Shown: in pieces, positions 1-64,000 of the stretch | How the letters are laid out: the number at the start of each line of letters is the position of its first letter | Numbering within the stretch: the stretch's first letter is position 1 | From: an uncultured Candidatus Saccharibacteria bacterium | GTDB taxonomy: Bacteria > Patescibacteriota > Minisyncoccia > UBA6257 > Colwellbacteraceae | Length of the DNA stretch: 64,000 nt | NCBI GenBank assembly: GCA_964609135.1 | Contig: CAZSQQ010000002.1 | Span: forward strand, 13,349 to 77,348 | Direction of reading: 5' to 3' | The notes under the pieces: model-generated | What the model saw: only the letters and a program-made list of their open reading frames with translations | Told to the model about the DNA's origin: nothing | Database searches by the model: none | Position numbers and translations under genes: made by a program

Positions 1-301
1 TCCAATAATCACTCAGTTTTTCAAAAAATCCCTGCTCGTAATAAAAAAGTTTTAGAAAAGCGTTCAGTTGCTTTGGAGTTGGACGAGCCGGCAAGTGTTT
101 TCGCAAAATCTCTTCAACCCGGCCATGAAACACTTTATTGGAAAGGTCCTGCCGGGAAAATCCCACCACCTGAAACATCTCCGGTAACTTATCCTTTTCA
201 AACAAGTGAAAAAGAGCCGGTACAATCTTCTTGGCTATGAGGTCCCCGGTCGCGCCGAAAAGCACCAGGATGGTAGGAATGTTTGACGAATTATCCTTCA
301 T
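1..301 (-). CDS. zwf: glucose-6-phosphate 1-dehydrogenase, N-terminal part (5' end in window, rest runs off left edge)
   Basis: Manual translation from ATG at 301: MKDNSSNIPTILVLFGATGDLIAKKIVPALFHLFEKDKLPEMFQVVGFSRQDL...; GxxGDLAKKK-x-PAL is the classic G6PD N-terminal dinucleotide-binding signature. Not in ORF track because partial. Confidence 0.6.
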   Translation of the reverse strand, partial: MKDNSSNIPTILVLFGATGDLIAKKIVPALFHLFEKDKLPEMFQVVGFSRQDLSNKVFHGRVEEILRKHLPARPTPKQLNAFLKLFYYEQGFFEKLSDYW

Positions 302-377
302 AACTCAACTGAAATTTTAGCACTAATCCAAAAGAAAAACCGCCCGGGGCGGTTTTCCCATAATCCTACTTAAACCA

Positions 378-659
378 CTAGGCTGTTTTTACTCGGGCTC
401 CCTTTACCACCAGCCAGATAAACATAAGATAGCCGGCGACTATAATCAAATGGTCGATGTGATAATCCTCAATAAAGCCAATTCCCAAAAACTCGCCGGT
501 TGCATGCGCAAGGTTAGATATTCCAATAAAAGCGAGCGCGGCCACGGTTGCGGTCACGGCAGAATAAGTAAGACCCCGAGCCATCGCCCAGACGGCGCTC
601 GCAAGCGCTCCTGCCGCAAGAACTGTCATTACAATGCTGATAATTAAGTGAGTCGTCAT
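378..659 (-). CDS. small hypothetical membrane protein (3 predicted TM)
   Basis: 93-aa ORF, strongly hydrophobic segments; no recognisable family. Confidence 0.35.
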   Translation of the reverse strand: MTTHLIISIVMTVLAAGALASAVWAMARGLTYSAVTATVAALAFIGISNLAHATGEFLGIGFIEDYHIDHLIIVAGYLMFIWLVVKGARVKTA

Positions 660-746
660 GGTTTATACTTTAATGGTGACTAAATTTGCTAACTCATCGA
701 CCTTGAACTGATTCAACATCATGATATCAGAAACTTAAAATAGGGG

Positions 747-1784
747 TCAAGTTAACCAAGGCTCAATTAATCCAAGTTTCTTATTAGCGCAGTCAATCTC
801 GGCTTTTACTCCAAGCGGCAAAATAATTTGCGGATCGGTGTGCCCGAAATCCACATTAGTAACTATGGGTAAATTAGGCTTTCCAAACTCCTGCGCAATA
901 ATAGAAACAATCTTTTCTTCTAATTTCACTTTCTCTTCATCGGAATAATCGCGCGCCCTTCCAAAAACTAATCCGTTAATCCTATCGAAAAAACCCTGCA
1001 TCCCATAATTTCGAAGAGCGTGATCAATCTCGTGAAGCGAGGGTTTTTCCTCGGATGTTTCCAAAAGGAAAATCTTACCGCTCAAAAATTCCGGCTTTGG
1101 CCAAAATTCAGTCGCTTTCATCATTTCCAGAACTTCCAAGCAACCGCCAAACAACTCTCCCTGAACAGTGCCCCTTCCCTGTAAAAATCTCCAGCCAGAA
1201 TTCTTTTTCAATTGTTTTACCTTGCCAAGATTGGTTTTATCTCCCCATTCCGGATAACCATCACAGTATTCCTCGTAAGCGACATACTCATAGGCATCTT
1301 TTGGTTCAAAAAACATCTCTCTAACGTGTTCCTTAAAAGTTGGAGGCAGGCTTTCCATTTGCGAAAATCCAGCCATAATCGAGGGCCCATAAAAAGTTAC
1401 TAATCCTAATTGATTGCAATAGGTATGTAGGGTTGTCGTATCAGAATAACCCATCAAAATTCTGGGGTTGTTCTTAATTATCTCTTTATCGAGGTACGGC
1501 AAAATTCTCACGGAGTCATCTCCGCCTATCGAAGTAAAAACTGCTTTTATACTACTATTACTAAATGCATCATTAATATCCCCGGCACGAACCTGCGGAT
1601 TATTTCGAAGATATTTAGCGTCTGCTCTAGCGGTTGGGTATTCTTTAACTTTCAATCCCCACTCTTCCAAAACTTTTAAACCATTCTCGTAAATATGCGG
1701 GAATACGCTCGGCCCTCCCCATGAAGGCGATAAGATTGCAACTGTATCACCTTGTTTTAATTTTTTGGGTTTTAAGTAGTTCAC
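747..1784 (-). CDS. LD-carboxypeptidase / peptidase S66 family (muramoyltetrapeptide carboxypeptidase-like)
   Basis: SPSWGG and MGYSDTT(T) motifs typical of S66 LD-carboxypeptidases; start trimmed to GTG at 1784 because the longer ORF (to 1856) would run through a tRNA gene. Confidence 0.7.
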   Translation of the reverse strand: MNYLKPKKLKQGDTVAILSPSWGGPSVFPHIYENGLKVLEEWGLKVKEYPTARADAKYLRNNPQVRAGDINDAFSNSSIKAVFTSIGGDDSVRILPYLDKEIIKNNPRILMGYSDTTTLHTYCNQLGLVTFYGPSIMAGFSQMESLPPTFKEHVREMFFEPKDAYEYVAYEEYCDGYPEWGDKTNLGKVKQLKKNSGWRFLQGRGTVQGELFGGCLEVLEMMKATEFWPKPEFLSGKIFLLETSEEKPSLHEIDHALRNYGMQGFFDRINGLVFGRARDYSDEEKVKLEEKIVSIIAQEFGKPNLPIVTNVDFGHTDPQIILPLGVKAEIDCANKKLGLIEPWLT

Positions 1785-1792
1785 TTTTTGGG

Positions 1793-1879
1793 CGGAAGGG
1801 GCGAGATTCGAACTCGCGGTACCATTTCTGGCACACAGTCTTTCCAGGACTGCCATTTAAACCGCTCATGCACCCTTCC
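1793..1879 (-). tRNA. tRNA-Ser (anticodon GGA)
   Basis: Reverse strand reads GGAAGGGTG...CAGTC-CTGGAAA-GACTG...long variable arm...GCGAGTTCGAATCTCGC-CCCTTCC-G; 7-nt anticodon loop CUGGAAA gives GGA; long extra arm typical of Ser. Confidence 0.85.
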
Positions 1880-1904
1880 TTGACTTAAGACGATATTAGC
1901 TAAT

Positions 1905-2480
1905 TTATCTCGCTCTTACAACCCTATTTTTACCAGCTTTTTTGGCCTGATACATCGCCTTATCGGCTCTTTTAACCAAGTTATCAAGTGTGCTTTCCTT
2001 TTTCATCCCCGCCACTCCGAAACTGGCAGTCAAATAAATTTTCTTGCCCCTGAAAGCGACTGACATTCTTTCCACTTTCTCTCTTAAATTTTCGGCCACG
2101 AGCTCAGCGTCATTGCCGCTCGCGCCAACCAAGGCGACCACAAATTCTTCTCCGCCGAACCTGCCCACAATATCGTTATCCCGCAGGTGTTTCACAAAAA
2201 CTTCGGCCAGAGCTTTTAGGGCCGCGTCGCCAGCATTATGCCCATACTTATCATTCAACTTTTTGAAATTATCTATGTCGGCAAAAATGACGCTGAAGTC
2301 CCTCACAAAAAACTTTTTCCTCATAATTTTGTGATGAGCCGTTTCGTAAGCGGTTTTAAACATTTTTCCCGCTTCTTCCAAAAATCCTCGGCGATTATAA
2401 ACCCCGGTTAGCGGGTCTTTATAGACAAGTCCTTTTAACCGGGAAAGCTCTTTTTTAAGACCTTGAACCTCTTTCGTCAT
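1905..2480 (-). CDS. GGDEF-domain diguanylate cyclase (short, coiled-coil N-terminus)
   Basis: DPLTGVYNRRGF ... RFGGEEF (GGEEF active-site motif); start taken at ATG 2480 whose A is shared with htpX stop (TAATG). Confidence 0.7.
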   Translation of the reverse strand: MTKEVQGLKKELSRLKGLVYKDPLTGVYNRRGFLEEAGKMFKTAYETAHHKIMRKKFFVRDFSVIFADIDNFKKLNDKYGHNAGDAALKALAEVFVKHLRDNDIVGRFGGEEFVVALVGASGNDAELVAENLREKVERMSVAFRGKKIYLTASFGVAGMKKESTLDNLVKRADKAMYQAKKAGKNRVVRAR

Positions 2481-3376
2481 TAAACTGACATTACTTTCAG
2501 AGCCTTGATGCGTTCCTGGATTGGCGGATGAGTCATAAAAAGCTTGGTAAGCCAATTAACTTTACCTTTACTGGCTTTAAACGGATTATCAAGCCAAAGA
2601 TGGGCGGTCGCGGTATTGGCTCTCTGCATAGAAGTAGTATCGGCCGAGATTTTTTGTAAGGCGCTTGCCAACCCCTCCGGATAGCGCGTAAGCAAAGCGC
2701 CGGAAGAATCAGCTAAAAATTCTCGACTGCGGGAGATAGCCAGTTGAATGAGGGTGGCGGTAAGAGGAGCTACGAAGGATAGTATTAGACCCACCAGAAT
2801 CATAAATCCTCCACCGTTTCTGTCGCGCCTGCCGCCTCCCCAAAACATTGAACGGAGGAATATATCGGCGAGGATGGACATAAAGCCGACCAAAATCACG
2901 GCCACGGTGGAAACCAACATATCGCGATTGCCTATGTGTGAGAGTTCGTGAGCAAGCACTCCTTCCAACTCGGTTTTATCAAGTTTTTCTAAAAGGCCAT
3001 CCGTTACAGCTACAACCGCATGATTAGCGTCCCTACCAGTTGCAAAAGCATTGAGAGCACGCTCTGGCACAACATAAATCCTGGGAGTGGGGAGGCCGGC
3101 GGTAATCGCTAAGTTCTCCACAATTCTATAAAGCTCGGGGTTGTCCTTCTTCTCAATCGGCTTCGCCCCCGCCATTTTCAAAACAATCCTGTCCGAATAC
3201 CAGAAACTCACAACGCTCATCAGAGTGCTGAAGATTACCGCAATCCAAAGAATGCTGGGATCACCGTAAGCTTGGCTAAATGTCCAACCTAAACCGATAA
3301 CAATAATTAAAAAGGCGCTGAACAGTATCCAAGTCTTGCGGATATTTTCAGATTTATGAGTGTAAAGCGATGTCAT
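2480..3376 (-). CDS. htpX: zinc metalloprotease HtpX (M48)
   Basis: HELSHI (HExxH) zinc motif, 4 TM topology, typical HtpX N-terminus; ATGA overlap with lemA. Confidence 0.85.
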   Translation of the reverse strand: MTSLYTHKSENIRKTWILFSAFLIIVIGLGWTFSQAYGDPSILWIAVIFSTLMSVVSFWYSDRIVLKMAGAKPIEKKDNPELYRIVENLAITAGLPTPRIYVVPERALNAFATGRDANHAVVAVTDGLLEKLDKTELEGVLAHELSHIGNRDMLVSTVAVILVGFMSILADIFLRSMFWGGGRRDRNGGGFMILVGLILSFVAPLTATLIQLAISRSREFLADSSGALLTRYPEGLASALQKISADTTSMQRANTATAHLWLDNPFKASKGKVNWLTKLFMTHPPIQERIKALKVMSV

Positions 3377-3927
3377 TAAAACTTAACTGGAACGGGTCTA
3401 TCCTCTTCTCCGGTAGTTTCAAAAAATTTATCTGATTTAAAACCGAAGGTGCCGGCAATTAAATTGGCGGGAAAACTCTCAACGGTCGAATTCAAATCCA
3501 TAACTGTTGAGTTATAGAAGCGACGAGCGGCCTGAATCTTGTCTTCGGTATCAGAAAGTTCGCTCTGCAAAGACAAGAAATTGGTGTTGGCTTTCAGATC
3601 CGGATAACTCTCGGCTACCGCGAAAAGAGTTTTTAAGGCGCCCGAGAGCATATTCTCTGATTTATCCCGTTCCAAGGGATTGCCGGCCTGGGAGACGCTG
3701 GCTCTCGCTCTCGTCACATTCTCTAAAACTCCCCGCTCGTGAGCCATATAACCCTTGACCATCTCCACCAGGTTGGGAATAAGGTCGAAACGCCTTTTCT
3801 CCTGGACGTCTATGTCGGATAGCGCCTCTCTAAGACGATTGCGCAGAGTGACCAACCCGTTGTAGGTCATAATGACCCATAAAATCACGACTCCGAATAT
3901 CACTAAGGCAATGTATAAGGTGTTCAT
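3376..3927 (-). CDS. lemA: LemA family protein
   Basis: N-terminal TM followed by LemA-type helical domain (LVTLRNRL...ESYPDLKAN...); canonical LemA-HtpX pairing. Confidence 0.8.
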   Translation of the reverse strand: MNTLYIALVIFGVVILWVIMTYNGLVTLRNRLREALSDIDVQEKRRFDLIPNLVEMVKGYMAHERGVLENVTRARASVSQAGNPLERDKSENMLSGALKTLFAVAESYPDLKANTNFLSLQSELSDTEDKIQAARRFYNSTVMDLNSTVESFPANLIAGTFGFKSDKFFETTGEEDRPVPVKF

Positions 3928-3936
3928 GGTTTTATT

Positions 3937-5568
3937 TTAATACTCGCCGGGCATTCCAGCCATACCTCCGCCGGCTGGCGGATTATCTTTCTTGGGAATT
4001 TCAGTGATGGCCGCACCCACAGTCAGGTAATTGGCGGCAACTGAAACCGCGTTCATAAAGGCCGTTTTCACGACCTTCAAGGGATCAATGATGCCAGCCG
4101 ACTTTAAGTCGCCTATGGTGTTCGTTAGGGCGTTAAAGCCAACCCAAGCATCGTTCTTATTCTTTAATTCATCGAGAACTTTACCGGATGATTCACCGCT
4201 ATTCGCGACGATGGCGCTAATGGGAGATAAAATCGCTTTCACTAAAATAGAATGAGCCGCTTCTTTAACGGGATCATCATATAACTCAATCATCTTCATG
4301 GCTACATTAAACAAAGCTACGCCTCCCCCAGGTACAATGCCCTCTTCCATGGCCGCGCGGGTGGCAGATACCGCATCCTCGACCCTTTGCTTCAAAGTTT
4401 TTTGTTCTGACTCTGTTGGCGCGCCGACTTTAATAACGGCTACACCGCCGGATAACTTTCCCAAACGCTCCTGTAATTTCTCTTTGTCAAAATCAGAATC
4501 GGTTTTCTTAATTTGAACCTTTATCTGGGCAATCCTGTCTGCAATCACCTTCTTGTCGCCTTTGCCTCCGACGATGGTAGTCGTGTCTTTGTTGGAAAGA
4601 ACTTTATGAGCGTGGCCTAAATCAGAAAGTTCAATATTCTCCAATTTCTTCCCTAAATCCTCTGAAATAAACTGGGCGCCGGAAACAATCGCAATGTCCT
4701 CAAGCATCTCCTTTCGTCTATCGCCGAATCCCGGAGCCTTGACTGCCAAAACATTAAAGACTCCACGAAGCTTATTAACTACCAACGTGGCTAAAGCTTC
4801 GCCCTCAACTTCATCGGCGATAATTACCAGCTCTTTCTTGCCGCTCTGAATGACTTTTTCCAAAAGCGGGAGCATCTCCTGAACCGAAGACACTTTTTTG
4901 TCGGTTACCAGCAGGTAAGGGTCCTCAAGGGATGCCTCCATCCGCTCGGCGTTCGTCATCATATAAGGAGAAACGTAACCCCTATCGAACTGCAATCCCT
5001 CAACTATCTCATGGGAACTGCCGATGGTATTGGAGTCTTCTATGGTAACCACTCCTTCCTTGCCGATTTTTTCCATCACCTCGGCTATAAGCTTCCCGAT
5101 TCCGGCATCTTTGGCTGAGAGAGTTGCTACTTCCTCAACTTTCTTAGGGTCGTTAATAAGTTCTCTCTGGGATTCTAAACGCTTAACGATAGCTTCACTC
5201 CCTTTCCTCAATTCCTCCGCGAGCTGAATGACATTAAAGCCCTTTTCTTTAATGGCTTTTTCACCCTCCTCAATCATGGCGTGAGCCAAAACTACCGAAG
5301 TAGTGGTACCGTCACCTACGTTATCATTGGTTTTATCGGCCGCTTGCTTAATAAATTCGGCTCCCAGGTTCTCGTACTTATCCTCAAGCTCAACTTCTTT
5401 GGCAACGGTCACCCCATCAAAAGTGACCTGGGGCGCACCATAACTTTTTTCAATAACCACTGCACGACCCCTCGGACCTAAGGTCATCCTGACCGCTTCG
5501 GCGAGCTTATCAATTCCTTTTTTTATCTTACCCCTTGCTTCTTCGTTAAAAACAATTTGTTTGGCCAT
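3937..5568 (-). CDS. groL: chaperonin GroEL (Cpn60)
   Basis: [12 protein letters not shown]..., [18 protein letters not shown]-terminal GGM-type tail; 543 aa. Confidence 0.95.
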
Positions 5569-5573
5569 ATATA

Positions 5574-5930
5574 TTAGTCTTTATCCTTTGGTAAATTATC
5601 TAAAAATTTCTTTGCATCTGTGGCGGTAAATTCTTTGCCTCCCTCTATTATCGCTAAAATATCATCTTCGTCTCCGACCAAATATTTCTTGCCGTCAACT
5701 TCAATTTCATCAGGGCCGTACTTTTTAAACAAGACTGTGTCGCCGGGCTTCACCGACATCGGTACAAGTTCGCCTTTATCGTTTCTCTTGCCGGGACCAA
5801 CGGCCACTACTTTGCCCTGCATCGGCTTTTCCTTATCAGCCGTGTCGGGAATAACTATCCCCGACTTGGTAGTTTTTTCGTCCTCTGAAATTTCTATAAA
5901 AACGTGGTTGGAAAGAGGTTTTAGATTCAT
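5574..5930 (-). CDS. groS: co-chaperonin GroES (Cpn10) with C-terminal extension
   Basis: MNLKPLSNHVFIE...GKVVAVGPGKR... mobile-loop and roof motifs of GroES; 5 nt upstream of groEL. Confidence 0.9.
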   Translation of the reverse strand: MNLKPLSNHVFIEISEDEKTTKSGIVIPDTADKEKPMQGKVVAVGPGKRNDKGELVPMSVKPGDTVLFKKYGPDEIEVDGKKYLVGDEDDILAIIEGGKEFTATDAKKFLDNLPKDKD

Positions 5931-5941
5931 ACTGCAGAATA

Positions 5942-5970
5942 CATTTAATCAAGAAAGAAGAGTTTGTCAA
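5942..5970 (-). promoter_or_regulatory. sigma70-like promoter for groES operon (-35 TTGACA, 17-nt spacer, -10 TAAATG); very short leader, no CIRCE
   Basis: Minus-strand sequence TTGACAAACTCTTCTTTCTTGATTAAATG-T-ATTCTGCAGT-ATG(groES). Confidence 0.35.
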
Positions 5971-6089
5971 GAATTTCCATCTTATTTGACAAAATACACA
6001 TTAAATGATAGCGTTTTCAGTGAAGTTCGCGATCCTAAGCAACGTAAAGGTTCCTTGGGTTCGCTGAAACCAGGGAACATTTACATAAG

Positions 6090-6330
6090 GGATTGAAGAA
6101 AGGGGGTGAAAAACATGATCCGATTCCTGTGTCTCTTGCGCGGGCATCTCTGGCACTCCGAGGAAGTTGCTCCCGGGAAATACGGGGGGTACAGATGCAC
6201 TCGGTGCGGCCAACCTTTCGTCCACATCTCTCTCATCTCTCAGGGCTGACCTTGGCACCGCGTGCCCCGGTCCCTCACGGGGAGGTGGGGAGGACCGGGG
6301 CCGTCGCTGGTAGCGACGGCCTCTTTTTTA
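6090..6330 (+). ncRNA. candidate structured small RNA (GC-rich island ending in intrinsic terminator); family not assigned
   Basis: About 65% GC over 240 bp against an AT-richer background; several GC-rich hairpins (GCAC-TCG-GTGC at 6206-6216; CCCCGGTCC...GGACCGGGG at 6268-6298); both ORFs across it have implausible composition. Confidence 0.3.
6299..6330 (+). terminator. Rho-independent terminator (plus strand)
   Basis: GGCCGTCGCT-GGTA-AGCGACGGCC, 10-bp perfect stem, followed by TCTTTTTTATTT. Confidence 0.55.
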
Positions 6331-7008
6331 TTTCTTGCGGCGTTCCATCGCGAGCATCGCCTCGATACGCTTAGTATCCGGATGGAACTCCAGTTCGTTA
6401 TCGTTATAAACAATTCTCGGCTTATATCCCAAATCTGCTTTGACGCTGGACTTGATTAACTTTAATTGGACCCTTCTCTGAAGATTCTCAAAAAAGTTCC
6501 AGAACCAGTCGAACAATCCTGATTCGAAAAACTTTACAATTCCAAATTTTCCCTTTGAAGAATGACGTGAGTCGCGCGCAAGATACTCACGCTTAGGTTT
6601 TAACCAGTCGTTGGCTCTAAAAAACTCATTAACTTTTTCTATTTCTCCGAAAACCGGAACTAAATTACGGTAAAGCTCCCCCCAGTAAGCGTTATAAGGC
6701 GGTTTCAATTTGTAGCTTTTGGAAGTCACGAAGTGATTGAGACAAATCTTATCTTTAGCTTCATTCTTGTGCGTGAGCCCTCCCCTTCTCCATCTGGGGA
6801 TGCCTAACAAAAACCACGACAGTCCCCGTACCGTAAATATTCTCCCTTGTCTCGCACCGACAATCACATCGAAGTCGGAATTCTCGCTCACGTTCCCGGT
6901 TGCGAGCGACCCCGCCACCAATACAAAGTCCAAAAACGGGATAAACCTGAAGAGCCAAATTCTCCCTAACAGCTTCCGCCACTTTTTATCTAAAAGCTCA
7001 TTCCTCAT
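6328..7008 (-). CDS. Pol-beta-superfamily nucleotidyltransferase-domain protein
   Basis: GSLATGNVSENSDFDVIV matches the GS-x(9-13)-D-x-D nucleotidyltransferase motif; rest has no recognisable domain. Confidence 0.55.
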   Translation of the reverse strand: MRNELLDKKWRKLLGRIWLFRFIPFLDFVLVAGSLATGNVSENSDFDVIVGARQGRIFTVRGLSWFLLGIPRWRRGGLTHKNEAKDKICLNHFVTSKSYKLKPPYNAYWGELYRNLVPVFGEIEKVNEFFRANDWLKPKREYLARDSRHSSKGKFGIVKFFESGLFDWFWNFFENLQRRVQLKLIKSSVKADLGYKPRIVYNDNELEFHPDTKRIEAMLAMERRKK

Positions 7009-8014
7009 CCTCCACTTCTTGAGGAGTGTTTATTACTACCGGGTCTATGCCGGGCTCTTCCCCGCTGATTCTAAGAACATCTTTATCAATCTTCCCCAAT
7101 TCTTTATAAGCATTGTTATACATATTTACGGTTGTCCCCAAGTGAGTCCCCAATTTTTCCATATAGGATTCGTAGCCGGCCAAGTGCCGACCCAATTCTC
7201 CCACTCTCTTTTGGATTTCCTTGGCGGATTCCTCGATCTGCATCGCCTTCAACCCCTGCATAACCGTCTGAAGATAGGCCAAGAACGAACTGGGAGAAAC
7301 AATCACCACCTTCTTCTCACCCATGGCGTATTCAATAAGGTCCCTGGTATTGGTTTTAATGGCCCCGATTTTATTCACGAGCAGATCATAATAAACCGCC
7401 TCGGCGGGAATAAACATAAAAGCGAAATCCATCGTTCCTTCGTCCGGCTTGATGTATTTTGAGGTTTCATCAATCCGGGCCTTCAAATCTTCTTTGAAAG
7501 CCGACTCCAATCTTTCCCTTTCAGCCTCGTCTCTCACGTCCAAAAGCCGCTGATAATTTTCCAGACTGAACTTGGAATCAATGGGAATCACTTTGTCGCG
7601 GATTTTGATGACGAAGTCCACCGCCGTACCATCTTTAAATTTATACTGCCGCTCATAATTGTGCGGGAAATAATTCTGCAAGATTACTTCCAGCGAATAC
7701 TCTCCCAAAATCCCACGCTGTTTCGGGTTCTTCAGAATATCCTGCATATTTCTTAACTGGTCGGCGAAATTAACAACCTGGCGGTTGGTTTCATCAAGCT
7801 TGGTAAGCCGCTCGGTTACATCGCGGATTATCTCCCGGCTTTGGCTGAACTGCACGCCGAGCTTGGAATCCAAGGTTCTTGTTATTTCATTCATCTGGTT
7901 TTGGAGAAGTAAAAGCGACTTGTCGTCAACCGACTCCTTTTTACGCAGCAATAAGAAAAGGTTAACCGCCAAAGCGCCTAAGATGATGAGTAGAAGCAAG
8001 GTAACGGTATCCAT
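6998..8014 (-). CDS. rmuC: DNA recombination protein RmuC
   Basis: N-terminal TM, long coiled coil, then RmuC core (GILGE..., FMFIPAEAVYYDL...); start set to Met21 (8014) so it does not overlap the divergent ndh start. Confidence 0.75.
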   Translation of the reverse strand: MDTVTLLLLIILGALAVNLFLLLRKKESVDDKSLLLLQNQMNEITRTLDSKLGVQFSQSREIIRDVTERLTKLDETNRQVVNFADQLRNMQDILKNPKQRGILGEYSLEVILQNYFPHNYERQYKFKDGTAVDFVIKIRDKVIPIDSKFSLENYQRLLDVRDEAERERLESAFKEDLKARIDETSKYIKPDEGTMDFAFMFIPAEAVYYDLLVNKIGAIKTNTRDLIEYAMGEKKVVIVSPSSFLAYLQTVMQGLKAMQIEESAKEIQKRVGELGRHLAGYESYMEKLGTHLGTTVNMYNNAYKELGKIDKDVLRISGEEPGIDPVVINTPQEVEDEE

Positions 8015-8045
8015 AGGGTTTATCAATAGTGAATTATATAAGATA

Positions 8046-9296
8046 ATGAAGATAATGGGAAAAAAGATAGTCATTTTGGGCGCCGGTTTCGGAGGACTTC
8101 ACGCGGCAATGGTATTGGGCAAGAAAATCGGCAGACGAAATGAGGTGATACTAATTGACCGAAACCCGTATCACACTTACACCCCTACGCTTTATGAAAT
8201 CGCCACCACCTCCAAAGAGGTGGCTAATTTGGTTGATTTAAAATCAATTGTCACCTTCCCGATTGCTGAAATCCTGAAGGGTATGCCCGTCGGATTCACA
8301 GAGGCCGAGATCAAAGAGCTTGATTTGAAAGGGGGCGATATTCACCTCGACGATGGCCAAAAGTTAAAGTACGACTTTCTCATCATCGCTCTTGGAGCAG
8401 AAACAAATTACTTCAACATCCCTGGGCTTAAAGAAAATTCTCTCGATCTGAAAAGTTTCAACGAGGCTGTTAAAATCCGCGACACTGTCTGGAATTTGAT
8501 AGACGGCGGAAATAAAAATGTAAAAATATTAATCGGGGGAGGGGGTTCAACCGGAGTTGAACTTGCTGGAGAACTACAGCAATGGCTCTGTGAATTCGAT
8601 AAAGGACACAAGAAGTGTTTTGCGGAGGTAAAAATAATCGAAGCCGGGCCGAGTATTCTAAACGGCTTTCCCAAAACAGTTGTCGAAAAGGTGATGAGAC
8701 GTCTTGCACGCCTTGCGGTTGAAGTAATTACAAACGAGGCAATTAAGGAAGTTGCCAAAAAAGAAGTTTTATTAAATAGCGGCAAGAAAATTCCTTTTGA
8801 CGTTTTAATATGGGCGGGAGGAGTAAAAGCCAATTCCCTAACGAGTGGCCTACCGCTAAAAATAGAAAGGCGGGGCAGGGCGGAAGTCATGCCGGGGATG
8901 ATATGTCTCCCTGAATCACCAGAGCTGAAACTCTTCGGAAAAATTTACGGATTGGGAGACGTAACGTGCTTTTATAAGAACGACGGTACACCGATACCCA
9001 GTGTTGCGAGAGCAGCTATTTCTCAAGCCGATATTGTTGCCAAGAACATAATTTGCGATATCTACGGGAAGGAGCCGGTGAAATATAAGCCGACAGAATA
9101 TCCTTATATAATCCCGGTTGGCGGCAAATACGCGGTTGCGAAAGTAGGGCCAATAATTATCTCCGGATTCTCGGCTTGGATCCTTAAAGGATTTGTTGAG
9201 TTAAATTACTTGCTATCAATAATGCCGCCAGGCCGAGCTGTAAAAACTTGGCTTAGGGGTCTAAAAATCTTTATCCAAAACGATCGTTTGGGATAA
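8046..9296 (+). CDS. ndh: type II NADH dehydrogenase (NDH-2) / FAD-dependent pyridine nucleotide-disulfide oxidoreductase
   Basis: Two Rossmann GxGxxG motifs (IVILGAGFGGLHAA; ILIGGGGSTGVELAGEL), about 417 aa, NDH-2 layout; real start is an internal Met of the 503-aa track ORF (8046 or 8055). Confidence 0.8.
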   Translation: MKIMGKKIVILGAGFGGLHAAMVLGKKIGRRNEVILIDRNPYHTYTPTLYEIATTSKEVANLVDLKSIVTFPIAEILKGMPVGFTEAEIKELDLKGGDIHLDDGQKLKYDFLIIALGAETNYFNIPGLKENSLDLKSFNEAVKIRDTVWNLIDGGNKNVKILIGGGGSTGVELAGELQQWLCEFDKGHKKCFAEVKIIEAGPSILNGFPKTVVEKVMRRLARLAVEVITNEAIKEVAKKEVLLNSGKKIPFDVLIWAGGVKANSLTSGLPLKIERRGRAEVMPGMICLPESPELKLFGKIYGLGDVTCFYKNDGTPIPSVARAAISQADIVAKNIICDIYGKEPVKYKPTEYPYIIPVGGKYAVAKVGPIIISGFSAWILKGFVELNYLLSIMPPGRAVKTWLRGLKIFIQNDRLG

Positions 9297-9297
9297 C

Positions 9298-9780
9298 CTA
9301 TCCCCAAAACTTGTGGAGCTTCGGATACTGCCTGCAAATCGGAAGATTGGCGCACCAGTTTTCCAACCCCCAATATCTTCCTGCTCTCACGGCGGCGAAG
9401 AACAGAAGAACTGCGGCGTAAACGATGTGTTCATCAACCAGAAATCCGTGCTCAACTTTCGGAAATTCCAAAACGGGGAAATAGTAAAGCAACATCAAAC
9501 CTACGCCCAGAACAGAGCTTAATCTAACCCCTATTCCCAGAATCAAAGATATTCCCAGAAGAGTCAGTCCCCATTCGTTTACAAAATTCACCCAGCCGAT
9601 ATTGGCGTCGGAGGCAAACCACTGGAATAATTCGGGGAAGGTTTTAGCGGTTGTGAGATATCCTTTGGCTGTCCAAGCGGGATCCATAATTTTGGTAATG
9701 CCGGCATAGAACATAAGCCAACCGACAGCGACTCTCGCGATAGTCAAAAACAGTGCCTCGTTTTTAGTCAAATTAGTCAT
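9298..9780 (-). CDS. DoxX family membrane protein
   Basis: 4-TM DoxX-like profile (ARVAVGWLMFYAGITKI...); start at Met9, 2 nt after upstream stop. Confidence 0.65.
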   Translation of the reverse strand: MTNLTKNEALFLTIARVAVGWLMFYAGITKIMDPAWTAKGYLTTAKTFPELFQWFASDANIGWVNFVNEWGLTLLGISLILGIGVRLSSVLGVGLMLLYYFPVLEFPKVEHGFLVDEHIVYAAVLLFFAAVRAGRYWGLENWCANLPICRQYPKLHKFWG

Positions 9781-10342
9781 TTTTATCCTTATTTTCTTTA
9801 TCAATCGACCGCCATAGTTTAACTATGGCCAAGAAAAGTAATATCAAGAGGCCAATCCAAAAAAGTGTGCCTATCAGGCCAATAATCCCCCACGAGTTGT
9901 AGGTCCACGGATTACTCCAGTTACCCATCATACCTCCTAACATTATCTGCATCATGGGCATAAAACCTCCGGCTTGGGAGGAAAAGGCAGCCGAGGTATC
10001 ACAACCGCTTAATCTTTTACCCATCACGAGATGTGCCTGCTCTTCGCCCGACTCACCCATCATACTAATCATCATGGCGTTCATCACGGCATGCGAATTC
10101 CCCATCATAGTCCCCATAAAATATTCACCCAAAGCTTCGAAATCGCCGTCGTTTAAGTCGCTGCAATTAAGCTGTTTTGATTGAAGCTTTTCCCACAGCG
10201 TCTTACCCTCTGCCTCCTCTTTTTTGGTATGTTCTTCAATTTCCGGGGTAACACTCTTAAACATCGTCTGTCCTTGAGCTTGAGAAACGAGACCGGGTGC
10301 GAAGAGAAGGGCACTAATGAACACTATGAATATCTTTGTCAT
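9773..10342 (-). CDS. secreted Met-rich protein with C-terminal TM anchor (possible Cu(I)-binding Mets motifs)
   Basis: Signal peptide, then MGTMMGNSHAVMNAMMISMMGE and GGFMPMMQIMLGGMMGNW clusters, then C-terminal TM. Confidence 0.5.
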   Translation of the reverse strand: MTKIFIVFISALLFAPGLVSQAQGQTMFKSVTPEIEEHTKKEEAEGKTLWEKLQSKQLNCSDLNDGDFEALGEYFMGTMMGNSHAVMNAMMISMMGESGEEQAHLVMGKRLSGCDTSAAFSSQAGGFMPMMQIMLGGMMGNWSNPWTYNSWGIIGLIGTLFWIGLLILLFLAIVKLWRSIDKENKDKND

Positions 10343-10382
10343 TGTATAAGTTGGTACATCTTATTAAAAATTATACTCCTCT

Positions 10383-10763
10383 TTATGGTTGTAGGGGACA
10401 ACCGCTTTCTTCCGAAAGCTTCTCCAGCCCCTGTTCGCCGGCTAATCTCCGACCATCCGGGAAAAGCCAAGAGGGGTAACTCTCAACTTTATTGGCCAGA
10501 CATCTCTTCGGTTCTTCGGTACACTCCACATAATTCACAAATCGGAAAGAATCACCAAAAGCCGCTTTCTCATTTTGACAATGGGGACACCAATAAGCGC
10601 CGTACATTACGGCTCCGCTATTCGAAAGACACTCGGCAAAACCGTCGTACTTTCCTTGAGCAACCTTCGGAGAAAAGACGTTGGCCATCAAGGTTATGGC
10701 AATGACTGCCGAGAGAAAGATAAAAATAAAAATTGTAATTTTCTTAACCATGCTCAACAACAA
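10383..10763 (-). CDS. membrane-anchored thioredoxin-fold protein with WCPHC active site
   Basis: N-terminal signal anchor followed by ...GAYWCPHCQNEK... (CxxC thioredoxin/DsbA-type motif). Confidence 0.65.
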   Translation of the reverse strand: MLLSMVKKITIFIFIFLSAVIAITLMANVFSPKVAQGKYDGFAECLSNSGAVMYGAYWCPHCQNEKAAFGDSFRFVNYVECTEEPKRCLANKVESYPSWLFPDGRRLAGEQGLEKLSEESGCPLQP

Positions 10764-11215
10764 TTTTCCATCTCCTCCTTTATTTTCTTAACTGACTCGT
10801 TCTTGCTCGAGGCCACCTTCTCTCGCCTGCCGAAAAGAAAATAGCCGAACCCCAATAAAAGCAGAGCTTCGAGAATCAAAACCAACGGACTTAAATTAAT
10901 CAAAAATAAATAAGAGATGGTTAATCCGATAAAAATAACCGGCAATTTCCATCTCCAAATACTTTGACGGGCAAATACATATTTCTTTTCTCCTTGAAAA
11001 GCAATACCAACAACCGTCCCTCCTATAAGCAATCCCAAGGGCAAAAGATACGCTTCTTCATCGAAGATTCCCAAAACGATGAGCAAAGAAATTATAAGCC
11101 AGGTGGAACTTACCCCCAGACAAATTGGACAAATTTCTAACCGCAGCGTCCGATTTAGAAACCGGGCACTAACGGTAATCAAGAACGCCAAACTTATCGC
11201 CACCAACATAGCCAT
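10754..11215 (-). CDS. small 4-TM membrane protein with CPIC (CxxC) motif at edge of TM1; possible DsbB/VKOR-like thiol oxidoreductase partner
   Basis: Start taken at ATG 11215, sharing its A with ccdA stop (TGATG); family assignment tentative. Confidence 0.45.
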   Translation of the reverse strand: MAMLVAISLAFLITVSARFLNRTLRLEICPICLGVSSTWLIISLLIVLGIFDEEAYLLPLGLLIGGTVVGIAFQGEKKYVFARQSIWRWKLPVIFIGLTISYLFLINLSPLVLILEALLLLGFGYFLFGRREKVASSKNESVKKIKEEMENCC

Positions 11216-11991
11216 CAGACAAAGTAAATTATAGACCCTAATCCGACCATGAGGATACCGGCAATTAATCTTTCGGTTTTCCGCTCCTCTCTCTGCCACA
11301 CTTGAACCTTCTCCAGAACTTTCTTATCCGATGCCACAAAGAGGATAACAAGAAGCGGCAGGACGAAAATAATGTTGTAGAAGATGAGGTATGCTAATCC
11401 GTTTAAGAACGTCGCCTGGTCATGCAACAATCCCAGAACCGCGAGGTATGGACCCCCGGTGCAGGGGAATTCACAGATACCGACAAATGCGCCAAGCAAA
11501 AAAGCTGTGGGCAAACTGGCTTGGTCAATCATTACCGCCATCTTATTGTGAGCTGAATGCGGAATATGTAACTTAATCGGGAAGTTCGGAACCAGGACTT
11601 CCAGGGCATTAATGATTCCGAAACCAATAAGCATTATGGCGCCGACCTTGGCCATAAAATGAGGAATGCTGAAAATGTGCAGAACCTGGAGAATCCCGAG
11701 ACCGATTGCGAGATAAGCCAGGAAAATCCCCAAGATGTAGAGAAGACCGATTCGAAGAATATTGGAACGAAGCCGGCCCAGGCTAAAGAGAAAAGCAATC
11801 GTTAGGAGCAGTATGGAGAAAGCGCAGGGATTAATGCTGTCAACCATAGCCGAGGCGACAACGAGGGGCAGGAGCAGCTTACCGCCAGAAGAAATATCCC
11901 ATAGCAACTGGGCGGAAGACATTGAACCGAAGTAAAAGGCTCCGCCCAATAAGACTGCCGCGAATAGAATCAGCCAATAAATCTTTTTCAT
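11215..11991 (-). CDS. ccdA: cytochrome c biogenesis CcdA / DsbD-beta-domain thiol-disulfide transporter
   Basis: 6 TM with the two conserved Cys motifs SINPCA and CEFPCTGGPYL typical of the DsbD_2/CcdA family. Confidence 0.75.
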   Translation of the reverse strand: MKKIYWLILFAAVLLGGAFYFGSMSSAQLLWDISSGGKLLLPLVVASAMVDSINPCAFSILLLTIAFLFSLGRLRSNILRIGLLYILGIFLAYLAIGLGILQVLHIFSIPHFMAKVGAIMLIGFGIINALEVLVPNFPIKLHIPHSAHNKMAVMIDQASLPTAFLLGAFVGICEFPCTGGPYLAVLGLLHDQATFLNGLAYLIFYNIIFVLPLLVILFVASDKKVLEKVQVWQREERKTERLIAGILMVGLGSIIYFV

Positions 11992-11995
11992 CTAT

Positions 11996-12511
11996 TTAGG
12001 GAGTAACGTTGACTTTGAAGCTTAAGACAACGGGCTCGGAACCGCCGAAATCCAGATAAATTTCCCGTTCTATGAATCCCACGCCAGCCGGACCGTGAGC
12101 AGCCGGATCGAAAACCGCACGGACATTAAGAACCTGGTTGGGTTCAATTTTCAGATTGGCGGTCTTCCATAATCCTGAATCCCCGTGCCCGGGCATACCA
12201 AAAGGTCCGACCTCTCTACCGCCCTCCAAACTCAAGAAAGCGGTGGTACACATACAGGAAGTGGTCGCTTCTCCCACCCGCAGGGTTTCCGAAGAAATAT
12301 TCTTAACCGCGTAGTTATAATCTACCAATCCTTTCCTCATTGAGACAGAGCCGAAATCATAACCCGTTTCCTTAATCTCGATCTGGGCGAGATTAAAACT
12401 GGAACTGGCGCCTGATGTCGAGCTTGACTGAATCTTCCCTTGGAGACTCCATACGGATAGACCGGCTATCACCAAAACAAAAAGTGCAATTATTTTAGTT
12501 GAATTTTTCAT
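11996..12511 (-). CDS. exported DUF1573-like protein (conserved SCMCT motif)
   Basis: Signal peptide; YDFGSV...N-x-S...SCMCT matches the DUF1573 core pattern (FDFG...SCGCT). Confidence 0.5.
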   Translation of the reverse strand: MKNSTKIIALFVLVIAGLSVWSLQGKIQSSSTSGASSSFNLAQIEIKETGYDFGSVSMRKGLVDYNYAVKNISSETLRVGEATTSCMCTTAFLSLEGGREVGPFGMPGHGDSGLWKTANLKIEPNQVLNVRAVFDPAAHGPAGVGFIEREIYLDFGGSEPVVLSFKVNVTP

Positions 12512-12597
12512 GTTAGTTGAATTTAACTTTTAATTAGACGCAAAGAAATAGAGCACCAGAAAGTACCAGGGGGCCGCAACCAAAGAAAGCCGCGGCT

Positions 12598-12957
12598 CTA
12601 TCTCAAATTAGGACTATTGAGGTGAGAAACCAGCCAGCTCAATTCTTTTTCAGATAATCGACGGGGTCGGGCATCAACAAAACTAAAATTTCTGTCTAGA
12701 GTTGTATTTAACGTGCTAATCGAATTGGCGAGAAAAAGAATTCCAAGATAAACAAGGGGCAGGACAAGAGACAATAAACCGTTCAAAGACGCGAGATGTC
12801 CCAAAATATCCTCCAAACCGCCGGCCAAACCGCACAGTCCGCCGCTTCCCAAGGGGCAGAAATGACTGCCCACAGTATGAATAGCGAAAACGAAGAATAC
12901 GCTCGCAATCAAGCTCAGAATTAAAATAACACTAAGAGTTTTTTGGTGGAGAACCAT
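12598..12957 (-). CDS. small membrane protein with HFCPLGSGGLCG Cys pair
   Basis: 119-aa ORF, 2-3 TM, co-oriented between DUF1573 gene and copA. Confidence 0.4.
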   Translation of the reverse strand: MVLHQKTLSVILILSLIASVFFVFAIHTVGSHFCPLGSGGLCGLAGGLEDILGHLASLNGLLSLVLPLVYLGILFLANSISTLNTTLDRNFSFVDARPRRLSEKELSWLVSHLNSPNLR

Positions 12958-12990
12958 TTCCCTTAAATTAACATGGAATAACTTAGAAGT

Positions 12991-15183
12991 CTACTGGCGC
13001 AGGCTGGGTTCGACGCGTTTAAGAAGAACTGCATTGGTAGCCACGATGATGGATGAAGCCGACATGAGAAGCGCGGAAATTTCCGGCCGAAGCGACCAGT
13101 GAAGCGAGCTATAGAAAACTCCTGCGGCAATGGGAATGGCAAGCATGTTGTAAATCGCAGCCCAGAAAAGATTCTGTTTCATCTTGACAACGGTTGCTCT
13201 ACTCAAGCGAAGCGCAGCCACAATGTCGTAGGGGTCCGACTTCATAAGAACAATGTTCCCCGTCTCTATGGCCACATCTGTTCCCGCACCAATCGCAATA
13301 CCGATATCCGCTTGGGCAAGCGCCGGTGCATCGTTAATTCCGTCACCGACCATCGCGACAAACTTGCCTTCGTCCTGTAATTGCTTCACATACTTGGCTT
13401 TGTCTCCAGGAAGCACTTGCGCGAAGTAGCGATTGATACCAAGGTCTTTGGCTATCGCACCCGCCACTCGTTCATGGTCGCCGGTAATCATAACCACTTC
13501 CAAACCCATGGACTGCAATACTGAAATCGTCTTTTTCGCCGACGGCCGCAAAGTATCAGCCACACCAATTACTCCCGCAACACTGTTATCAATTGCTACA
13601 ATGCTCAAGGTGTTTCCAGCCTCGAGCAGATGGTCAATCTCCGAGCGAAGCGGTGAGAGATCGATTTTGTGCTGCTGCATGAGACGTTCCGTGCCGGCAA
13701 TAACCGACTGGCCGCCTACGACCGCGCGAACACCCTCTCCGCTAACCGCCTCAAATTTTTCTATCCTCTGTTTTACTTCAATGCCGCGCTTTTTAGCTTC
13801 TTCAATAATAGAAAAGCTGATTGGGTGATTGGAACCAGTTTCAACGGCTGCCGATACGGCAATAAGTTCACGCACGCTATTCCCTGGACGAACGATTATT
13901 TCGGTAACTTGCGGCTTGCCCATGGTCAAAGTACCTGTTTTATCAAGAACAATGGCCGTAAGCCTCGAAGTATTTTCAAGCGTTGCTGCGTCTTTTATAA
14001 GAATGTTGTGTTTGGCGCCGATACCGGTTCCTACGGCAACGGCTGTGGGAGTCGCAAGGCCAAGCGCGTCAGGGCAGGCAATGACAACCGTCGAAACCGC
14101 AAAGGTAAGGGCCGTAAGGAGTCCAGCTCCAGCGCCCAAATACCAACTTAGAAATGCTGCGATCCCGGAACCAATGGCGACAACGACCAGCCAACTCGCC
14201 GCTTTGTCGGCTATGCGCTGGCCGGGCGCTTTAGAATTTTGAGCCGTCTCAACAAGTTTGATGATTTGCGCAAGAACGGTTTCCGACCCAACCTGGGTAG
14301 CTTTAAACTTGACGGTTCCCGTCTGGTTAACTGAACCGCCGACAACTTTATCACCAACTTTTTTAATAACCGGAATTGATTCTCCGGTCACCAGCGATTC
14401 ATCAATTGAAGTTTCCCCTTCCGTAATCGCGCCGTCTACCGGCGCTTTGTCGCCGGGCCGAAGGACAACGATATCGTTGTGAACAATTTCGGCGCTGGGT
14501 ATGACAGTCTCCTTACCACCACGGATAACCTTGGCTTGCGGCGGCACCAGGTCAAAAAGGGCGCGAAGCGCGTCAGAAGTCCCGCGACGCGAACGCATCT
14601 CCATCCAGTGACCAAATAGAACAAACGTTACTAAAAGCGCTGCGGCTTCATAAAAAGTTTCGCTTCCTCCTATTACGGTAAGTAGCACGCTAAAAAGATA
14701 GGCGGCCAGCACTCCGGTAGCGATCAAGACCGCCATATTAAGTTTCTTGGCTTTAAGAGAATAATAGGTGCCGGTAATGAAAATGGAGCCCGTAAAGAAG
14801 ACTATCGGCGTTGTGAGAACAAAAAGCAGCCAATTTACCGGAATGGGAGTTGGAAGATCGAGCTTAAAAAAATTAAGGCCCAGTGGAGAATAAAGAACGA
14901 TAGGGATTGAGAGCAGGAAAGACACTAAAAATCTGCGACGCATGTCGACTTCCATCTGCTCGGCAATTGCCGGATTTGTCATAGCGGCCTCGTGATCAGC
15001 GTGGCTCCCGCCTACGCCACGGCTATGGCGGGCAGGCATTTTCTGCATATTGCGGCTGGCGTGAGAGTCAGCCTTTCGGGGTATCAAATCCATACCGCAG
15101 GCCGGGCACCGGCCGGGTTCGCTCTTCCGAACTTGCGGGTGCATCGGGCAAGCATAGATTTTTTGCGAGGAGCTTTGACCCAC
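12991..15183 (-). CDS. copA: copper-translocating P1B-type ATPase
   Basis: N-terminal CPMHPQV...CPACGM metal-binding ribbon, 8 TM, TGES-type actuator, DKTGTLT phosphorylation site, [10 protein letters not shown] hinge; TM6 motif reads [11 protein letters not shown] (CPD, not CPC). Confidence 0.9.
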
Positions 15184-15215
15184 CGATTATGTTTTGATCT
15201 CTACTGTGCGACCTT

Positions 15216-16160
15216 TTATACTCCGCAACTGCCACCCGACCGCACTTCAGGCACAGTAATTTGACTTAGAATTTTCTGGTATCCAGAGGCGCTGGAAAAA
15301 TCATATCCCAGGAGTTCTTTGGGATCGGCTTTTTCCCATCCAACCCCCTTTGATTGAAGATGTCTTGCAATATTCAAATAAGTATCCGGGAACCAGTATG
15401 CATTAACCCGCAGGGCCACTCTGTACATTTCATTTTCCGATATCCCCTGTGATGCCATAAGTTCAAGGAGTCCCAACATCGCCATGCCGTGATTGCAGTC
15501 CGGGAAGTAGGTTGAGTTGTTGCAACATGGACGATAGATGTTCTTTGCGACCCGGGCGACAAGGTCCTGCTCATCTCTCGTTAAAACGATTAAGGGATGC
15601 CCGCTATAATGATCCATTGTTTCCCCTCTCGAGAGCGTCCATCCGCCGGTCGAGGCAAAGTTCTCCGCCCCTCCATATCGCGCATCCATCATCGGCCCTT
15701 CTTCCAAAATAGAACTCTTAGTGCCTAATCCCAACGCCCACAAAAGATTTAAAATGAACCCGGAATTTTCAGACGTAATTTTGAGGTTGCCGTTATCAGA
15801 TCCATATAAAAGTTGCTTGGCTTCATCGGTTAGGCCCCCGCGACTCGCGTAGATCGACTCAAATTTTTCCTTATCGATTACTCCCGCGCTTATCGTTCTC
15901 ACGCCGAGATCACCCCAACGAACCGGCAGGACAATCCCCGCTCGCGGCAACACTTTATCCTTGAGAGCATCAGCAATATGTTGCTCATTTGATAATGTTG
16001 ATAAGGCTTGAGTCTTCGCCCGATCCCGTTGGAACTCCGGTCCCGTTACGTAAATAAAAACTCCAACGAGAGCAATCACGAAAACAAGAATGTTTATATT
16101 TGAAAGCGTATACTCCCCTTGTTTGCCTTTGCTCTCCATGTCCGGTTTTGTATTATTCAT
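15216..16160 (-). CDS. hypothetical membrane-anchored protein of the cop operon (Cys/His/Met cluster RPCCNNSTYFPDCNHGMAM)
   Basis: About 314 aa from Met19 (16160) to avoid overlap with csoR; one N-terminal TM; no family recognised. Confidence 0.45.
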   Translation of the reverse strand: MNNTKPDMESKGKQGEYTLSNINILVFVIALVGVFIYVTGPEFQRDRAKTQALSTLSNEQHIADALKDKVLPRAGIVLPVRWGDLGVRTISAGVIDKEKFESIYASRGGLTDEAKQLLYGSDNGNLKITSENSGFILNLLWALGLGTKSSILEEGPMMDARYGGAENFASTGGWTLSRGETMDHYSGHPLIVLTRDEQDLVARVAKNIYRPCCNNSTYFPDCNHGMAMLGLLELMASQGISENEMYRVALRVNAYWFPDTYLNIARHLQSKGVGWEKADPKELLGYDFSSASGYQKILSQITVPEVRSGGSCGV

Positions 16161-16188
16161 AACATATTTATTGCAAGCCAACTTCGTT

Positions 16189-16452
16189 TCATTTAGAAAG
16201 TTTATAGATAGCAATAATCTCTTTGACTGCCTTTTTTGATTTTTGTCCCTTTATTTGTTCTACGGCATGTGTGGCAATATGATTCTCAAAAATAAAATCT
16301 TCAAAACTAGAGAGGGCTTTCTTAATCGCCAACGACTGAATAATAATATCGGGGCAGTAGCGGTCGTCTTCAACCATTTTTTGCAGACCGTGGATCTGGC
16401 CGCCAATTATTTTGAGGCGGCGCAGGGCTCGTCCTTGAGTTTTTGTAACCAT
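16189..16452 (-). CDS. csoR: CsoR/RcnR-family metal-sensing transcriptional repressor
   Basis: ALRRLKIIGGQIHGLQKMVEDDRYCPDIIIQ...H...H matches the CsoR fingerprint (RLxRIEGQ, conserved Cys and His ligands); 88 aa from Met14. Confidence 0.75.
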   Translation of the reverse strand: MVTKTQGRALRRLKIIGGQIHGLQKMVEDDRYCPDIIIQSLAIKKALSSFEDFIFENHIATHAVEQIKGQKSKKAVKEIIAIYKLSK

Positions 16453-16462
16453 TGCCTTAAAT

Positions 16463-16480
16463 AATACCCCTAGGGGGTAT
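16463..16480. promoter_or_regulatory. putative CsoR operator: 18-bp perfect palindrome ATACCCCCTAGGGGGTAT immediately upstream of csoR
   Basis: Perfect dyad; closely resembles the known GC-tract CsoR operators of form TACCC-N-GGGTA (B. subtilis copZA). Confidence 0.55.
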
Positions 16481-16492
16481 TCTGTCAACAAC

Positions 16493-16786
16493 CTAAAAGT
16501 AACGTATCAGGACCTTCCCTAAAACATCTTTTTTCGTTATCCAGCCAAAACTTCGGCTGTCGGTGCTCTCCCCTTCGTTGTCACCGGAAACAAAGTACTC
16601 ATCTCCCCGAACTTCTTTGATTCTTTTCAAAATCAAACGCCCATCACGAGGATCTTTTAAAACCACGACTTCGTCCGCCTTGGGTCCTCTAAATTTATAA
16701 ATCAGATTGCTAACCAAAAGTTTGCCGCCTTCTCTAAAAACCGGTTCCATGCTCCGTCCGGAAACAATAAAACGGGAAAGAAACAT
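16493..16786 (-). CDS. sodX: S26-family NiSOD maturation peptidase (SodX-like)
   Basis: Short signal-peptidase-like protein with SGRSMEPVF Ser box and ...LKRIKEVRGD... Lys box; TAATG overlap with sodN. Confidence 0.6.
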   Translation of the reverse strand: MFLSRFIVSGRSMEPVFREGGKLLVSNLIYKFRGPKADEVVVLKDPRDGRLILKRIKEVRGDEYFVSGDNEGESTDSRSFGWITKKDVLGKVLIRYF

Positions 16787-17214
16787 TATTTCTTAGTCCT
16801 TTCAAATATCTCTCCGATCTCGGCAACTTTTTGTCTTAACTCCTTGGCCGATTCGAGGTTTATCTCTCGCTTATTTTTAGAACAGAGCTTGGTCGCAACC
16901 CAAATCTTCTCGTGAAGGTCGGGAAACTGAATCAAATGTTCCGGTTTAAAATAATCCGTCCAGAGAATTAATATTTCTTTTTTGCAAAGTTCGGCGTGTT
17001 CTTCTTTAACTCTGACCATCCGAGCAGCTGAATTCTCATAAACGAGCATCTCTCCTTTATTGAAAGAGGTTGGTGGTGTAAGTCCAGTCAAAAGAATAAC
17101 CATCTTTTCGACCGTCTCCGCGGCCATAGCCGAGGGCACAGCCGAATAAATCCCGCAGGGAATATCGCAGTGAGCGTAAACTACTTTTAGCTCGCCGAAG
17201 ATTCGCATTGGCAT
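16786..17214 (-). CDS. sodN: nickel superoxide dismutase precursor
   Basis: 14-aa propeptide then HCDIPCGIY, the Ni-hook (HCDLPCGVY consensus) of NiSOD; size and helical remainder fit. Confidence 0.8.
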   Translation of the reverse strand: MPMRIFGELKVVYAHCDIPCGIYSAVPSAMAAETVEKMVILLTGLTPPTSFNKGEMLVYENSAARMVRVKEEHAELCKKEILILWTDYFKPEHLIQFPDLHEKIWVATKLCSKNKREINLESAKELRQKVAEIGEIFERTKK

Positions 17215-17739
17215 TTACTGAACAACGACTCGGCCAGTAAACTTTGGATTCAATTTATCAACGTAGTCCCAAATGCCTGAGCGTTCGAAGGTTACGCGCA
17301 GATTTTCGCCAAGCTTTAGACCGGCGCAAGAATCAAACTTGCTCCCGCAAGGACCTCTTTCCGGATATTGATTGGAGGCGACTGATGCCACCCAGTGGGG
17401 AGCCTTATCTCTGTTGGTCCACAGAACTGCCGTGCCTTTGACGATATTTACCTCTGCGGGGCTGAAGCCGGCGGTAGTAATATCAATAACCATGTTGGCC
17501 TGTTTCTCGATAGGAACCATTACCTGGGTAATAGTCCCGTCTTGGGGAACATAAACTTCCGGCGGTTTTTGGACAGGGACCGGAGCGGCTTCTTTTTTGC
17601 CGGTAAGCGAATCTTGAAACTGCTTTAACGGAGTACCGGTTGGCCAATTAACAAGCGTGAAGACGCCAACTACAACGACCGCTAAAACCAGAGCGGCGGC
17701 CACTTTACTGGCTTTTTCGTTATCCATTTCCATAATCAT
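17215..17739 (-). CDS. secreted protein with C-terminal cupredoxin-like domain (paralog A)
   Basis: Signal anchor; GFSPAEVNIVKGTAVLWTNRD..H...C-x6-C...G.W.Y....LNP...G.VVV shared with next gene. Confidence 0.5.
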   Translation of the reverse strand: MIMEMDNEKASKVAAALVLAVVVVGVFTLVNWPTGTPLKQFQDSLTGKKEAAPVPVQKPPEVYVPQDGTITQVMVPIEKQANMVIDITTAGFSPAEVNIVKGTAVLWTNRDKAPHWVASVASNQYPERGPCGSKFDSCAGLKLGENLRVTFERSGIWDYVDKLNPKFTGRVVVQ

Positions 17740-17749
17740 ACCATCTTCC

Positions 17750-18619
17750 TTACTCTACGACTACTGTCCCTGCTTTAGAAGGATTTAAATGATCGTGGTA
17801 TTTCCATGAACCCGGGAAATTAAAAACGAATGTGAAGCTCTCGCCTTTATTTAGCCCCTTACAGGCATCGAAGCTTGAATCAATGCAACCGCCTTTCTCG
17901 GGATAAATTGAGTGAGTTGGGTGAATAGCTGATGCCGGCCAGCTCAAGGCTGAACTTTGATTAGTCCAGCGAACAGTATCTCCCTTCTTAATCTTTATCT
18001 CTTTGGGAGAAAAACCGTTATCGGTTATCAAAACTTCCTTCAATAGCGACTGGTTATTGGACTGAACTGGAGTCGGTTTTTCTTTCAAACTTCCGACAGC
18101 TTCGTCTAAAATCTTATTACCCACGGACTCTAGCTTGTCTCTTATCACGGCACTCTTATCTTTCAAACCTTCGAAAAGTCGGCGATGACGAGAGACTCTG
18201 TCGGCTAACTGCTGCAACAACTTATCAACGTTGGGGTTATTGGAAGTTTGCTTAAGCGATTCCAGTCGCGCGCTCAACCTCGAAACATTACTATTGTAAT
18301 TATTGAGGGCTTTCTCTATGGCCTTGGTATTGCTGGGCTCTAAGTCAATAACTCTCTTAATCTCGGCGGCTCGCTCGCCCGCGACGGTCAATTCGTATTC
18401 AGCTTTGGAAAAAGGATCAAAGATAAAGAAAAGTTTTGTGGCTCTGCCCAGCTCCTTTATAAAATAGAAGGGATTGGTGGGTAGAATCCCCGGGTTGCCC
18501 AAATCTTCATCTCCGCTTTGAACTGCTGGAGCGGGAGAGGTGGTTTGTGCGATGGTTATTGGTAACGACGAAAACGCGAGAGATAGAGCGAGCGACAAAA
18601 CGATTAATGTTTTTTGCAT
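17750..18619 (-). CDS. secreted protein: N-terminal helical domain plus C-terminal cupredoxin-like domain (paralog B)
   Basis: Signal peptide; C-terminus GFSPKEIKIKKGDTVRWTNQ...H.TH...C-x7-C...GSWKYHDHLNP..GTVVVE. Confidence 0.5.
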   Translation of the reverse strand: MQKTLIVLSLALSLAFSSLPITIAQTTSPAPAVQSGDEDLGNPGILPTNPFYFIKELGRATKLFFIFDPFSKAEYELTVAGERAAEIKRVIDLEPSNTKAIEKALNNYNSNVSRLSARLESLKQTSNNPNVDKLLQQLADRVSRHRRLFEGLKDKSAVIRDKLESVGNKILDEAVGSLKEKPTPVQSNNQSLLKEVLITDNGFSPKEIKIKKGDTVRWTNQSSALSWPASAIHPTHSIYPEKGGCIDSSFDACKGLNKGESFTFVFNFPGSWKYHDHLNPSKAGTVVVE

Positions 18620-18741
18620 GGTCTATATTATATCATATAGCCCTCTGCCAACAAGAAAACCAATTTACTTGAATTAAAAACTCTGCTATATTCTTACCGT
18701 CGTTCGGCAAGCTCACGATGGTGAGTTGCACCGAACCATAT

Positions 18742-18813
18742 TCCGCAGTAGCTCAATGGTGGAGCAACTCCCTGTTAAGGAGATGGTTGTAGGTTCGAGT
18801 CCTACCTGCGGAG
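18742..18813 (+). tRNA. tRNA-Asn (anticodon GTT)
   Basis: TCCGCAG-TA-GCTCAATGGTGGAGC-A-ACTCC-CTGTTAA-GGAGA-TGGTT-GTAGGTTCGAGTCCTAC-CTGCGGA-G; cloverleaf with one A-A mismatch in anticodon stem. Confidence 0.85.
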
Positions 18814-18884
18814 CATATTAGTCACACTTAGAACCCATGAAAACAGCCATCGGTTGTAGGTTCTTGATATAATCAATTGCGGAA

Positions 18885-19643
18885 ATGGAAAGAAAATATT
18901 TCGATGCGCTAGTTCTAATTTCATTATTTTCAGTGACTAGTGTTTTGATTCTGCTGTTAAATATAAACGCTTTAATCTCCCAAATATTATATTTAGTTAC
19001 TCCGTCTCTATATTTGCTGATAAGATATCCGCTCCTAATAAGAAGGGTTTTACTCTTTGCTTTACCGTTAGGTATAGCTCTTTCAGTAATTCTTCAAGTT
19101 TTCGCTGAAAAAAACGGCATATGGTATGCGAAATTTCTTTTACCTAGGCTTTACAACGTTCCTTTAGATGTTTTCTTCTGGTATCCCTTTTGGCTTTTAT
19201 TAGTAGTTATACTTTATGAAGTTTTCATAGATTTTAAGCGAACCAACAAGAAACTAAGTAAGAACTATAAGTGGCTTATAATTGCGATTTTCTTTTTGGC
19301 TGTCGTATTTACCCTATGGCTGAAATTAGGTCAAGTCTCAATAGGTATCCCCTATGCAACAATTTTAAGCCTACCAGTTATATTGCCGATCATATACATC
19401 TTGCTGGAAGATCATAAGCTTTTGCCAAAACTGATAACGTTTTCCTTTATACTATTACCGTTTAATATCATCTATGAACTAATAGGCATTAAGTTGCAGC
19501 ATTGGCATTTCGCAGGAGACTATATCGCTTCGGTCAACATTTTAGGATTAGGGATACCACTAGAGGAAATTGTCTTATGGATAATGTTGGGTCCCGCCTC
19601 CGTAGCTGCTTATTATGAAATGTTTGTAGATGATCTAAAATGA
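18885..19643 (+). CDS. lycopene-cyclase-domain-like polytopic membrane protein
   Basis: About 7 TM; C-terminal GIPLEEIVLW resembles the PxEE motif of CrtYcd-type lycopene cyclase domains; tentative. Confidence 0.45.
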   Translation: MERKYFDALVLISLFSVTSVLILLLNINALISQILYLVTPSLYLLIRYPLLIRRVLLFALPLGIALSVILQVFAEKNGIWYAKFLLPRLYNVPLDVFFWYPFWLLLVVILYEVFIDFKRTNKKLSKNYKWLIIAIFFLAVVFTLWLKLGQVSIGIPYATILSLPVILPIIYILLEDHKLLPKLITFSFILLPFNIIYELIGIKLQHWHFAGDYIASVNILGLGIPLEEIVLWIMLGPASVAAYYEMFVDDLK

Positions 19644-19674
19644 AAGGCTGGCGCTTCTTTGATACAATCTACGC

Positions 19675-20346
19675 GTGAGCAAAAAGGTTCTGCTTGTAAG
19701 TCTTGCAGTAATTGCAATTATCGGCGCCGCCTTATTAGTTCCAACGGGCAAGCGGTCTTTTAACGCTAATATTTTCGGTGAAAGAAAAATATTAGGGAAA
19801 GCTAAAGACGAAACTCAAACTAAGGACGTTTTAAGCAAAGCCAAAACCTTTTTTGAAGACACTTCCGAAAAAGTCCGCGAGACGGCAACTAAATCAGTAG
19901 AGGCGGCCAAAACTTTCGCCGCCGAGAAAGCTGTTTCAACCGCGCAGGCGCTTGCCGGGAATGCTGAAAGGAAAGCAAGAGAATTGGCTTTGAATGTTCT
20001 TCGTGGAGTAGAAGAAAACATAGGGGAGGGAAATATTCTTCCAACAAACACAGTTCAAGTAATCCCGCCGGAAGGAATAACGTCCCCGCCAATCAGCTAT
20101 TTAGCGAAACTTGGCAGCACTATTTCATTTAGCATCAGAAAATCGTCTTTGCCGGAATTCGTTACCTTCAACTTATCGCTTGACTGGGGAGACGGAACCA
20201 TGGAAGAGAAGCTGGGCTTGAGTAACGAAGAAAATCAGACCTTCTCACATACCTGGAGCGTCCTCGGAACCTACCAGTTTCAGTTCAAAGTCTCTTCCGG
20301 AAACGCCACCAAAACTTATACCGGAAGCGTAACCGTCATTGAATAG
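19675..20346 (+). CDS. secreted protein with C-terminal PKD-like domain (GTG start)
   Basis: Signal peptide; ...LSLDWGDGT... PKD signature. Confidence 0.5.
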   Translation: MSKKVLLVSLAVIAIIGAALLVPTGKRSFNANIFGERKILGKAKDETQTKDVLSKAKTFFEDTSEKVRETATKSVEAAKTFAAEKAVSTAQALAGNAERKARELALNVLRGVEENIGEGNILPTNTVQVIPPEGITSPPISYLAKLGSTISFSIRKSSLPEFVTFNLSLDWGDGTMEEKLGLSNEENQTFSHTWSVLGTYQFQFKVSSGNATKTYTGSVTVIE

Positions 20347-20374
20347 TTCAATAAATTCACTATGAATAGACCCT

Positions 20375-20578
20375 TTGCAACCGACGCCCGTCCATAATAT
20401 AATCCGGATTATGGTAAATCCCCTGGTCAGAGATTTTATATCAAAAGAAGTAAGAAGCTTTCGTTTTAGAGTCGGCCAACACTTAGCCTCAGGGCTTTCC
20501 GGATTTATCGCCGGTGTTGTCTTCGCCAGCATCGTTTGGATCACAGTTGTCTATATTTATAAAACCCTAAGTCAATAG
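20375..20578 (+). CDS. small membrane protein (67 aa)
   Basis: One clear TM (FIAGVVFASIVWITVVYIY); fits intergenic gap; weak evidence. Confidence 0.3.
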   Translation: MQPTPVHNIIRIMVNPLVRDFISKEVRSFRFRVGQHLASGLSGFIAGVVFASIVWITVVYIYKTLSQ

Positions 20579-20626
20579 TGTTATAATTAGCGAAAGGTCG
20601 GGGGTAAACTAATTTTCAAATACAAA

Positions 20627-20830
20627 ATGGATGAGGGAATGATGATGAAGAATAAGTGCGGCTGCTCGCATCACAAGGTTATCCCGTTGCTTATCGTTTT
20701 ATTCGCCGCGGCCTTCCTCTTGAGGAACCTCGGAGTCTTAAGCGATGAGACCGTGAGCCTCACCTGGCCGGTCTTAGTTGGCCTTGGGGGTTTAATGAAA
20801 CTTAGTGAAGGCGCTTGCAAGTGTTGCTAA
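20627..20830 (+). CDS. small Cys-rich membrane protein (N-terminal CGCSHH, C-terminal CKCC)
   Basis: 67-aa ORF, central TM, Cys clusters at both ends suggest metal binding; weak evidence. Confidence 0.35.
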   Translation: MDEGMMMKNKCGCSHHKVIPLLIVLFAAAFLLRNLGVLSDETVSLTWPVLVGLGGLMKLSEGACKCC

Positions 20831-20892
20831 AAAATTCGTAATTAGAAAAGAAAGGCTGCCCTAAATGCAGCTTTTCTTTATCCCCAAAGAAA

Positions 20893-21486
20893 ATGGATCA
20901 ATTACCAATAAATTATTTAGAACAATTTTCTTACCTCGGAATTTTCACACTCCTGGTTTTAGGTGGAGTGCTTAGTCCAATCTCTGAAGAAATAGTTTTA
21001 ATCTCGGTGGGTTATTTAATCGGCATTCAGGCCCTAAACAAATTTATCGCCCTACCGGTAAGCTTGGCCGGAGTTTTTATAGGAGACAACATCCTTTTCT
21101 TCCTTTCAAAAAAGGGGGGCAAGTTTACCGATGCCTTAATAAAGAGAGTTACACGAGATAAGCTCCTCAAATACGAGGATTTTATGAAAAAGCATAAAGC
21201 CAAGGCCATTTTCTTTTTAAGATTTATAATCGGTTTAAGGTTTCTGGGGCCGATGCTCGCGGGCTTAACAAAGGTAAAGGATAAAACTTTCAGAATGTAT
21301 GATTCTTTGGCAATTCTTTTATATGTTCCGGCAATGATCTTGATTGGTTACTATTTCAACGATCAACTTGATGCCTTGGCCGTAAAAATTGTAGCCATAA
21401 GACATTTCATCTTCATAACCTTTATGGTCATAGCTACGGTTGCAACCGTCATTATAATCAACAGAAAATTTATAAAAGCAGAATGA
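20893..21486 (+). CDS. DedA / SNARE-associated (TVP38) family membrane protein
   Basis: FLRFIIGLRFLGPMLAG DedA signature, 197 aa. Confidence 0.8.
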   Translation: MDQLPINYLEQFSYLGIFTLLVLGGVLSPISEEIVLISVGYLIGIQALNKFIALPVSLAGVFIGDNILFFLSKKGGKFTDALIKRVTRDKLLKYEDFMKKHKAKAIFFLRFIIGLRFLGPMLAGLTKVKDKTFRMYDSLAILLYVPAMILIGYYFNDQLDALAVKIVAIRHFIFITFMVIATVATVIIINRKFIKAE

Positions 21487-21932
21487 CGCTGAAAATAGTT
21501 TTAATACTGACGATTGTTACGATCGCCGCTTACGGCGCGTTTTGGTTCATTGATAGCCTCCCCGAGCCAGCCGAAACCGACATTATCTCGAAATCCGGAA
21601 TCCACTGGCATCCCGAACTTTCAATCTATATTAAAGGAGTAAAGCAGGAGATATCGGCAAATATCGGCATCGGGGTGGCTCACCAACCAATTCACACTCA
21701 CGATGCAACCGGGACCCTACATCTTGAGTTTAGCGGACTAGTTGCCAAAGATGACGTTAAGCTTAAAAATTTCTTCAAGAACTGGGGCAAAGAATTTAAC
21801 TCAACCTGCGTCTTTGATAAATGCAACGGCGAAGACGGCACAGTTAAGATGTACGTTAATGGTAGAGAAAACAAGGATTTTGAGAACTACCTGATGAAAG
21901 ATAAAGACAGAATTGAAATCCGCTACGAGTAG
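21483..21932 (+). CDS. exported hypothetical protein
   Basis: ATGA overlap with dedA; N-terminal signal anchor; no family. Confidence 0.5.
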   Translation: MTLKIVLILTIVTIAAYGAFWFIDSLPEPAETDIISKSGIHWHPELSIYIKGVKQEISANIGIGVAHQPIHTHDATGTLHLEFSGLVAKDDVKLKNFFKNWGKEFNSTCVFDKCNGEDGTVKMYVNGRENKDFENYLMKDKDRIEIRYE

Positions 21933-21951
21933 TGAGCCTGCCCGCTATAAA

Positions 21952-21972
21952 TAACCCCGCAAGTTGCGGGGT
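21952..21972. terminator. bidirectional hairpin between convergent genes
   Basis: AACCCCGC-AAGTT-GCGGGGTT 8-bp stem followed by ATTCTT. Confidence 0.5.
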
Positions 21973-21983
21973 TATTCTTACGC

Positions 21984-24383
21984 TTAGAAACACCGACTAA
22001 AGCCGCAACTCACGCAACTGATGCAACCCTCGGCCATTTTCAAGGCCGCACCGCAATCAGGACACTCCGGCATAAACCCAAAATCGGCCATGGCTCTCGT
22101 CGGCGCATCGGCTGCCGATTCAGCCGCTTCCGATGTCACTGTCGCAATCGCCAACTCTTCAACATGATGATTGTTGATTCTCACGTGCTCTTCAAGCATC
22201 TGACCGATGGCATCCGGTAACGATAGAACCGTACCGCGCTCGGTCATGACAAGCGCCGGTCCCCTAATTCCTTTTAGCTGATCAATGACATTCTCAACCT
22301 TAATGCCGGACCGGAGAGCCAAGGATATCAATCGGCAAATGGCCTCGGACTGCTCCTGAAAAAATCCCCCGCTCTTGCCGATGGTCGCAAAAACTTCGAA
22401 AGGCACGCCGTGCTCGTCGTTGTTTACCGTCACATAAAGATTGCCGTAACCGGTTTTAACTTTGTAGGTCCTCCCTATCAAGGCCTCGGGACGGGTGCGC
22501 TTTTCAATCCTGCCTTTATCAATTGGCAGATTCATCGGCTGATCGGAGAGTTTTTTCACCGGCGCCTCGGTCATCGAAACAATCTCACTCGACCCCAAGT
22601 TCAAAGGCTGAATAACACGGCTACCGTCTCGATAAACGGTGCAACACTTGCACTTTAATTGCCAAGCCAAGATGAAACTATTTTTGACATCTTCTTTAGT
22701 AGCGCTATTGGGCAAGTTAATAGTTTTAGAAATAGAATTATCAACGTGTCTCTGGAAAGCAGCTTGCATTTTGATGTGATTAACCCCAGAAATATCCATC
22801 GCCGTCACGAAAACATTACGCAAATCTTGCGGCAGATCAGTTAATTGCTGAATGCTCCCCTTCGCTACCGCTTCCTCCTTAATGGCGTTAATCTTTTCCT
22901 CGCTGAAACCCCGGCGATGAAGTTCTTCATCGAAGTACTTGTTCAAATAGTGATACTGATGGCCGTCTTTATCTTGCTTGATATAAGCCAGAGCAAATTC
23001 TGGCTCAATTCCGCTCGAGGCATCAAACATCATTGAGATAGAACCGGTAGGGGCGACTGTCGTTGTCGCGGTGTTTCTCATTTTTACTTTAGCGTCTTTA
23101 AAAACGCTCTTGGAATAATTCGGGAAGACCCCTTTCTCCTCGGCAAGTTCCGCTGACATCTCATGAGAAGCTTCTTGGATTGCCCTCATTACTTTCTCGG
23201 CAGCCGCAAATCCTTCATCGGAATCATATTTAACGCCCAATTGGTAGAGCATATCAGCAAAACCCATTATCCCTAAACCAATCCGCCTGTTCTTTAGGGC
23301 GAGTTCAGTAACCTGCGGTACCGGAAAATCGAATTCATCAATTACATTGTCCAAAAACCTGGTGGCGACCTTGGAAACAAGCCTTAGCCTTTTATAATCA
23401 ACTCGGCCGTCTCTTACAAACTTAGCCAGATTTATTGATCCCAAATTACAGTTGTCATATGGGTGCAGGAACTGCTCCCCGCAGGGATTGGAACAGACAA
23501 TATTCCCCATCCCCGGCAAAGGATTCGTTTCATTCACTCTGTCAATGAAAACGATTCCCGGCTCTCCATTTAACCAAGCATAACTTACTATTTCATCAAA
23601 AATCTGCCTCACGGTCATATCTAATTCCTCAACTCCGTAAACGGCACCATTGGAGTGCCTTAAAACTCTATGAGGCTTCGTCCTCTCGCCTTTCCAAGTG
23701 CAATACCACTGATTATCAGGCTCTTCGATAAGTTTCCGCATAAATTCATCAGTAACTTTTACAGAAATATTGAAACAGTTTATTTCCCCTTCAACTTCTT
23801 TAGCACGAATGAAGTCCAGTACATCCGGGTGATCAATACTCATCATAGCCATATTGGCGCCGTGACGACCTTGTTGTTTTATAGTTCGGAAGGCTTCGTT
23901 ATAAATTTTCAAAAATGAAACTGGACCAGAGGAGATCCCCCGAGAGCGTTTCGTCACAGACATTGCCGGACGAAGCGAGTCAAAAGCAAAACCTAAACCA
24001 GAACCTGCTTGTTGTAATAGCGCTGCTTCCTTCAGAGTTTGAAAAATCCCCTCCATTGAATCGCGGATTGGCAGAACAATGCAATTGGCAATAAGCGGGG
24101 TCTCTCCGCCGGCGTTCGTGAGCGTCCTGCCAGCCGGGGTAAATTCTTGATTGGCTAAAACCTCGAAAAAATCTTTCTCTACTTTCTTAATAAATCGGGA
24201 ATCTCTCCCATATTTTTTCTCAACTTTGGCGATTGCCCCGGCAACCCGGCGGAACATTTGAGCCGGGGTTTCTTTGTTACCCTTGTCATCGGCAATTAGG
24301 TAACGTTTCTTCATCATCTTCAAAGCATTCTCTGAAAACGACTGATTTATTTTCTTATCGTCTAAGGTTGCTTTCTTGGACAT
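21984..24383 (-). CDS. nrdJ: class II (adenosylcobalamin-dependent) ribonucleotide reductase
   Basis: NCIVLPIRDSMEGIF, NPCGEQFL, TVAPTGSISMM active-site blocks; C-terminal CPDCG...CISCVSCG Zn ribbon. Confidence 0.9.
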   Translation of the reverse strand: MSKKATLDDKKINQSFSENALKMMKKRYLIADDKGNKETPAQMFRRVAGAIAKVEKKYGRDSRFIKKVEKDFFEVLANQEFTPAGRTLTNAGGETPLIANCIVLPIRDSMEGIFQTLKEAALLQQAGSGLGFAFDSLRPAMSVTKRSRGISSGPVSFLKIYNEAFRTIKQQGRHGANMAMMSIDHPDVLDFIRAKEVEGEINCFNISVKVTDEFMRKLIEEPDNQWYCTWKGERTKPHRVLRHSNGAVYGVEELDMTVRQIFDEIVSYAWLNGEPGIVFIDRVNETNPLPGMGNIVCSNPCGEQFLHPYDNCNLGSINLAKFVRDGRVDYKRLRLVSKVATRFLDNVIDEFDFPVPQVTELALKNRRIGLGIMGFADMLYQLGVKYDSDEGFAAAEKVMRAIQEASHEMSAELAEEKGVFPNYSKSVFKDAKVKMRNTATTTVAPTGSISMMFDASSGIEPEFALAYIKQDKDGHQYHYLNKYFDEELHRRGFSEEKINAIKEEAVAKGSIQQLTDLPQDLRNVFVTAMDISGVNHIKMQAAFQRHVDNSISKTINLPNSATKEDVKNSFILAWQLKCKCCTVYRDGSRVIQPLNLGSSEIVSMTEAPVKKLSDQPMNLPIDKGRIEKRTRPEALIGRTYKVKTGYGNLYVTVNNDEHGVPFEVFATIGKSGGFFQEQSEAICRLISLALRSGIKVENVIDQLKGIRGPALVMTERGTVLSLPDAIGQMLEEHVRINNHHVEELAIATVTSEAAESAADAPTRAMADFGFMPECPDCGAALKMAEGCISCVSCGFSRCF

Positions 24384-24511
24384 TGCTTATTTTCATTTTT
24401 ACCCGTTTTGACTAAAAAGTTTTGACCCTTCACACATTCTACTAACGGGCCCGAAGTCCGCAAGTGTGGATAAATCATCATAAAAGAGCGGCTTTAGCAA
24501 GACTAACACTC

Positions 24512-25765
24512 TTAACGCTTTTTTCTCCTCAAAAAGGCCGGTATCTCCCAAGTTTCCTCATCCCTACTCGAGTCCGGAACCTCTCCGCCAAGTATTTTCC
24601 TAGATTTTTCTTGCTTTTCCCGCAATTCTTTATTCAGGCTTTCTTCATTTCTCGCCTTGCTTCCGCGAGCCTCGCCAAAATCAAGAACTGAATTCTGGGA
24701 ATTAAGCAAACTCGATAAATCAATCTCGCTTTTAAGCGTGAGACCGCTAAAACCGGTCGCGATAAGCACGATTTTCATATGTCCCTTCTTCAATTTCTTG
24801 TCGTTGTAGGCGCCGAAGATAATCTTAGCTCCCGGGTCGGCTTTTTCGGCAATAATTTTCGCCGCTTCATTAACCTCAACCATCTTCAGATCCCTCCCGC
24901 CGGAAACTCCGAAAAGCACGCCCTTGGCGTTATCGATTGGAGTTTCAAGCAAAGGCGAATTCGTTGCTTGGGCTACGGCTTTCACGGCGCGCTCGGGACC
25001 GGAAGCGGTGCCGACGCCGATTACCGACATGCCGGCGCGGGACATTATTGCCTTAACGTCGGCGAAATCAACATTAATGAGACCGGTGGCCGCAATGATT
25101 TCAGCGACGCCTTGGACAGCGCTTTTTAAAATATCATCGATCTTTTCAAAGGCTTTTATGACGGGCGTGTCGTTGTCAATTATGTTAAAAACTCTATCGT
25201 TGGGAATAATCAGAAATGTATCAACTTTATCCTTCAGTTTAATAATTCCCTCTTCGGCGATTTCGCGCCTGGCCGAACCCTCGAAAGTGAAGGGCTTGGT
25301 CACGACGGCCACGGTTAAGGCGCCGTTCTCCCTCGCAATCTCCGCAATCGCTGGAGCGGCTCCCGTTCCCGTCCCGCCGCCGAAACCGGCGGCAATAAAA
25401 ACCATGTCGGCGTCTTTCAATATTTCCGAAATTTCCGCCCTGTTTTCTTCCGCGGCCTGAAGTCCCAGTTCAGGGTCCATTCCGGCTCCCATACCCTTGG
25501 TCACAAATTTACCGATATGAACTTTTTGGTCGGCCTCACAATAATCCAGATCCTGGAGATCGGTATTAATGGCAATGAACTCTATGCCTCGGACGCCAAA
25601 ATCACGACCCATTCTCGAGACGGCATTGCCTCCGCCGCCGCCAACGCCAACCACTTTAATTCGGATTAAGGGACGCCTGGGAGCTTTTTCCCCCCGTCTG
25701 ATGCTCGGCGCCTTTTTGGCCCCTTTTTTTCTTCTAATTCCGCTCTTCTTCATTTTTCTTCTCAT
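24512..25765 (-). CDS. ftsZ: cell division protein FtsZ (basic N-terminal extension)
   Basis: GVGGGGGNAV tubulin signature, GGGTGTGAAP, T7 loop; 417 aa. Confidence 0.9.
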   Translation of the reverse strand: MRRKMKKSGIRRKKGAKKAPSIRRGEKAPRRPLIRIKVVGVGGGGGNAVSRMGRDFGVRGIEFIAINTDLQDLDYCEADQKVHIGKFVTKGMGAGMDPELGLQAAEENRAEISEILKDADMVFIAAGFGGGTGTGAAPAIAEIARENGALTVAVVTKPFTFEGSARREIAEEGIIKLKDKVDTFLIIPNDRVFNIIDNDTPVIKAFEKIDDILKSAVQGVAEIIAATGLINVDFADVKAIMSRAGMSVIGVGTASGPERAVKAVAQATNSPLLETPIDNAKGVLFGVSGGRDLKMVEVNEAAKIIAEKADPGAKIIFGAYNDKKLKKGHMKIVLIATGFSGLTLKSEIDLSSLLNSQNSVLDFGEARGSKARNEESLNKELREKQEKSRKILGGEVPDSSRDEETWEIPAFLRRKKR

Positions 25766-25771
25766 CGGTTA

Positions 25772-26995
25772 TTAAGGTAAAAGATTTTTTAAAAAGCCGA
25801 TTAACCGATTGTCCCCTATCAAAACTCGCCTGGGACTTAAAACCTCGCTCCAGAGAATAAGCCCCAGATTGGTGACGTATTCCGGAGATTCCAAAAACTC
25901 GATTGTCTCCGGGATCACCGCTTCAAATTGAGCGGGGCTGGGAAGCCCTACCTGCGTTGAAAGTTTAAGCTCCGATTTAACCAAGTCAACTATTCCGGGC
26001 ATTTTGGCTCCGCCGCCAACCAGGACCGCTCCGGCCGGAAGTTTTGATGCCTTGCCTAAAAGCCGAAGTTCGTTGTTCACCAACTCGCAAATTTCCGAGA
26101 GACGCGATTCAATAACCTCCGCGACAAATCGGCGAGAAGGAGCACCTTGGGTGTTGACGTCGATTTTCTTTAAATTGATCGATTCTTTATTGGAAACTTC
26201 TTTGGAGACCGCGTAACCGTAGGAGACTTTTACTTTCTCCGCGACTTCGACCGGGATTTTAAGGGCGACTGCCAAATCCATCGTCACGTGCCCGGCGCCG
26301 ACGGGCAAAACTTTTGTTTGCAAAAGTTTATTCTCTTCGTAAACCGCCATGCCCGTTGTCCCGTAACCGATATCAATCAAGACCGTTCCCAGTTCTTTCT
26401 GATTTCTCGTGAGAACTGCGAGCGCCGAGGCCAGCGGACTGAAAATTATTCCGGAGACGCTCCCGCCGGCAAGCTCAACGCACTTGACCAGATTTTTTAC
26501 AGCCGGCTGGAAACCGTCGATCACAAAACTGTTCACTTCCAAACGGGTCCCAACCATTCCCAAGGGTTCCTGGATGTCCCCCACCCCGTCAACGATGTAT
26601 TCTCTGGTTATGGTGTGAAGTATCGTGCGGTTGGGCGGCAAATTAACCGCCTCGGAGGCCTGGACAACGCGGTCAACATCATCCTTGTAGATCTCGGCTG
26701 AAGCCCGCGACACCGCAACCACGCCCCTTGAAATCTGGGTGCGGATGTCGGCTCCGCCAACATTAAGATAGATATTCTTAACAGCCGACTTGGAAGCCTG
26801 TTTTATGTCCTGCAGAACGGCGTTTACTGCCGAGGCGGCCTCCTCCATATCGACAACAACGCCTCTCCGAAGGCCGCGTGACGGCGCAACGACCGCCGTG
26901 AGAAGATTGATTTTGTGGGCTTTACTTCCCTCGGCTACCGATGCTTTGATGGTATTGGAACCAACGTCCAGTCCTAAGATTTGCTCCCGAGCCAT
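25772..26995 (-). CDS. ftsA: cell division protein FtsA
   Basis: Actin-like ATPase motifs LGLDVGSNTIK, DIGYGTTGMAVY; sits immediately upstream of ftsZ. Confidence 0.85.
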   Translation of the reverse strand: MAREQILGLDVGSNTIKASVAEGSKAHKINLLTAVVAPSRGLRRGVVVDMEEAASAVNAVLQDIKQASKSAVKNIYLNVGGADIRTQISRGVVAVSRASAEIYKDDVDRVVQASEAVNLPPNRTILHTITREYIVDGVGDIQEPLGMVGTRLEVNSFVIDGFQPAVKNLVKCVELAGGSVSGIIFSPLASALAVLTRNQKELGTVLIDIGYGTTGMAVYEENKLLQTKVLPVGAGHVTMDLAVALKIPVEVAEKVKVSYGYAVSKEVSNKESINLKKIDVNTQGAPSRRFVAEVIESRLSEICELVNNELRLLGKASKLPAGAVLVGGGAKMPGIVDLVKSELKLSTQVGLPSPAQFEAVIPETIEFLESPEYVTNLGLILWSEVLSPRRVLIGDNRLIGFLKNLLP

Positions 26996-27351
26996 GATAA
27001 AAATTCCATTTCTCGCTTTTGCATTCTCATTCTATCACCTTTCGTCTCGTGATTATATCCCAGAAGATGGAGTATCCCGTGGAAAACCATGAATTTTATG
27101 TCTTCCCCTTTACGCTTGATGTAGCTCGGGCAGAGGTAAACCTCGCCCAGATGCTTCCAGCCTTTCCGCGAAGGAAATCCGTTCGGCTCCTCGAAAGATA
27201 AAACGTTAGTTGGAGTTCTTTTTCCCAAAAAACGCCTGCTCAAAAATTTCATCGATTTTTCACTAACTAAAAAAACATCAACCGATGTTTTCTTTAACTT
27301 TAAAAACCTGAGGGCTCTTTTCGTCAGCACCCGCAAATCACGCTCGCTCAT
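26974..27351 (-). CDS. ybeY: endoribonuclease YbeY (rRNA maturation)
   Basis: HGILHLLGYNHE zinc-binding H3xH5xH motif. Confidence 0.8.
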   Translation of the reverse strand: MSERDLRVLTKRALRFLKLKKTSVDVFLVSEKSMKFLSRRFLGKRTPTNVLSFEEPNGFPSRKGWKHLGEVYLCPSYIKRKGEDIKFMVFHGILHLLGYNHETKGDRMRMQKREMEFLSWLGSKS

Positions 27352-27800
27352 TAGGCACCTAACTTAGCTTTGACTATTTTACTTACAACTCCCGCTTCAG
27401 CCTTACCTTTAACTTCAGCCATCACCGCTTTCATAACCAGACCGAAATCTTTTATCCCGCCGGCAACAACTTTATCAACAACCGTTTCTATGTCGCCTGG
27501 GCTCATAAGTTGCGGCAAGTAGGTTTGTATGAATTGCAGCTCCTCATTTTCCCTGCGGGCCAGTTCCGATCTGCCGGCTTTCTTATATATATCGGCGGCC
27601 TCCCGCCTTTTCTTCGCCTCTTTCCGGAGAACTTCAATCACTTCTTCGTCGGAGAGCTCTAGGGAACCGTTCTTGCTTCGCTTCTCAATTTCGCGGTTGT
27701 GAATGGCGGAGAGGAGCATACGCAAAGTCGCCGTTTGGCTCTCGCGGCGGCCTTTCAGGTTCTCTTTTAAATCTTCCCCTAATTTCTGAAGCAACGACAT
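27351..27800 (-). CDS. GatB/YqeY-domain protein
   Basis: YqeY-type helical protein (LRMLLSAIHNREIEK...VSKIVKAKLGA). Confidence 0.7.
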   Translation of the reverse strand: MSLLQKLGEDLKENLKGRRESQTATLRMLLSAIHNREIEKRSKNGSLELSDEEVIEVLRKEAKKRREAADIYKKAGRSELARRENEELQFIQTYLPQLMSPGDIETVVDKVVAGGIKDFGLVMKAVMAEVKGKAEAGVVSKIVKAKLGA

Positions 27801-27813
27801 TATTAATCTAATT

Positions 27814-28032
27814 TTAGAGGAGACCCATTTTTCTCAACTTCTCCACTTCAATCGTTTTCCGGACACGCCGCATGGCCGAGGCTCTCACTTTGGCCCGGCT
27901 GGGATTTCGTTTCACAAAACGCCGTCTTTTGGCTTCCTTCAAAATACCGCTCTGCTGCATTTTCTTTGAGAAGCGGTAGATTAACGAGTTTGGCGATTCG
28001 CCCTCTTTTCTTCTTACAATTACTCCCGACAT
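27814..28032 (-). CDS. rpsU: 30S ribosomal protein S21
   Basis: 72 aa, highly basic, ...RRKEG...YRFSKKMQQSGILKEAKRRRF... bS21 pattern. Confidence 0.85.
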   Translation of the reverse strand: MSGVIVRRKEGESPNSLIYRFSKKMQQSGILKEAKRRRFVKRNPSRAKVRASAMRRVRKTIEVEKLRKMGLL

Positions 28033-28081
28033 TTTATTCCATCTTGTCGAATGATTTTATCAGTTCCCAGGGATTAGGTAA

Positions 28082-28110
28082 ACCCCCACACTAAACATTT
28101 TAGTGTGGGG
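28082..28110. terminator. perfect 13-bp stem/3-nt loop hairpin between hisS and rpsU
   Basis: CCCCCACACTAAA-CAT-TTTAGTGTGGGGG; followed on minus strand by TTTACC. Confidence 0.45.
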
Positions 28111-28124
28111 GTAAATCTGGGTTC

Positions 28125-29447
28125 TTAAGAATGAAGCCTTCTTTTAACCTCATCCGATATCTTGGAGAGGGGCACAACTTCTTGAACGCCGGTTTCCATG
28201 TCGCGAATGATGATGTTGTCTTCGTGGCTTTCCTTTTGTCCAAAGATTAATGCCAGCGGACTCTTAAGCCTGCCGGCCGCCTCAAGTTGAGCCGCGAGAG
28301 AGTTCTTTCCGAGCGCCTCATAAAGAGATATCTTTTCTCGTCTCAATTCTTCGACGAGAGATAAACTCTTTCTTTTCGCCAGTTCACCGACGTAAACCAG
28401 GAAAACTTTCGGTTTCGGCGCCGGGGTTTCATATTTTGACTTCAAAATCTCAATAATTCTCTCCGCGCCGATCGAAACCCCCACGGCCGCAGCTTGCCTG
28501 CCGCCCAACATTTCGGATAAATAATCATACCTGCCGCCGCCAGCAACGGCCAGTCCGCCCTCTTCGCCAAAAATTTCGAAAACGGTTCGGTTATAATAAT
28601 CCAAACCCCTCACTAACTGCGGGTTCAAAGTATAGGGAAGCTTTACTTCGTCCAAGAATTCCAGAACCTGCCTGAAGTGATTCCCGCAAAGAGAACAAAG
28701 ATAGTCCAAAATGCCGGGAGCCGAAGACTTCACCGGCTGGCAGATTTTGTTTTTGCAATCGAGAACTCGAAGAGGATTAATTCCCAGGCGCTCTTCACAA
28801 TCGCGGCAAATCTCTTCGCCCTTGTAATGCTCAAGAAGTTTCCTGCGGTAATTGGCGCGGCAGCTGCGGCAGCCGATACTGTTCACCTGGATGTTCAAAT
28901 TCTTAATCTTCATTTCTTCCAGAAATCGATAAGTCACGATTATCGACTGCGCGTCATAAACGGGATTCACGTCTCCGTCCCCGCTTATGATCTCAAATCC
29001 CAATTGATGGAACTGCCGATAGCGGCCGGCTTGGGGGCTTTCGTGACGAAAGGCTGGCCCCAAATAATAAAGCTTCTGGGGTTGCGGCGACTTGTGAAGC
29101 CCGTGACTGTTGAAACTCCTTATAACCGGCGCGGTCATCTCTGGCCTCAAAGCCAGCTTCATTCCCCCTTTGGTCCGAAGGACGAACATTTCTTTCTCGA
29201 CAATGTCGGTTCCTTGGCCAATGCCTCTCGAGAAAAGCTCGGCGTTCTCCAAAATGGGGGTCTCAATTTTATTAAAGTTGTAAAACTCGGCAATCTCTTT
29301 GGCTTCTTTTTCAAATTTTTCCCAAAGAGGCATTTCTCCCGGCAAAATATCGTGCATGCCCCTCGGCTCCTGTAAAATAAGTTCCGTTGTTGCGGCCTGA
29401 ACCTTGCTCTGGACTCTAGTTTTTACCTTAGATTTCGTTTTGGGCAT
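28125..29447 (-). CDS. hisS: histidyl-tRNA synthetase
   Basis: Class II aaRS motifs: RGMHDILPGE, YYLGPAFRHESPQAGRYRQFHQ, GGGRYDYL. Confidence 0.9.
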   Translation of the reverse strand: MPKTKSKVKTRVQSKVQAATTELILQEPRGMHDILPGEMPLWEKFEKEAKEIAEFYNFNKIETPILENAELFSRGIGQGTDIVEKEMFVLRTKGGMKLALRPEMTAPVIRSFNSHGLHKSPQPQKLYYLGPAFRHESPQAGRYRQFHQLGFEIISGDGDVNPVYDAQSIIVTYRFLEEMKIKNLNIQVNSIGCRSCRANYRRKLLEHYKGEEICRDCEERLGINPLRVLDCKNKICQPVKSSAPGILDYLCSLCGNHFRQVLEFLDEVKLPYTLNPQLVRGLDYYNRTVFEIFGEEGGLAVAGGGRYDYLSEMLGGRQAAAVGVSIGAERIIEILKSKYETPAPKPKVFLVYVGELAKRKSLSLVEELRREKISLYEALGKNSLAAQLEAAGRLKSPLALIFGQKESHEDNIIIRDMETGVQEVVPLSKISDEVKRRLHS

Positions 29448-29982
29448 AGGGCAGAACCTCTATTTTAGTCGGTGGCCAAAACCTCAAACGCACTTCCCCC
29501 ACTATTTCAGAACGCTTGATGGGGCCCAGATTTCTCGAGTCGCAACTCCAGGGACGATTGTCTCCCATCATGAAATACTCACCTTGCCCAAGGGTAAGGG
29601 ACGTGTCAAGACGGTATTGCCAACCGGATGGCAGATATTTCTCCTCAATCGGAGAGCCGTTAATTAAAACCCGGTTGCCGCCGACCTGCACCTTCTCGCC
29701 CGGCAAGCCGATAACTCGCTTTATGTAGTAGCCGGATTCACGGCATTCCTTGCCGTCATGTTTGAAAACCAGAACGTCATAGCGAACCGGGTCGCGGAAC
29801 CTGTAAGTAATCTGGTCAATCAAAAGATAGTCCCCGGTATAAAAACTCGGCTCCATGCTGGCACCATAGACCAAGAAAGGTTGGGCGATAAAACTGTAAA
29901 TGATTTTTATGGAAATAAGCGAGACCAAAAGAATCTCCAAAACTTCCCAAAAAGAGAGAAGAAATTGCCTCATGGGGCGCAT
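29428..29982 (-). CDS. lepB: signal peptidase I
   Basis: GASMEPSF (Ser box), YIKRVIGLPGEKV (Lys box), GDNR..S.DSR. Confidence 0.85.
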   Translation of the reverse strand: MRPMRQFLLSFWEVLEILLVSLISIKIIYSFIAQPFLVYGASMEPSFYTGDYLLIDQITYRFRDPVRYDVLVFKHDGKECRESGYYIKRVIGLPGEKVQVGGNRVLINGSPIEEKYLPSGWQYRLDTSLTLGQGEYFMMGDNRPWSCDSRNLGPIKRSEIVGEVRLRFWPPTKIEVLPYAQNEI

Positions 29983-29999
29983 TTTAATACAATCAAACT

Positions 30000-30530
30000 A
30001 TGACCGCAAGCCGCTATAAATTCAGACTGGTTATTGGTTTGGGGAACCCGGGGAGCGAATATGAAAACACTTATCATAACGCGGGGCATCTCCTGGTTGA
30101 TTCTCTCGTTGGGCGACGTTTCCGAAACCTGGAATTCAAAACCGACGGCTCAAAGCTTTTTCAATACTTAAAGAACGGGAGCCTGGTTTATGCCAAATCC
30201 CTGGTTTTTATGAACCAGTCGGGGGAGGCCGTTTTGAAATCAGCCAAATACTTCAAAGTAAAGCCATCGGAAATATTAGTTGTCCATGACGATTCCGATA
30301 TCGCTTTAGGAAAGCATAAGATCTCTTTCTCTTCGCGCTCGGCGGGACACAAGGGCGTGGAATCAATTATTAAATCTCTGGGAACGCGGGATTTTTACCG
30401 CTTGAGAATCGGTATTAGAAAGCGGGCAGGCATGGCCGGGGACTTGGTGCTTGAGAAAATCGCCCAATCCGACAAAAAAGTTCTCAATAAAGTTTTTTCA
30501 GAAATCAAGATTCCTAACCTTGAAACTTAA
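30000..30530 (+). CDS. pth: peptidyl-tRNA hydrolase
   Basis: LVIGLGNPGSEYENTYHNAGHLL Pth signature. Confidence 0.85.
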   Translation: MTASRYKFRLVIGLGNPGSEYENTYHNAGHLLVDSLVGRRFRNLEFKTDGSKLFQYLKNGSLVYAKSLVFMNQSGEAVLKSAKYFKVKPSEILVVHDDSDIALGKHKISFSSRSAGHKGVESIIKSLGTRDFYRLRIGIRKRAGMAGDLVLEKIAQSDKKVLNKVFSEIKIPNLET

Positions 30531-32027
30531 AGTAAAGGCCACCGTGCCGTCAATCTGACCCACGATATTCCCCAGTGGCAAACTGACATCCGAAAACTGG
30601 GGGAGCGCGGCGACATTATTTTTAAATTCAATGGCTGATTCATTATTGTTGGCGTTTCCCACAATCACACCGGCCAGATCCACTCCCGGCAGGTAAATTC
30701 TATCTAAACGAACTTTCGCGCCTCCGACATTATTCAAAGTTTGAAGAATTGGTGAGATATTTTTGTCCTTCTCCTTGGCCTGTTTCACGAAACCGACCGC
30801 CTTATTGAATTCTTCGACCCGGACCTGGAGATCGTTTAACTGGGAGAGGTCCTGCGGCTTCAACTCGATCACGCCGGGTTCTCTCGCATCAGCAATGGTC
30901 TTCCCCAGGAATACATCGGAAGCCGCAAAAACGAGAAGCGTAAATCCCACAACCGTAAGAAGCACACTTCTCCAGAGGCTCACGAAATTAAGAATCTGAT
31001 CCTGGAGGAAAGTTTCCGCAACGCTCACGCTCGTCAGGCTTATATCAAAGTCCCTAACCCGGGGCGTTAGCCCCCTCAAGGCAGCTCCTAAAACCGGATT
31101 TACCAAATCGCTTCCTACGATTCTCACCTCGATTCCCGGAAAAAGCTCCCGAACAATTCCCGCCAATTCTTCCTGAAGCGAGGGAGTTACGACGATCATC
31201 TTCCTAATCTGCCCTCCGAAGCGGCCGGAGTAAAAATTCATGATCTTTTGAGTTTCGGCTCCAATCACCCGCCTTAGGTTCGGAACCGATATTTCCCTTG
31301 CCTCCCCCTGAAGAGAACTCCAAGAATAGGAATAATCAAAATAAAGGTTTCCATTTCTTAAGAGCATAAGATTTAAGCCGTAGGAGCCGACCTCTATGGC
31401 CAAATAGGATTCCTGTTTTTGAACTAAACCCGACGAGTTAAGGCTCCTCACGAGGCTAAGGCTGGAAAACTCCGCCGCCGCGACTCCGAATCCTGCTTCC
31501 CGCAGACTCTCCGAGAGCCTATCAACGAGGACTTTAGGAATAAAGGCTCCCAGGAGTTCAATCTGCCCTCCGTCGGCACTCGTTTCCCCAACCTTCTGCC
31601 ATCCGAAATAAGCCTCGTCTACCGGAATTGGGGAAACCATCCGCGAGTTTAATTCTGCGGCCTGCGCCAAAGACTTCTCCGCCAGTTTGGGGAGACTGAA
31701 AGTTTGAACGAAAACCTCTCTCACGGTGAGGGTTAGCACGACGTCGATAATTTTCTTGGGATCTCCGGATATTTGCGAGTGAACTTCCCTTAGGGCGGAT
31801 ACGAAGTTCGGCTTATCAATGACCTTTCCTCCATCGATGATTCCCGGAGGCAGGCGAAGAAACCCTTCGCGACCGACGCTTCCCGCCTCCAGCACCCCTC
31901 CCATGCCCCTTAAATCGTCTTTGAGTTCAAGATATTGGATGGCAAAATTGCCGACAAAAAGTCCCCCGATGGGCGGCGGGGTAATGAATTTTACAAACTT
32001 TCTCACCAGCTTTTTTATCCCTTCCAT
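30498..32027 (-). CDS. pilM: type IV pilus assembly protein, PilM-like actin-fold domain fused to PilN-like TM and coiled-coil domain
   Basis: N-terminal actin-like ATPase region, internal TM (LLTVVGFTLLVFAAS), C-terminal periplasmic domain; architecture-based call. Confidence 0.55.
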   Translation of the reverse strand: MEGIKKLVRKFVKFITPPPIGGLFVGNFAIQYLELKDDLRGMGGVLEAGSVGREGFLRLPPGIIDGGKVIDKPNFVSALREVHSQISGDPKKIIDVVLTLTVREVFVQTFSLPKLAEKSLAQAAELNSRMVSPIPVDEAYFGWQKVGETSADGGQIELLGAFIPKVLVDRLSESLREAGFGVAAAEFSSLSLVRSLNSSGLVQKQESYLAIEVGSYGLNLMLLRNGNLYFDYSYSWSSLQGEAREISVPNLRRVIGAETQKIMNFYSGRFGGQIRKMIVVTPSLQEELAGIVRELFPGIEVRIVGSDLVNPVLGAALRGLTPRVRDFDISLTSVSVAETFLQDQILNFVSLWRSVLLTVVGFTLLVFAASDVFLGKTIADAREPGVIELKPQDLSQLNDLQVRVEEFNKAVGFVKQAKEKDKNISPILQTLNNVGGAKVRLDRIYLPGVDLAGVIVGNANNNESAIEFKNNVAALPQFSDVSLPLGNIVGQIDGTVAFTLSFKVRNLDF

Positions 32028-32055
32028 TCTTGCAGTGAATTTATTGAACTATCAA

Positions 32056-32481
32056 TCAAAAGACAATCTCCTTAAAAGATTGTAGCTTAACATGCCCCGT
32101 TAATGAATCCACTCCCAAAATTGCCTGCACTTTTTTCTTTCTTGAAGAAGACGTCCCGATCGAATTTATGGTGACGACGCCGCCCGCCGAGGCAATGGTG
32201 ACGTCAGCCGTTGACGGCCTTGACCCGACGTTTATTGAATAAGAAGCGGGGCAACCGGTCGTGGGACAATTTTTATAACGAATCACCCGGATAATGGCGT
32301 CGTTCGCTCCCGCTCTGGCCGCGGCCAGGGCCTCCGCTTCAACCCGGCTTCCGAAAATGGTGTTTCCGAGGATGGCGGCCAGGACCACGCCCACGATGGC
32401 GAGTTCCATCACAATCCCCGACATTAGAAGAATGACCGGCAGAGTCGCCGCTCCACTTAACGTTTTAACATCTCGAGCCAC
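32056..32481 (-). CDS. pseudopilin / TadE-like small pilus protein
   Basis: Hydrophobic N-terminal helix with Glu (GIVMELAIVGVVLAAIL) and small Gly/Thr/Ser-rich body. Confidence 0.4.
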   Translation of the reverse strand: MARDVKTLSGAATLPVILLMSGIVMELAIVGVVLAAILGNTIFGSRVEAEALAAARAGANDAIIRVIRYKNCPTTGCPASYSINVGSRPSTADVTIASAGGVVTINSIGTSSSRKKKVQAILGVDSLTGHVKLQSFKEIVF

Positions 32482-32535
32482 GTTTTAATCTTATCATAGG
32501 TTCACCCTATGGTTAGCGGTTACCCGCCTCTAGGT

Positions 32536-33147
32536 TTAGTAGGTTATCTGGGTGTGAGGCAGAAGTTTCCCCACACGCTCCCGCTCGATCTCACTAAAAT
32601 TGTTGCTGCCTAACCAAAGCTGCTCCAGAGCCTTGAGCCGGCTCATCTCATCCGGCAAGGTGGTTAGGTCATTATCGGTTAAGTTAAGAATTTTTAGGTT
32701 GGTCAGTTTGGCAATATCGGCCGGGATCGCAGAGAGACCGTTTTGACCTAACCCGAGCTGAACCAAACTCGTTAAGGTAAATAGCTCGGCCGGGAGAACT
32801 TTGAGGTTGTTGGTGCCTAAACGCAAGAATTTAATATTAGTCATTCGAAAGATCCTCGGATCAAAAATTCCGGACATTTTACCGATCAAATTTAACTCGC
32901 AGACCTTATTTTGATTTTTGACAGCTTGGCTAAGCTCCGTATAGACATCCTCCGCTTTGCAAAACCCGGAAATCAAAGAGGCGCTCGTTTGAGGTGGCGG
33001 AACGACGAGGTTAGGAGGAACTACTATGGGGCTCATCTGCTTAACGGGAAAGACCGAAAGATAAACCAGATAACCCAGGCTGGCCAGTATTTCAACTATT
33101 ACAAACAAGACCAGGACAAGTAGAAATATCTTTAGCTTATAATTCAT
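32536..33147 (-). CDS. leucine-rich-repeat (LRR) protein, membrane-anchored
   Basis: Start at Met32 (33147); about 6 LRRs, LxxLxLxxNxL (LRLGTNNLKVLP, LGLGQNGLSAIP, LNLTDNDLTTLP, LWLGSNNFSEI). Confidence 0.65.
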   Translation of the reverse strand: MNYKLKIFLLVLVLFVIVEILASLGYLVYLSVFPVKQMSPIVVPPNLVVPPPQTSASLISGFCKAEDVYTELSQAVKNQNKVCELNLIGKMSGIFDPRIFRMTNIKFLRLGTNNLKVLPAELFTLTSLVQLGLGQNGLSAIPADIAKLTNLKILNLTDNDLTTLPDEMSRLKALEQLWLGSNNFSEIERERVGKLLPHTQITY

Positions 33148-33151
33148 ATTT

Positions 33152-35146
33152 CTACTTACTGATTTCAGTAAGTACTCTGCCCTGAACATAATCTGGAATT
33201 TTAATTCCCATAAGCGAAAGTATCGTTGGCATTTGGTCAATATGACTGATATTTTTAGGCAAGCTATAGCCCTTCTTATTAACCCCCGGACCCATAATTA
33301 CAAATGGCGTCTGCATGCCGTTAGTCGCGGGATCATAAGCCTGTTTATTGCCAGAAACGACCGAATCGTAAAACACCTGAAGTTTGGGATTTATGCCCTC
33401 GCTAAAGCCGTAGCCGGGTGCAACCTCGAAAATCAAATCTCCGATCCTGTCTTGTGGCAGCTCCGTAAACTTCGGCGTGTCCTCCCAAGTCATAACTTTG
33501 GCCAAGGCCTTGGTTCCATTATTGTCCTTCAGGGACTCAAGAGTGCTTATAACTTCGCTTCTTAGCTTTTCGTATTCGGGCTCGGAACTTCTCTTATAGG
33601 GACCGGCTAACCCTTGAGGATTGATGTAAATATTGTTAGTCTGCAAATAAATAACTTTGGTGCCCCCCCAATCAATATTAACCTCCCCGGTTTGGTCGTT
33701 TAGGGAATATTTAAGCCAGCCTTTTTCGGCAAAAAGATTATTTAACGCCATGACTCTCGTCTGGAGAATAATGCCGTGGTCGGAACTCAAAACAAATAAA
33801 GTTTTGCCGTCATCGTGCTTCAAGGCCTCCCCGATTATTGCATCCAATCCCTGATACATTTTCAAAACGTCGTTCATGGCCGACTCACTTTTCTCTTTAG
33901 TATAGTCAGGACTTTGGGGGTCGAGATATCTCATCCACCAGCGACTGCTTAACATTTGGTTCGGTGTATATATATCTTGAAGGAAAACGTCAGGGTGATA
34001 TTTCTCAAATATGAAATTTGCGGCATTTTTATGATAGTCCAAGGACATCTGGGACTCCTCCAAGAAAGTTTCCTTGTCCTCTGGTTCGTAAATTAACTGC
34101 GGCGGGAAGTTGTCAACGAAATCAACCATAGGACCCAAGGCCTGGGTCATATCCTTAGCCGCTGTTTCCGGAACGGTTACAAATTTATTCAAGTTATTGT
34201 ACAAAACCCTTATTCGGAACTGTCCGTTATCCCAAACCTTGATGACTTTCAGTTTAACGTTCGAATCATAGGGTTCGTCTTTGTATTTTAGGGTTACCGG
34301 CAGCCAGTTGCTCCATCCTCCTTGGTTCAAAAGCGCGAAAATCTCTCCGGTTTCCTTAAAGGAGAGAGCTATCTTGTCATAATTGGTCTTGTGGTCATTG
34401 GTACTGTCAATAATGAAGGCGAAGGTGTCCAAACCATGAGCCGACATTTTGGCCTTTTTTATGGGACTGTAAGAAGCGACCGTTTTAAAATCAGTGTTGG
34501 TTTTAGAGTCAACGAATTTGGTTAAAGTATCGCCGAAATAGAACAACCTGAAACCCGAGCCTACGCTCTTCAGCTCCGCTTGTTTTTCTTTAGGTTCGAA
34601 AATCAAAGCGGCGTCGTCGGAACCCCAGTTGCCCCACCTGCCTCTTATGGTGATGCCCGACTTCAACTCCGGAGGAGTTGAGCCGGGTATGGATAAAAGC
34701 GCCACCTTTTTGCCAGCATTTTCCAAAACCGTCCAAATCGGAGAAACTTTCTTGGCTACAGACGAAAATCCGCCAACTGACGGTTTCTCTAAAGTTTTAC
34801 CCTCAATTCTCATGGGACCATCGGCAACACCATGAACGCTGGGATGAGCGCCCGTCAAAAGCGAGGCGAAATTGACCGGAGTATGGGACGGGAAGTCCGG
34901 AATGGAGTAACCATAGGAACCGCTATCCATCATTTTTTTGATATTGGGCAGTTTTCCCTCTTCGGCCCATTTATAAACGGTCATCAAATTCTGGTCGGCT
35001 CTCATACCGTCGGGAATAAACCAGTAAAGTTTCTGCGCCTTAGGCGAAAATAAGCTCGGATAGACCAAGACGATTAGCACTAAAAGCGAAAGTAATATTA
35101 CAACTGGATTTTTGAAATACTTGAGAAAGCTAGCCTCGTTCATCAA
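33152..35146 (-). CDS. membrane-anchored ectonucleotide pyrophosphatase/phosphodiesterase (alkaline-phosphatase superfamily)
   Basis: WFIPDGMRAD (metal-site Asp) and LFVLSSDHG (DHG motif) characteristic of ENPP/type I phosphodiesterase. Confidence 0.7.
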   Translation of the reverse strand: MMNEASFLKYFKNPVVILLSLLVLIVLVYPSLFSPKAQKLYWFIPDGMRADQNLMTVYKWAEEGKLPNIKKMMDSGSYGYSIPDFPSHTPVNFASLLTGAHPSVHGVADGPMRIEGKTLEKPSVGGFSSVAKKVSPIWTVLENAGKKVALLSIPGSTPPELKSGITIRGRWGNWGSDDAALIFEPKEKQAELKSVGSGFRLFYFGDTLTKFVDSKTNTDFKTVASYSPIKKAKMSAHGLDTFAFIIDSTNDHKTNYDKIALSFKETGEIFALLNQGGWSNWLPVTLKYKDEPYDSNVKLKVIKVWDNGQFRIRVLYNNLNKFVTVPETAAKDMTQALGPMVDFVDNFPPQLIYEPEDKETFLEESQMSLDYHKNAANFIFEKYHPDVFLQDIYTPNQMLSSRWWMRYLDPQSPDYTKEKSESAMNDVLKMYQGLDAIIGEALKHDDGKTLFVLSSDHGIILQTRVMALNNLFAEKGWLKYSLNDQTGEVNIDWGGTKVIYLQTNNIYINPQGLAGPYKRSSEPEYEKLRSEVISTLESLKDNNGTKALAKVMTWEDTPKFTELPQDRIGDLIFEVAPGYGFSEGINPKLQVFYDSVVSGNKQAYDPATNGMQTPFVIMGPGVNKKGYSLPKNISHIDQMPTILSLMGIKIPDYVQGRVLTEISK

Positions 35147-35217
35147 TCTAAAAAAAGATTATACTATATCTTTTACAATTATACTACAATGGGTAAATAT
35201 GACTTTACACGTTTCTG

Positions 35218-36669
35218 ATGGAGCCCGTTAATAAAAACCCCTTAGACAATTGGGATATCGGCATTGCCCTAATGTTAAGCGCTGCTTCGGCGTTAATTTA
35301 TGAGAGCGGAGCAATGCAAGTGCTATTTTTCTACTTTACCGAAAGCAGCTACTCGTTAGCGACGGTACTCGGTGTGTTTTTAGGTGGTTTGGGAATCGGA
35401 TCGTTTCTTTTCTATAAACTATCAGACCGTCTCAAAGACAAAAAATTGCTTTTTGGCATGTTGCAGATAGTTACAGCTATTTATGCATTCACCGTTCTAA
35501 CGCGCTTAACGGTAATCATCCCCCAGATATCGCCCTTGGGGGTGTTTCTGGTAAGCTCGGCTATCCTAATAATTCCGGCCATTTTCTTTGGCGCTATTTT
35601 CCCTTTAGCGGCTTCTTTACTTAAGAGGGTTAATCGCGAAACCGTCGGTCTGGTTTATTCAATTGATTTGTTGGGATCCATCGTCGGCGCGCTCACCGTC
35701 GGTTTCCTCGTAATACCGGTTTGGGGAATTACCTTAGCCATGCAGCTTGGCGCCGTTCTTAATCTTGCCTCTGGGGTTTTAGTAATGCCGCGAACCAAAA
35801 AAGTGTTTGCCGCCGCTGTTGCCGCCACTTTCCTGTCCTTAACTACCTTCGGGAATGTTCCTAATCCGTCAGTCGCTGCGCCAAGCGCCAAACCAATTGA
35901 CGGGCAAGCCTACCAAGTCTACGAAAATTCTCCCTATGGCCCAGTCGCGGTTCAGAACGACAATCTCTACATTAATAACCGCTTACAGTGCCCATATAAT
36001 CCTCATCCCGGCACTTCGCAACATGCCATTGTCGGTAACGCCTTGGACCAACTAAAAGATCATCAAAGTCTGAAAGTTCTTAATATCGGGCTGGGCTGCG
36101 GCGGGACGCTCGGTAAAGTCTTGGAGTATCCCAACACTCAAGTTGACGTCGTCGAAATAAATCCGGTGGTTATCAAAATAACCAAACAATTTTCCAATGT
36201 TTTAGAAAACAGCCGGGTCAATTTAATTACCGGCGACGGACTCGAGCTCCTTCGCCAAACCAGCCAAACCTATGATTCAGTGATTATTATCGTTGATAGT
36301 CCGTTGGTGGCTTATTCTTCGCCGCTTTACACCGTTGACGCTTTTAGGTTAGCCGGGAGGGCTCTCGCACCCCACGGCACCCTGGCTCTCTGGAGTTTTG
36401 ACACACTCTTTGATCCGGTTAACGGTCAAGCTGGTACGACTCCCACCCCACCCCGATATAAAGATATCCTCTACTATTCTCTTAAGGAAGTTTTTCCCTA
36501 CGTCTACAAGTACTACAAAGTCTTTGTCGGTTCGAACACAAAGCTGGATCAACCAGAGTATGCCCCGACTACTCCCTACCAGGTTAATACAATTGACCGT
36601 AATACTTTAGCTGGAGCTTACCTGGGTAAATTTAACGAGATCACCGCCACCGATGATCTGGAAAAATAA
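35218..36669 (+). CDS. fusion: N-terminal polytopic membrane domain plus C-terminal spermidine-synthase-like methyltransferase-fold domain (paralog 1)
   Basis: About 7 TM, then LKVLNIGLGCGGTLGKVL...VDVVEINPVVI...ITGDGLE (PABS-like Rossmann). Confidence 0.6.
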   Translation: MEPVNKNPLDNWDIGIALMLSAASALIYESGAMQVLFFYFTESSYSLATVLGVFLGGLGIGSFLFYKLSDRLKDKKLLFGMLQIVTAIYAFTVLTRLTVIIPQISPLGVFLVSSAILIIPAIFFGAIFPLAASLLKRVNRETVGLVYSIDLLGSIVGALTVGFLVIPVWGITLAMQLGAVLNLASGVLVMPRTKKVFAAAVAATFLSLTTFGNVPNPSVAAPSAKPIDGQAYQVYENSPYGPVAVQNDNLYINNRLQCPYNPHPGTSQHAIVGNALDQLKDHQSLKVLNIGLGCGGTLGKVLEYPNTQVDVVEINPVVIKITKQFSNVLENSRVNLITGDGLELLRQTSQTYDSVIIIVDSPLVAYSSPLYTVDAFRLAGRALAPHGTLALWSFDTLFDPVNGQAGTTPTPPRYKDILYYSLKEVFPYVYKYYKVFVGSNTKLDQPEYAPTTPYQVNTIDRNTLAGAYLGKFNEITATDDLEK

Positions 36670-38932
36670 ATTCACGTTACTGCTGGGGTCGCTCTTTTTC
36701 ACCTCAGCCACTATTCTCGCCTCACAAGTCCTCTTGGCCCGGGAATCCCGTGTCGCCTTCGGCTTTGGACTGGAGTTTATTATCTTTTCCTTCGCTATCG
36801 CTGGGGTTGGGTTAGGCGGACTAATTGTTTACTTCAAAAGCCTGAAACGAGATGCCGCCGAAACGGGCCGCTACTTAACCAAACTATTTCCGTTCTTTAC
36901 CATCCTTTCTCTCGTCCCATTTGTGGCGCTTCACTTTCTTCATGCGCCTACCGACTCCTCTCTTGTTAATTTTCTCGGACTATTCTTCTTTCTATCATCA
37001 CTCGCTTTTTATACAGTCGGTGGAATTTTAATTGCCACCATTCTCAAGTACCACGCCGAAAGAGTATCGCTATTATATTTTCTCGATCTTTTGGGCGGGG
37101 CGTTTGGAGCTCTGATTGTTATTTACCTGATGGATTCCTACGGCACAACAGGGACAGCCCTTTTTATTTACGCCGCGGCTCTCATCGCAACAGTGCTTTA
37201 TCTCCTCTATCGGTTTGGCTTCAAGGTTCTAACCCTTGGCGTGGTAGCGCTCTTAGCGATACCGCTCGCCTTACCGCCGGCCGAATCCTTTCAGGTTTCC
37301 TGCCGCTCGGGAAGAGACTCGTTACTAGTTGAATCCAACTCGTTTTCCCAAATTAACATCGATCCCATCTCGCCGGTTGATGCCGCCAGGTCCAAAGAAG
37401 TAATTGGAATTGATTACCAGCCGGGAAAATCAAACTTTAAAATTTTAAATCTTTCTCGTGACTGTAAACCGAGCGTTGCTTACATCCTCAAGTTTAAGGA
37501 GTTGAGTGACGTTAACTTTCTTCTCAAGAGTATCAATAACCTCCCCTACCTATTGCGGGATTACCAACACGTCTTAGAGATTGGTTCCGGCCCTGGTAAC
37601 TGGGTCATTATTGGTGCCTTAAACAAAGTTCCTGATATCACTGCCGTTGAAATCAATCCTTTGGTAATAGATACTTTCAGACGAACGGTTGACTACAATA
37701 TCTATCAAAATCCGTCGGTTAATCTCCAAGTTGTCGAGGGACGCAATTTTGTCGCTTCCTCCAGTAAAAAATATGATCTCATTTTTCTTTTTACCAAGAC
37801 TTACGGCGGCGTGGGCACGGCAGCTTATGCTTTTTCCGAGAATTATCTTTTCACCAAAGAGGCCTACCAATTATATCTTGATCGCTTGAGTCCGCACGGT
37901 GTCCTGGCTATCGCCGGCGATAATTGGTTCCATACCATCTTGACAGAGAATCTGGTGCCGACCCTTTCCTCTCGCGGACTCGATCCCATAAATCATCTGC
38001 TCATTGCGGAAGGACAAAATTATTCGCTGACCTTGGCCGCCAAAGACGGTTTTTCAGCCGCCGAACAAGGTAAGCTCGCCAGTTTCGCTCAACCGCTCGG
38101 CTATCAGCCCAAAATCCTAACTTCTACCAACGTAACACAGTACCTAGCTAAAAATACCGACGTCACCGACGACCGACCTTTTCTCATCAACACCAGCGAT
38201 CTCATCACTAGCCTCGGCAGTTCTAACGCCATCAATATCGGCTCGGAACAAAGCGGTCTCACCTTCCAGTATCTACTTTGGCTTTTGGGATTAACTGCGC
38301 TCGCTTATGCCGCCGTCATTATCCTGCCTTTCCGAAGGGGGGTTCCAGTAAATAAAAATACTGTTTATCTGACGGCTTTCTTTAGTTTAGTCGGTGTTGG
38401 TTTCATTACTTTTGAGTTGAGTCTAGTCCAAAAGTTGGCGCTTTTCTTGGAGCGACCGCAATGGCCGATCTCGGTTGGTCTGGCGGCAATTCTCTTTTTC
38501 GGCGGACTGGGAAGCTTGGTCACTTCCCGAGTGAGGTCGCTGGAACTTCGTCCTTGGGTTAGCCGGGCGGTTTTAGCTCTCTTACTGCTCTCTCTAAGCT
38601 ATCTCTATCTTTTTGATTACCTCTTCACCAACTTCTCGTCACTGCCCGAAGTTTCGAGAATTATCCTAACCGTCTCGGCCTTAGCAATCCCGAGTTTCCT
38701 GGCCGGCATGGTCTTCCCCATTGGCCTGCGCATGACTGCCCTCGTCTCCGTCGCCTTCATTCCCTGGATGTATGCTATCGACGGCGTGACTTCAGTCCTG
38801 GGCGGTGTGGTGAGTAAAATCATTTTCCTGCTTTGGGGTTTTAAGACTGAGTTTATGATTGGAATACTTATGTATTGTCTCGCCCTGCTGGTTTTGTTTA
38901 AAATAAGAATAAATGGAGACCAAACGGCTTAA
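36653..38932 (+). CDS. fusion: membrane domain plus spermidine-synthase-like domain plus second C-terminal membrane domain (paralog 2)
   Basis: VLEIGSGPGNWVI...ITAVEINPLVID...VVEGRNF, flanked by TM bundles; 17-nt overlap with paralog 1. Confidence 0.6.
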   Translation: MIWKNKFTLLLGSLFFTSATILASQVLLARESRVAFGFGLEFIIFSFAIAGVGLGGLIVYFKSLKRDAAETGRYLTKLFPFFTILSLVPFVALHFLHAPTDSSLVNFLGLFFFLSSLAFYTVGGILIATILKYHAERVSLLYFLDLLGGAFGALIVIYLMDSYGTTGTALFIYAAALIATVLYLLYRFGFKVLTLGVVALLAIPLALPPAESFQVSCRSGRDSLLVESNSFSQINIDPISPVDAARSKEVIGIDYQPGKSNFKILNLSRDCKPSVAYILKFKELSDVNFLLKSINNLPYLLRDYQHVLEIGSGPGNWVIIGALNKVPDITAVEINPLVIDTFRRTVDYNIYQNPSVNLQVVEGRNFVASSSKKYDLIFLFTKTYGGVGTAAYAFSENYLFTKEAYQLYLDRLSPHGVLAIAGDNWFHTILTENLVPTLSSRGLDPINHLLIAEGQNYSLTLAAKDGFSAAEQGKLASFAQPLGYQPKILTSTNVTQYLAKNTDVTDDRPFLINTSDLITSLGSSNAINIGSEQSGLTFQYLLWLLGLTALAYAAVIILPFRRGVPVNKNTVYLTAFFSLVGVGFITFELSLVQKLALFLERPQWPISVGLAAILFFGGLGSLVTSRVRSLELRPWVSRAVLALLLLSLSYLYLFDYLFTNFSSLPEVSRIILTVSALAIPSFLAGMVFPIGLRMTALVSVAFIPWMYAIDGVTSVLGGVVSKIIFLLWGFKTEFMIGILMYCLALLVLFKIRINGDQTA

Positions 38933-39587
38933 TGAAAAGAAAATTAGTATTATAGGACCACTCTTAGTTTTAGCCGTCGGCGTTCTTCTCATTGTCGACT
39001 ATGGGAAAAGAAGCCCAGTGGAAAATTCCGGCGATTCAATCAAGTGGAGCGCGGAGCAGGTCAAGAACGACCTTGTAAAGGGTAAAATCGATCTGGAATT
39101 CCAGAAATATTTCGACCGGGACCCGGAACGGAAAGTGCCGGATCAAAAAAATATCATCGTCGCCCCGGCTGACGGCTTAGTGACTGGGGTGACGAAAGAC
39201 CAAGACGGCGTCACTATCATCATCCACCTTTCGCTCTTTGATGTTCATGTTCAGCGGGTGCCAATTAGCGGGAAGGTTACGAATATCGAGCATGTCGGGA
39301 ACGGCTACTTCTCCGCCAAAGATCCCCAGTACCTGAACGGTGTTCAGACTGTTACCACCATCACGACCGCCGTGGGCGAGGTCAAAGTCAAACAAATCAC
39401 CGCTCTTTTTACTACTAGGATCCAAACCTACCCCAAAGTTGGTGACACGATGCGGATTGGTGATCGACTGGGGCAGATTTTGCTTGGCAGCACCGTCATT
39501 GTTATTCTTCCCGATAATACGAATATTATGGTAAGGCCGGGAGACAAAGTTTACGGAGCAGAAACCGTTATAGCTAACTACCGCTAA
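38913..39587 (+). CDS. psd: phosphatidylserine decarboxylase proenzyme (short/archaeal-type)
   Basis: SLFDVHVQRVPISG (D-x-H..P block) and C-terminal LLGSTVI (LGST self-cleavage motif). Confidence 0.6.
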   Translation: METKRLNEKKISIIGPLLVLAVGVLLIVDYGKRSPVENSGDSIKWSAEQVKNDLVKGKIDLEFQKYFDRDPERKVPDQKNIIVAPADGLVTGVTKDQDGVTIIIHLSLFDVHVQRVPISGKVTNIEHVGNGYFSAKDPQYLNGVQTVTTITTAVGEVKVKQITALFTTRIQTYPKVGDTMRIGDRLGQILLGSTVIVILPDNTNIMVRPGDKVYGAETVIANYR

Positions 39588-39594
39588 TAAAAAT

Positions 39595-41391
39595 ATGTCA
39601 TTCCCGATAAAGCGATTAAAGAAGCAGCAATCTTTTTTTCTTATAGCAACACTCTTGGCGTTGGGTTCAGTTGTCGTTCTTTACAAATATAGTTTGATCT
39701 CGCCAACCGACGAAGAGGGTGATAATAATCGGGCAGAGCTAATACGTTCTGTCTATATCGCCTCCGAAAACGATGGTTGGGCGGTCGGCAACTTGGGAAG
39801 AATTTACAGACTGGGCGAGAATGGGTGGAATTCATTTGAAAGTCCGACTAAACAAAGGCTTCACTCGGTTTCATTCGCCTCCAAAAACGATGGTTGGGCG
39901 GTGGGTTATAGGGGAACTATTATCCATTGGGACGGTGTAGCTTGGCAATTGGCCAAAAACCCTACAGACGATTGGTTAAGGTCGGTGCAAATGCTCTCGC
40001 CCGACGACGGCTGGGCCGTCGGTCACAATAGCATTCTCCACTATGACGGTAAGGAGTGGAAAGAAATAGAAAGGCCTGCCGGAGTTGATAAGCCGCTCAA
40101 AATAGTGAGTATGCTTTCCAAAGACTACGGTTGGATAGCGGGCGATGACGGCACCATCCTTCGCTTTGACGGAAAAAATTGGGAGAAGGTATCCTCCCCC
40201 ACCAACTTGAGACTTCGAGCCATATACACTCTTTCCAAAACCAATGCCTGGATAACGGGAGAAAACGGTCTAATACTGCACTGGGACGGAAATATTTGGC
40301 AAAAAGTAAAAAGCCCGGTGGATAATTGGCTAAGATCGGTCTATTTCACTTCCGAAAACGACGGTTGGGCGGTGGGCCACAACGGACACATCATCCGCTT
40401 TGACGGGCAAACTTGGCAAAAGGTTGAATCGCCCACCGACACCCGGCTCGACCAAATTGTGATGACTGGAAAAGGTGAGGGCTGGATCGTAGGCAACGGC
40501 AACCTAATCCTGAAATGGGACGGGGAGAATTGGCGAACCGAACAATCCCTGCCGATTTTCATGCTTAAACAAATTTTTGCCGTCTCTGACGAAGACGTCT
40601 GGGCGGTCGGCAATAACGGCACGATAACTCACTTTGACGGTAAGTTTTGGTCAAATACCGCGCCCACAACTAATAATTTAAATTCTCTGTATTTATCTTC
40701 GCAGAAATATGGGTGGGCGGTGGGAGACGATGGCGTGATTCTCTCCTTTGACGGCGAGAAGTGGACAGTTGAGAAAAGTCCCACCTCGGAAAGATTGGAA
40801 TACGTTTATGCCACCTCAAAGGATGACGCTTGGGCGGTTGGGTTTAACGGCACAATCATTCATTGGAATGGACAAAGCTGGCAAAGCGTAAAAAGTCCCA
40901 CCCAAGAAAGATTGCGGAATGTTTTTATACTCAATCCCCAATATGGGTACGCGGTCGGCGAACACGCTACCATCCTTTTCTGGAACGGGAAAACTTGGGA
41001 ACCCCAAAACCCGCCTCAAAGCGTTATCGGTTCCGCTCCGACGCTGCACTCCGTTTCCATATTGTCAGAACGGGATGCCTGGATAACGGGGTACGGAGTG
41101 CTTTTAAGATGGGGTGGAAAAGAATGGCGTGAGGTCGGAGACAACCACAAAAGACTCCACTCGATCTACATGCTCTCCCAAAACGACGGCTGGATTGTCG
41201 GCAACTTTGGCACTATTTACTATTGGGATGGAAAGGAGTGGACTCTTATGAAAAATGCCGCCCAGGAGAAACAACAAAGACTTCATTCAGTTTCTTTTTC
41301 CTCTCCTTCGAATGGCTGGGCGCTGGACTTCACGACCGGAACTATCTGGCGCTACAACGGAAAAACATGGGCAGAAAACAATCTGCCTTAA
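39595..41391 (+). CDS. secreted beta-propeller-like repeat protein (14 tandem ~42-aa repeats, Ycf48/BNR-like)
   Basis: Signal anchor then 14 repeats of pattern S..DGWAVG..G.I.HWDG..W. Confidence 0.55.
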   Translation: MSFPIKRLKKQQSFFLIATLLALGSVVVLYKYSLISPTDEEGDNNRAELIRSVYIASENDGWAVGNLGRIYRLGENGWNSFESPTKQRLHSVSFASKNDGWAVGYRGTIIHWDGVAWQLAKNPTDDWLRSVQMLSPDDGWAVGHNSILHYDGKEWKEIERPAGVDKPLKIVSMLSKDYGWIAGDDGTILRFDGKNWEKVSSPTNLRLRAIYTLSKTNAWITGENGLILHWDGNIWQKVKSPVDNWLRSVYFTSENDGWAVGHNGHIIRFDGQTWQKVESPTDTRLDQIVMTGKGEGWIVGNGNLILKWDGENWRTEQSLPIFMLKQIFAVSDEDVWAVGNNGTITHFDGKFWSNTAPTTNNLNSLYLSSQKYGWAVGDDGVILSFDGEKWTVEKSPTSERLEYVYATSKDDAWAVGFNGTIIHWNGQSWQSVKSPTQERLRNVFILNPQYGYAVGEHATILFWNGKTWEPQNPPQSVIGSAPTLHSVSILSERDAWITGYGVLLRWGGKEWREVGDNHKRLHSIYMLSQNDGWIVGNFGTIYYWDGKEWTLMKNAAQEKQQRLHSVSFSSPSNGWALDFTTGTIWRYNGKTWAENNLP

Positions 41392-42856
41392 ACCGATTGT
41401 TCAATCTTTCCTTTAAGTCGCTTACAACATCAGCCCTCTCGTCTAAAACATTATGAAGTTCCTCCTTGTCTTGACTAATATCATATAATTCTAAGCTTTC
41501 TTTAGACGTACCATCTTTCTCAAAAACCGTTTCTTTGATTAGCTTCCAGTTTTTATCTCTTATCACCTCAACTCTGGTTTTCTTTTCGTAATATTGATTA
41601 TTTGCGCCGGGAGTAAAATTAGAACCTGCAAATATATATTCGTTAACTTCCTTATCTTGAAATATAAGCGGGCTTAGACTTTTACCCTCGATAGGAAGCC
41701 GATTTTGAATTCCCAGTAGGTCAAGAAGTGTCGGCAAAATATCAATTTGTTCCGCCAAGCCGTCAATTCTCTTGGGAGAAATTTGTGAACTCTTTATAAG
41801 AAGAGGAATATGTAAAACGTCATCATAAAAAGTTCCCCGAAGCGGACCGCCTCGCATAAACCTGCCGTATTTGCCGAACATATCCCCGTGTTCCGAAGCA
41901 AATATGATTATCGTCTTATCGTAAATGCCCAAAGACTTTAGTTCGTTCAGCAGCTTGCCTATTTCTTTGTCGGCAGAGGTAATGCTTTCGTCGTAAAGCG
42001 CAATGAGATGTTTTACGTCTTCCTCTCCCAACAGCACAAATTTATCGGTGCCCGTCTTGGAAAAATAAACCTTGTAATACGTCTGGCCATCTATAATTTG
42101 GGGACCAGTTCTGTCAAACGTCCATAAACAATCGGAAAAATCGACGGCGCCTTTATAATTTTTATCGTAAGTCAGTCCCCCATTTTGAGAAAATGGGCAA
42201 TGAGCGTCAAATCCCTGGACCTGGACAAAAAATTTCTCTCGGCTATTCTCTTTCAACCAATCAATGGCTTTGGGCACGGTGCAAGTCACCTCTCCATACT
42301 GGCTGGGACCGCCGATTCTCGGGCCCGGTTGCCTGGGATAATTCTGTCCTTGTCCCCTAGTGCACTCTTCATAATGATCAAAACGGTTGGTCAGTCCGAA
42401 TTCGGTATTGTAATCAAAACCTCCGGTAAATGCGGCGGTTGTGTAACCGTTATCCTTTAAAACATCAATTAGGGTAGGTGTGTATTTCGATAGCGTGCTC
42501 CCATCGTACCTATTCATCACTCCGTGCTGAAATGGGAAAAGGGATGTGTAGATAGAAATGATCTCCGGGAGCGTCCAACTGGAATGTCCAAAGGCATTTT
42601 GGAATACCAAAGATTCTTTGGATAGCTTATCAACGTTGGGCGTAGTGGGTCTCGAGTAGCCGTTCCCTGACATATGGTCGTATCGAAGATTCGTCATAGT
42701 AATAAGCACAACGTTGCAGTCCTTACAGATATTGTCAGTAGGAACTGCCGTCACCTCCCGCTGGGCAGACACAGAAATTTCTTGTCTATAATTGTTGACT
42801 ATAAGGTAACCGCCTATAGCTAATACTGATAAAAATCCCAAAACAACTTTCTTCAT
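41342..42856 (-). CDS. sulfatase-like hydrolase/transferase (alkaline-phosphatase superfamily), secreted
   Basis: Signal peptide; sulfatase N-terminal-domain blocks including SLFPFQHG; lacks the CxPxR formylglycine motif, so transferase/phosphatase-like rather than true arylsulfatase. Confidence 0.65.
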   Translation of the reverse strand: MKKVVLGFLSVLAIGGYLIVNNYRQEISVSAQREVTAVPTDNICKDCNVVLITMTNLRYDHMSGNGYSRPTTPNVDKLSKESLVFQNAFGHSSWTLPEIISIYTSLFPFQHGVMNRYDGSTLSKYTPTLIDVLKDNGYTTAAFTGGFDYNTEFGLTNRFDHYEECTRGQGQNYPRQPGPRIGGPSQYGEVTCTVPKAIDWLKENSREKFFVQVQGFDAHCPFSQNGGLTYDKNYKGAVDFSDCLWTFDRTGPQIIDGQTYYKVYFSKTGTDKFVLLGEEDVKHLIALYDESITSADKEIGKLLNELKSLGIYDKTIIIFASEHGDMFGKYGRFMRGGPLRGTFYDDVLHIPLLIKSSQISPKRIDGLAEQIDILPTLLDLLGIQNRLPIEGKSLSPLIFQDKEVNEYIFAGSNFTPGANNQYYEKKTRVEVIRDKNWKLIKETVFEKDGTSKESLELYDISQDKEELHNVLDERADVVSDLKERLNNRFKADCFLPMFFRCSAR

Positions 42857-43404
42857 AAATTACAGCTGAAAGATTTGATAATTTTATCTATCTGGGCGTC
42901 ATCCGCGCCAAAAAGGTTTACTTCAAAAATTCCTTTCCCTCCGCAGTCGAAAAGGCCATACCTCGAATGGTACTTTATCAAATCTTCGGAACAAATCCCG
43001 TAGTTCATCCTCTCTCCGGCAAACAAGCTATAAATAACTCCACTTTCAACCTTCTCTTCTTTGGGCTTGAATTCCTCATCACACTTAACGATGTTAGTTA
43101 TAAATTCGGGATAAGGAGAGGTGGTGGGCTCGAAAAGAAGTTTTAAAATTTCTTTTTTGTCGTTAATAAACTTGCCGCTGTTTTCCGCTACAGATTTTAC
43201 TATTCTTGCTTTTGAATCGTCGGAAACAAGTTCGAGGGAGTCGCCGTTTTCACCGCCCACGTTATAGCTTTGCCAACTTGGCAAATTAACGCTAACTCCC
43301 CAGACGAACAATTTAATACTGGGGAAATTTAAAAAGGAAATTGCGCTAATAAGAAGAAGTAAAAGGGCTGTGAGCAAAAACTTCTTTGAGTTCGTAAAAA
43401 CCAC
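42853..43404 (-). CDS. hypothetical secreted protein (GTG start)
   Basis: 183 aa with N-terminal signal anchor. Confidence 0.4.
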   Translation of the reverse strand: MVFTNSKKFLLTALLLLLISAISFLNFPSIKLFVWGVSVNLPSWQSYNVGGENGDSLELVSDDSKARIVKSVAENSGKFINDKKEILKLLFEPTTSPYPEFITNIVKCDEEFKPKEEKVESGVIYSLFAGERMNYGICSEDLIKYHSRYGLFDCGGKGIFEVNLFGADDAQIDKIIKSFSCNL

Positions 43405-43480
43405 CTTCTAATTTTATCACAGGTTCAAATCTTTCAAGGTTTTCGGGTAATAAACGGTAAGATTTCTCAAAAAGAAAACA

Positions 43481-43496
43481 GTTTCATTAATGAAAC
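43481..43496. repeat. 16-bp perfect palindrome GTTTCATTAATGAAAC in divergent intergenic region
   Basis: Directly upstream of a TGTATAAAT -10-like box facing the truncated MopE-like copy. Confidence 0.7.
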
Positions 43497-43521
43497 CGAG
43501 GGCAGAGTGTATAAATTATAA

Positions 43522-44607
43522 ATAGGGAATCACTATAGAAGCACAGAAGGGGAAAAAGTTGCGGACAATGATACTTATACGACAGGTGCCAGCCAGCAGG
43601 TTCTCTCGGGGGCTACCCTGCCCGCGGGGTACAGGGCGGCTGTAAATGGCGCTGATTGCAACGATACCAACAACACCCTCTGGCAAAATCTGACTGGCTA
43701 TGCCGATGCCGATCTTGATACCTTTACGACCGGAGCAGGGGTGCAAGTCTGTTCTGGAGCGGCTCTGCCTTCAGGGTATAGAGCGGCTGTGAATGGGGCT
43801 GATTGCAATGACGCCAATGGCCTTATCTGGAGAAACAGGTATCGGGATGCCGACGCTGATACGTTTGGCGCGGGCGCTCTGGTCTGTGTTGGCAATGACG
43901 TTGGTTATGTTGATAACGCCAGTGATTGCAACGACGCCGATGTGAACAAGTGGCAGAATCTGACGGGCTATACCGATGCCGACAGTGACACCTTTACCAC
44001 AGGAGGAGGCGTGACAGTCTGTTCAGGAGCCTCTTTGCCTTCAGGATACAGATCAGCCGTGAATGGGGCTGATTGCAATGACGGGAACGCTTCCGTCTGG
44101 CAAAATCTTACCGGCTATACCGATTCCGATGCCGATGGTTATGGTTCATCAGGTCCCGGCAGTGTGTGTTCCGGAGCCAGTCTTCCGGGAGGCTATGTAT
44201 CTAACAACAGTGATTGTTATGATTCAAATGCTAATGCCCGTCCCGGACAGGGTAGCTTTTTTACTACCAATAGGGGTGACGGCAGTTTTGATTATGATTG
44301 TAATAGTGCCATTGCATATGACCAGCCGTACTATGACGACGTAGCCAATTTTACAATATCTCACTTTGATACTGGGCCATATGGCACTGTTTGCGTTACT
44401 GGCAGTACGGACAATTATAATCAAGTGACCAGTGCCTCTTTTTGCGGTACTTCGCATGAGAACTCCGTAGTTGCAGGTGGAACTCCATGTATTAGCTGCT
44501 CTACATCGAATTATCCTAATACTACCTGCTCAGCACCGGCTGGCGTATGCGGATACACTCAATTTTTCGGCTGTATACACAACTTCATGACCATAAGCTG
44601 TCATTAA
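43522..44607 (+). pseudogene. 5'-truncated MopE-type Cys-rich repeat protein (silent cassette / partial paralog of 44702..46189)
   Basis: Open frame from 43522 with no ATG/GTG/TTG before GTG 43741; no signal peptide; repeats of CSGASLPSGY..GADCND.N...WQNLTGYTDAD.DTYTTG; diverged C-terminal ~100 aa. Confidence 0.45.
43561..43700. repeat. IR-left: 140 bp perfectly identical in inverted orientation to 45567..45706
   Basis: Base-by-base comparison of both copies; identity begins and ends abruptly. Confidence 0.85.
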
Positions 44608-44630
44608 TGTTATTAGACGCAACTCAAATA

Positions 44631-44676
44631 TACTAAAGGTTTGCCCAGTGGTTAACCACTGGGCAAACCTTTAGTA
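44631..44676. repeat. 46-bp perfect palindrome (21-bp arms around TTAA; GTTAAC core) between the convergent MopE-like genes
   Basis: TACTAAAGGTTTGCCCAGTGG-TTAA-CCACTGGGCAAACCTTTAGTA. Confidence 0.85.
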
Positions 44677-44701
44677 TAAAAGAATAAGTCGTTGTACTGT
44701 C

Positions 44702-46189
44702 TCAGTGGCAAATCCAGGTCATCGTGGAGAGGACGTACCATCGCGTGATACTGCACCCTGGGTCGGTGTAGCCGCTGGGATTGCAAACACTCCTGGTTGA
44801 CCCGCACTCAGCGTTAGTGGCGGTCGTTCTTACCGTACCTAAGCTACATGACGGTGAGGTCTGGCCACATACACTATAGGCATCCCTTGCATAACAGGGA
44901 CCATTAGGTGCCGCGTCGCATGGTGGTCCGTTAGGATCAAGCTCGTTAACACCGCTACAATTGTAGTCAAAACTGCCATCGCCTCTGTTAGAACTATAAT
45001 AGGCGGTCTGTCCGGGCTTGGCATTGGCATTACTATCATAGCAATCGGCGCCTGAACCGGCGGTAGAAAGATAGGGCGAGGGTAGTGATGCGCCCGAACA
45101 AACAGTGTAGGGTCCAGTAGTATAAGCATCACCATCGGCATCGAGATAGCCGGTCAGGTTTTGCCAGACAGTGGCGTTCGCGTCATTGCAATCTGGGCCG
45201 TTTGCATTGGCCGTGTAACCTGATGGCAAAGAAGCCCCAGAGCAAATGGATTGGGCGGTTGAATTCGCTCTAACGCCATCGTTATCAGCATCAGTATAGC
45301 CGGTAAGGTTCTGCCAAACGGAGGCGTTCCCGTCATTGCAGTCAGTCGAATTATCAACATAACCGGCGTCATTACCTACACAGGTGGCTGAAGATACTCC
45401 ATAACCATCTCCATCTGCATCGCGGTATCTGTTTCTCCAGATAGCGCCATTGGCATCATTGCAATCGGTGGCGGTAGCTGAAGCCCTATACCCGGACGGC
45501 AAGGAGGCACCTGAACAAACTGACTGGGCACTACCAATGGTATAGGTATCACCGTCAGCATCCGTGTAGCCAGTCAGATTTTGCCAGAGGGTGTTGTTGG
45601 TATCGTTGCAATCAGCGCCATTTACAGCCGCCCTGTACCCCGCGGGCAGGGTAGCCCCCGAGAGAACCTGCTGGCTGGCACCTGTCGTATAAGTATCATT
45701 GTCCGCGTCCGCGTAGCCGGTAAGATATTGCCATTTGGTGGAATCGGTTGCGGCGGCGTCAGCTGATGTTGTAGAGGTCATAACATTTCTCCTTCTGCCA
45801 GATGTAGGAGCTGTGTCTTGAGCGTATTGAGTAAGAGAATCCGCATATCCATCGCCGTCGGTATCAACCATCCAAAGATTGGTTTGCTTAAGCTGACCGG
45901 TAGAATTTATGGCAATGGAACCGGTGACGGTAATGGTTTGACCGGAATTCCAGGCAACAGTCTGGCCGGCATTGATTGTCAAAGTTTGACTCAAGGCTAC
46001 AGTCAAGTCGCCGTTATCAACTCCGTCAACGGTGTTCGGGAAGGTGCAGCTCGAACTAATTGTGAGGGCGCCACCGGCGGAGGGAGAACAGTTTACGGCG
46101 AGCGCCGCCCCGGGGGCTAAAAAGTACAAAGCCGCCGCTATGGGCAGACCAAGTTTTATAAAAGATATTTTATTAATTCCTGATTTCAT
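44702..46189 (-). CDS. secreted MopE-type Cys-rich putative metal-binding repeat protein (full-length, signal peptide)
   Basis: Start at Met28 (46189) gives signal peptide MKSGINKISFIKLGLPIAAALYFLAPGAALA; about 6 repeats of DADGDGY/DxDxDxY + DCND.N pattern (MopE/PF11617-like). Confidence 0.6.
   Translation of the reverse strand: MKSGINKISFIKLGLPIAAALYFLAPGAALAVNCSPSAGGALTISSSCTFPNTVDGVDNGDLTVALSQTLTINAGQTVAWNSGQTITVTGSIAINSTGQLKQTNLWMVDTDGDGYADSLTQYAQDTAPTSGRRRNVMTSTTSADAAATDSTKWQYLTGYADADNDTYTTGASQQVLSGATLPAGYRAAVNGADCNDTNNTLWQNLTGYTDADGDTYTIGSAQSVCSGASLPSGYRASATATDCNDANGAIWRNRYRDADGDGYGVSSATCVGNDAGYVDNSTDCNDGNASVWQNLTGYTDADNDGVRANSTAQSICSGASLPSGYTANANGPDCNDANATVWQNLTGYLDADGDAYTTGPYTVCSGASLPSPYLSTAGSGADCYDSNANAKPGQTAYYSSNRGDGSFDYNCSGVNELDPNGPPCDAAPNGPCYARDAYSVCGQTSPSCSLGTVRTTATNAECGSTRSVCNPSGYTDPGCSITRWYVLSTMTWICH
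45567..45706. repeat. IR-right: inverted copy of 43561..43700 (140/140 identical)
   Basis: See IR-left. Confidence 0.85.
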
Positions 46190-46213
46190 AGTTCGATGTG
46201 ACTCACCATAAAT
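46190..46213 (-). repeat. conserved junction element copy F (..AATTTATGGTGAGTCACATCGAACT-ATG)
   Basis: Abuts start codon of MopE-like gene; mini-ORF MVSHIEL* with TGA overlapping ATG. Confidence 0.6.
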
Positions 46214-46221
46214 TTGCTTTC

Positions 46222-46716
46222 TTATTTTACAACAATAGTCCCGATAGCGACTCCGGCGGCATATTTCCAAGTACCTTTCTTAGTGATTCTCATTATTTTA
46301 AACTCGCCCGGAGATATCAAACCGGCGTTCAACTCTTCATTAGATCCGTCGCCTGATGGCGGATCGGAATATACTCTAATTAGCTGACTCGATTTGTTAA
46401 TAATTTTAATCCACTGACCGCTCTTAACGTTATCTGATTTAATCTCTTCGGGTTTAAAAGTAAAACTGACATTTTGCGGCGATAGCGTTGCCCCGTCATA
46501 GGCTATGGTTGCTACTTTGTTGTAGCCGGTATCGGGCGGTTCTTTGGGAGCCGCAGGATTGCTTCCAATAACCTCTCCAGCTACAGGCGATTTAGAATTA
46601 ATATACGGCGAAACAAATTTGAATAAGCTGTCTTTATAGAAATAGAGAAGTACCACAAGCAACAACGCTAAAACCAAGGCAATTTTCGAAATCATCTTTT
46701 TGGTTCTAATTTTCAT
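46222..46716 (-). CDS. secreted hypothetical protein with C-terminal cupredoxin-like beta-sandwich (related to 17215..18619 pair)
   Basis: Signal anchor; C-terminus ...GEFKIMRITKKGTWKYAAGVAIGTIVVK resembles ...GSWKYHDHLNPSKAGTVVVE. Confidence 0.45.
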   Translation of the reverse strand: MKIRTKKMISKIALVLALLLVVLLYFYKDSLFKFVSPYINSKSPVAGEVIGSNPAAPKEPPDTGYNKVATIAYDGATLSPQNVSFTFKPEEIKSDNVKSGQWIKIINKSSQLIRVYSDPPSGDGSNEELNAGLISPGEFKIMRITKKGTWKYAAGVAIGTIVVK

Positions 46717-46740
46717 GGTTCGACGCGGCTCACCATAAAT
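46717..46740 (-). repeat. conserved junction element copy E (TAA-TTTATGGTGAGCCGCGTCGAACC-ATG)
   Basis: Fills the entire 23-nt gap between two genes; mini-ORF MVSRVEP*. Confidence 0.6.
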
Positions 46741-47315
46741 TATCTAAAATTCAAATCTATATGAGAGCTGTAATTAGCCGACTTAGCCTCAAGTATGGCC
46801 GTATATATTTTATCGTGGGTGTCGTTTATTTTCCAGCTTCCGCCCCAAACTCCGTCTTCCCGTGCGCCAGATAGGAGTTTCAGATTATGGCTAACGGTTT
46901 TGGCGTCTCCTTGTGTCTTAAGGACGACTGATTCTATCGCTTCCGGAGCTTTTACCTTAACCGTAACTCTCTGCTCCTTGCCAACACTGCTGTGGAGCGG
47001 ATCAAAGACCGCTTCGGTAAAAGTCGGTATTTCTCTGGTTTGAATATTGTAGGTTTCTTTGGTATTGAAAGGCAGTTTTAAGTTAGAATCAGAGCTTTTT
47101 GTAGTGGAAGGGAGGGGCTGATTCTTGCCTCCATCAATGGTTCGATACAACTCACCATAAGAAGAAAATATGAACGACGCAAGAAACAGCAAGCCAAGGA
47201 CCGTCGCCAACGTCTTAGCGCTGTTATCTAGACTTAAGCCTTTATTTAGTCGGGACAATAAACCCTTGGACATTTTCATCGCCAATCGCGCTATTGCTCC
47301 AACTTTGATAATCAA
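46740..47315 (-). CDS. hypothetical membrane-anchored or secreted protein
   Basis: 191-aa ORF (start may be Met13/Met15); contains junction element copy G inside its coding region just after the TM. Confidence 0.4.
   Translation of the reverse strand: MIIKVGAIARLAMKMSKGLLSRLNKGLSLDNSAKTLATVLGLLFLASFIFSSYGELYRTIDGGKNQPLPSTTKSSDSNLKLPFNTKETYNIQTREIPTFTEAVFDPLHSSVGKEQRVTVKVKAPEAIESVVLKTQGDAKTVSHNLKLLSGAREDGVWGGSWKINDTHDKIYTAILEAKSANYSSHIDLNFR
47139..47160 (-). repeat. conserved junction element copy G (TTATGGTGAGTTGTATCGAACC), intragenic
   Basis: Encodes SSYGELYRTIDGG in ORF 46740..47315. Confidence 0.55.
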
Positions 47316-48234
47316 AACGAGGAGCCGTTAAGCGGTAGGAAACTTCGCCGACTTTGTCGCCATAGACAGTTAACTTACCGGAGTGAGCTTCTTTCTTATA
47401 CCAAGCCCTGCCGTCAAACCCGGGAGAAACTATAACTGATAAATTCTGCCAATTTTTGCCAAAGTCGGTAATCTGATAGAAAAGCCATAAGTCCGAGCCT
47501 TTCTCGGCATTCTTGAAATCAAGAACCGCCTCGGCAATTTTCAATTTTGAATTTTCAATTTTCAATTTAAGAACGCCTGTCGTTTCTTCTTTTACGCCAG
47601 TCATGCTGGGTAGATAAGTGGCGAATCTCTCGCCACCGATGGTATAAATCGGATCAACTGTGCCGGCATCGAGTTTTCCAGAGCCGCCACCGACTACCAC
47701 TGTGCCGCCGCTTGGGGCAATAAGCACATTGCCTTTGGTCGCGTTAGAAGTTGAGTCCAGTGTCAGAGTGCCGCTCACGGTGCTGTTTCCGAAAAGCGTG
47801 AAACCGGCGGCGTTGATGTTGCTCGCCCAAGGTGTCTGCGGTGAAGTTGCGGCGGCCGCGCTTGTCCAAGCCGTGCCATTCGAGGTTAAAACATTGCCGC
47901 TTGCTCCCGGAGCTACGGCCGTAAAGGCGGAAGCGGCATTACCAATCAAAGCTCCCGATAAGGTGGTGGCGCCGGTACCACCTTGGGCAACAGTCAAAGC
48001 GGTAGTAAGTCCGGTAATGGAGGTAATATCCGAGTTCGCGCCCGAGGCGGCCGCACCCAAATTGGTTCTCGCGCCGGAAGCGGTCGTCCCGGCGGTCCCG
48101 CCGTTCGCTATGGGAACCGGCCCGCCGCCCGTGGGCGGAGCAGCCGAGGGATTGGTCCAGGCCCTAACCACTCCGAAGAGAGCCATAAAGCCCACGAGAA
48201 CTAAAACAAAATAAAGCGGGAGGTTCTTAGTCAT
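47242..48234 (-). CDS. secreted Gly/Thr/Ala-rich protein with tail-fibre-like GGTGATT...ARTNLGAAASG repeats
   Basis: Signal anchor; low-complexity N-terminal half, beta-rich C-terminal half. Confidence 0.45.
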   Translation of the reverse strand: MTKNLPLYFVLVLVGFMALFGVVRAWTNPSAAPPTGGGPVPIANGGTAGTTASGARTNLGAAASGANSDITSITGLTTALTVAQGGTGATTLSGALIGNAASAFTAVAPGASGNVLTSNGTAWTSAAAATSPQTPWASNINAAGFTLFGNSTVSGTLTLDSTSNATKGNVLIAPSGGTVVVGGGSGKLDAGTVDPIYTIGGERFATYLPSMTGVKEETTGVLKLKIENSKLKIAEAVLDFKNAEKGSDLWLFYQITDFGKNWQNLSVIVSPGFDGRAWYKKEAHSGKLTVYGDKVGEVSYRLTAPRFDYQSWSNSAIGDENVQGFIVPTK

Positions 48235-48314
48235 TTTATCTTTATCTCATTATACATTATTCGTTTTCTACTTACTAACAAGCTATCAAGCTAACTAAAG
48301 GGCTAACAAGCTCG

Positions 48315-49703
48315 CTACGGGCTCCAGTTAACTATGACATCGTCAACTACCGGAAGTCCGCTGGAAGAGGAAGCAACCTGCATCACCTTATAACTCACCG
48401 TCCCACAGGTAGAGGTGTTGGAGCAGTTGAAGCTTATCCAGCCCAAAGCGTCATTCCAGCCCCAGCCGGAGAAGTCCCCGGTCGTGGTATTCAACAACAC
48501 CCTGTAATCCGACGTAGCGCAGGTATTGCCGATAACGCTATTGTTGCAATTGAAGCTTATCCAGCCAACGGCATCGTTCCAGCCCCAGCCGGCAAGATTG
48601 CCGGCGCCGTCATTGGTAACGTTGAAGTTGCTGGTACTGCAGATATTGCCATTGGGGGAAGTGGCGCAGTCAAAGGCTATGTAAGAACCGGCGAAGCTCT
48701 CCCAGACGGCATAACCCTGAATGAGACTGGGGGTTATGTTAACGGTCCCCGGCGAGAAGAAGTTCATCCAGCCGAAGGAATCGTTCCAGGCCCATTTGTT
48801 TACGGAGTCGATGCCGGTCGAGGGAAGAGTATAGATGCCATCTAAGAAAACCTTATATCTATAGTAGCGCTTATTGTTGTGATAAATGCCCGCGATCTGA
48901 ATGGGGCTATTGGGACCGCTCGGGCTGTAATAAGTTGCCGATGATCCGTCCGACCCCAAAAAGGCGCCGTCACCGGCAGTCTTACTGCCTCCCCAGCCGA
49001 CACCCGCAGCACAGCCTGGAGCGTCGGTTGCGCCATTGGAACAATTGGCAGTTGCCAGTTGAAACTTAACCGCTGAATCGGTGGGCAGTGAACCCTGCCA
49101 GAGAAAGCTGTTAAAAGAAACTCCGTTAGAGTAGCCGGTGTCAAAAGTGCTGGAGATTAAGTTCCCGGCAACAGGCCCGGAGATATTTTGGCTCACCTTA
49201 TAACTCACCGTCCCACAGGTAGAGGTGTTGGAGCAGTTGAAGCTTATCCAGCCCAAAGCGTCATTCCAGCCCCAGCCGGAGAAGTCCCCGGTCGTGGTAT
49301 TCAACAACACCCTGTAATCCGACGTAGCGCAGGTATTGCCGATAACGCTATTGTTGCAATTGAAGCTTATCCAGCCAACGGCATCGTTCCAGCCCCAGCC
49401 GGCAAGATTGCCGGCGCCGTCATTGGTAACGTTGAAGTTGCTGGTACTGCAGATATTGCCATTGGGGGAAGTGGCGCAGTCAAAGGCTATGTAAGAACCG
49501 GCGAAGCTCTCCCAGACGGCATAACCCTGAATGAGACTGGGGGTTATGTTAACGGTCCCCGGCGAGAAGAAGTTCATCCAGCCGAAGGAATCGTTCCAGG
49601 CCCATTTGTTGGTGGAATTAATGTTGGTGGCGGCAGAAGCAATTTCCGGAAAACCAAATGACAAAACCACAATGACCAATAAGATTGAATTAAAAATTTT
49701 CAT
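48315..49703 (-). CDS. secreted Trp/Cys-rich repeat protein (W.WND..GW..F modules) carrying a duplicated 139-aa block
   Basis: Signal peptide MKIFNSILLVIVVLSFGFPEIASA; repeats GWGWNDAVGWISFNC... Confidence 0.55.
   Translation of the reverse strand: MKIFNSILLVIVVLSFGFPEIASAATNINSTNKWAWNDSFGWMNFFSPGTVNITPSLIQGYAVWESFAGSYIAFDCATSPNGNICSTSNFNVTNDGAGNLAGWGWNDAVGWISFNCNNSVIGNTCATSDYRVLLNTTTGDFSGWGWNDALGWISFNCSNTSTCGTVSYKVSQNISGPVAGNLISSTFDTGYSNGVSFNSFLWQGSLPTDSAVKFQLATANCSNGATDAPGCAAGVGWGGSKTAGDGAFLGSDGSSATYYSPSGPNSPIQIAGIYHNNKRYYRYKVFLDGIYTLPSTGIDSVNKWAWNDSFGWMNFFSPGTVNITPSLIQGYAVWESFAGSYIAFDCATSPNGNICSTSNFNVTNDGAGNLAGWGWNDAVGWISFNCNNSVIGNTCATSDYRVLLNTTTGDFSGWGWNDALGWISFNCSNTSTCGTVSYKVMQVASSSSGLPVVDDVIVNWSP
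48383..48800. repeat. 418-bp direct repeat, copy 1 (100% identical to 49193..49610)
   Basis: Line-by-line comparison, offset 810 bp. Confidence 0.9.
49193..49610. repeat. 418-bp direct repeat, copy 2
   Basis: See copy 1. Confidence 0.9.
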
Positions 49704-49726
49704 AGTTCAATGCGATTCACTACAAG
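49704..49726 (-). repeat. conserved junction element copy B (TGA-CTTGTAGTGAATCGCATTGAACT-ATG)
   Basis: Fills the 23-nt gap; frame VVNRIEL* with TGA overlapping ATG. Confidence 0.55.
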
Positions 49727-51049
49727 TCATGGCACTTGAATTTGGATAGACCCGGGGGTGGTTGACGCATCGATCTTGGTCTGCGAAGAATAACCGGTGT
49801 TAGGACTTGTAACCGGCCCTTCAGCGCCAGACCCTCCATTCCAGTTGCTGAATTGGGTAATTTCGTTTTTGGAGCGAGTCAAAAATTCAGAAGCTTGGAT
49901 TTGCGGAGACCCCCCGAACTGACTCCACGAAACCGTAGCCGTGACTTTCTGCGTTGAGGGATCTTCCGTGCCGCCAGTCGCTACGATTGATCCGCCGGAA
50001 TCACGATTAACGTTTTCAACCGACAAATAGCGGGTGAAGGGACGGGAATTATAGGTTTGAGTGACCTCGGCCGCCGAGACCGCCCGCTTGTAAATTTTAA
50101 CGTCGTCTATCCTGTGACTCGCGGACGTTCCATCGGCGTCCCCCATCCGAACAGATCCGGCAGTATAAAGCGTTTGGCTCGCGAGAGCCGAGGTTGTCGT
50201 ACATTGAACTCCGTCCAAATAAACCTTAACAGTTGTGCCGTCATAGGTTCCAAGCAAGTGATGCCAGGCATTTAAAGTAAACGACGGGGCGCAACCCGAG
50301 GCGTTAAATTGGCTCACTCCATTAAAAACTCCGAAGAGGGCGTTGCCGCCGGAATCGGCAAATAAATTCCAGCCGCCGGCGGCGGAGAAATTATTGGCCA
50401 CCAGATCATCAAAGTTAATATGACCGGTCAAATAAACCCAGGCCGAAACAGTTATGGCTGTGGTTGGGAACCCGCTCGGGGGCGCAATCGTGACATACTG
50501 GCCGGTCCCGCTAAGAGTTAGGCAGTCGCTCACGAAACAGGAGACTGTTCTCACGGGACTGCCAGTCAAAGTCCCGTTATTGCCAACACCGGAGGAATCA
50601 TAGGCATTGACCCCTGAAGCCTCATCCAGTTTCCATTGACCAACCAAGCCGTCCCTAATCTCATTTTCAGGAACCCCCTCTTTACCGGTTACGACGGTGA
50701 AATCGGCGCCCGTTGCATTCACAAGATAATAATTGGTAGAAGGGCCCTTGCTAGCCACATTATAAAGATTGGTCCAACCGGCCTGGGAAAAAGACCGCGC
50801 GTTATCAATGAGCTCTTGACTTAACAGATTGGCGGTTTGCACGGTGCGATTTTGGGCGTTGATGCGAAGCGTCAAAACTATCGCTCCCGCCGCCGAGCCG
50901 ATAATCAAGGTTCCAATGGCCACAGCCACGAGCACCTCAACCATTGATTGACCCCTTCGATGTGACTCACTCTTCGACTCTCGCTCAGAGTGCCCTGAGC
51001 TTGTCGAATGGGCAGGGCGGGCCCTCCTCTTGTTAAAACTGGTAGGCAT
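49727..51049 (-). CDS. pilin-like protein with LamG/concanavalin-like (LamG_3) domain; start ambiguous (51049 or 50944)
   Basis: ...RRG-QSMVEVLVAVAIGTLIIG hydrophobic helix with Glu+5, then LVGQWKLDEASGVNAYDSSGVGNNGTL LamG_3 signature. Confidence 0.55.
   Translation of the reverse strand: MPTSFNKRRARPAHSTSSGHSERESKSESHRRGQSMVEVLVAVAIGTLIIGSAAGAIVLTLRINAQNRTVQTANLLSQELIDNARSFSQAGWTNLYNVASKGPSTNYYLVNATGADFTVVTGKEGVPENEIRDGLVGQWKLDEASGVNAYDSSGVGNNGTLTGSPVRTVSCFVSDCLTLSGTGQYVTIAPPSGFPTTAITVSAWVYLTGHINFDDLVANNFSAAGGWNLFADSGGNALFGVFNGVSQFNASGCAPSFTLNAWHHLLGTYDGTTVKVYLDGVQCTTTSALASQTLYTAGSVRMGDADGTSASHRIDDVKIYKRAVSAAEVTQTYNSRPFTRYLSVENVNRDSGGSIVATGGTEDPSTQKVTATVSWSQFGGSPQIQASEFLTRSKNEITQFSNWNGGSGAEGPVTSPNTGYSSQTKIDASTTPGSIQIQVP
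50956..50972 (-). repeat. conserved junction element copy H (GTGAGTCACATCGAAGG), 10 nt upstream of internal ATG-GTT-GAG (MVEV...)
   Basis: 14/16 identical to copy F. Confidence 0.5.
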
Positions 51050-51078
51050 TTCCTATTTAAGTATAAATCACTTGTTGT

Positions 51079-51102
51079 GGTTCGACATAGCTCACCGTAA
51101 AT
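51079..51102 (-). repeat. conserved junction element copy A (TTTACGGTGAGCTATGTCGAACC) overlapping stop of 51092..52219
   Basis: Same orientation as other copies. Confidence 0.55.
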
Positions 51103-52219
51103 TGAAATTATAAAGAGTGGTGACCTCTGAAGCCGAGAGAGCCCGGCTATAGACACGAACTTCATCAATCGAACCGCTTAGAAATCCGGAAGCGAGGTCG
51201 CTTTTCACGGCCATAGTAAAGGGCGCGGCATTCACGTTAACCGAGGTTATGGTTGTGGCCGCGGAATTCTGAAGAGACCCGTCAATATAAATCCTTGCCG
51301 CCACCCCAGACTCAAAAACGCCAACCAAATGATGGAAAGTGCCGTCAGCTAAATTCGATGTGCCGGATACACTCACATTGGTTGTGCCATTAGAAACATA
51401 GAATTGTCCAAATCCAGAAGTTGCCGCAATATTCAGATTGTAAGCGATGGAGGCGTCTAGATCAGTATTGCGCTTGGCAATAATGTAAGCTAAAGCTGTC
51501 GAGGAAGTTTTAATCCAAGCGCTAAGAGAAAAGGAGCTCCCAACATTTAAACTTGAACCATTGCCGGCAGTGACATAATTAGAAGCGCCGTTAAAACTTA
51601 AACAGTTGCCGCTCTTGCAAGAGACTCCCGCAACCCATGTTGGCGCGGCGGCCGAAAAAGTTCCGCTATTGCCGTTCCCGGAATTGTCATTAGCCGTCGT
51701 GCCGGTATTTTCATCTAAATCCCAGTAGCCGACCAGGTCTTTTATGAGGTCGTAGTCAATCTTGCCGGACGTATTCACGGACACGAGACCAATCTGATTC
51801 GATAAAACCGATGAACTTATAACAATATTTGTACTTATATTCGGAATTCCGGTGGCCTTATCAAAAATCACGTCCCTGGAAGTATTGTTAACGGGATCGG
51901 TGAAATCAAGCTGGGGGCTAAGTGAAATTTTGGCGAGCACGGTGCCCGCCGCATAACTTGCGCCGCTCCAAATTTCGTAATAATCGTTGTCCGCTCCGGT
52001 CGGATTCCAGAATCTGATTCCCCACTGCAAACCGTTTTCTTGCGCCCTTGACCTCTGGGCGGTTTGCCTCACGTCGCTTAGAACCCTGAAAGTCATGCTG
52101 TTTAAAACCTGCTTTCCGCGAATGCCAAAATATCCCGGGGCCACAACGGCCGCGAGGAATGCCGTAACGGCCAAGACTATCAAGACTTCAACCAAAGTGA
52201 ACCCCTTCCTAGATGACAT
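51092..52219 (-). CDS. type IV pilin fused to LamG-like domain (class III signal peptide MSSRKG|FTLVEVL)
   Basis: Canonical prepilin cleavage motif G|FTLxE; LVGYWDLDENTGTTANDNSGNGNSGTF LamG_3 signature. Confidence 0.7.
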   Translation of the reverse strand: MSSRKGFTLVEVLIVLAVTAFLAAVVAPGYFGIRGKQVLNSMTFRVLSDVRQTAQRSRAQENGLQWGIRFWNPTGADNDYYEIWSGASYAAGTVLAKISLSPQLDFTDPVNNTSRDVIFDKATGIPNISTNIVISSSVLSNQIGLVSVNTSGKIDYDLIKDLVGYWDLDENTGTTANDNSGNGNSGTFSAAAPTWVAGVSCKSGNCLSFNGASNYVTAGNGSSLNVGSSFSLSAWIKTSSTALAYIIAKRNTDLDASIAYNLNIAATSGFGQFYVSNGTTNVSVSGTSNLADGTFHHLVGVFESGVAARIYIDGSLQNSAATTITSVNVNAAPFTMAVKSDLASGFLSGSIDEVRVYSRALSASEVTTLYNFNLR

Positions 52220-52280
52220 GCCGATTATATATAAATTTTTGAACCTTTGGGTGATAAAAATTTATCCATAGAATCGAGCA

Positions 52281-52384
52281 CCCCGCACCAGTTTACGCAA
52301 AATCGACCATTTTCATAGGGGGAAAGCGAATCTTGAGTTAGGTGACTTGGATGGGTCATGGTGTTCATAAAAACTGGTGCGGGG
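52281..52384 (-). promoter_or_regulatory. structured 5' leader of pilin gene: 14-bp long-range stem enclosing 76 nt
   Basis: Stem CCCCGCACCAGTTT (52281-52294) pairs with AAACTGGTGCGGGG (52371-52384); additional 8-bp hairpin at 52398-52417. Confidence 0.35.
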
Positions 52385-52426
52385 TAAGGTTTTGTTTCTC
52401 CGACGTAAGCGTCGGAGACAAAGCCC

Positions 52427-53638
52427 TTAAACCTTTCCCACCAGTTGATAGACGGGAATGATTATGGCGAGCGCGATCACTCCCACAATCATGCCGATAA
52501 TGAGGAGGAGAACCGGTTCCAAGAACGATATTAAAATCTTGAGAGACGAATCAATTTCAGACTCATAGAACTCGGACAGGGTCTCGAGGATGCTCTCCAA
52601 GTGACCGGATTTTTCGGAAATGGCGATTAGATTCACAACCACTCTCGGAAAATATGTCTCCCGGTGAAAAGCTTCACCGATTGTCAAACCCTTGGCGATG
52701 CCCTCCCTGGAAATTCTAATCAGAGTCGCTTCCATGTCCGGATTGCCGACGGTTTTGGCGGTTATCTCCATCGCTTCCAGGATCGGCATCCCCGACCGCA
52801 AAAGCGAAGAGAGGGTCGAGGCAAATCTCTGCAAGGCGATTCTATAAATAATTTCGCTAACCACCGGCAATCTCACCAAAGTTCTTCTTAAAATCCTTTG
52901 CCCAAGAAAATTTTTGAAAAAGAAAAACCATGAGCCAAAAACGGCGGAGACGAGAAACAACAATACCGCGAAAGCGTTATGGCCCAAAAAGAGCCCGATA
53001 GAAAAAACAATCTTGGAAAAAAGCGGCGGCTCAATGCCGGCCGAAAGGAAGGTTTCGGCTATCCGAGGCAACGCGAAGGTGATCATAAGAAACAGGATCA
53101 CGAGTGACAGGAAAACAAGAACTACCGGATAAATAAGAGCGCTCTTAATTTTGTTCCTTAACTGTTGTTCTTTCTCCAAGCCCCGACTCAAGTCTTCAAA
53201 AATCTGATCCAGATTGCCCGAGACCTCTCCGGCACGAATGAGATTGGTAAAAACCGCCGAAAAGTACTTGGGGTATTTCTCGAAAGTGGTATAGAAAGGC
53301 TGTCCCCGGCTTAAGGCGTCCTTGATTTCCAAGAGAAGAGTTTTAACCGACGGTTTCTCAAAGTCGGCGATTAAAATATCTATGGCGCTGAATAGATCGG
53401 TCCCGACTCTAAGCATCAAAGCCAGGTACTTGGTTAAGAATACCTTGTCGGCCGTGGTAATGGATTCTGAAAAGACGCCCTTAACCCCCCTGGTTTCAAC
53501 CGCCCCCAAAGATTTTAGGGAAACCGGACGAAGACCCTGCTTCCCCATCCACTCCAAGACTTCGCTTGGGGCTCCGGCTTCCAAGTCGCCTTCGACGGCG
53601 TTATTTTTTGCGTCGGTGGCGATATAATGAAATCTCAT
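52427..53638 (-). CDS. pilC: type IV pilus inner-membrane platform protein PilC (GspF family)
   Basis: Two T2SS-F repeats, 3 TM, about 400 aa. Confidence 0.8.
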   Translation of the reverse strand: MRFHYIATDAKNNAVEGDLEAGAPSEVLEWMGKQGLRPVSLKSLGAVETRGVKGVFSESITTADKVFLTKYLALMLRVGTDLFSAIDILIADFEKPSVKTLLLEIKDALSRGQPFYTTFEKYPKYFSAVFTNLIRAGEVSGNLDQIFEDLSRGLEKEQQLRNKIKSALIYPVVLVFLSLVILFLMITFALPRIAETFLSAGIEPPLFSKIVFSIGLFLGHNAFAVLLFLVSAVFGSWFFFFKNFLGQRILRRTLVRLPVVSEIIYRIALQRFASTLSSLLRSGMPILEAMEITAKTVGNPDMEATLIRISREGIAKGLTIGEAFHRETYFPRVVVNLIAISEKSGHLESILETLSEFYESEIDSSLKILISFLEPVLLLIIGMIVGVIALAIIIPVYQLVGKV

Positions 53639-53639
53639 T

Positions 53640-55349
53640 TTACTCTCTAATGACTCGGAATATTTCTTCGATGGTGGTAATTCCCTGTTCGACTTTTCTT
53701 AAACCGTCTTCAAACATACTTATCATACCCTCTTTTTTAGCTAAAGCCCTAAGGGCGTCGAGCGAAAAGTCGGGACTCACAATTAACTTCCTGACTTCTT
53801 CGGTAATTTCCAGCACCTCGAAAATACCTACCCGTCCCTGATAGCCGCTCTCATTATCGGCCGCACAGCCCTTGCCTTTGTATAACAGCTTGGGAAGCCT
53901 GTACTCATTCGGGTCAAATCCCAATTCGGATAGCTGTTTCCTCACGGCCGCCTCGGTTTGGGCGTCGAGCTCGTAAGACTCGATACAATCAAGATGAATC
54001 TTTCTTACCAGCCTTTGAGACAAAACGGCATTTAAGACGGCAGCCACCAGGAATTGGGGGACTTTCATATCCATAAGACGGGGAATGGCCGTCGGAGCGT
54101 CGTTGGTGTGGAGCGAAGACAAGACCAAATGCCCCGTCAAGGCTGACTGCACGGCAATGCCGGCGGTGTCCTCGTCGCGAATTTCTCCAACCATGATGAT
54201 ATTGGGATCCTGTCTCAAAATAGACTTGAGACCGGTCGCAAAAGTCACGCCAGCGACGGGATTAATTTGGGTTTGATTGATAAACTTGATATCGTATTCA
54301 ATTGGATCCTCAACGGTCACAATATTCACTTGAGGGTGATTCAGGGAGGCGAGGACCGAATAGAGGGTGGTGGTTTTGCCGGCTCCGGTCGGACCGCAGA
54401 CCAAAACCATTCCGTAGCTTTTTTTGACATTCTCTTCCAAAAGTTTCACGGTGTCCTCAAACATGCCCAATTCCGCAAAAGATAAGGGGCGGCTCACGGC
54501 TGTGAGTAACCTCATCTCCACCTTCTCTCCATAGAAGGTGGGCATGATGGCGACTCTAACGTCAATCGTCTCCGTGCCGACTTGATAGCGGAAACGGCCG
54601 TCTTGCGGCTTGGAGTGCTCGTCAATCTTCAAGCCCGAGAGAAGTTTGATCCTGGCCGTGACCGCCGGATGAATTTCTTTGGGGAGTCTGAACATTTCAT
54701 AGAGAATGCCGTCAACCCTGTAGCGGACGAGAATTGAGTCCTCGAAAATCTCCATATGGACGTCCGATGACCTCAAGGACATCGCGTAAGACAAGAGATT
54801 GTCAACGGTCGCGATGATTGGGACATCGGTCGCCGCCGCCTCTCCTTTGGCGCGACTCTCAAGCGATTTTCTCACGCTCTCTTCGATCGTTTCCTGAAAA
54901 CTCTTCGCTGAAACTTTGCCGTAAAGCGAATAGCCTTTATTCAAATCCCCCTCGCTCGCGATATAGGGCTTGATTCGGACTTTCAAATAACTCTCCAAGA
55001 ATTCTATGGTTAAGAGGTTCGAGGGATCCTCCATGGCGGCTCCGAGCACACCGGGAGATTCCTCACGAAATATTATTGTTCTTTTATCTCTGGCTATATT
55101 TTCGGGCAGGAGTTTCAGGACGTTCGCGTCTATCTCGCCGCCCTCGATCCTCGAGAGAGGCACGCTTAAATAGAAAGAGAGAGCGTTAATGTAGTAATCC
55201 TCGGTAATGATGTGCCGAGAAATCAAGGTATCGGCCAAACCTTGCCCCAGGCGAGCGGCTTCCGAGGCCACCTCATCAAAAACCTCCGGAGCGATAAGTT
55301 GATCTTGAGTAAGAATCTCTTTCAATTTTTGCGGAGGAATCTGGAGCAT
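53640..55349 (-). CDS. pilB: type IV pilus assembly ATPase PilB (GspE family)
   Basis: Walker A GPTGAGKTTTLY, Asp box, His box, Walker B of secretion ATPases. Confidence 0.85.
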   Translation of the reverse strand: MLQIPPQKLKEILTQDQLIAPEVFDEVASEAARLGQGLADTLISRHIITEDYYINALSFYLSVPLSRIEGGEIDANVLKLLPENIARDKRTIIFREESPGVLGAAMEDPSNLLTIEFLESYLKVRIKPYIASEGDLNKGYSLYGKVSAKSFQETIEESVRKSLESRAKGEAAATDVPIIATVDNLLSYAMSLRSSDVHMEIFEDSILVRYRVDGILYEMFRLPKEIHPAVTARIKLLSGLKIDEHSKPQDGRFRYQVGTETIDVRVAIMPTFYGEKVEMRLLTAVSRPLSFAELGMFEDTVKLLEENVKKSYGMVLVCGPTGAGKTTTLYSVLASLNHPQVNIVTVEDPIEYDIKFINQTQINPVAGVTFATGLKSILRQDPNIIMVGEIRDEDTAGIAVQSALTGHLVLSSLHTNDAPTAIPRLMDMKVPQFLVAAVLNAVLSQRLVRKIHLDCIESYELDAQTEAAVRKQLSELGFDPNEYRLPKLLYKGKGCAADNESGYQGRVGIFEVLEITEEVRKLIVSPDFSLDALRALAKKEGMISMFEDGLRKVEQGITTIEEIFRVIRE

Positions 55350-55409
55350 TGCTTTCCTTAGAGTATAACAGACAAACGACTCTCTGCATTACTGTTTGGC
55401 ACAGAACCG

Positions 55410-55429
55410 CGCTACAGTTAACTGTAGCG
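55410..55429. repeat. 20-bp perfect palindrome CGCTACAGTTAACTGTAGCG downstream of pilin gene (terminator-like; GTTAAC core)
   Basis: Perfect dyad in the pilin/pilB intergenic region. Confidence 0.6.
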
Positions 55430-55469
55430 GTAGGGAGTCGGTATGAAAGAGATAAAATGCTTAAAAATT

Positions 55470-56063
55470 TTACAAAGTCAGGTCGGTGCCCGTCTCGTAG
55501 AAGGCGTTGTCGCCGCCATCCTTACCGTCCAGATCGAGGGTGGTCTTATATTTGACGCTCTCAAAGGAAGCGTTAATTTCAAAGGTTTTAGCCGCCTGGT
55601 CGCAAGCATAACGATAGATGAGATCGCCGGTATTGGTAGGATCGATGGCTAGAGTGCCAAAGGGCGATCCGCCGGAAATGCTGGTAAAGTTAATTGGCAG
55701 CCAACCGCTGCCGCCGACCGTTCTCACAGCCGTAACCACTGTCGCGAGACCCGCGCCGGCGTTTCTCTTCAAAAAAGTGCTGGTGGTGGCGTCTGCGTAA
55801 ACATAACCGTCGCCGGCTGTCGCCCCAACGGTGCAGGCGGTATCGGCCAGAGCTCCATTAAGGTCGGGAGAGGTAGCATCAGATAAATAAAGAGAGATGG
55901 CGCTGCTTAGGGCGGCCAGATCGGAGATTCGGGTCGAGTCCCTGGCTTGAGCGAGCAATTCGGCGGGGTTTAAAACCACAACGGTGGTTGCCGCCAAAAC
56001 TCCCAAAATTCCGATAACGATGAGAAGCTCAATTAAAGTAAAACCTTTTTTATTGGCAGTCAT
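55470..56063 (-). CDS. type IV pilin (short, likely major pilin)
   Basis: Start at Met9: MTANKKG|FTLIELLIVIGILGVLAA, textbook class III signal peptide plus alpha1 helix. Confidence 0.75.
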   Translation of the reverse strand: MTANKKGFTLIELLIVIGILGVLAATTVVVLNPAELLAQARDSTRISDLAALSSAISLYLSDATSPDLNGALADTACTVGATAGDGYVYADATTSTFLKRNAGAGLATVVTAVRTVGGSGWLPINFTSISGGSPFGTLAIDPTNTGDLIYRYACDQAAKTFEINASFESVKYKTTLDLDGKDGGDNAFYETGTDLTL

Positions 56064-56113
56064 GATTACTCTAATGTAGTATAGCAAACTTGGGGGATAT
56101 TGCTTGGGGATAA

Positions 56114-57631
56114 CTATTTCGCATACTCAACCGCTCTCATCTCGCGAATAACATTAACTTTAATCTCACCCGGGTATTTCAATTCCGATTCGATCTTCAC
56201 GGCGATGTCTCTCGCGAGCTCGAGGGCTCTGAAATCGTCAATTTGCTCGGGCACGACGAAAACCCTTATTTCTCTGCCGGCTGAAACGGCGTAAGAATTC
56301 TTAACTCCGGGAAAGCTCATGGCGATTTTTTCCAAATCCTCCAGCCGCTTAATGTAGTTCTCGAGCGTTCCCCTTCTCGCGCCGGGACGCGCCGCTGACA
56401 GGATATCGGCGGCGGTAACAATGAAGGACTCCGGAGAGGCAAAGGGATATTCCTCGTGATGAGACTGCATGGCCAAAATCACCGCCTCGTCCACGCCGTA
56501 TTTCTTCAGAATCTTCCGCCCCAATTCAACGTGAGTGCCCTGCACTTCGTGATCGATGGCCTTACCGATGTCGTGAACCAAGGCGCCTTTCTTTGCCACC
56601 TCGACACTCACTCCCAAATCGGCGGCTATCATGCCGGCCACGTGAGCCATTTCCACCGAATGGGTTAAGACGTTTTGTCCGAAACTGGTCCGAAAGTGGA
56701 GCCTCCCCAAGAGCTGGAGGATCTCCCTCGGCAAATCCAACACCCCCACCTCATAAGCGGCCTCCTCCCCAATCTCCAAAATGCGCTTATCAAGTTCGTT
56801 TTGGGCTTCTTCCACTTTTTCCTCGATCTTGGCCGGCTGGATCCGACCGTCCTTGATGAGCTTCTCCAGTGCCATCTTCACAATCTCGCGACGCATCGGG
56901 TCGAAAGAAGAGATGATTATCGTCTCCGGCGTTTCATCGATGATAAGTTCGGCGCCGGTCAGCCTTTCAAGAGTTCTTACGTTCCGCCCCTCGCGGCCGA
57001 TGATTTTCCCTTTGAATTCCTCCGATGGCAGCGTGAAAATCGAGGTGGTAATTTCTGAAACGTGGCTCCGCGCGTAACGCTGTACCGCCGTCGTCATAAT
57101 CTCAACGCTTTTTTTCTCAATCTCGTCTTTCCTTTCTTTCAGAAGCTTCTGGAGAACCATTGTCGTTTCATCCCTCGCCCTTTCCTCAATTTCCTGAAAA
57201 AGTTTTTTCTTAGCCTCTTCCTCGCTTAACCCGGCAACCCTGGAAAGGGCGGCCCTGGCTTGGTCTTTAATCTTATCAAGTTCGCCCCGAGAGACCTCCA
57301 GTTTCTCTTTCTCTAAGGTGAGGCTGGCTTCCCTTGTTTTTACAACCTCGGTTTCTCGAGAGAGGTCTTCCTCTCTTTTTATCAACCGTTCCTCGAGGCG
57401 GTCCACGGCGGAACGTCTTTCCGTTTCCTCTTTCTTCGCCTCATCCAAAACCGCGACCGCCTTATTCTTAGCCTCAAGGATTATCTCCTGGGCTTCATTT
57501 TTCGCTTTAAGAAATTCTTCTCGGCGCTTATTTTCTAAGCTCTCGGCTCGTTTCTCGGATAAGACCTGTCGAATTACGTAACCGGCGGCCAGGCCCAAAA
57601 AGCCCGCCGCTATAAACGGCAGATAGTTCAT
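56114..57631 (-). CDS. rny: ribonuclease Y
   Basis: N-terminal TM, coiled coil, KH domain, HD domain (HSVEMAHVAGMIAADLG...HDIGK). Confidence 0.85.
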   Translation of the reverse strand: MNYLPFIAAGFLGLAAGYVIRQVLSEKRAESLENKRREEFLKAKNEAQEIILEAKNKAVAVLDEAKKEETERRSAVDRLEERLIKREEDLSRETEVVKTREASLTLEKEKLEVSRGELDKIKDQARAALSRVAGLSEEEAKKKLFQEIEERARDETTMVLQKLLKERKDEIEKKSVEIMTTAVQRYARSHVSEITTSIFTLPSEEFKGKIIGREGRNVRTLERLTGAELIIDETPETIIISSFDPMRREIVKMALEKLIKDGRIQPAKIEEKVEEAQNELDKRILEIGEEAAYEVGVLDLPREILQLLGRLHFRTSFGQNVLTHSVEMAHVAGMIAADLGVSVEVAKKGALVHDIGKAIDHEVQGTHVELGRKILKKYGVDEAVILAMQSHHEEYPFASPESFIVTAADILSAARPGARRGTLENYIKRLEDLEKIAMSFPGVKNSYAVSAGREIRVFVVPEQIDDFRALELARDIAVKIESELKYPGEIKVNVIREMRAVEYAK

Positions 57632-57754
57632 AAGTAAAAATTTTATCGGTTAATTTCATTGGACTTTTATTTAAGTATAAGCCTCGGGATGGAAGCTGTC
57701 AACACATTCGACTTTCTCAGTGTTGATGCTGAGCTTGCCGAACGCATCAAAACC

Positions 57755-58474
57755 CTAAGAAAGAGTCCATGTGGAGGTCCCGAAGATCAGAAGCGTGAGG
57801 AAGATCGCGGAGGTCGCGTTCCTCAAAATAATCTCGCGAGAAAGCGATCCCAAGGAATGGCGGAGAATTAGATCGTGAAAGACAAAAACCAAGGTTGAGG
57901 CGAGGGCGCCTCCCAGAAGAGACCCGAGCGGAAGGAACGAAACAACGAAGAGCGCTTGATTGAGAGTCAAGGCCTCGATGCCTCCCGCGAGCCAGATTTT
58001 GGGCGAAGAAACATTATTAAGGGAAAATAAATAAAATTCTCTGAAGAGAAAGAAGAAGATGAGAAAGGCGGGGAAGGGATGAATAATCCCTTTAATCGCG
58101 AGAGCGCTTAGACCTGTCACTTCTCCAAAATGCAGAAGGTAATATAAATGCAGGCGCCTCGCGTGGATCAGGTTTTTAACTCCCAAAAGCAGATAGAAAA
58201 GGGTTCCCAAAAACACTGAAAGATATATTTCGTAGGCGGGGGAATAGGGGAGTTTAAGGGTTAAGAGGACTACCGCGGAGGCCGAAGCCAAGAACTTCAC
58301 GGAACCAATGGCCGGCCTAAAGTAAAAAAGGATAAAAAGAGAGGAAAATACGGCGGCAGAGAAAAAGCCTTGCCCGCCGGCCCTTAAAAAGAAAACTGTT
58401 ATGGCGAAAAAAAGAGACTTAAGCGCTGAGCTTAATATCGGACTCTTCGAAACTGACTCTAACGCGGCTGCCAT
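57755..58474 (-). CDS. polytopic hypothetical membrane protein
   Basis: About 7 TM; only ATG start overlaps clpB 3' end by 56 nt; no in-frame ATG/GTG/TTG downstream of clpB stop. Confidence 0.4.
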
Positions 58475-61049
58475 CTTTGATGTTTCCTCTTATGATTTGG
58501 TCGGCCAATTTGTCCAAAACCGTTTTCTCAAGGAAGCGCTTTATCGGCCTCGCCCCCAAATCAGGATCAAAACCGTTCTTTATAATGTAATCTTTGGCGG
58601 ATTCGTCAAAAGAAACGGCTATGCCTTTTTGTTTTAAGGTCTCCTCAAGCTGCTTAATTTGAATATCGACGATGGCAGCGACATTTTCCCTGGAAAGCGG
58701 GTTGAAAATAATGGTCTCGTCTATTCGGTTAAGAAATTCCGGACGGAAGTGATCTCTTAAGGCTGATTTCACTTTAGATCGGTATTCCTCCCTTTTTGTT
58801 TTGGCCTCGCCGCGACCGGAGGCGCCAAATCCTAAACGCGACATTTCCCTCAAAAACTCGCTGCCCACGTTCGAAGTCATAATAATAATAGTGTTTTTGA
58901 AGTTCACTGTCTTCCCCTTGCCGTCTGTGAGCCTCCCGTTGTCCAAAACCTGAAGCAAGATGTTGAAAACTTCCGGATGCGCTTTTTCTATCTCGTCAAA
59001 AAGTATGAGACTGTAGGGTCGGTGCCGAATGAGATCGGTTAGCTGTCCCCCTTCCTCAAAACCTACGTATCCCGGAGGCGATCCGATTAGTCTTGAGACC
59101 GAATGCCTTTCCATATATTCGGACATGTCGATTCGGACCAGGGCTTTTTCATCGTTAAACATAAAGGAGGCAAGGGTGCGGGCCAGTTCCGTCTTGCCAA
59201 CCCCGGAGGGGCCCAAAAACATAAATGATCCCAAAGGCCTGTCAACCGGCGAAAGCCCCGCCCTGGCGCGCCGGAGAGCGCTCGAGACCGCGCTAATCCC
59301 CTCGCTCTGCCCCACCACTCGCTCCCCTAAAACCTCTTCAATCCTCTTAAGTTTTAAGGCTTCGGATTCCAAGATGCTTTCCGTGGGAATCCCCGTCCAC
59401 CGGGAAATAACCGAGGCGATATCTTCCGGGTCAACCTTAGCTTTCAAAAACTGCGTCTTGGTTTTGCCGACGGCGGAAAAATAACGCCTCTCGTAAGAAT
59501 CGTATTCTTTAACGGCTGCCGGGAGTTCTCCGTAAATCACCTCGGCCACTCTTTGCAGTTCCCCGCCGCGCTCGGCAATTTCTTTCTCGCGCTTCAGACC
59601 GTCAACTTTGAGCCTCAAATTGTTCAGTTTATCAAAAATCATTTTTTCCGACTCCCAGGCCTGGGTGAGTTCAGCGTCCTTCACTTTCAGAGCTTTAATT
59701 TCCTTGTCTATGTCCTTCAACTTCTTCGAGTTTTTGGTTTTCACTTGCTTTACCACTTGGGCCTTGAGAATTTCCTTGCCGGTCACCTCGCGCCGGACTT
59801 TGACGATCTCTTGAGGCAAGCTTTCAGTCTCAAGTCTTCTCATTGAAGAGGCCTCATCAATCACGTCAACGGCCTTATCGGGCAAAAAACGGTCGGCGAT
59901 ATAGCGAGCCGATAAGTTCACGGCGGCCACTATCGCCTCATCGCTGATTTTTAGTCCGTGATGAAGTTCGTATTTTTCCTTAAGGCCGCGGATAATTTCC
60001 AAGCTGTCTTCAATTGAAGGCTCTTCAATTAAAACCGGCTGGAACCTTCTCTCCAGGGCCGCGTCCTTCTCTATGTGTTTCTGATACTCCTTGGTGGTGG
60101 TGGCCCCGACCGCTCTAAGTTCACCTCTCGCCAAAGCCGGTTTAAGCAGGTTTGAGGCGTCAACCGCTCCTTCGGCGGCGCCGGCTCCGACAATCATATG
60201 GATTTCATCAATGAAAAGAATTATTCTTCCGGCAGAATTTTGAATTTCCTTAATGAAAGCTTTCAGCCTGTCCTCGAATTCTCCCCTGAACTTGGTGCCG
60301 GCAATCAAGGACCCCAGATCCAGCATGATTACTTCCTTGCCCTTCAGGGTTTCGGGAACATCGCCGGAAACGATCTTTTGGGCCAATCCCTCGACAATGG
60401 CAGTTTTACCAACTCCCGGCTCACCGATTAAAATCGGGTTGTTTTTAGTTCTTCTCGAAAGAATTTGTATCACCCGACGAAGTTCTTCTTCGCGCCCTAT
60501 TACCGGATCCAATTTCCCTTCGGCGGCTCTATCGGTCAAGTTAACTGAATATTTTTCCAAAACCTGAAACTTGCTCTCGGGCATCTCGTCGGTCACGTGA
60601 CTTGATCCCCGGAGACTCGAGAGAATTCTCAACGCGTTCTCTCTTCTTAAACCGAACTTCTCGAGTATCGCTCGCGCAGTCGAATCAACCTCTAAGATTC
60701 CCATAAGCAAGTGCTCGCAGGAAATAAATTCATCCTTGTTCACCGCTGCAATCTTGGCGGCACGGTCCACGATTTTCAAAACCTCCTGGGAAAGATAGAG
60801 TTGCCCCACGGAGGTGGCTGAAAAAATTTTGGGCAATCTTTTCAACTCCCCATTGATTTCATTATCAAGCGTCTCCAAATTGACATTGGCCCGGGTAATG
60901 ATGGGCCTTACCAAAGAACTGCCGTCGGCCATAAGAGCCGAGAGCAGGTGGAGGGCTTTAAACTCGCCGTGGTTCTCGGCTGAGGCCAAATCCTGCGCAT
61001 TCTGGATTGCTTCCTGCGCCTTGATTGTAAAACGATTAAATGAATTCAT
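58419..61049 (-). CDS. clpB: ATP-dependent chaperone ClpB
   Basis: Two AAA+ modules ([15 protein letters not shown]; [15 protein letters not shown]), coiled-coil M domain, Clp N domain. Confidence 0.9.
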
Positions 61050-61054
61050 CTCTT

Positions 61055-62320
61055 TTATCCTTGCGGTCTTTCCTCAAGCGTAGCCCGGATATCGATAGTA
61101 TTACTGCCGCGCTTTACCGTGAGCGAAATCGTGTCTCCTATATTATACTTCGAAATCAAACTGCTCAAGGGATTATCCTTATTAACCTTAACGCCTTGAA
61201 CCTCGAGAACAATGTCTTCTGCCTGAAGGCCGGCTTTTTCAGCCGGGCTCCCGGGGACAATGGCCGGTCCGTCTTCACCGCCGCGAATCAAAGCTCCGTA
61301 ATCGACGGGGAGTTTTTGAGATTTCATAATCTCTTCGTCAATTCCTACATAACGCACTCCCAAATAAGCAACTTTGATGCCTCCGGTTTTCATGACTGAC
61401 TGAATGTCACGCTTGGCCTCGTTTACGGGAATGGCGAAACCGATGTTCTGGGCGCCGGAGGCAATGGCGGTGTTAATTCCGATTACCTGCCCCTTCAGAT
61501 TAAGAAGCGGACCGCCGGAATTGCCCGGGTTAATCGCGGCATCGGTTTGAATCAATCCCCGGAGAGTCTCATTGCCGATCGGACCGCCGGCCGTAATGGT
61601 TCTTGAAAGTCCGGAAATAACTCCGACTGACACGGTATTTCTAAACTCTCCCAAGGCGTTTCCGATAGCAATGGCGGTTTGGCCCAACTTGAGGCTTCTT
61701 GAATCACCAAGTTCAGCCGCCTTAAGTCCCGGGGCGTCAATTTTAATTACCGCCAGATCCTGAACCGGGTCACGGGCCAAAACGGTGGCGCTGTATTTCT
61801 TCCCGTCGTTCGTTAGGACTGTATAATCCGCTTTAGCCTCCCCCACCACATGCTTATTGGTAAGAATCATTCCATCTTGGGAGATGATAAAACCGCTCCC
61901 GCCGCCAACCTCTTGTTTTTTAGTTCCTTTCTCGCAGGGGATGGTTATATCAAATCCCGGGCCAAAGAAATCACGAAACTCCGGGGGCAGTCCCGGATTG
62001 TAGGGACAGCGTTCAATAACCGGCAGGTCTTTAGAAATAACTATCGAGACAACCGAAGGCGAGGCCTTTTCTACGGCCTGAATCACCGCTTGTTCATAAT
62101 CGACAGTCGGAGAGTAGAGCGTTGGGTTGGGGGGCGTTTCCGTCTCGTTCTTTCCTGGCGGGGTTGATTTTGGCGATTCGATTTTTGGAGCCAACTTCTC
62201 CAAGAATCCCTTGACGTCGTTAAGTATGCCCGCTTTGGCTGCGGGCGAACTAATCACGGTCCCGGAGAGAATCCCCAGGAAAATCAGGGTAAAAATTAGA
62301 GAGATATTGGCTCTTTTCAT
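61055..62320 (-). CDS. htrA: HtrA/DegP-family serine protease with PDZ domain
   Basis: Catalytic triad blocks [23 protein letters not shown]; C-terminal PDZ. Confidence 0.85.
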
Positions 62321-63462
62321 TGCACTAAATTTATAATCCGCTTGGCCGCCTTGTCAATCTGTCTTTTAGTCGTAGGCGTCCCCAAAGTCAGGCGCAAACT
62401 TCTTTCCGCTCTCTCCTTTCCAAAACCCAAAGCCAGAACCGCATGAGAAGGTTCGGATTTCCGTCCCGCGCAAGCGGAACCGTGAGAAACGGCGATCCCG
62501 GCCAGATCAAATTTTATGATCAGATCTTCCGCCTTATCTTTCGGAAAATAGACATTGATGTTGTTCACGAGCCTATTGTGCATATCACCGTTGACTCGGA
62601 GCTCGGGCTTTTTCTTCTTTAATTCCTTCCAGAAATAATCTCGAAGTTTGCCGATACGTTTGGCCTCGCTGGTTTTGTTTTTTTGAACGAGCAGGGCAGC
62701 CGTCTCGAACCCTACAATTGCAGGAACATTTTCAGTGCCGGCACGAAGCCCGAACTCCTGAATGCCGCCGGTAATTATCGGAACGATGGTGTTTTCTCTT
62801 GCATAGAGCAAGCTCGCCCCTTTCGGCCCGTAAATCTTCTGGCTGGAAACGGTCATCAAGTCCACTCCCAGGCTTTTCACGTCCATTTCCAAAAACTGAA
62901 AAGCCTGCGCGGCGTCAGTATGGAATAACGGATACTGGCAAGAGTTTTTTTTCTTAAAGTCAGCAATAATCTCCGCAATCTCTCTTATTGGTTCAATCAC
63001 GCCAATTTCGTTAGAGGCGTAAATAATTGAAACCAAAACCGTTCGCGCGTTCAGGGCTACTTTCAATTTGTCCAGATCTACGAAACCGTCTTTGGAAACC
63101 GGCAGCTCTATCACCTCCGCGCCGTCTTTCTTCAAATCTCTGCAGGTTTCTATAACCGATTCGTGCTCAATCTGCGAGGTGATAATTCTCGGGTCTTGAA
63201 TGCCGCTTTTCTTTATAGTGCCGCGGATAGCTAAATTATTTCCCTCGGTAGCAGAGGAAACAAAAATAATTTCTCTAAATTTAGCGTTAAGAATCTTCGC
63301 AAAAGTCTCACGCGCCTTATCAACCGCCGCCATCGCTTCCTGTCCAAAAGAGTGGATAGAGCCGGGATTGCCAAAACGTTTGCCTAAATACGGACGCATG
63401 GCGCGCTCTACTTCGGGGTCAACCGGCGTTGAAGCTGCGTAATCTAAATAGATCCTTTCCAT
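62317..63462 (-). CDS. cysteine desulfurase (class V aminotransferase, NifS/IscS-like)
   Basis: PLP-Lys block SSQKIYGPKG, active-site Cys loop HGSACAG, N-terminus MERIYLDYAASTP. Confidence 0.85.
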   Translation of the reverse strand: MERIYLDYAASTPVDPEVERAMRPYLGKRFGNPGSIHSFGQEAMAAVDKARETFAKILNAKFREIIFVSSATEGNNLAIRGTIKKSGIQDPRIITSQIEHESVIETCRDLKKDGAEVIELPVSKDGFVDLDKLKVALNARTVLVSIIYASNEIGVIEPIREIAEIIADFKKKNSCQYPLFHTDAAQAFQFLEMDVKSLGVDLMTVSSQKIYGPKGASLLYARENTIVPIITGGIQEFGLRAGTENVPAIVGFETAALLVQKNKTSEAKRIGKLRDYFWKELKKKKPELRVNGDMHNRLVNNINVYFPKDKAEDLIIKFDLAGIAVSHGSACAGRKSEPSHAVLALGFGKERAERSLRLTLGTPTTKRQIDKAAKRIINLVQ

Positions 63463-63486
63463 GATAAAAATACTTCTTGACTTAGA

Positions 63487-63984
63487 TTATATGAAACGAT
63501 GGGGCGAGACGGTCACCTTTATCAATTCTCCGGTATCCCGGTCGGGAACAATCAAAAATCCTTGCTTTTTCACCAAATCGTACAGGTCCCTCGTAATCAA
63601 GACGTCGTTCAAGCAGTATTTCTCGAGGCTCTCCCAGTCGCCGGCGGCATAAAACTTGGGGGCGTCCAGCCCATGGCCCGTCTTGCCAACTCCCAAATTG
63701 GTTCTAGATAAAATATCCAAGCCCACCCGGCGGCCGAAAGTCATCTCAATTTCATCCAAAAGATCGAAGCTGGGGAGCATTTTAGTATCAAAATCAAAAT
63801 ATTTGTCTAAGACCGGCAAATCAAACCTATTAATTGAAAACCCTATCACTAAGCCAGCCTCCCTAAGAACCGGCCCCAAATCTTTGAGACGATCTTCTCT
63901 GAAACTTAAGAAATTGCCCTGCAAATATGAGTAAACGCCGACCAGGGAGACCTCCAGGTCCTTCAGGTTTTGTTCACCGCCCAC
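63487..63984 (-). CDS. DEDD-type 3'-5' exonuclease-domain protein
   Basis: Exo III-like YCLNDVLITRDLY motif; N-terminus may extend beyond window. Confidence 0.45.
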   Translation of the reverse strand: MGGEQNLKDLEVSLVGVYSYLQGNFLSFREDRLKDLGPVLREAGLVIGFSINRFDLPVLDKYFDFDTKMLPSFDLLDEIEMTFGRRVGLDILSRTNLGVGKTGHGLDAPKFYAAGDWESLEKYCLNDVLITRDLYDLVKKQGFLIVPDRDTGELIKVTVSPHRFI

Positions 63985-64000
63985 ATCAGCGAAAGTGTTT

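Follow-up and report, generated by a model that had tools for sequence, protein, structure and literature searches.

Among described repeats, the closest to the element reported here are the CGTC-tagged REPs (repetitive extragenic palindromes), which include Neisseria dRS3 and Rickettsia RPE-4 and RPE-6 (Di Nocera, De Gregorio & Rocco 2013, PMC3733652). They are palindromes of 20-40 nt that carry a 5' tag (CGTC, TGTC or CCTC) ahead of a stem beginning with AT. Head-to-head dimers predominate, copies are found within genes and at N-termini, several phyla are involved, and there is no dedicated transposase (PMC3733652). The families CGTC-1 to CGTC-4 have an uninterrupted stem of 8-9 bp, a loop of 4-5 nt and a CCA tail. 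Classic RPE-1, as distinct from the short CGTC REPs RPE-4 and RPE-6, is a longer palindromic insertion (PMC3733652).

We analysed a window of 64,000 nt from an uncultured Candidatus Saccharibacteria bacterium. A sequence-only reading had described six same-orientation copies of a junction element in a string of pilus genes, and all six are present on the minus strand, which is the gene-sense strand. Four are exact matches to GGTGAG-N5-TCGAAC (46191-46207, 46718-46734, 47140-47156 and 51080-51096); two are degenerate, AGTGAATCGCATTGAAC at 49705-49721 with three mismatches and AGTGAGTCACATCGAAG at 50955-50971 with two. The six variable cores read as claimed (TCACA, CCGCG, TTGTA, TCGCA, TCACA and CTATG). 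The conserved 22-base element is real and not due to chance: the exact motif was absent from all 100 dinucleotide shuffles of the window (4 observed versus 0.00 expected).

Four copies occupy intergenic gaps of 23-42 nt, as had been proposed (46190-46221, 32 nt; 46717-46739, 23 nt; 49704-49726, 23 nt; 51050-51091, 42 nt). The placement of the two others was also correct: the copy at 47140 lies within the 191-aa ORF right behind the transmembrane segment, and that at 50955 in the part of the pilin-LamG gene that codes for the prepilin leader. A Shine-Dalgarno sequence is indeed absent at the element, yet it is equally absent across the whole window, with SD-like 4-mers before 6 of 41 ORFs versus a background of 12.6%. 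The Pfam scan gave no support for the label 'MopE' on the 495-aa protein. Since the gaps are so short, junction copies start 0-9 nt past the upstream stop codon or provide that stop; at three junctions the next AUG is carried by the 3' arm of the copy. All five single copies inside the pilus string are in sense orientation. The junction hairpins lie within a putative operon; a bidirectional terminator with a 20-bp stem (44630..44677, terminator scan) ends the string.

R1, a covariance model whose 96 source hairpins all come from other phyla, recognises five of the six copies in the earlier list and seven others, in total 12 matches in 64 kb at five separate places. Its top match, copy 2 (46712..46739, minus; E=1.7e-7), contains an exact motif, takes up the entire 23-nt gap between the 191-aa and 164-aa genes, holds the AUG of the 164-aa gene in its 3' arm and has a predicted hairpin of -7.3 kcal/mol. 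Copy 1 (46185..46212, minus; E=6.3e-5), with an exact motif at the junction of the 164-aa and 495-aa genes, reads UUUAUGG-UGAG-UCACA-UCGAA-CUAUGAA; the AUG of the 495-aa gene is within its 3' arm and is paired in the predicted hairpin (-6.1 kcal/mol). The intragenic copy 3 (47134..47161, minus; exact motif, E=5.9e-6) sits in a poorly conserved linker past the transmembrane segment of the 191-aa protein, is read ..YGELYRTI.., and belongs to a region that does not align with the ortholog. Copy 4 (49699..49726, minus), an AT-rich degenerate form AGTGAA-N5-TTGAACTAT that matches with three mismatches and is a weak R1 hit (E=0.34), fills the gap between the pilin-LamG and Trp-rich genes; its sequence has the compensatory changes G6-C13 to A6-U13 and G1-C18 to A1-U18. 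Copy 6 (51074..51101, minus; exact motif, E=1.8e-3) is at the pilin/pilin-LamG junction, where the upstream pilin gene stops at the TGA (51092-51094) within the GGTGAG of this copy. The only reported copy that R1 fails to recover is the one at 50955..50971 (minus), which codes for ..SESHRRG.. of the prepilin leader and has a likeness to the core but no flanking stem.

R1 also finds three head-to-head doublets and an AT-rich antisense copy that the sequence-only reading had missed. One doublet (50966..51015; 50966-50994 minus, E=1.4e-4, and 50990-51015 plus, E=0.1) is within the unusually long, 33-residue leader-coding part of pilin-LamG; the leader of the ortholog has only 11 residues. Another (18696..18742; 18696-18722 minus, E=8.4e-7, and 18715-18742 plus, E=3.7e-3) is in the 5' leader, directly ahead of tRNA-Asn(GTT) at 18742-18814, and includes a one-mismatch motif copy on the plus strand (18720-18736), 5 nt ahead of the tRNA. 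It folds as a single long hairpin (-21.1 kcal/mol, z=-2.3). The third (57699..57750; 57699-57726 minus, E=0.24, and 57723-57750 plus, E=6.5e-4), for which a long hairpin is likewise predicted (-24.5 kcal/mol, z=-2.9), is intergenic, upstream of an RNase Y gene (56114-57631; Pfam domains RNase_Y_N, KH and HD). The AT-rich copy (20340..20366, minus; E=0.01) is antisense to a gene ending at 20346. Its 19-mer core recurs at 32034-32052 on the plus strand (2 exact versus 0 expected, exact-match search), antisense and 7 nt upstream of a gene starting at 32027.

In structure the element is a hairpin with tandem G·A at its core, written (A)TGG-U·GA·G-[Y NNN R U]-C·GA·A-CCA(U). The alternative offered by the sequence-only reading, a DNA or RNA site with a variable spacer, was right: the five variable nucleotides are the hairpin loop and its closing pair. 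The Y7-R11 pair is present in every one of the seven window copies with a GGTGAG-type 5' arm (the six reported and 18720-18736). In the window copies pair 1/18 is G-C, G·U or A-U and pair 6/13 is G-C or A-U. In the wider family the stem is interrupted by a tandem G·A/A·G that does not vary; next come a G-C pair, a bulged U/T and a triloop closed by C-G, although the invariance of UGAG/CGAA is partly imposed by the search patterns used. In alignment A1, 85% of cells pair versus 68% in shuffles and both-side changes occur in 167 cells versus 67, values reached by none of 500 shuffles. The register is sharp, with at most 51% of cells paired once it is slid, and the CGAG...CGAG subtype compensates a U-A pair. 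The palindrome is imperfect and within 20-40 nt: the model has 28 positions and 10 pairs, and pairing and covariation are above those of shuffled and slid controls. As RNA hairpins, single window copies are weak, at -6 to -7 kcal/mol with a z of about -1, no better than shuffles. Those in the pilus gaps belong to a degenerate subtype, TTTATGG...CYATGAAA with YRY loops, and the window copies have neither the (C/T)GTC tag nor the GNA loop of the family consensus.

That consensus, (C/T)GTC-AY(CC/GG)-TGAGC-GNA-GTCGAA-(GG/CC)RT-GAC, comes with a wide distribution. The family spans about 20 groups at the level of phylum; its carriers include Bacteroidota, CPR, Omnitrophota, Planctomycetota, Proteobacteria and Clostridia. 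Mucilaginibacter, Sphingobacterium and Anaeromyxobacter are cultured carriers; megaplasmids of Sinorhizobium, Novosphingobium, Comamonas, Granulicella, Hymenobacter and Nostoc carry it, as do viral contigs. Among 130 pattern matches, C..G is found at loop positions 1/5 in 114 (about 8 expected) and a GNA loop in 76, so that the family holds together outside the letters fixed by the pattern. The loops include CGGAGT (32), CGTAGT (30), CGAAGT (23) and CGCAGT (10), so that all four nucleotides are used at N, and the 5' tags TGTC (38), CGTC (17), GGTC (13) and CCTC (5). About 25 of these relatives have an antisense partner directly 5' of the element. In 120 foreign loci 135 copies are intergenic versus 56 genic, without strand bias (45 co-directional sense versus 40 antisense), and copies between convergent genes (33) outnumber those between divergent genes (17); the CPR subset is distributed relative to genes in the same way. 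At least eight other genomes, from CPR, Omnitrophota and Elusimicrobiota, have a real ORF whose start coincides with the CCATG of the hairpin, with N-termini of SucC, CoaBC and FAD-reductase type. We note that a purely neutral repeat predicts neither such ORFs nor the all-sense pilus copies.

Occupancy of the sites is labile. The syntenic orthologous pilus locus, with 71% amino acid identity, retains the core at one of the six positions only: the pilin/pilin-LamG junction (51074..51101) corresponds to a core at 2511-2524 of the ortholog. The gene order is the same despite the five missing elements.

We conclude that the element is probably a short imperfect palindrome of the REP kind and a member of a widespread family. 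The copies are dispersed and predominantly extragenic (12 matches in the 64 kb and an intergenic majority in the 120 foreign loci), and they form head-to-head dimers, three in the window, two of which fold as long hairpins. Neither a transposase nor a mobilising mechanism was identified for the element, nor a pair of filled and empty sites with clean boundaries. On this reading it would be a non-coding, non-autonomous repeat, gained and lost at the DNA level, that is present both singly and as head-to-head inverted doublets able to fold into long hairpins; within the type IV pilus gene string, copies of its degenerate subtype would have built up in the very short gaps. At the junctions it may act on RNA through start-codon occlusion, translational coupling or mRNA stability. 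If co-transcribed, the hairpins would occlude the downstream start codon, and initiation would then need a ribosome terminating just upstream, a form of translational coupling in this Shine-Dalgarno-less genome. They may serve as 3' barriers that give cistron segments differing stability, or may just as well be passengers of nearly neutral effect. An intrinsic terminator has a G+C-rich stem and then a U tract, and no copy was called as one in the terminator scan.

A dedicated RNA signal, in which the tandem-GA hairpin is recognised by a conserved host factor (the ribosome, or an RNase such as RNase Y or RNase P), seems unlikely. Such a signal would serve as punctuation in polycistronic RNA, placed immediately 5' of an AUG or of a tRNA 5' end as the next functional unit; in a leaderless-prone genome without Shine-Dalgarno sequences it would generate start codons or present them. 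Conservation of the core across phyla, three window copies that end 1 nt short of an AUG, a doublet that ends 2 nt short of tRNA-Asn and the genuine N-termini at the CCATG in other genomes are consistent with this reading, as is the lack of SD sequences in the window combined with a -10 box 4-12 nt before the start in 11 of 41 ORFs. However, neither the 120 loci nor their CPR subset show an orientation bias to genes; many copies are between convergent genes, intragenic or nowhere near a start; in the window, two copies run antisense to the adjoining gene; and the ortholog manages without five of the six junction copies. Moreover, the ATGG-type consensus (GTCATGG..CCATGAC) itself contains ATG, so that co-option of start codons in compact genomes is expected. 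A broader form, in which the UGAG/CGAA hairpin is a pan-bacterial signal for a conserved machine, not merely selfish DNA, and is recruited as punctuation in compact Shine-Dalgarno-less genomes, we regard as quite improbable. It would be placed flush against start codons and tRNA 5' ends (CPR, Omnitrophota, Elusimicrobiota), and its effect would be processing into leaderless cistrons, or initiation gated by termination-dependent unfolding.

The palindromic ATGGT...ACCAT, its position near start codons and its clustering in one functional gene set would also suit a double-stranded DNA operator for a regulator of a pilus regulon. This is very improbable: G·U intermediates together with compensatory changes indicate pairing within a single strand rather than a duplex operator, five of the six positions are empty in the ortholog, copies are also present at tRNA-Asn and upstream of the RNase Y gene, and the family is found beside unrelated genes in about 20 phyla. 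Nor is the element a signal specific to pili.

A site of recombination (attC-, dif- or shufflon-like) that reshuffles pilus-associated genes at cassette boundaries, as the sequence-only reading had considered, is extremely doubtful. Copies do mark gene boundaries in a variable surface-protein cluster, two have the central TCACA in common, and one is at a tRNA gene, a common kind of integration target. But the cluster copies are all in direct orientation with different central bases, the ortholog that lacks copies has identical gene order, the same element adjoins housekeeping genes in other phyla, and Pfam matched no recombinase, integrase or transposase in the 19 ORFs scanned. Integron attC sites are 57-141 bp long and have R''/L''-L'/R' boxes (RYYYAAC...GTTRRRY); an integrase is encoded nearby, and gene content varies by cassette. 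The present element has 22-28 nt and no attC R/L boxes, TCGAAC departs from RYYYAAC, and with the gene order unchanged in the ortholog attC membership was rejected.

The leading idea of that reading, a translated seven-codon leader (MVSxIEL/P*) that is translationally coupled to the next gene by a stop overlapping its AUG, is exceedingly improbable, since the frame is a by-product of the palindrome: MVSHIEL*, MVSRVEP* and VNRIEL* are correct as letters, three copies read ATG/GTG...TGA with an ATGA overlap and every relative ending in CCATGA gives seven codons, but one copy precedes a tRNA gene and not an ORF, the copy at 47140 is intragenic and read in a different frame, that at 51080 has ACG where ATG would be needed, the stem pairs the 5' AUG itself, and the element is found in both orientations to genes and in non-genic contexts. 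Codon 4 is the free GNA triloop, which gives G, V, E or A among the 130 relatives, and the use of all four nucleotides there indicates a structural constraint, not a peptide. A conserved frame and peptide, always in sense and upstream of an ORF, is not what the copies have.

Identification as a repeat removes a tempting false lead, in that the junction motif is neither a pilus-specific leader peptide nor a cassette site. It explains the 33-residue prepilin leader, the one stop and three start codons supplied by the repeat, and spurious ORFs of the MVSxVEP type. The 14-nt core (TGAGC-GNA-GTCGAA) with its tandem G·A recurs from CPR bacteria to Proteobacteria, on megaplasmids and on viral contigs, and a REP family so broad, for which no mobilising enzyme is known, is relevant to the spread of 'orphan' (CGTC-type) REPs and to whether they are of use to their hosts. 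Placement flush with start codons in compact genomes, if functional, would bear on how internal cistrons are translated without Shine-Dalgarno sequences.

Comparison with known systems starts from the stem II junction of the hammerhead ribozyme (CUGAUGAG...CGAAAC), which has the same tandem sheared G·A, closed by G-C and beside a short stem-loop; 11 of 14 positions of AUGGUGAG...CGAACC are identical to it. The hammerhead was rejected, as the element lacks the essential C3, A6 and A15.1-U16.1 pair, has no three-way junction and has no Rfam match. Rfam 15 gave only tRNA at the gathering threshold in the window and 18 copy-rich loci, with nothing overlapping the copies at E<=10; membership in its families, including the hammerhead, twister and other small ribozymes, was rejected for want of a covariance-model match. 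Like Rickettsia RPE, the element is a palindromic repeat tolerated within coding regions, here at 50966-51015 in the prepilin leader and at 47134-47161 in the linker of the 191-aa protein, but RPE-1 is unrelated to it in sequence.

The GTAG REPs, REPINs and RAYTs of E. coli and Pseudomonas (Bertels & Rainey), as summarised in PMC3733652 and PMC6006769, are alike in their inverted doublets that give long hairpins; our single copies resemble decayed remnants, and GTGG-type stems resemble the GT[AG]G foot. Unlike these systems as summarised there, most copies here are without a GTAG foot, no RAYT was seen, and the core is common to many phyla whereas REP/RAYT pairs are lineage-specific. A GTAG system has a gene for a RAYT, a Y1 HUH transposase, with REPs on either side in the same genome; in the 64 kb, none of the Pfam-scanned ORFs adjoining copies matches a transposase family. 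The class 3 and subclass 2.6 'atypical structures' of PMC6006769 differ from the element in sequence.

With the CGTC-tagged REPs the element has in common a palindrome of 20-40 nt, tags among its relatives (TGTC, CGTC and CCTC in 38, 17 and 5 of 130), presence in multiple phyla, a mostly intergenic location, a predominance of head-to-head dimers, copies in genes and at N-termini, termini able to give stop codons, and the lack of a known dedicated transposase. Sister stems start with AT in 58% and AC in 26%, and NGTC is found in 73 of 130 relatives, whereas the window copies have lost the tag and are flanked by TTT, ACG or CTT instead. The stem of the element is broken by the invariant tandem G·A and the bulge, its loop has 3 nt (GNA) versus 4-5 nt, and its tag is usually paired with a 3' GAC, in contrast to their unpaired CCA tail. 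With its tandem G·A, bulged U, 3-nt loop and GAC or CAC tail it is not one of the four described CGTC families. The claim that this is not a described element stands for the particular family, which was found neither in Rfam nor in the REP surveys consulted (PMC3733652, PMC6006769), and falls for its kind, the REP-type palindromic repeat, which is well known. The best fit is a new family of this known kind, closest to the CGTC-tagged REPs.

The element lying between the pilus-string genes belongs to a widespread family of short imperfect palindromes. It resembles REPs in shape, in how its dimers are arranged, in where it lies in the genome and in its lability. The motif GGTGAG-N5-TCGAAC, for which the sequence-only reading had listed six copies, is present in four exact copies on the minus strand of the window (46191, 46718, 47140 and 51080), versus 0.00 matches in 100 dinucleotide-preserving shuffles, and degenerate copies are found at 49705 and 50955 as it had placed them. 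The pilus-region genes are encoded on the minus strand; they include PilB (53640-55349), PilC (52427-53638, of the bacterial T2SSF type), a first and a second pilin-LamG protein (51092-52219 and 49727-51049), a Trp-rich protein (48315-49703) and, after the Trp-rich gene, proteins of 330, 191, 164 and 495 aa in that order. Four copies fill gaps of 23-42 nt between consecutive genes, again as described. A point that had escaped notice is that the upstream pilin gene takes its stop codon, TGA at 51092-51094, from within GGTGAG. An additional copy with one mismatch, also new, is located directly upstream of tRNA-Asn (18720-18736, plus strand); its GGTGAG-N5-NCGAAC core stops 5 nt short of the tRNA, and the hairpin as a whole, CCAT arm included, 2 nt short of it. 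Because this copy precedes a tRNA, the element is not tied to translation. A terminator scan found no intrinsic-terminator likeness among the copies, and the gene string is terminated by a separate structure with a 20-bp stem at 44630-44677.

This terminator is bidirectional and lies between two convergent genes, 43741-44607 (plus) and 44702-46189 (minus), that encode Cys/Asp-rich repeat proteins with GADCND..WQNLTGYTDAD units and no Pfam match. Inverted segments with 95% complementarity (43561-43727 and 45540-45706) are common to both genes. The Trp-rich gene contains a direct duplication of at least 300 nt with 100% identity (48383-48682 and 49193-49492, spacing 810 nt), so that its protein has the same block of ~150 residues twice. 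At NCBI the contig of this genome breaks off within the Trp-rich gene, which points to a region of assembly collapse or variable copy number.

On the sense strand the copies have the form (U)AUGG-U-GA-G-[Y NNN R U]-C-GA-A-CCAU(G), in which the outer bases are paired. At pair 1/18 the copies show G-C, G·U or A-U and at pair 6/13 G-C or A-U, and a Y7-R11 pair is present in 7/7 copies with a GGTGAG-type 5' arm (the six of the sequence-only reading and 18720-18736), around an invariant tandem G·A formed by G4·A15 and A5·G14. By nearest-neighbour prediction the single copies are weak hairpins (-6.1 and -7.3 kcal/mol, z about -1). A comparison of G·T with A·C in the stems, as a sign of sense-strand-specific folding, gave no clear asymmetry.

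A covariance model built from foreign sequences only (R1) was run over the window without filters. It matched the minus strand at 46712-46739 (E=1.7e-7), 18696-18722 (E=8.4e-7), 47134-47161 (E=5.9e-6), 46185-46212 (E=6.3e-5), 50966-50994 (E=1.4e-4), 51074-51101 (E=1.8e-3), 20340-20366 (E=0.01), 57699-57726 (E=0.24) and 49699-49726 (E=0.34), and the plus strand at 57723-57750 (E=6.5e-4), 18715-18742 (E=3.7e-3) and 50990-51015 (E=0.1). The copy at 50955, with the core present and the stem absent, has no R1 match. Three head-to-head inverted doublets are located before tRNA-Asn, upstream of the RNase Y gene and in the leader-coding part of the second pilin; the first two are predicted to fold into one long hairpin each (-21.1 kcal/mol, z -2.3, and -24.5 kcal/mol, z -2.9, respectively). 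The fourth of the six copies first listed belongs to an AT-rich subtype, AGTGAA-N5-TTGAACTAT, which is also represented by two identical 19-mers, at 20343-20361 (minus) and 32034-32052 (plus), each antisense to the adjacent gene.

Scanning of a species-representative genome collection with ATGGTGAGNNNNNTCGAACYAT gave at least 120 loci, with about 20 phylum-level groups among the matches listed. The carriers among these matches are Bacteroidota, including the cultured Mucilaginibacter and Sphingobacterium, many CPR lineages, Omnitrophota, Planctomycetota, Elusimicrobiota, Zixibacteria, KSB1, Clostridia, and Alpha-, Gamma- and Deltaproteobacteria, including Anaeromyxobacter. The first and last variable positions are C..G in 114/130 matches listed (about 8 expected), the loop is GNA in 76/130, and the 5' flank is NGTC in 73/130 (TGTC 38, CGTC 17, GGTC 13, AGTC 5) and CCTC in another 5/130. 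Because of the C..G excess, the GNA loops and the NGTC/CCTC tags, the matches outside the window are not due to chance. The same listed loci also contain about 100 sister hairpins whose stems differ (ATCC, ACCC, GTGG, GCCC and others), and hold 235 hairpins in total versus 9 in shuffled sequence. The family consensus is (C/T)GTC-AYSS-TGAGC-GNA-GTCGAA-SSRT-GAC, and a shorter-loop form is TGAGC-YTG-TCGAA. In an alignment of 96 hairpins, for which three core-adjacent pairs were required when the sequences were collected, the structure pairs 85% of cells versus 68% in shuffles, both sides are changed in 167 cells versus 67, and sliding the register lowers pairing to 51% or less. A CGAG...CGAG subtype in the flanks compensates the U-A pair adjoining the G·A tandem.

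Family members are also found on megaplasmids of Sinorhizobium, Novosphingobium, Comamonas, Granulicella, Hymenobacter and Nostoc, where they lie in intergenic DNA without annotation, and on IMG/VR viral contigs, where 64/129 have GNA loops; annotated phage records contain almost no family matches. At the IMG/VR loci (L130-L249) the CC...GG form is common, often with a CCTG(Y) 5' flank in place of GTCA. The flank of the match in Sphingobacterium tenebrionis (L065) contains a different palindrome family, GTCATTGCGAGGAACGAAGCAATC, with the GTCAT head of our family, a GAG..CGAA core and a GAA loop, which may point to a broader superfamily of hairpin repeats with a tandem GA. A Clostridia MAG from rabbit gut (L057) has mosaic repeats of ~400 nt between housekeeping genes (cysS and others; e.g. 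1136-1610, 2734-3245, 5784-6166), composed of the hairpin, AATTAAAAATT tandem units and G-rich blocks and resembling BIME-like composites in appearance.

When genes in the 120 foreign loci listed were mapped crudely by longest ORF, 135 hairpins fell between genes and 56 within them; those flanked by co-directional genes numbered 45 in sense and 40 in antisense orientation, and convergent-gene gaps contained 33 versus 17 in divergent-gene gaps. Strand bias is likewise absent from the CPR subset. This distribution is the REP-type pattern, not that of a one-orientation RNA signal. In a Patescibacteria MAG (L095:2099-2193) a tight group of three family hairpins directly follows tRNA-Glu (2194-2268, minus strand) on its downstream side. 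A consensus hairpin in an Endomicrobiales MAG (L081:3680-3752) is flush with an apparent tRNA-Leu 5' half that reaches the anticodon loop and then breaks off, and neither ARAGORN nor Rfam found a complete tRNA there; we therefore rejected it as a second tRNA-adjacent case, and the tRNA link rests on the window copy and L095.

The window matches NCBI assembly GCA_016187165.1. The only informative relative found was a 307-kb metagenome contig (L127) with a syntenic pilus locus, in which the 164-aa protein has 71% identity and the gene order is the same from PilC onward. The element is found there only at the pilin / pilin-LamG junction, as a perfect TGAGCGAAGTCGAA core with the stem absent, and the remaining five copy positions are unrelated spacers. 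The second prepilin leader has 33 residues in the window (MPTSFNKRRARPAHSTSSGHSERESKSESHRRG followed by QSMVEV; gene 49727-51049, 5' end 50950-51049) and 11 in the relative (MISKTIFRSHG followed by QS..), the surplus being the repeat doublet. No alternative in-frame start of this gene was found, so the doublet seems to be read as coding sequence for the leader that is cleaved off. Because the relative keeps one position and a shorter leader, the copies come and go over short times, and the gene cluster can do without them.

Shine-Dalgarno-like 4-mers precede 6/41 ORFs in the window versus a background of 12.6%, and the organism does not use Shine-Dalgarno sequences. A -10-like (TATAAT-like) hexamer lies 4-12 nt before the start in 11/41 ORFs, and its closeness to these starts suggests that leaderless mRNAs are frequent. 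The junction copies start 0-9 nt past the upstream stop codon or supply that stop, and in the predicted folds the next AUG falls within the 3' arm at three junctions, a proximity due to the tiny gaps. If transcribed, the hairpin would most likely occlude the next AUG, and relief by a ribosome terminating upstream would amount to translational coupling without a Shine-Dalgarno sequence; segmental mRNA stabilisation, as known for REPs, may also occur. We consider such a functional layer and plain neutrality about equally probable. The element itself presumably spreads or decays as DNA, and a Pfam search of the scanned ORFs adjoining the copies gave no transposase family match.

Two observations are not predicted by a neutral view. 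In at least eight other compact genomes genuine N-termini begin exactly at the CCATG of the hairpin, among them SucC MKLHEFQAKRLL, CoaBC MILLGVTGSIAAYK and an FAD-reductase MKNFDLIIIGGGAG, and within the pilus string each of the single copies has the sense orientation (5/5). Both would fit a hairpin recruited as a punctuation or initiation signal, but the ATGG-type consensus holds its own ATG (GTCATGG..CCATGAC), and co-option in gene-dense genomes is therefore a sufficient explanation; we regard recruitment as improbable. It is worth asking why the core is common to so many phyla and flush with start codons in compact genomes. The leader mini-ORF proposed from sequence alone is not supported, given the tRNA-Asn copy and the lack of strand bias, nor is a cassette-boundary recombination site, as the related locus keeps its gene order without five of the six copies. 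Promoter readings fail on the varying distance between the element and the -10-like box, and individually on wrong GG/GC spacing (sigma-54), conserved blocks only 5 nt apart (ECF sigma), a variable core despite the resemblance of ATTTAGGTGACACTATAG to AATTTATGGTGAG (T7/SP6-like) and the bacterial type of PilC (archaeal TATA). An extended Shine-Dalgarno (GGTGA) would be ~13 nt from the AUG in a genome without such usage; the reverse complement contains GGTTCGA and ..CACCA, yet the spacing is unfit for a T-arm plus acceptor, without ARAGORN or Rfam match; and hammerhead, twister, pistol, K-turn and sarcin-ricin motifs have no Rfam match and do not fit the core nucleotides.

The REP-type family is absent from Rfam 15 and from the hairpin tables of a HUH/RAYT survey (PMC6006769), which show other hairpins. 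In the openly searchable literature nothing was found for the spurious peptides that would betray it (SLSNHE, PFDKLRANG and others) or for its DNA strings, and nothing relevant for REP in CPR. As far as the text and tables of two surveys go, figures and subscription literature apart, the family seems to be undescribed. The closest described entities in these sources are the CGTC-tagged REPs (Di Nocera et al. 2013; PMC3733652), which according to the text and tables have a CGTC, TGTC or CCTC tag and a stem starting with AT, form predominantly head-to-head dimers, occur in several phyla, include intragenic and N-terminal copies, supply stop codons from their termini and are reported without a dedicated transposase. 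None of the four families in that paper corresponds to the element, and the tables there do not list its REP-encoded peptides. Unlike the CGTC-tagged REPs, it has a tandem G·A, a bulge and a 3-nt GNA loop, and its tag is usually paired with a 3' GAC. The element fits best as a new family of a known kind, the REP-type palindromic repeat.

Follow-up and report, generated by a model that had tools for sequence, protein, structure and literature searches.

Why does a single gene carry the same 418 base pairs twice, without a single difference between the copies? The question is raised by the stretch of DNA analysed here (hereafter the window, 64 kb in length), in which both copies lie inside one open reading frame encoding 462 amino acids. 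Direct comparison finds the copies equal at 418 of 418 positions, and the offset of 810 bp between them corresponds to 270 codons, in frame. Specifically, copy 1 opens at N32 and copy 2 at N302, each on the first base of a codon, and each encodes the same 139 residues (NKWAWNDSFGWMNFF...TVSYKV). The edges of the perfect match are sharp, such that zero bases of extension are possible on either side, and the flanks compared at the 810-bp offset agree at 4-13 of every 30 bases, which is the chance level. Since a repeat search finds this pair to be the sole long perfect repeat in the 64-kb window, a chance match is excluded. The copies are separated by 392 bp of unique sequence in a non-tandem arrangement, and each contains three 36-nt sub-repeats (family D2) that are 83-100% alike and encode WxWND..GW..F motifs. 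The identical, in-frame module pair in this gene is real. The coordinates, the perfect identity and the reading frame reported in the initial annotation are confirmed in full, as is its description of a duplicated Trp/Cys-rich module of 139 amino acids.

That annotation also described the product as secreted, and a Sec-type signal peptide, judged by eye, is indeed present at its N-terminus (Table 1). The cleavage end of this peptide reads ASA↓A, homologues have a common A↓ATNI(D/S) junction, and residues 2-16 of the region form a helix in the AlphaFold model. The full-length model has a pLDDT of 83.8. Within it, domain B together with the tail strand stands at about 96, mean values per 10-residue block reach 89-97 in the body of domain B and fall below 50 in the linkers, and module A modelled alone reaches 89.4. 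Module A is predicted to form a small beta-barrel with three WxWND..GW hairpins, and domain B is likewise predicted to adopt a jelly-roll. The A module has three conserved Cys pairs and is dense in N-x-S/T sequons. A Foldseek search of the full-length model against the PDB returned nothing below E = 0.05.

Table 1. Positions in the window of the repeat pair, the domains of the encoded protein, differences from the second assembly, and neighbouring features.
Feature	Position	Strand	Basis or remark
Gene for secreted protein of 462 aa: signal peptide-A-B-A-last strand of B	48315..49703	-	ORF, translation, homologues
Sec-type signal peptide, residues 1-24, MKIFNSILLVIVVLSFGFPEIASA then A	49632..49703	-	read from sequence
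Module A1 (repeat copy 1): residues 32-170 and one further base	49193..49610	-	
Main body of domain B, residues 171-290, predicted jelly-roll-type beta-sandwich	48834..49192	-	
Linker from B to second A copy, residues 291-301	48801..48833	-	pLDDT < 50 at residues 293-298; final ~30 nt with diverged homology to sequence 5' of copy 1
Module A2 (repeat copy 2): residues 302-440 and one further base; nested within predicted last hairpin loop of B	48383..48800	-	single-module homologues without insert here
Tail, residues 441-462: short linker plus predicted last beta-strand of B	48318..48382	-	
Predicted last beta-strand of B in tail, residues 452-461	48321-48350	-	pLDDT 95-96; aligns to C-terminus of single-module homologues
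Tract of copy 1 with five differences from GCA_016187165.1	49227..49326	-	49326, 49323, 49270, 49236, 49227
65 bp of copy 2 missing in JACPKH010000011.1	48660..48724	-	gene frameshifted there
Two genes for minor pilins with LamG domains, immediately upstream (51092-52219, 49727-51049)	49727..52219	-	Laminin_G_3, E 5e-27 and 9e-26, plus N_methyl
PilC platform protein	52427-53638	-	T2SSF, 1.5e-54
PilB assembly ATPase	53640-55349	-	T2SSE, 2e-114; TIGR02538, 1.7e-148
Exact core of start-codon element	46191-46207, 46718-46734, 47140-47156, 51080-51096		degenerate copy about 49705-49721

Alignment with homologues locates the second copy within the protein. Single-module homologues run through the corresponding point without an insert (...RYFRYRVFL-ERDAAATTP-VVQDIIINWSP), and the 462-residue protein consists of the signal peptide, A, B (...RYYRYKVFLDG), a linker, A, a second linker and VVDDVIVNWSP. 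The NWSP at the C-terminal end is near-invariant across homologues. The alignment thus shows the second A copy to be placed in the loop before what is predicted to be the last beta-strand of the C-terminal B domain. From the confidence values, the alignment and the fold topology, we infer that the strand in the tail contacts B and that the termini of module A lie close together.

The homologue search yields 1332 proteins, and every one with a named source comes from Patescibacteria (Colwellbacteria, Paceibacterota, Liptonbacteria and Wolfebacteria). Most are 290-340 amino acids long and consist of a signal peptide, A and B, with B ending in ...HNNKRYFRYRVFL-(about 8 residues)-VVQDIIINWSP. The best match to the 462-residue protein among GTDB species representatives is 54%. 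Pfam and NCBIfam models give no match to this protein, a Pfam scan of 91 family members gives a match for none (0/91), and the family profile finds no match among PDB sequences. No relevant paper emerged when the literature was searched for WAWND, GWAWND and GWISF.

Domain arrangements were surveyed in the best 120 of the 1332 homologues, and among these the A module occurs in several settings. Two tandem A modules precede B in P0031, P0116 and P0118; a second A is nested after the FQIASN strand in P0004, P0005, P0008 and others; and P0003 has three modules, the extra one nested after ...IMWQSSS. Placement of A in the last loop of B is seen among these 120 only in the 462-residue protein and in P0001. 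Across the remaining 18 multi-module homologues, copies within one protein are 44-84% identical at the protein level. The module copies of three multi-module homologues compared as DNA are 63-89% identical, and no other perfect intragenic repeat was found among them. The 462-residue protein is alone among the multi-module proteins compared in having copies that are 100% identical.

If the copies are identical, is the duplication itself young? The closest full-length relative, P0001 (57% identity, 100% coverage), also has the A-B-A-tail order, with the insert in the same loop and linkers of similar length, and its two copies share 65.7% identity at the protein level and about 70% at the DNA level. 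The B domain nearest to that of the 462-residue protein is the one in P0001 (73%, versus at most 69% in single-module proteins). In a neighbour-joining tree, which carries no support values, the modules of these two proteins form one clade in which they group within each protein, whereas those of the group nested at the FQIASN site cluster by position instead. Grouping within proteins is equally expected from one ancestral insertion followed by concerted evolution and from two independent insertions into the same loop. Beyond the 3' edge of the perfect tract there is no residual match between the copies. Beyond its 5' edge, 16 of 30 nucleotides match in register (P about 0.002; TNINST versus TGIDSV), and this remnant, although short (~30 nt), would point to an older and longer duplication with a young identical core.

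We hypothesize, with a probability of roughly 55%, that the 418 bp of perfect identity are the product of recent intragenic gene conversion acting on an older nested domain duplication. An old duplication of the Trp-rich A module of ~140 residues would have set its second copy in the last loop of B. A conversion tract within the gene would then have rendered the 418 bp identical, in a concerted evolution of the two modules. The tract would have run from copy 2 to copy 1, the upstream copy of a sister strain having kept five differences. The repeat would in that case be a by-product of module duplication and homogenisation, rather than a device for length variation.

The sister strain is represented by the metagenome-assembled genome GCA_016187165.1, annotated as Candidatus Colwellbacteria, which contributes two fragments to a protein cluster that also holds an identical protein of 462 residues, P0122. 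Its contig JACPKH010000027.1 corresponds to window positions 59703-49470 and ends inside copy 1. A second contig, JACPKH010000011.1, begins at 49467 and continues through the rest of copy 1, B and copy 2, and beyond the gap in copy 2 (Table 1) it agrees with the window at 100% identity over 10.1 kb. Both assemblies include all three junctions (A-to-B, B-to-A and A-to-tail), and so at least two copies are real. In module coordinates, the site at which the contigs break in copy 1 coincides with that of the gap in copy 2, at about 142 and beside a CCCCCA motif, and the gap junction (L001 positions 742-743; 48725 joined to 48659) shows only 2 bp of microhomology. Public sequencing runs that contain this organism exist, PilC being found in Logan contigs of SRR12113420 and of other runs. 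The JGI metagenomes do not contain a 30-mer chosen at the 3' end of B, just before copy 2.

Over about 20.3 kb of flank (~20,300 bases), the two assemblies differ at 3 sites, all of them synonymous changes in ClpB. The part of copy 1 covered by GCA_016187165.1 (275 bp) shows five differences, which fall within 100 bp, and this density (5/275 bp) is about 100 times that of the flank. Four of the five are synonymous, and the fifth, G145A, gives the family-consensus Ala; conservation of the Ala in the family's GWAWND motif is 90% or higher. At all five sites, copy 1 of the window has the base of copy 2. Thus, in this comparison of two short-read assemblies, a substitution cluster lies in one copy of the relative while the window carries the bases of its other copy. 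Such a clustered difference at five sites would be the classical footprint of a conversion tract from copy 2 into copy 1 or, alternatively, the trace of one consensus written into both copies.

The second of these possibilities deserves particular care. If the real copies differed by about 1%, an assembly or polishing error might have entered one consensus in both places, an explanation that we regard as somewhat unlikely. A length of 418 bp exceeds that of typical short reads, and metagenome assemblers deliberately collapse near-identical variants. Both the window and GCA_016187165.1 are short-read metagenome assemblies, the latter being itself faulty at this locus. The warning in the initial annotation that a perfect repeat of this size is a classic site of misassembly proved apt: in the one other public assembly of the species, a contig break falls within the repeat, 65 bp are missing from the other copy, and the copies differ from each other at five sites. 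The perfect identity, established by comparison of assembled sequence only, could therefore come from the assembler or from polishing. Likewise, the five variants of GCA_016187165.1 could stem from a co-assembled strain, rather than from copy 1 of a single genome.

The coordinates argue against such an error. Site 49227, the variable site closest to the boundary, lies 34 nt from position 49192, where the unique sequence of B begins, so that reads or k-mers exceeding 35 nt would keep the copy 1 variant linked to B, and a simple collapse of the assembly graph is hard to produce. For an artefact, k would have to be at most 34, or multi-mapped reads used in polishing would have to act in the same direction at all five sites. 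Moreover, the three differences in ClpB indicate that the two assemblies sample slightly different populations, and a true strain difference is therefore plausible. A literature search on gene conversion versus collapsed repeats in metagenome-assembled genomes returned nothing specific. In either case, this locus is a place where the public assemblies of the species disagree, which matters for strain typing, structure and expression. It also offers a small, concrete case of two near-identical genomes that apparently differ by a single conversion tract.

Perfect identity would be the simplest outcome of a very recent new duplication, in which A was copied into the last loop of B independently of the P0001 lineage, with no gene conversion involved. 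Insertion does recur, as A is found at several different sites in the family, and the modules of the 462-residue protein and of P0001 cluster within each protein, as such an event would have it. However, the insert occupies the same loop as in P0001 and is bordered by similar linkers, and diverged homology just outside the perfect tract is not expected after a fresh copy. The five clustered differences of the sister strain, at ~100 times the flank density, likewise exceed what point mutation since a recent duplication could explain. A fresh duplication thus appears quite improbable. The initial annotation had left the choice between a very recent duplication and ongoing gene conversion, a pair of readings that is supported with a lean towards conversion by the 66% identity of the P0001 copies, the diverged homology in the flank and the five clustered differences in one copy.

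Could the repeat instead serve as a recombination substrate, generating length or phase variants through loss or gain of a 270-residue unit? The offset of 810 bp is in frame, an identity of 418 bp is ample for RecA-type recombination, and the frameshift at the 65-bp gap of GCA_016187165.1 can be read as an OFF variant. Nevertheless, we consider this reading very improbable. The unit consists of A plus B without its last strand, such that deletion would leave a signal peptide, A and an orphan strand, whereas amplification would add an incomplete B, and neither product resembles any family member seen. The gap also ends at the same module position as the contig break, which suggests an artefact, and it is more likely to have arisen in scaffolding or curation than through a real frameshifting deletion. 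The earlier proposal that recombination between the copies yields useful length variants is accordingly unsupported, since the 270-residue unit is not self-contained and the second A sits inside B. The population variants with one or three modules for which it had suggested looking are not on record in a collection of ~15 billion proteins, although just two assemblies of the species exist. A tandem-repeat surface protein of variable length was rejected on similar grounds, with copies 810 bp apart, a unit that splits B, and no copy-number variants on record.

There is hardly any chance that a diversity-generating retroelement accounts for the pair, with one copy as its template repeat and the other as its variable repeat, since, although such elements are common in CPR genomes and two repeats in or near a surface-protein gene of such a genome bear a resemblance to them, both copies are coding and identical, the differences in the sister strain (T/C, G/C, G/C, C/T and C/T) are not adenine-specific for either copy or strand, and no YxDD reverse-transcriptase motif is present in window ORFs of 200 aa or more.

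What, then, might a protein with two identical modules do? Directly upstream of its gene lie two minor pilin genes with LamG (concanavalin-like lectin) domains, and PilC, PilB, RNase Y and a small pilin are also encoded upstream on the minus strand; four ORFs without a family match follow downstream. The order pilin-PilB-PilC-LamG pilin(s)-target is kept in at least 10 other, unrelated Patescibacteria loci. By gene context, the 462-residue protein is a component of a type IV pilus operon, here of a Candidatus Colwellbacteria-like member of the Patescibacteria. Assignment as a pilin or minor pilin was rejected: N_methyl and TIGR02532 are absent, both upstream genes match, and the N-terminus is a classical signal peptide. 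The PilY1/PilC tip adhesin family was likewise rejected, with Pfam matches in 0/91 members and predicted folds that are a small beta-barrel and a jelly-roll.

Saccharibacteria bind their hosts by means of type IV pili and their lectin-like minor pilins (PMC11623550). On the strength of operon position, predicted fold and analogy with these pili, the 462-residue protein is probably a secreted, non-pilin, pilus-associated binding protein with two equivalent lobes, for attachment to host cells or surfaces. Compared with P0001, this protein shows 55-62% identity in its A modules against 73% in domain B, and hence the modules evolve faster than the scaffold domain. A ligand-contacting role of A would predict such a difference in rate. 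As to how ultrasmall CPR bacteria find and hold their hosts, type IV pili are the leading candidates. To our knowledge, almost nothing is known about the non-pilin proteins of CPR type IV pilus operons. The more than 1,300 proteins detected here form a conserved family located right after lectin-like minor pilins, with modules that are duplicated, nested and apparently homogenised.

A broader reading of these arrangements is that the Trp-rich barrel serves as a reusable cassette, occurring as tandem N-terminal copies and in at least three different loops of B, and that in some lineages it is homogenised by ongoing gene conversion to give pilus-associated adhesins with two or three identical lobes. 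We advance this idea tentatively and consider it rather doubtful. If true, then binding specificity could change in all identical A lobes at once. The family is new to description, and the proposed mechanism, concerted evolution of surface-protein repeats, is already known; the setting is new, as it combines a nested, non-tandem arrangement with a recurrently inserted module in an undescribed family.

Several other features were observed near the operon. The public MAG annotation of the second LamG pilin, at 49727-51049 (-), gives a protein of 405 aa from MVEVLV, which appears too short. A reading of 440 aa includes a prepilin motif (...RRG↓QSMVE) with a long Ser/Arg-rich leader, and places N_methyl at residues 30-53. 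Several genes of the pilus operon, among them that of the 462-residue protein, have a conserved element of ~30 nt either immediately ahead of the start codon or overlapping it (Table 1); in gene orientation the element reads TTTATGGTGAGnnnnnTCGAACyATGAAA. Its core, GGTGAnnnnnnTCGAAC, has four exact matches and one match with one mismatch elsewhere, versus 1.0 expected. In three copies of the element a mini-ORF of seven codons (M-V-S-x-x-E-x-stop) can be made out, with a stop that overlaps the ATG following it (ATGA). The element's arms, ATGGT and ACCAT, might base-pair across the start codon. The element has no Rfam match, and an Rfam search of the whole window finds one tRNA and nothing else.

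The row of pilus genes is closed by a perfect hairpin with a 20-bp stem at 44631-44676, located between two convergent genes and probably a bidirectional terminator. In a scan for promoters and terminators, the counts are at chance level and this hairpin is the sole strong feature. The last gene of the operon, at 44702-46270 (-), encodes a DADxDxY/CND-repeat protein of 522 aa. Convergent to it, at about 43520-44607 (+), is a leaderless, 5'-truncated paralogue whose frame opens right after a stop codon, without a start codon or signal peptide. The pair shares a 167-nt inverted repeat (43561-43727/45540-45706) of 95% identity, beside 115 nt at 73%. This arrangement looks like a silent cassette and an expressed gene with a conversion patch, and the truncated paralogue with its 95% patch hints that conversion from donor cassettes may be wider at the locus.

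Of known folds, module A can be likened to the soluble 8-stranded barrels of the surface lipoproteins TbpB, HpuA, NHBA and fHbp and to barrels of the YceI/avidin type, a resemblance of fold class only, with identity of at most 11%. None of these barrels has a counterpart to the three WxWND..GW hairpins or the three Cys pairs of A. Domain B can be likened to the ephrin-receptor ligand-binding domain, discoidin, CBM32 and phage tail nozzle domains, with no sequence family match. Unlike other jelly-roll or galactose-binding-like domains, domain B of this family carries whole A modules in its loops.

In its genomic setting, the 462-residue protein joins PilY1 of Pseudomonas, PilC of Neisseria, and PilX1 and PilX2 of the Saccharibacteria strain TM7x (PMC11623550), all of which are encoded with minor pilins in a type IV pilus operon. 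Its Sec-type signal and its predicted all-beta, lectin-like domains invite this comparison and make host binding plausible. Nevertheless, it has no sequence or Pfam relationship to these proteins and no beta-propeller, and it is without the N-terminal pilin helix of PilX1 and PilX2.

In its repeats, the gene most closely recalls the alpha C/Rib family of streptococci, an example of concerted evolution in which a surface-protein gene likewise contains long, in-frame, identical DNA repeats. The alpha C/Rib repeats form tandem arrays, whereas here two non-adjacent copies occur, with most of another domain between them and one of them nested in that domain, such that unequal recombination would disrupt a domain instead of altering the number of repeats. 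Despite this difference, the pattern that we propose for the pilus-associated gene is the one known from the streptococcal proteins, namely homogenisation of the copies inside a lineage alongside divergence between orthologues.
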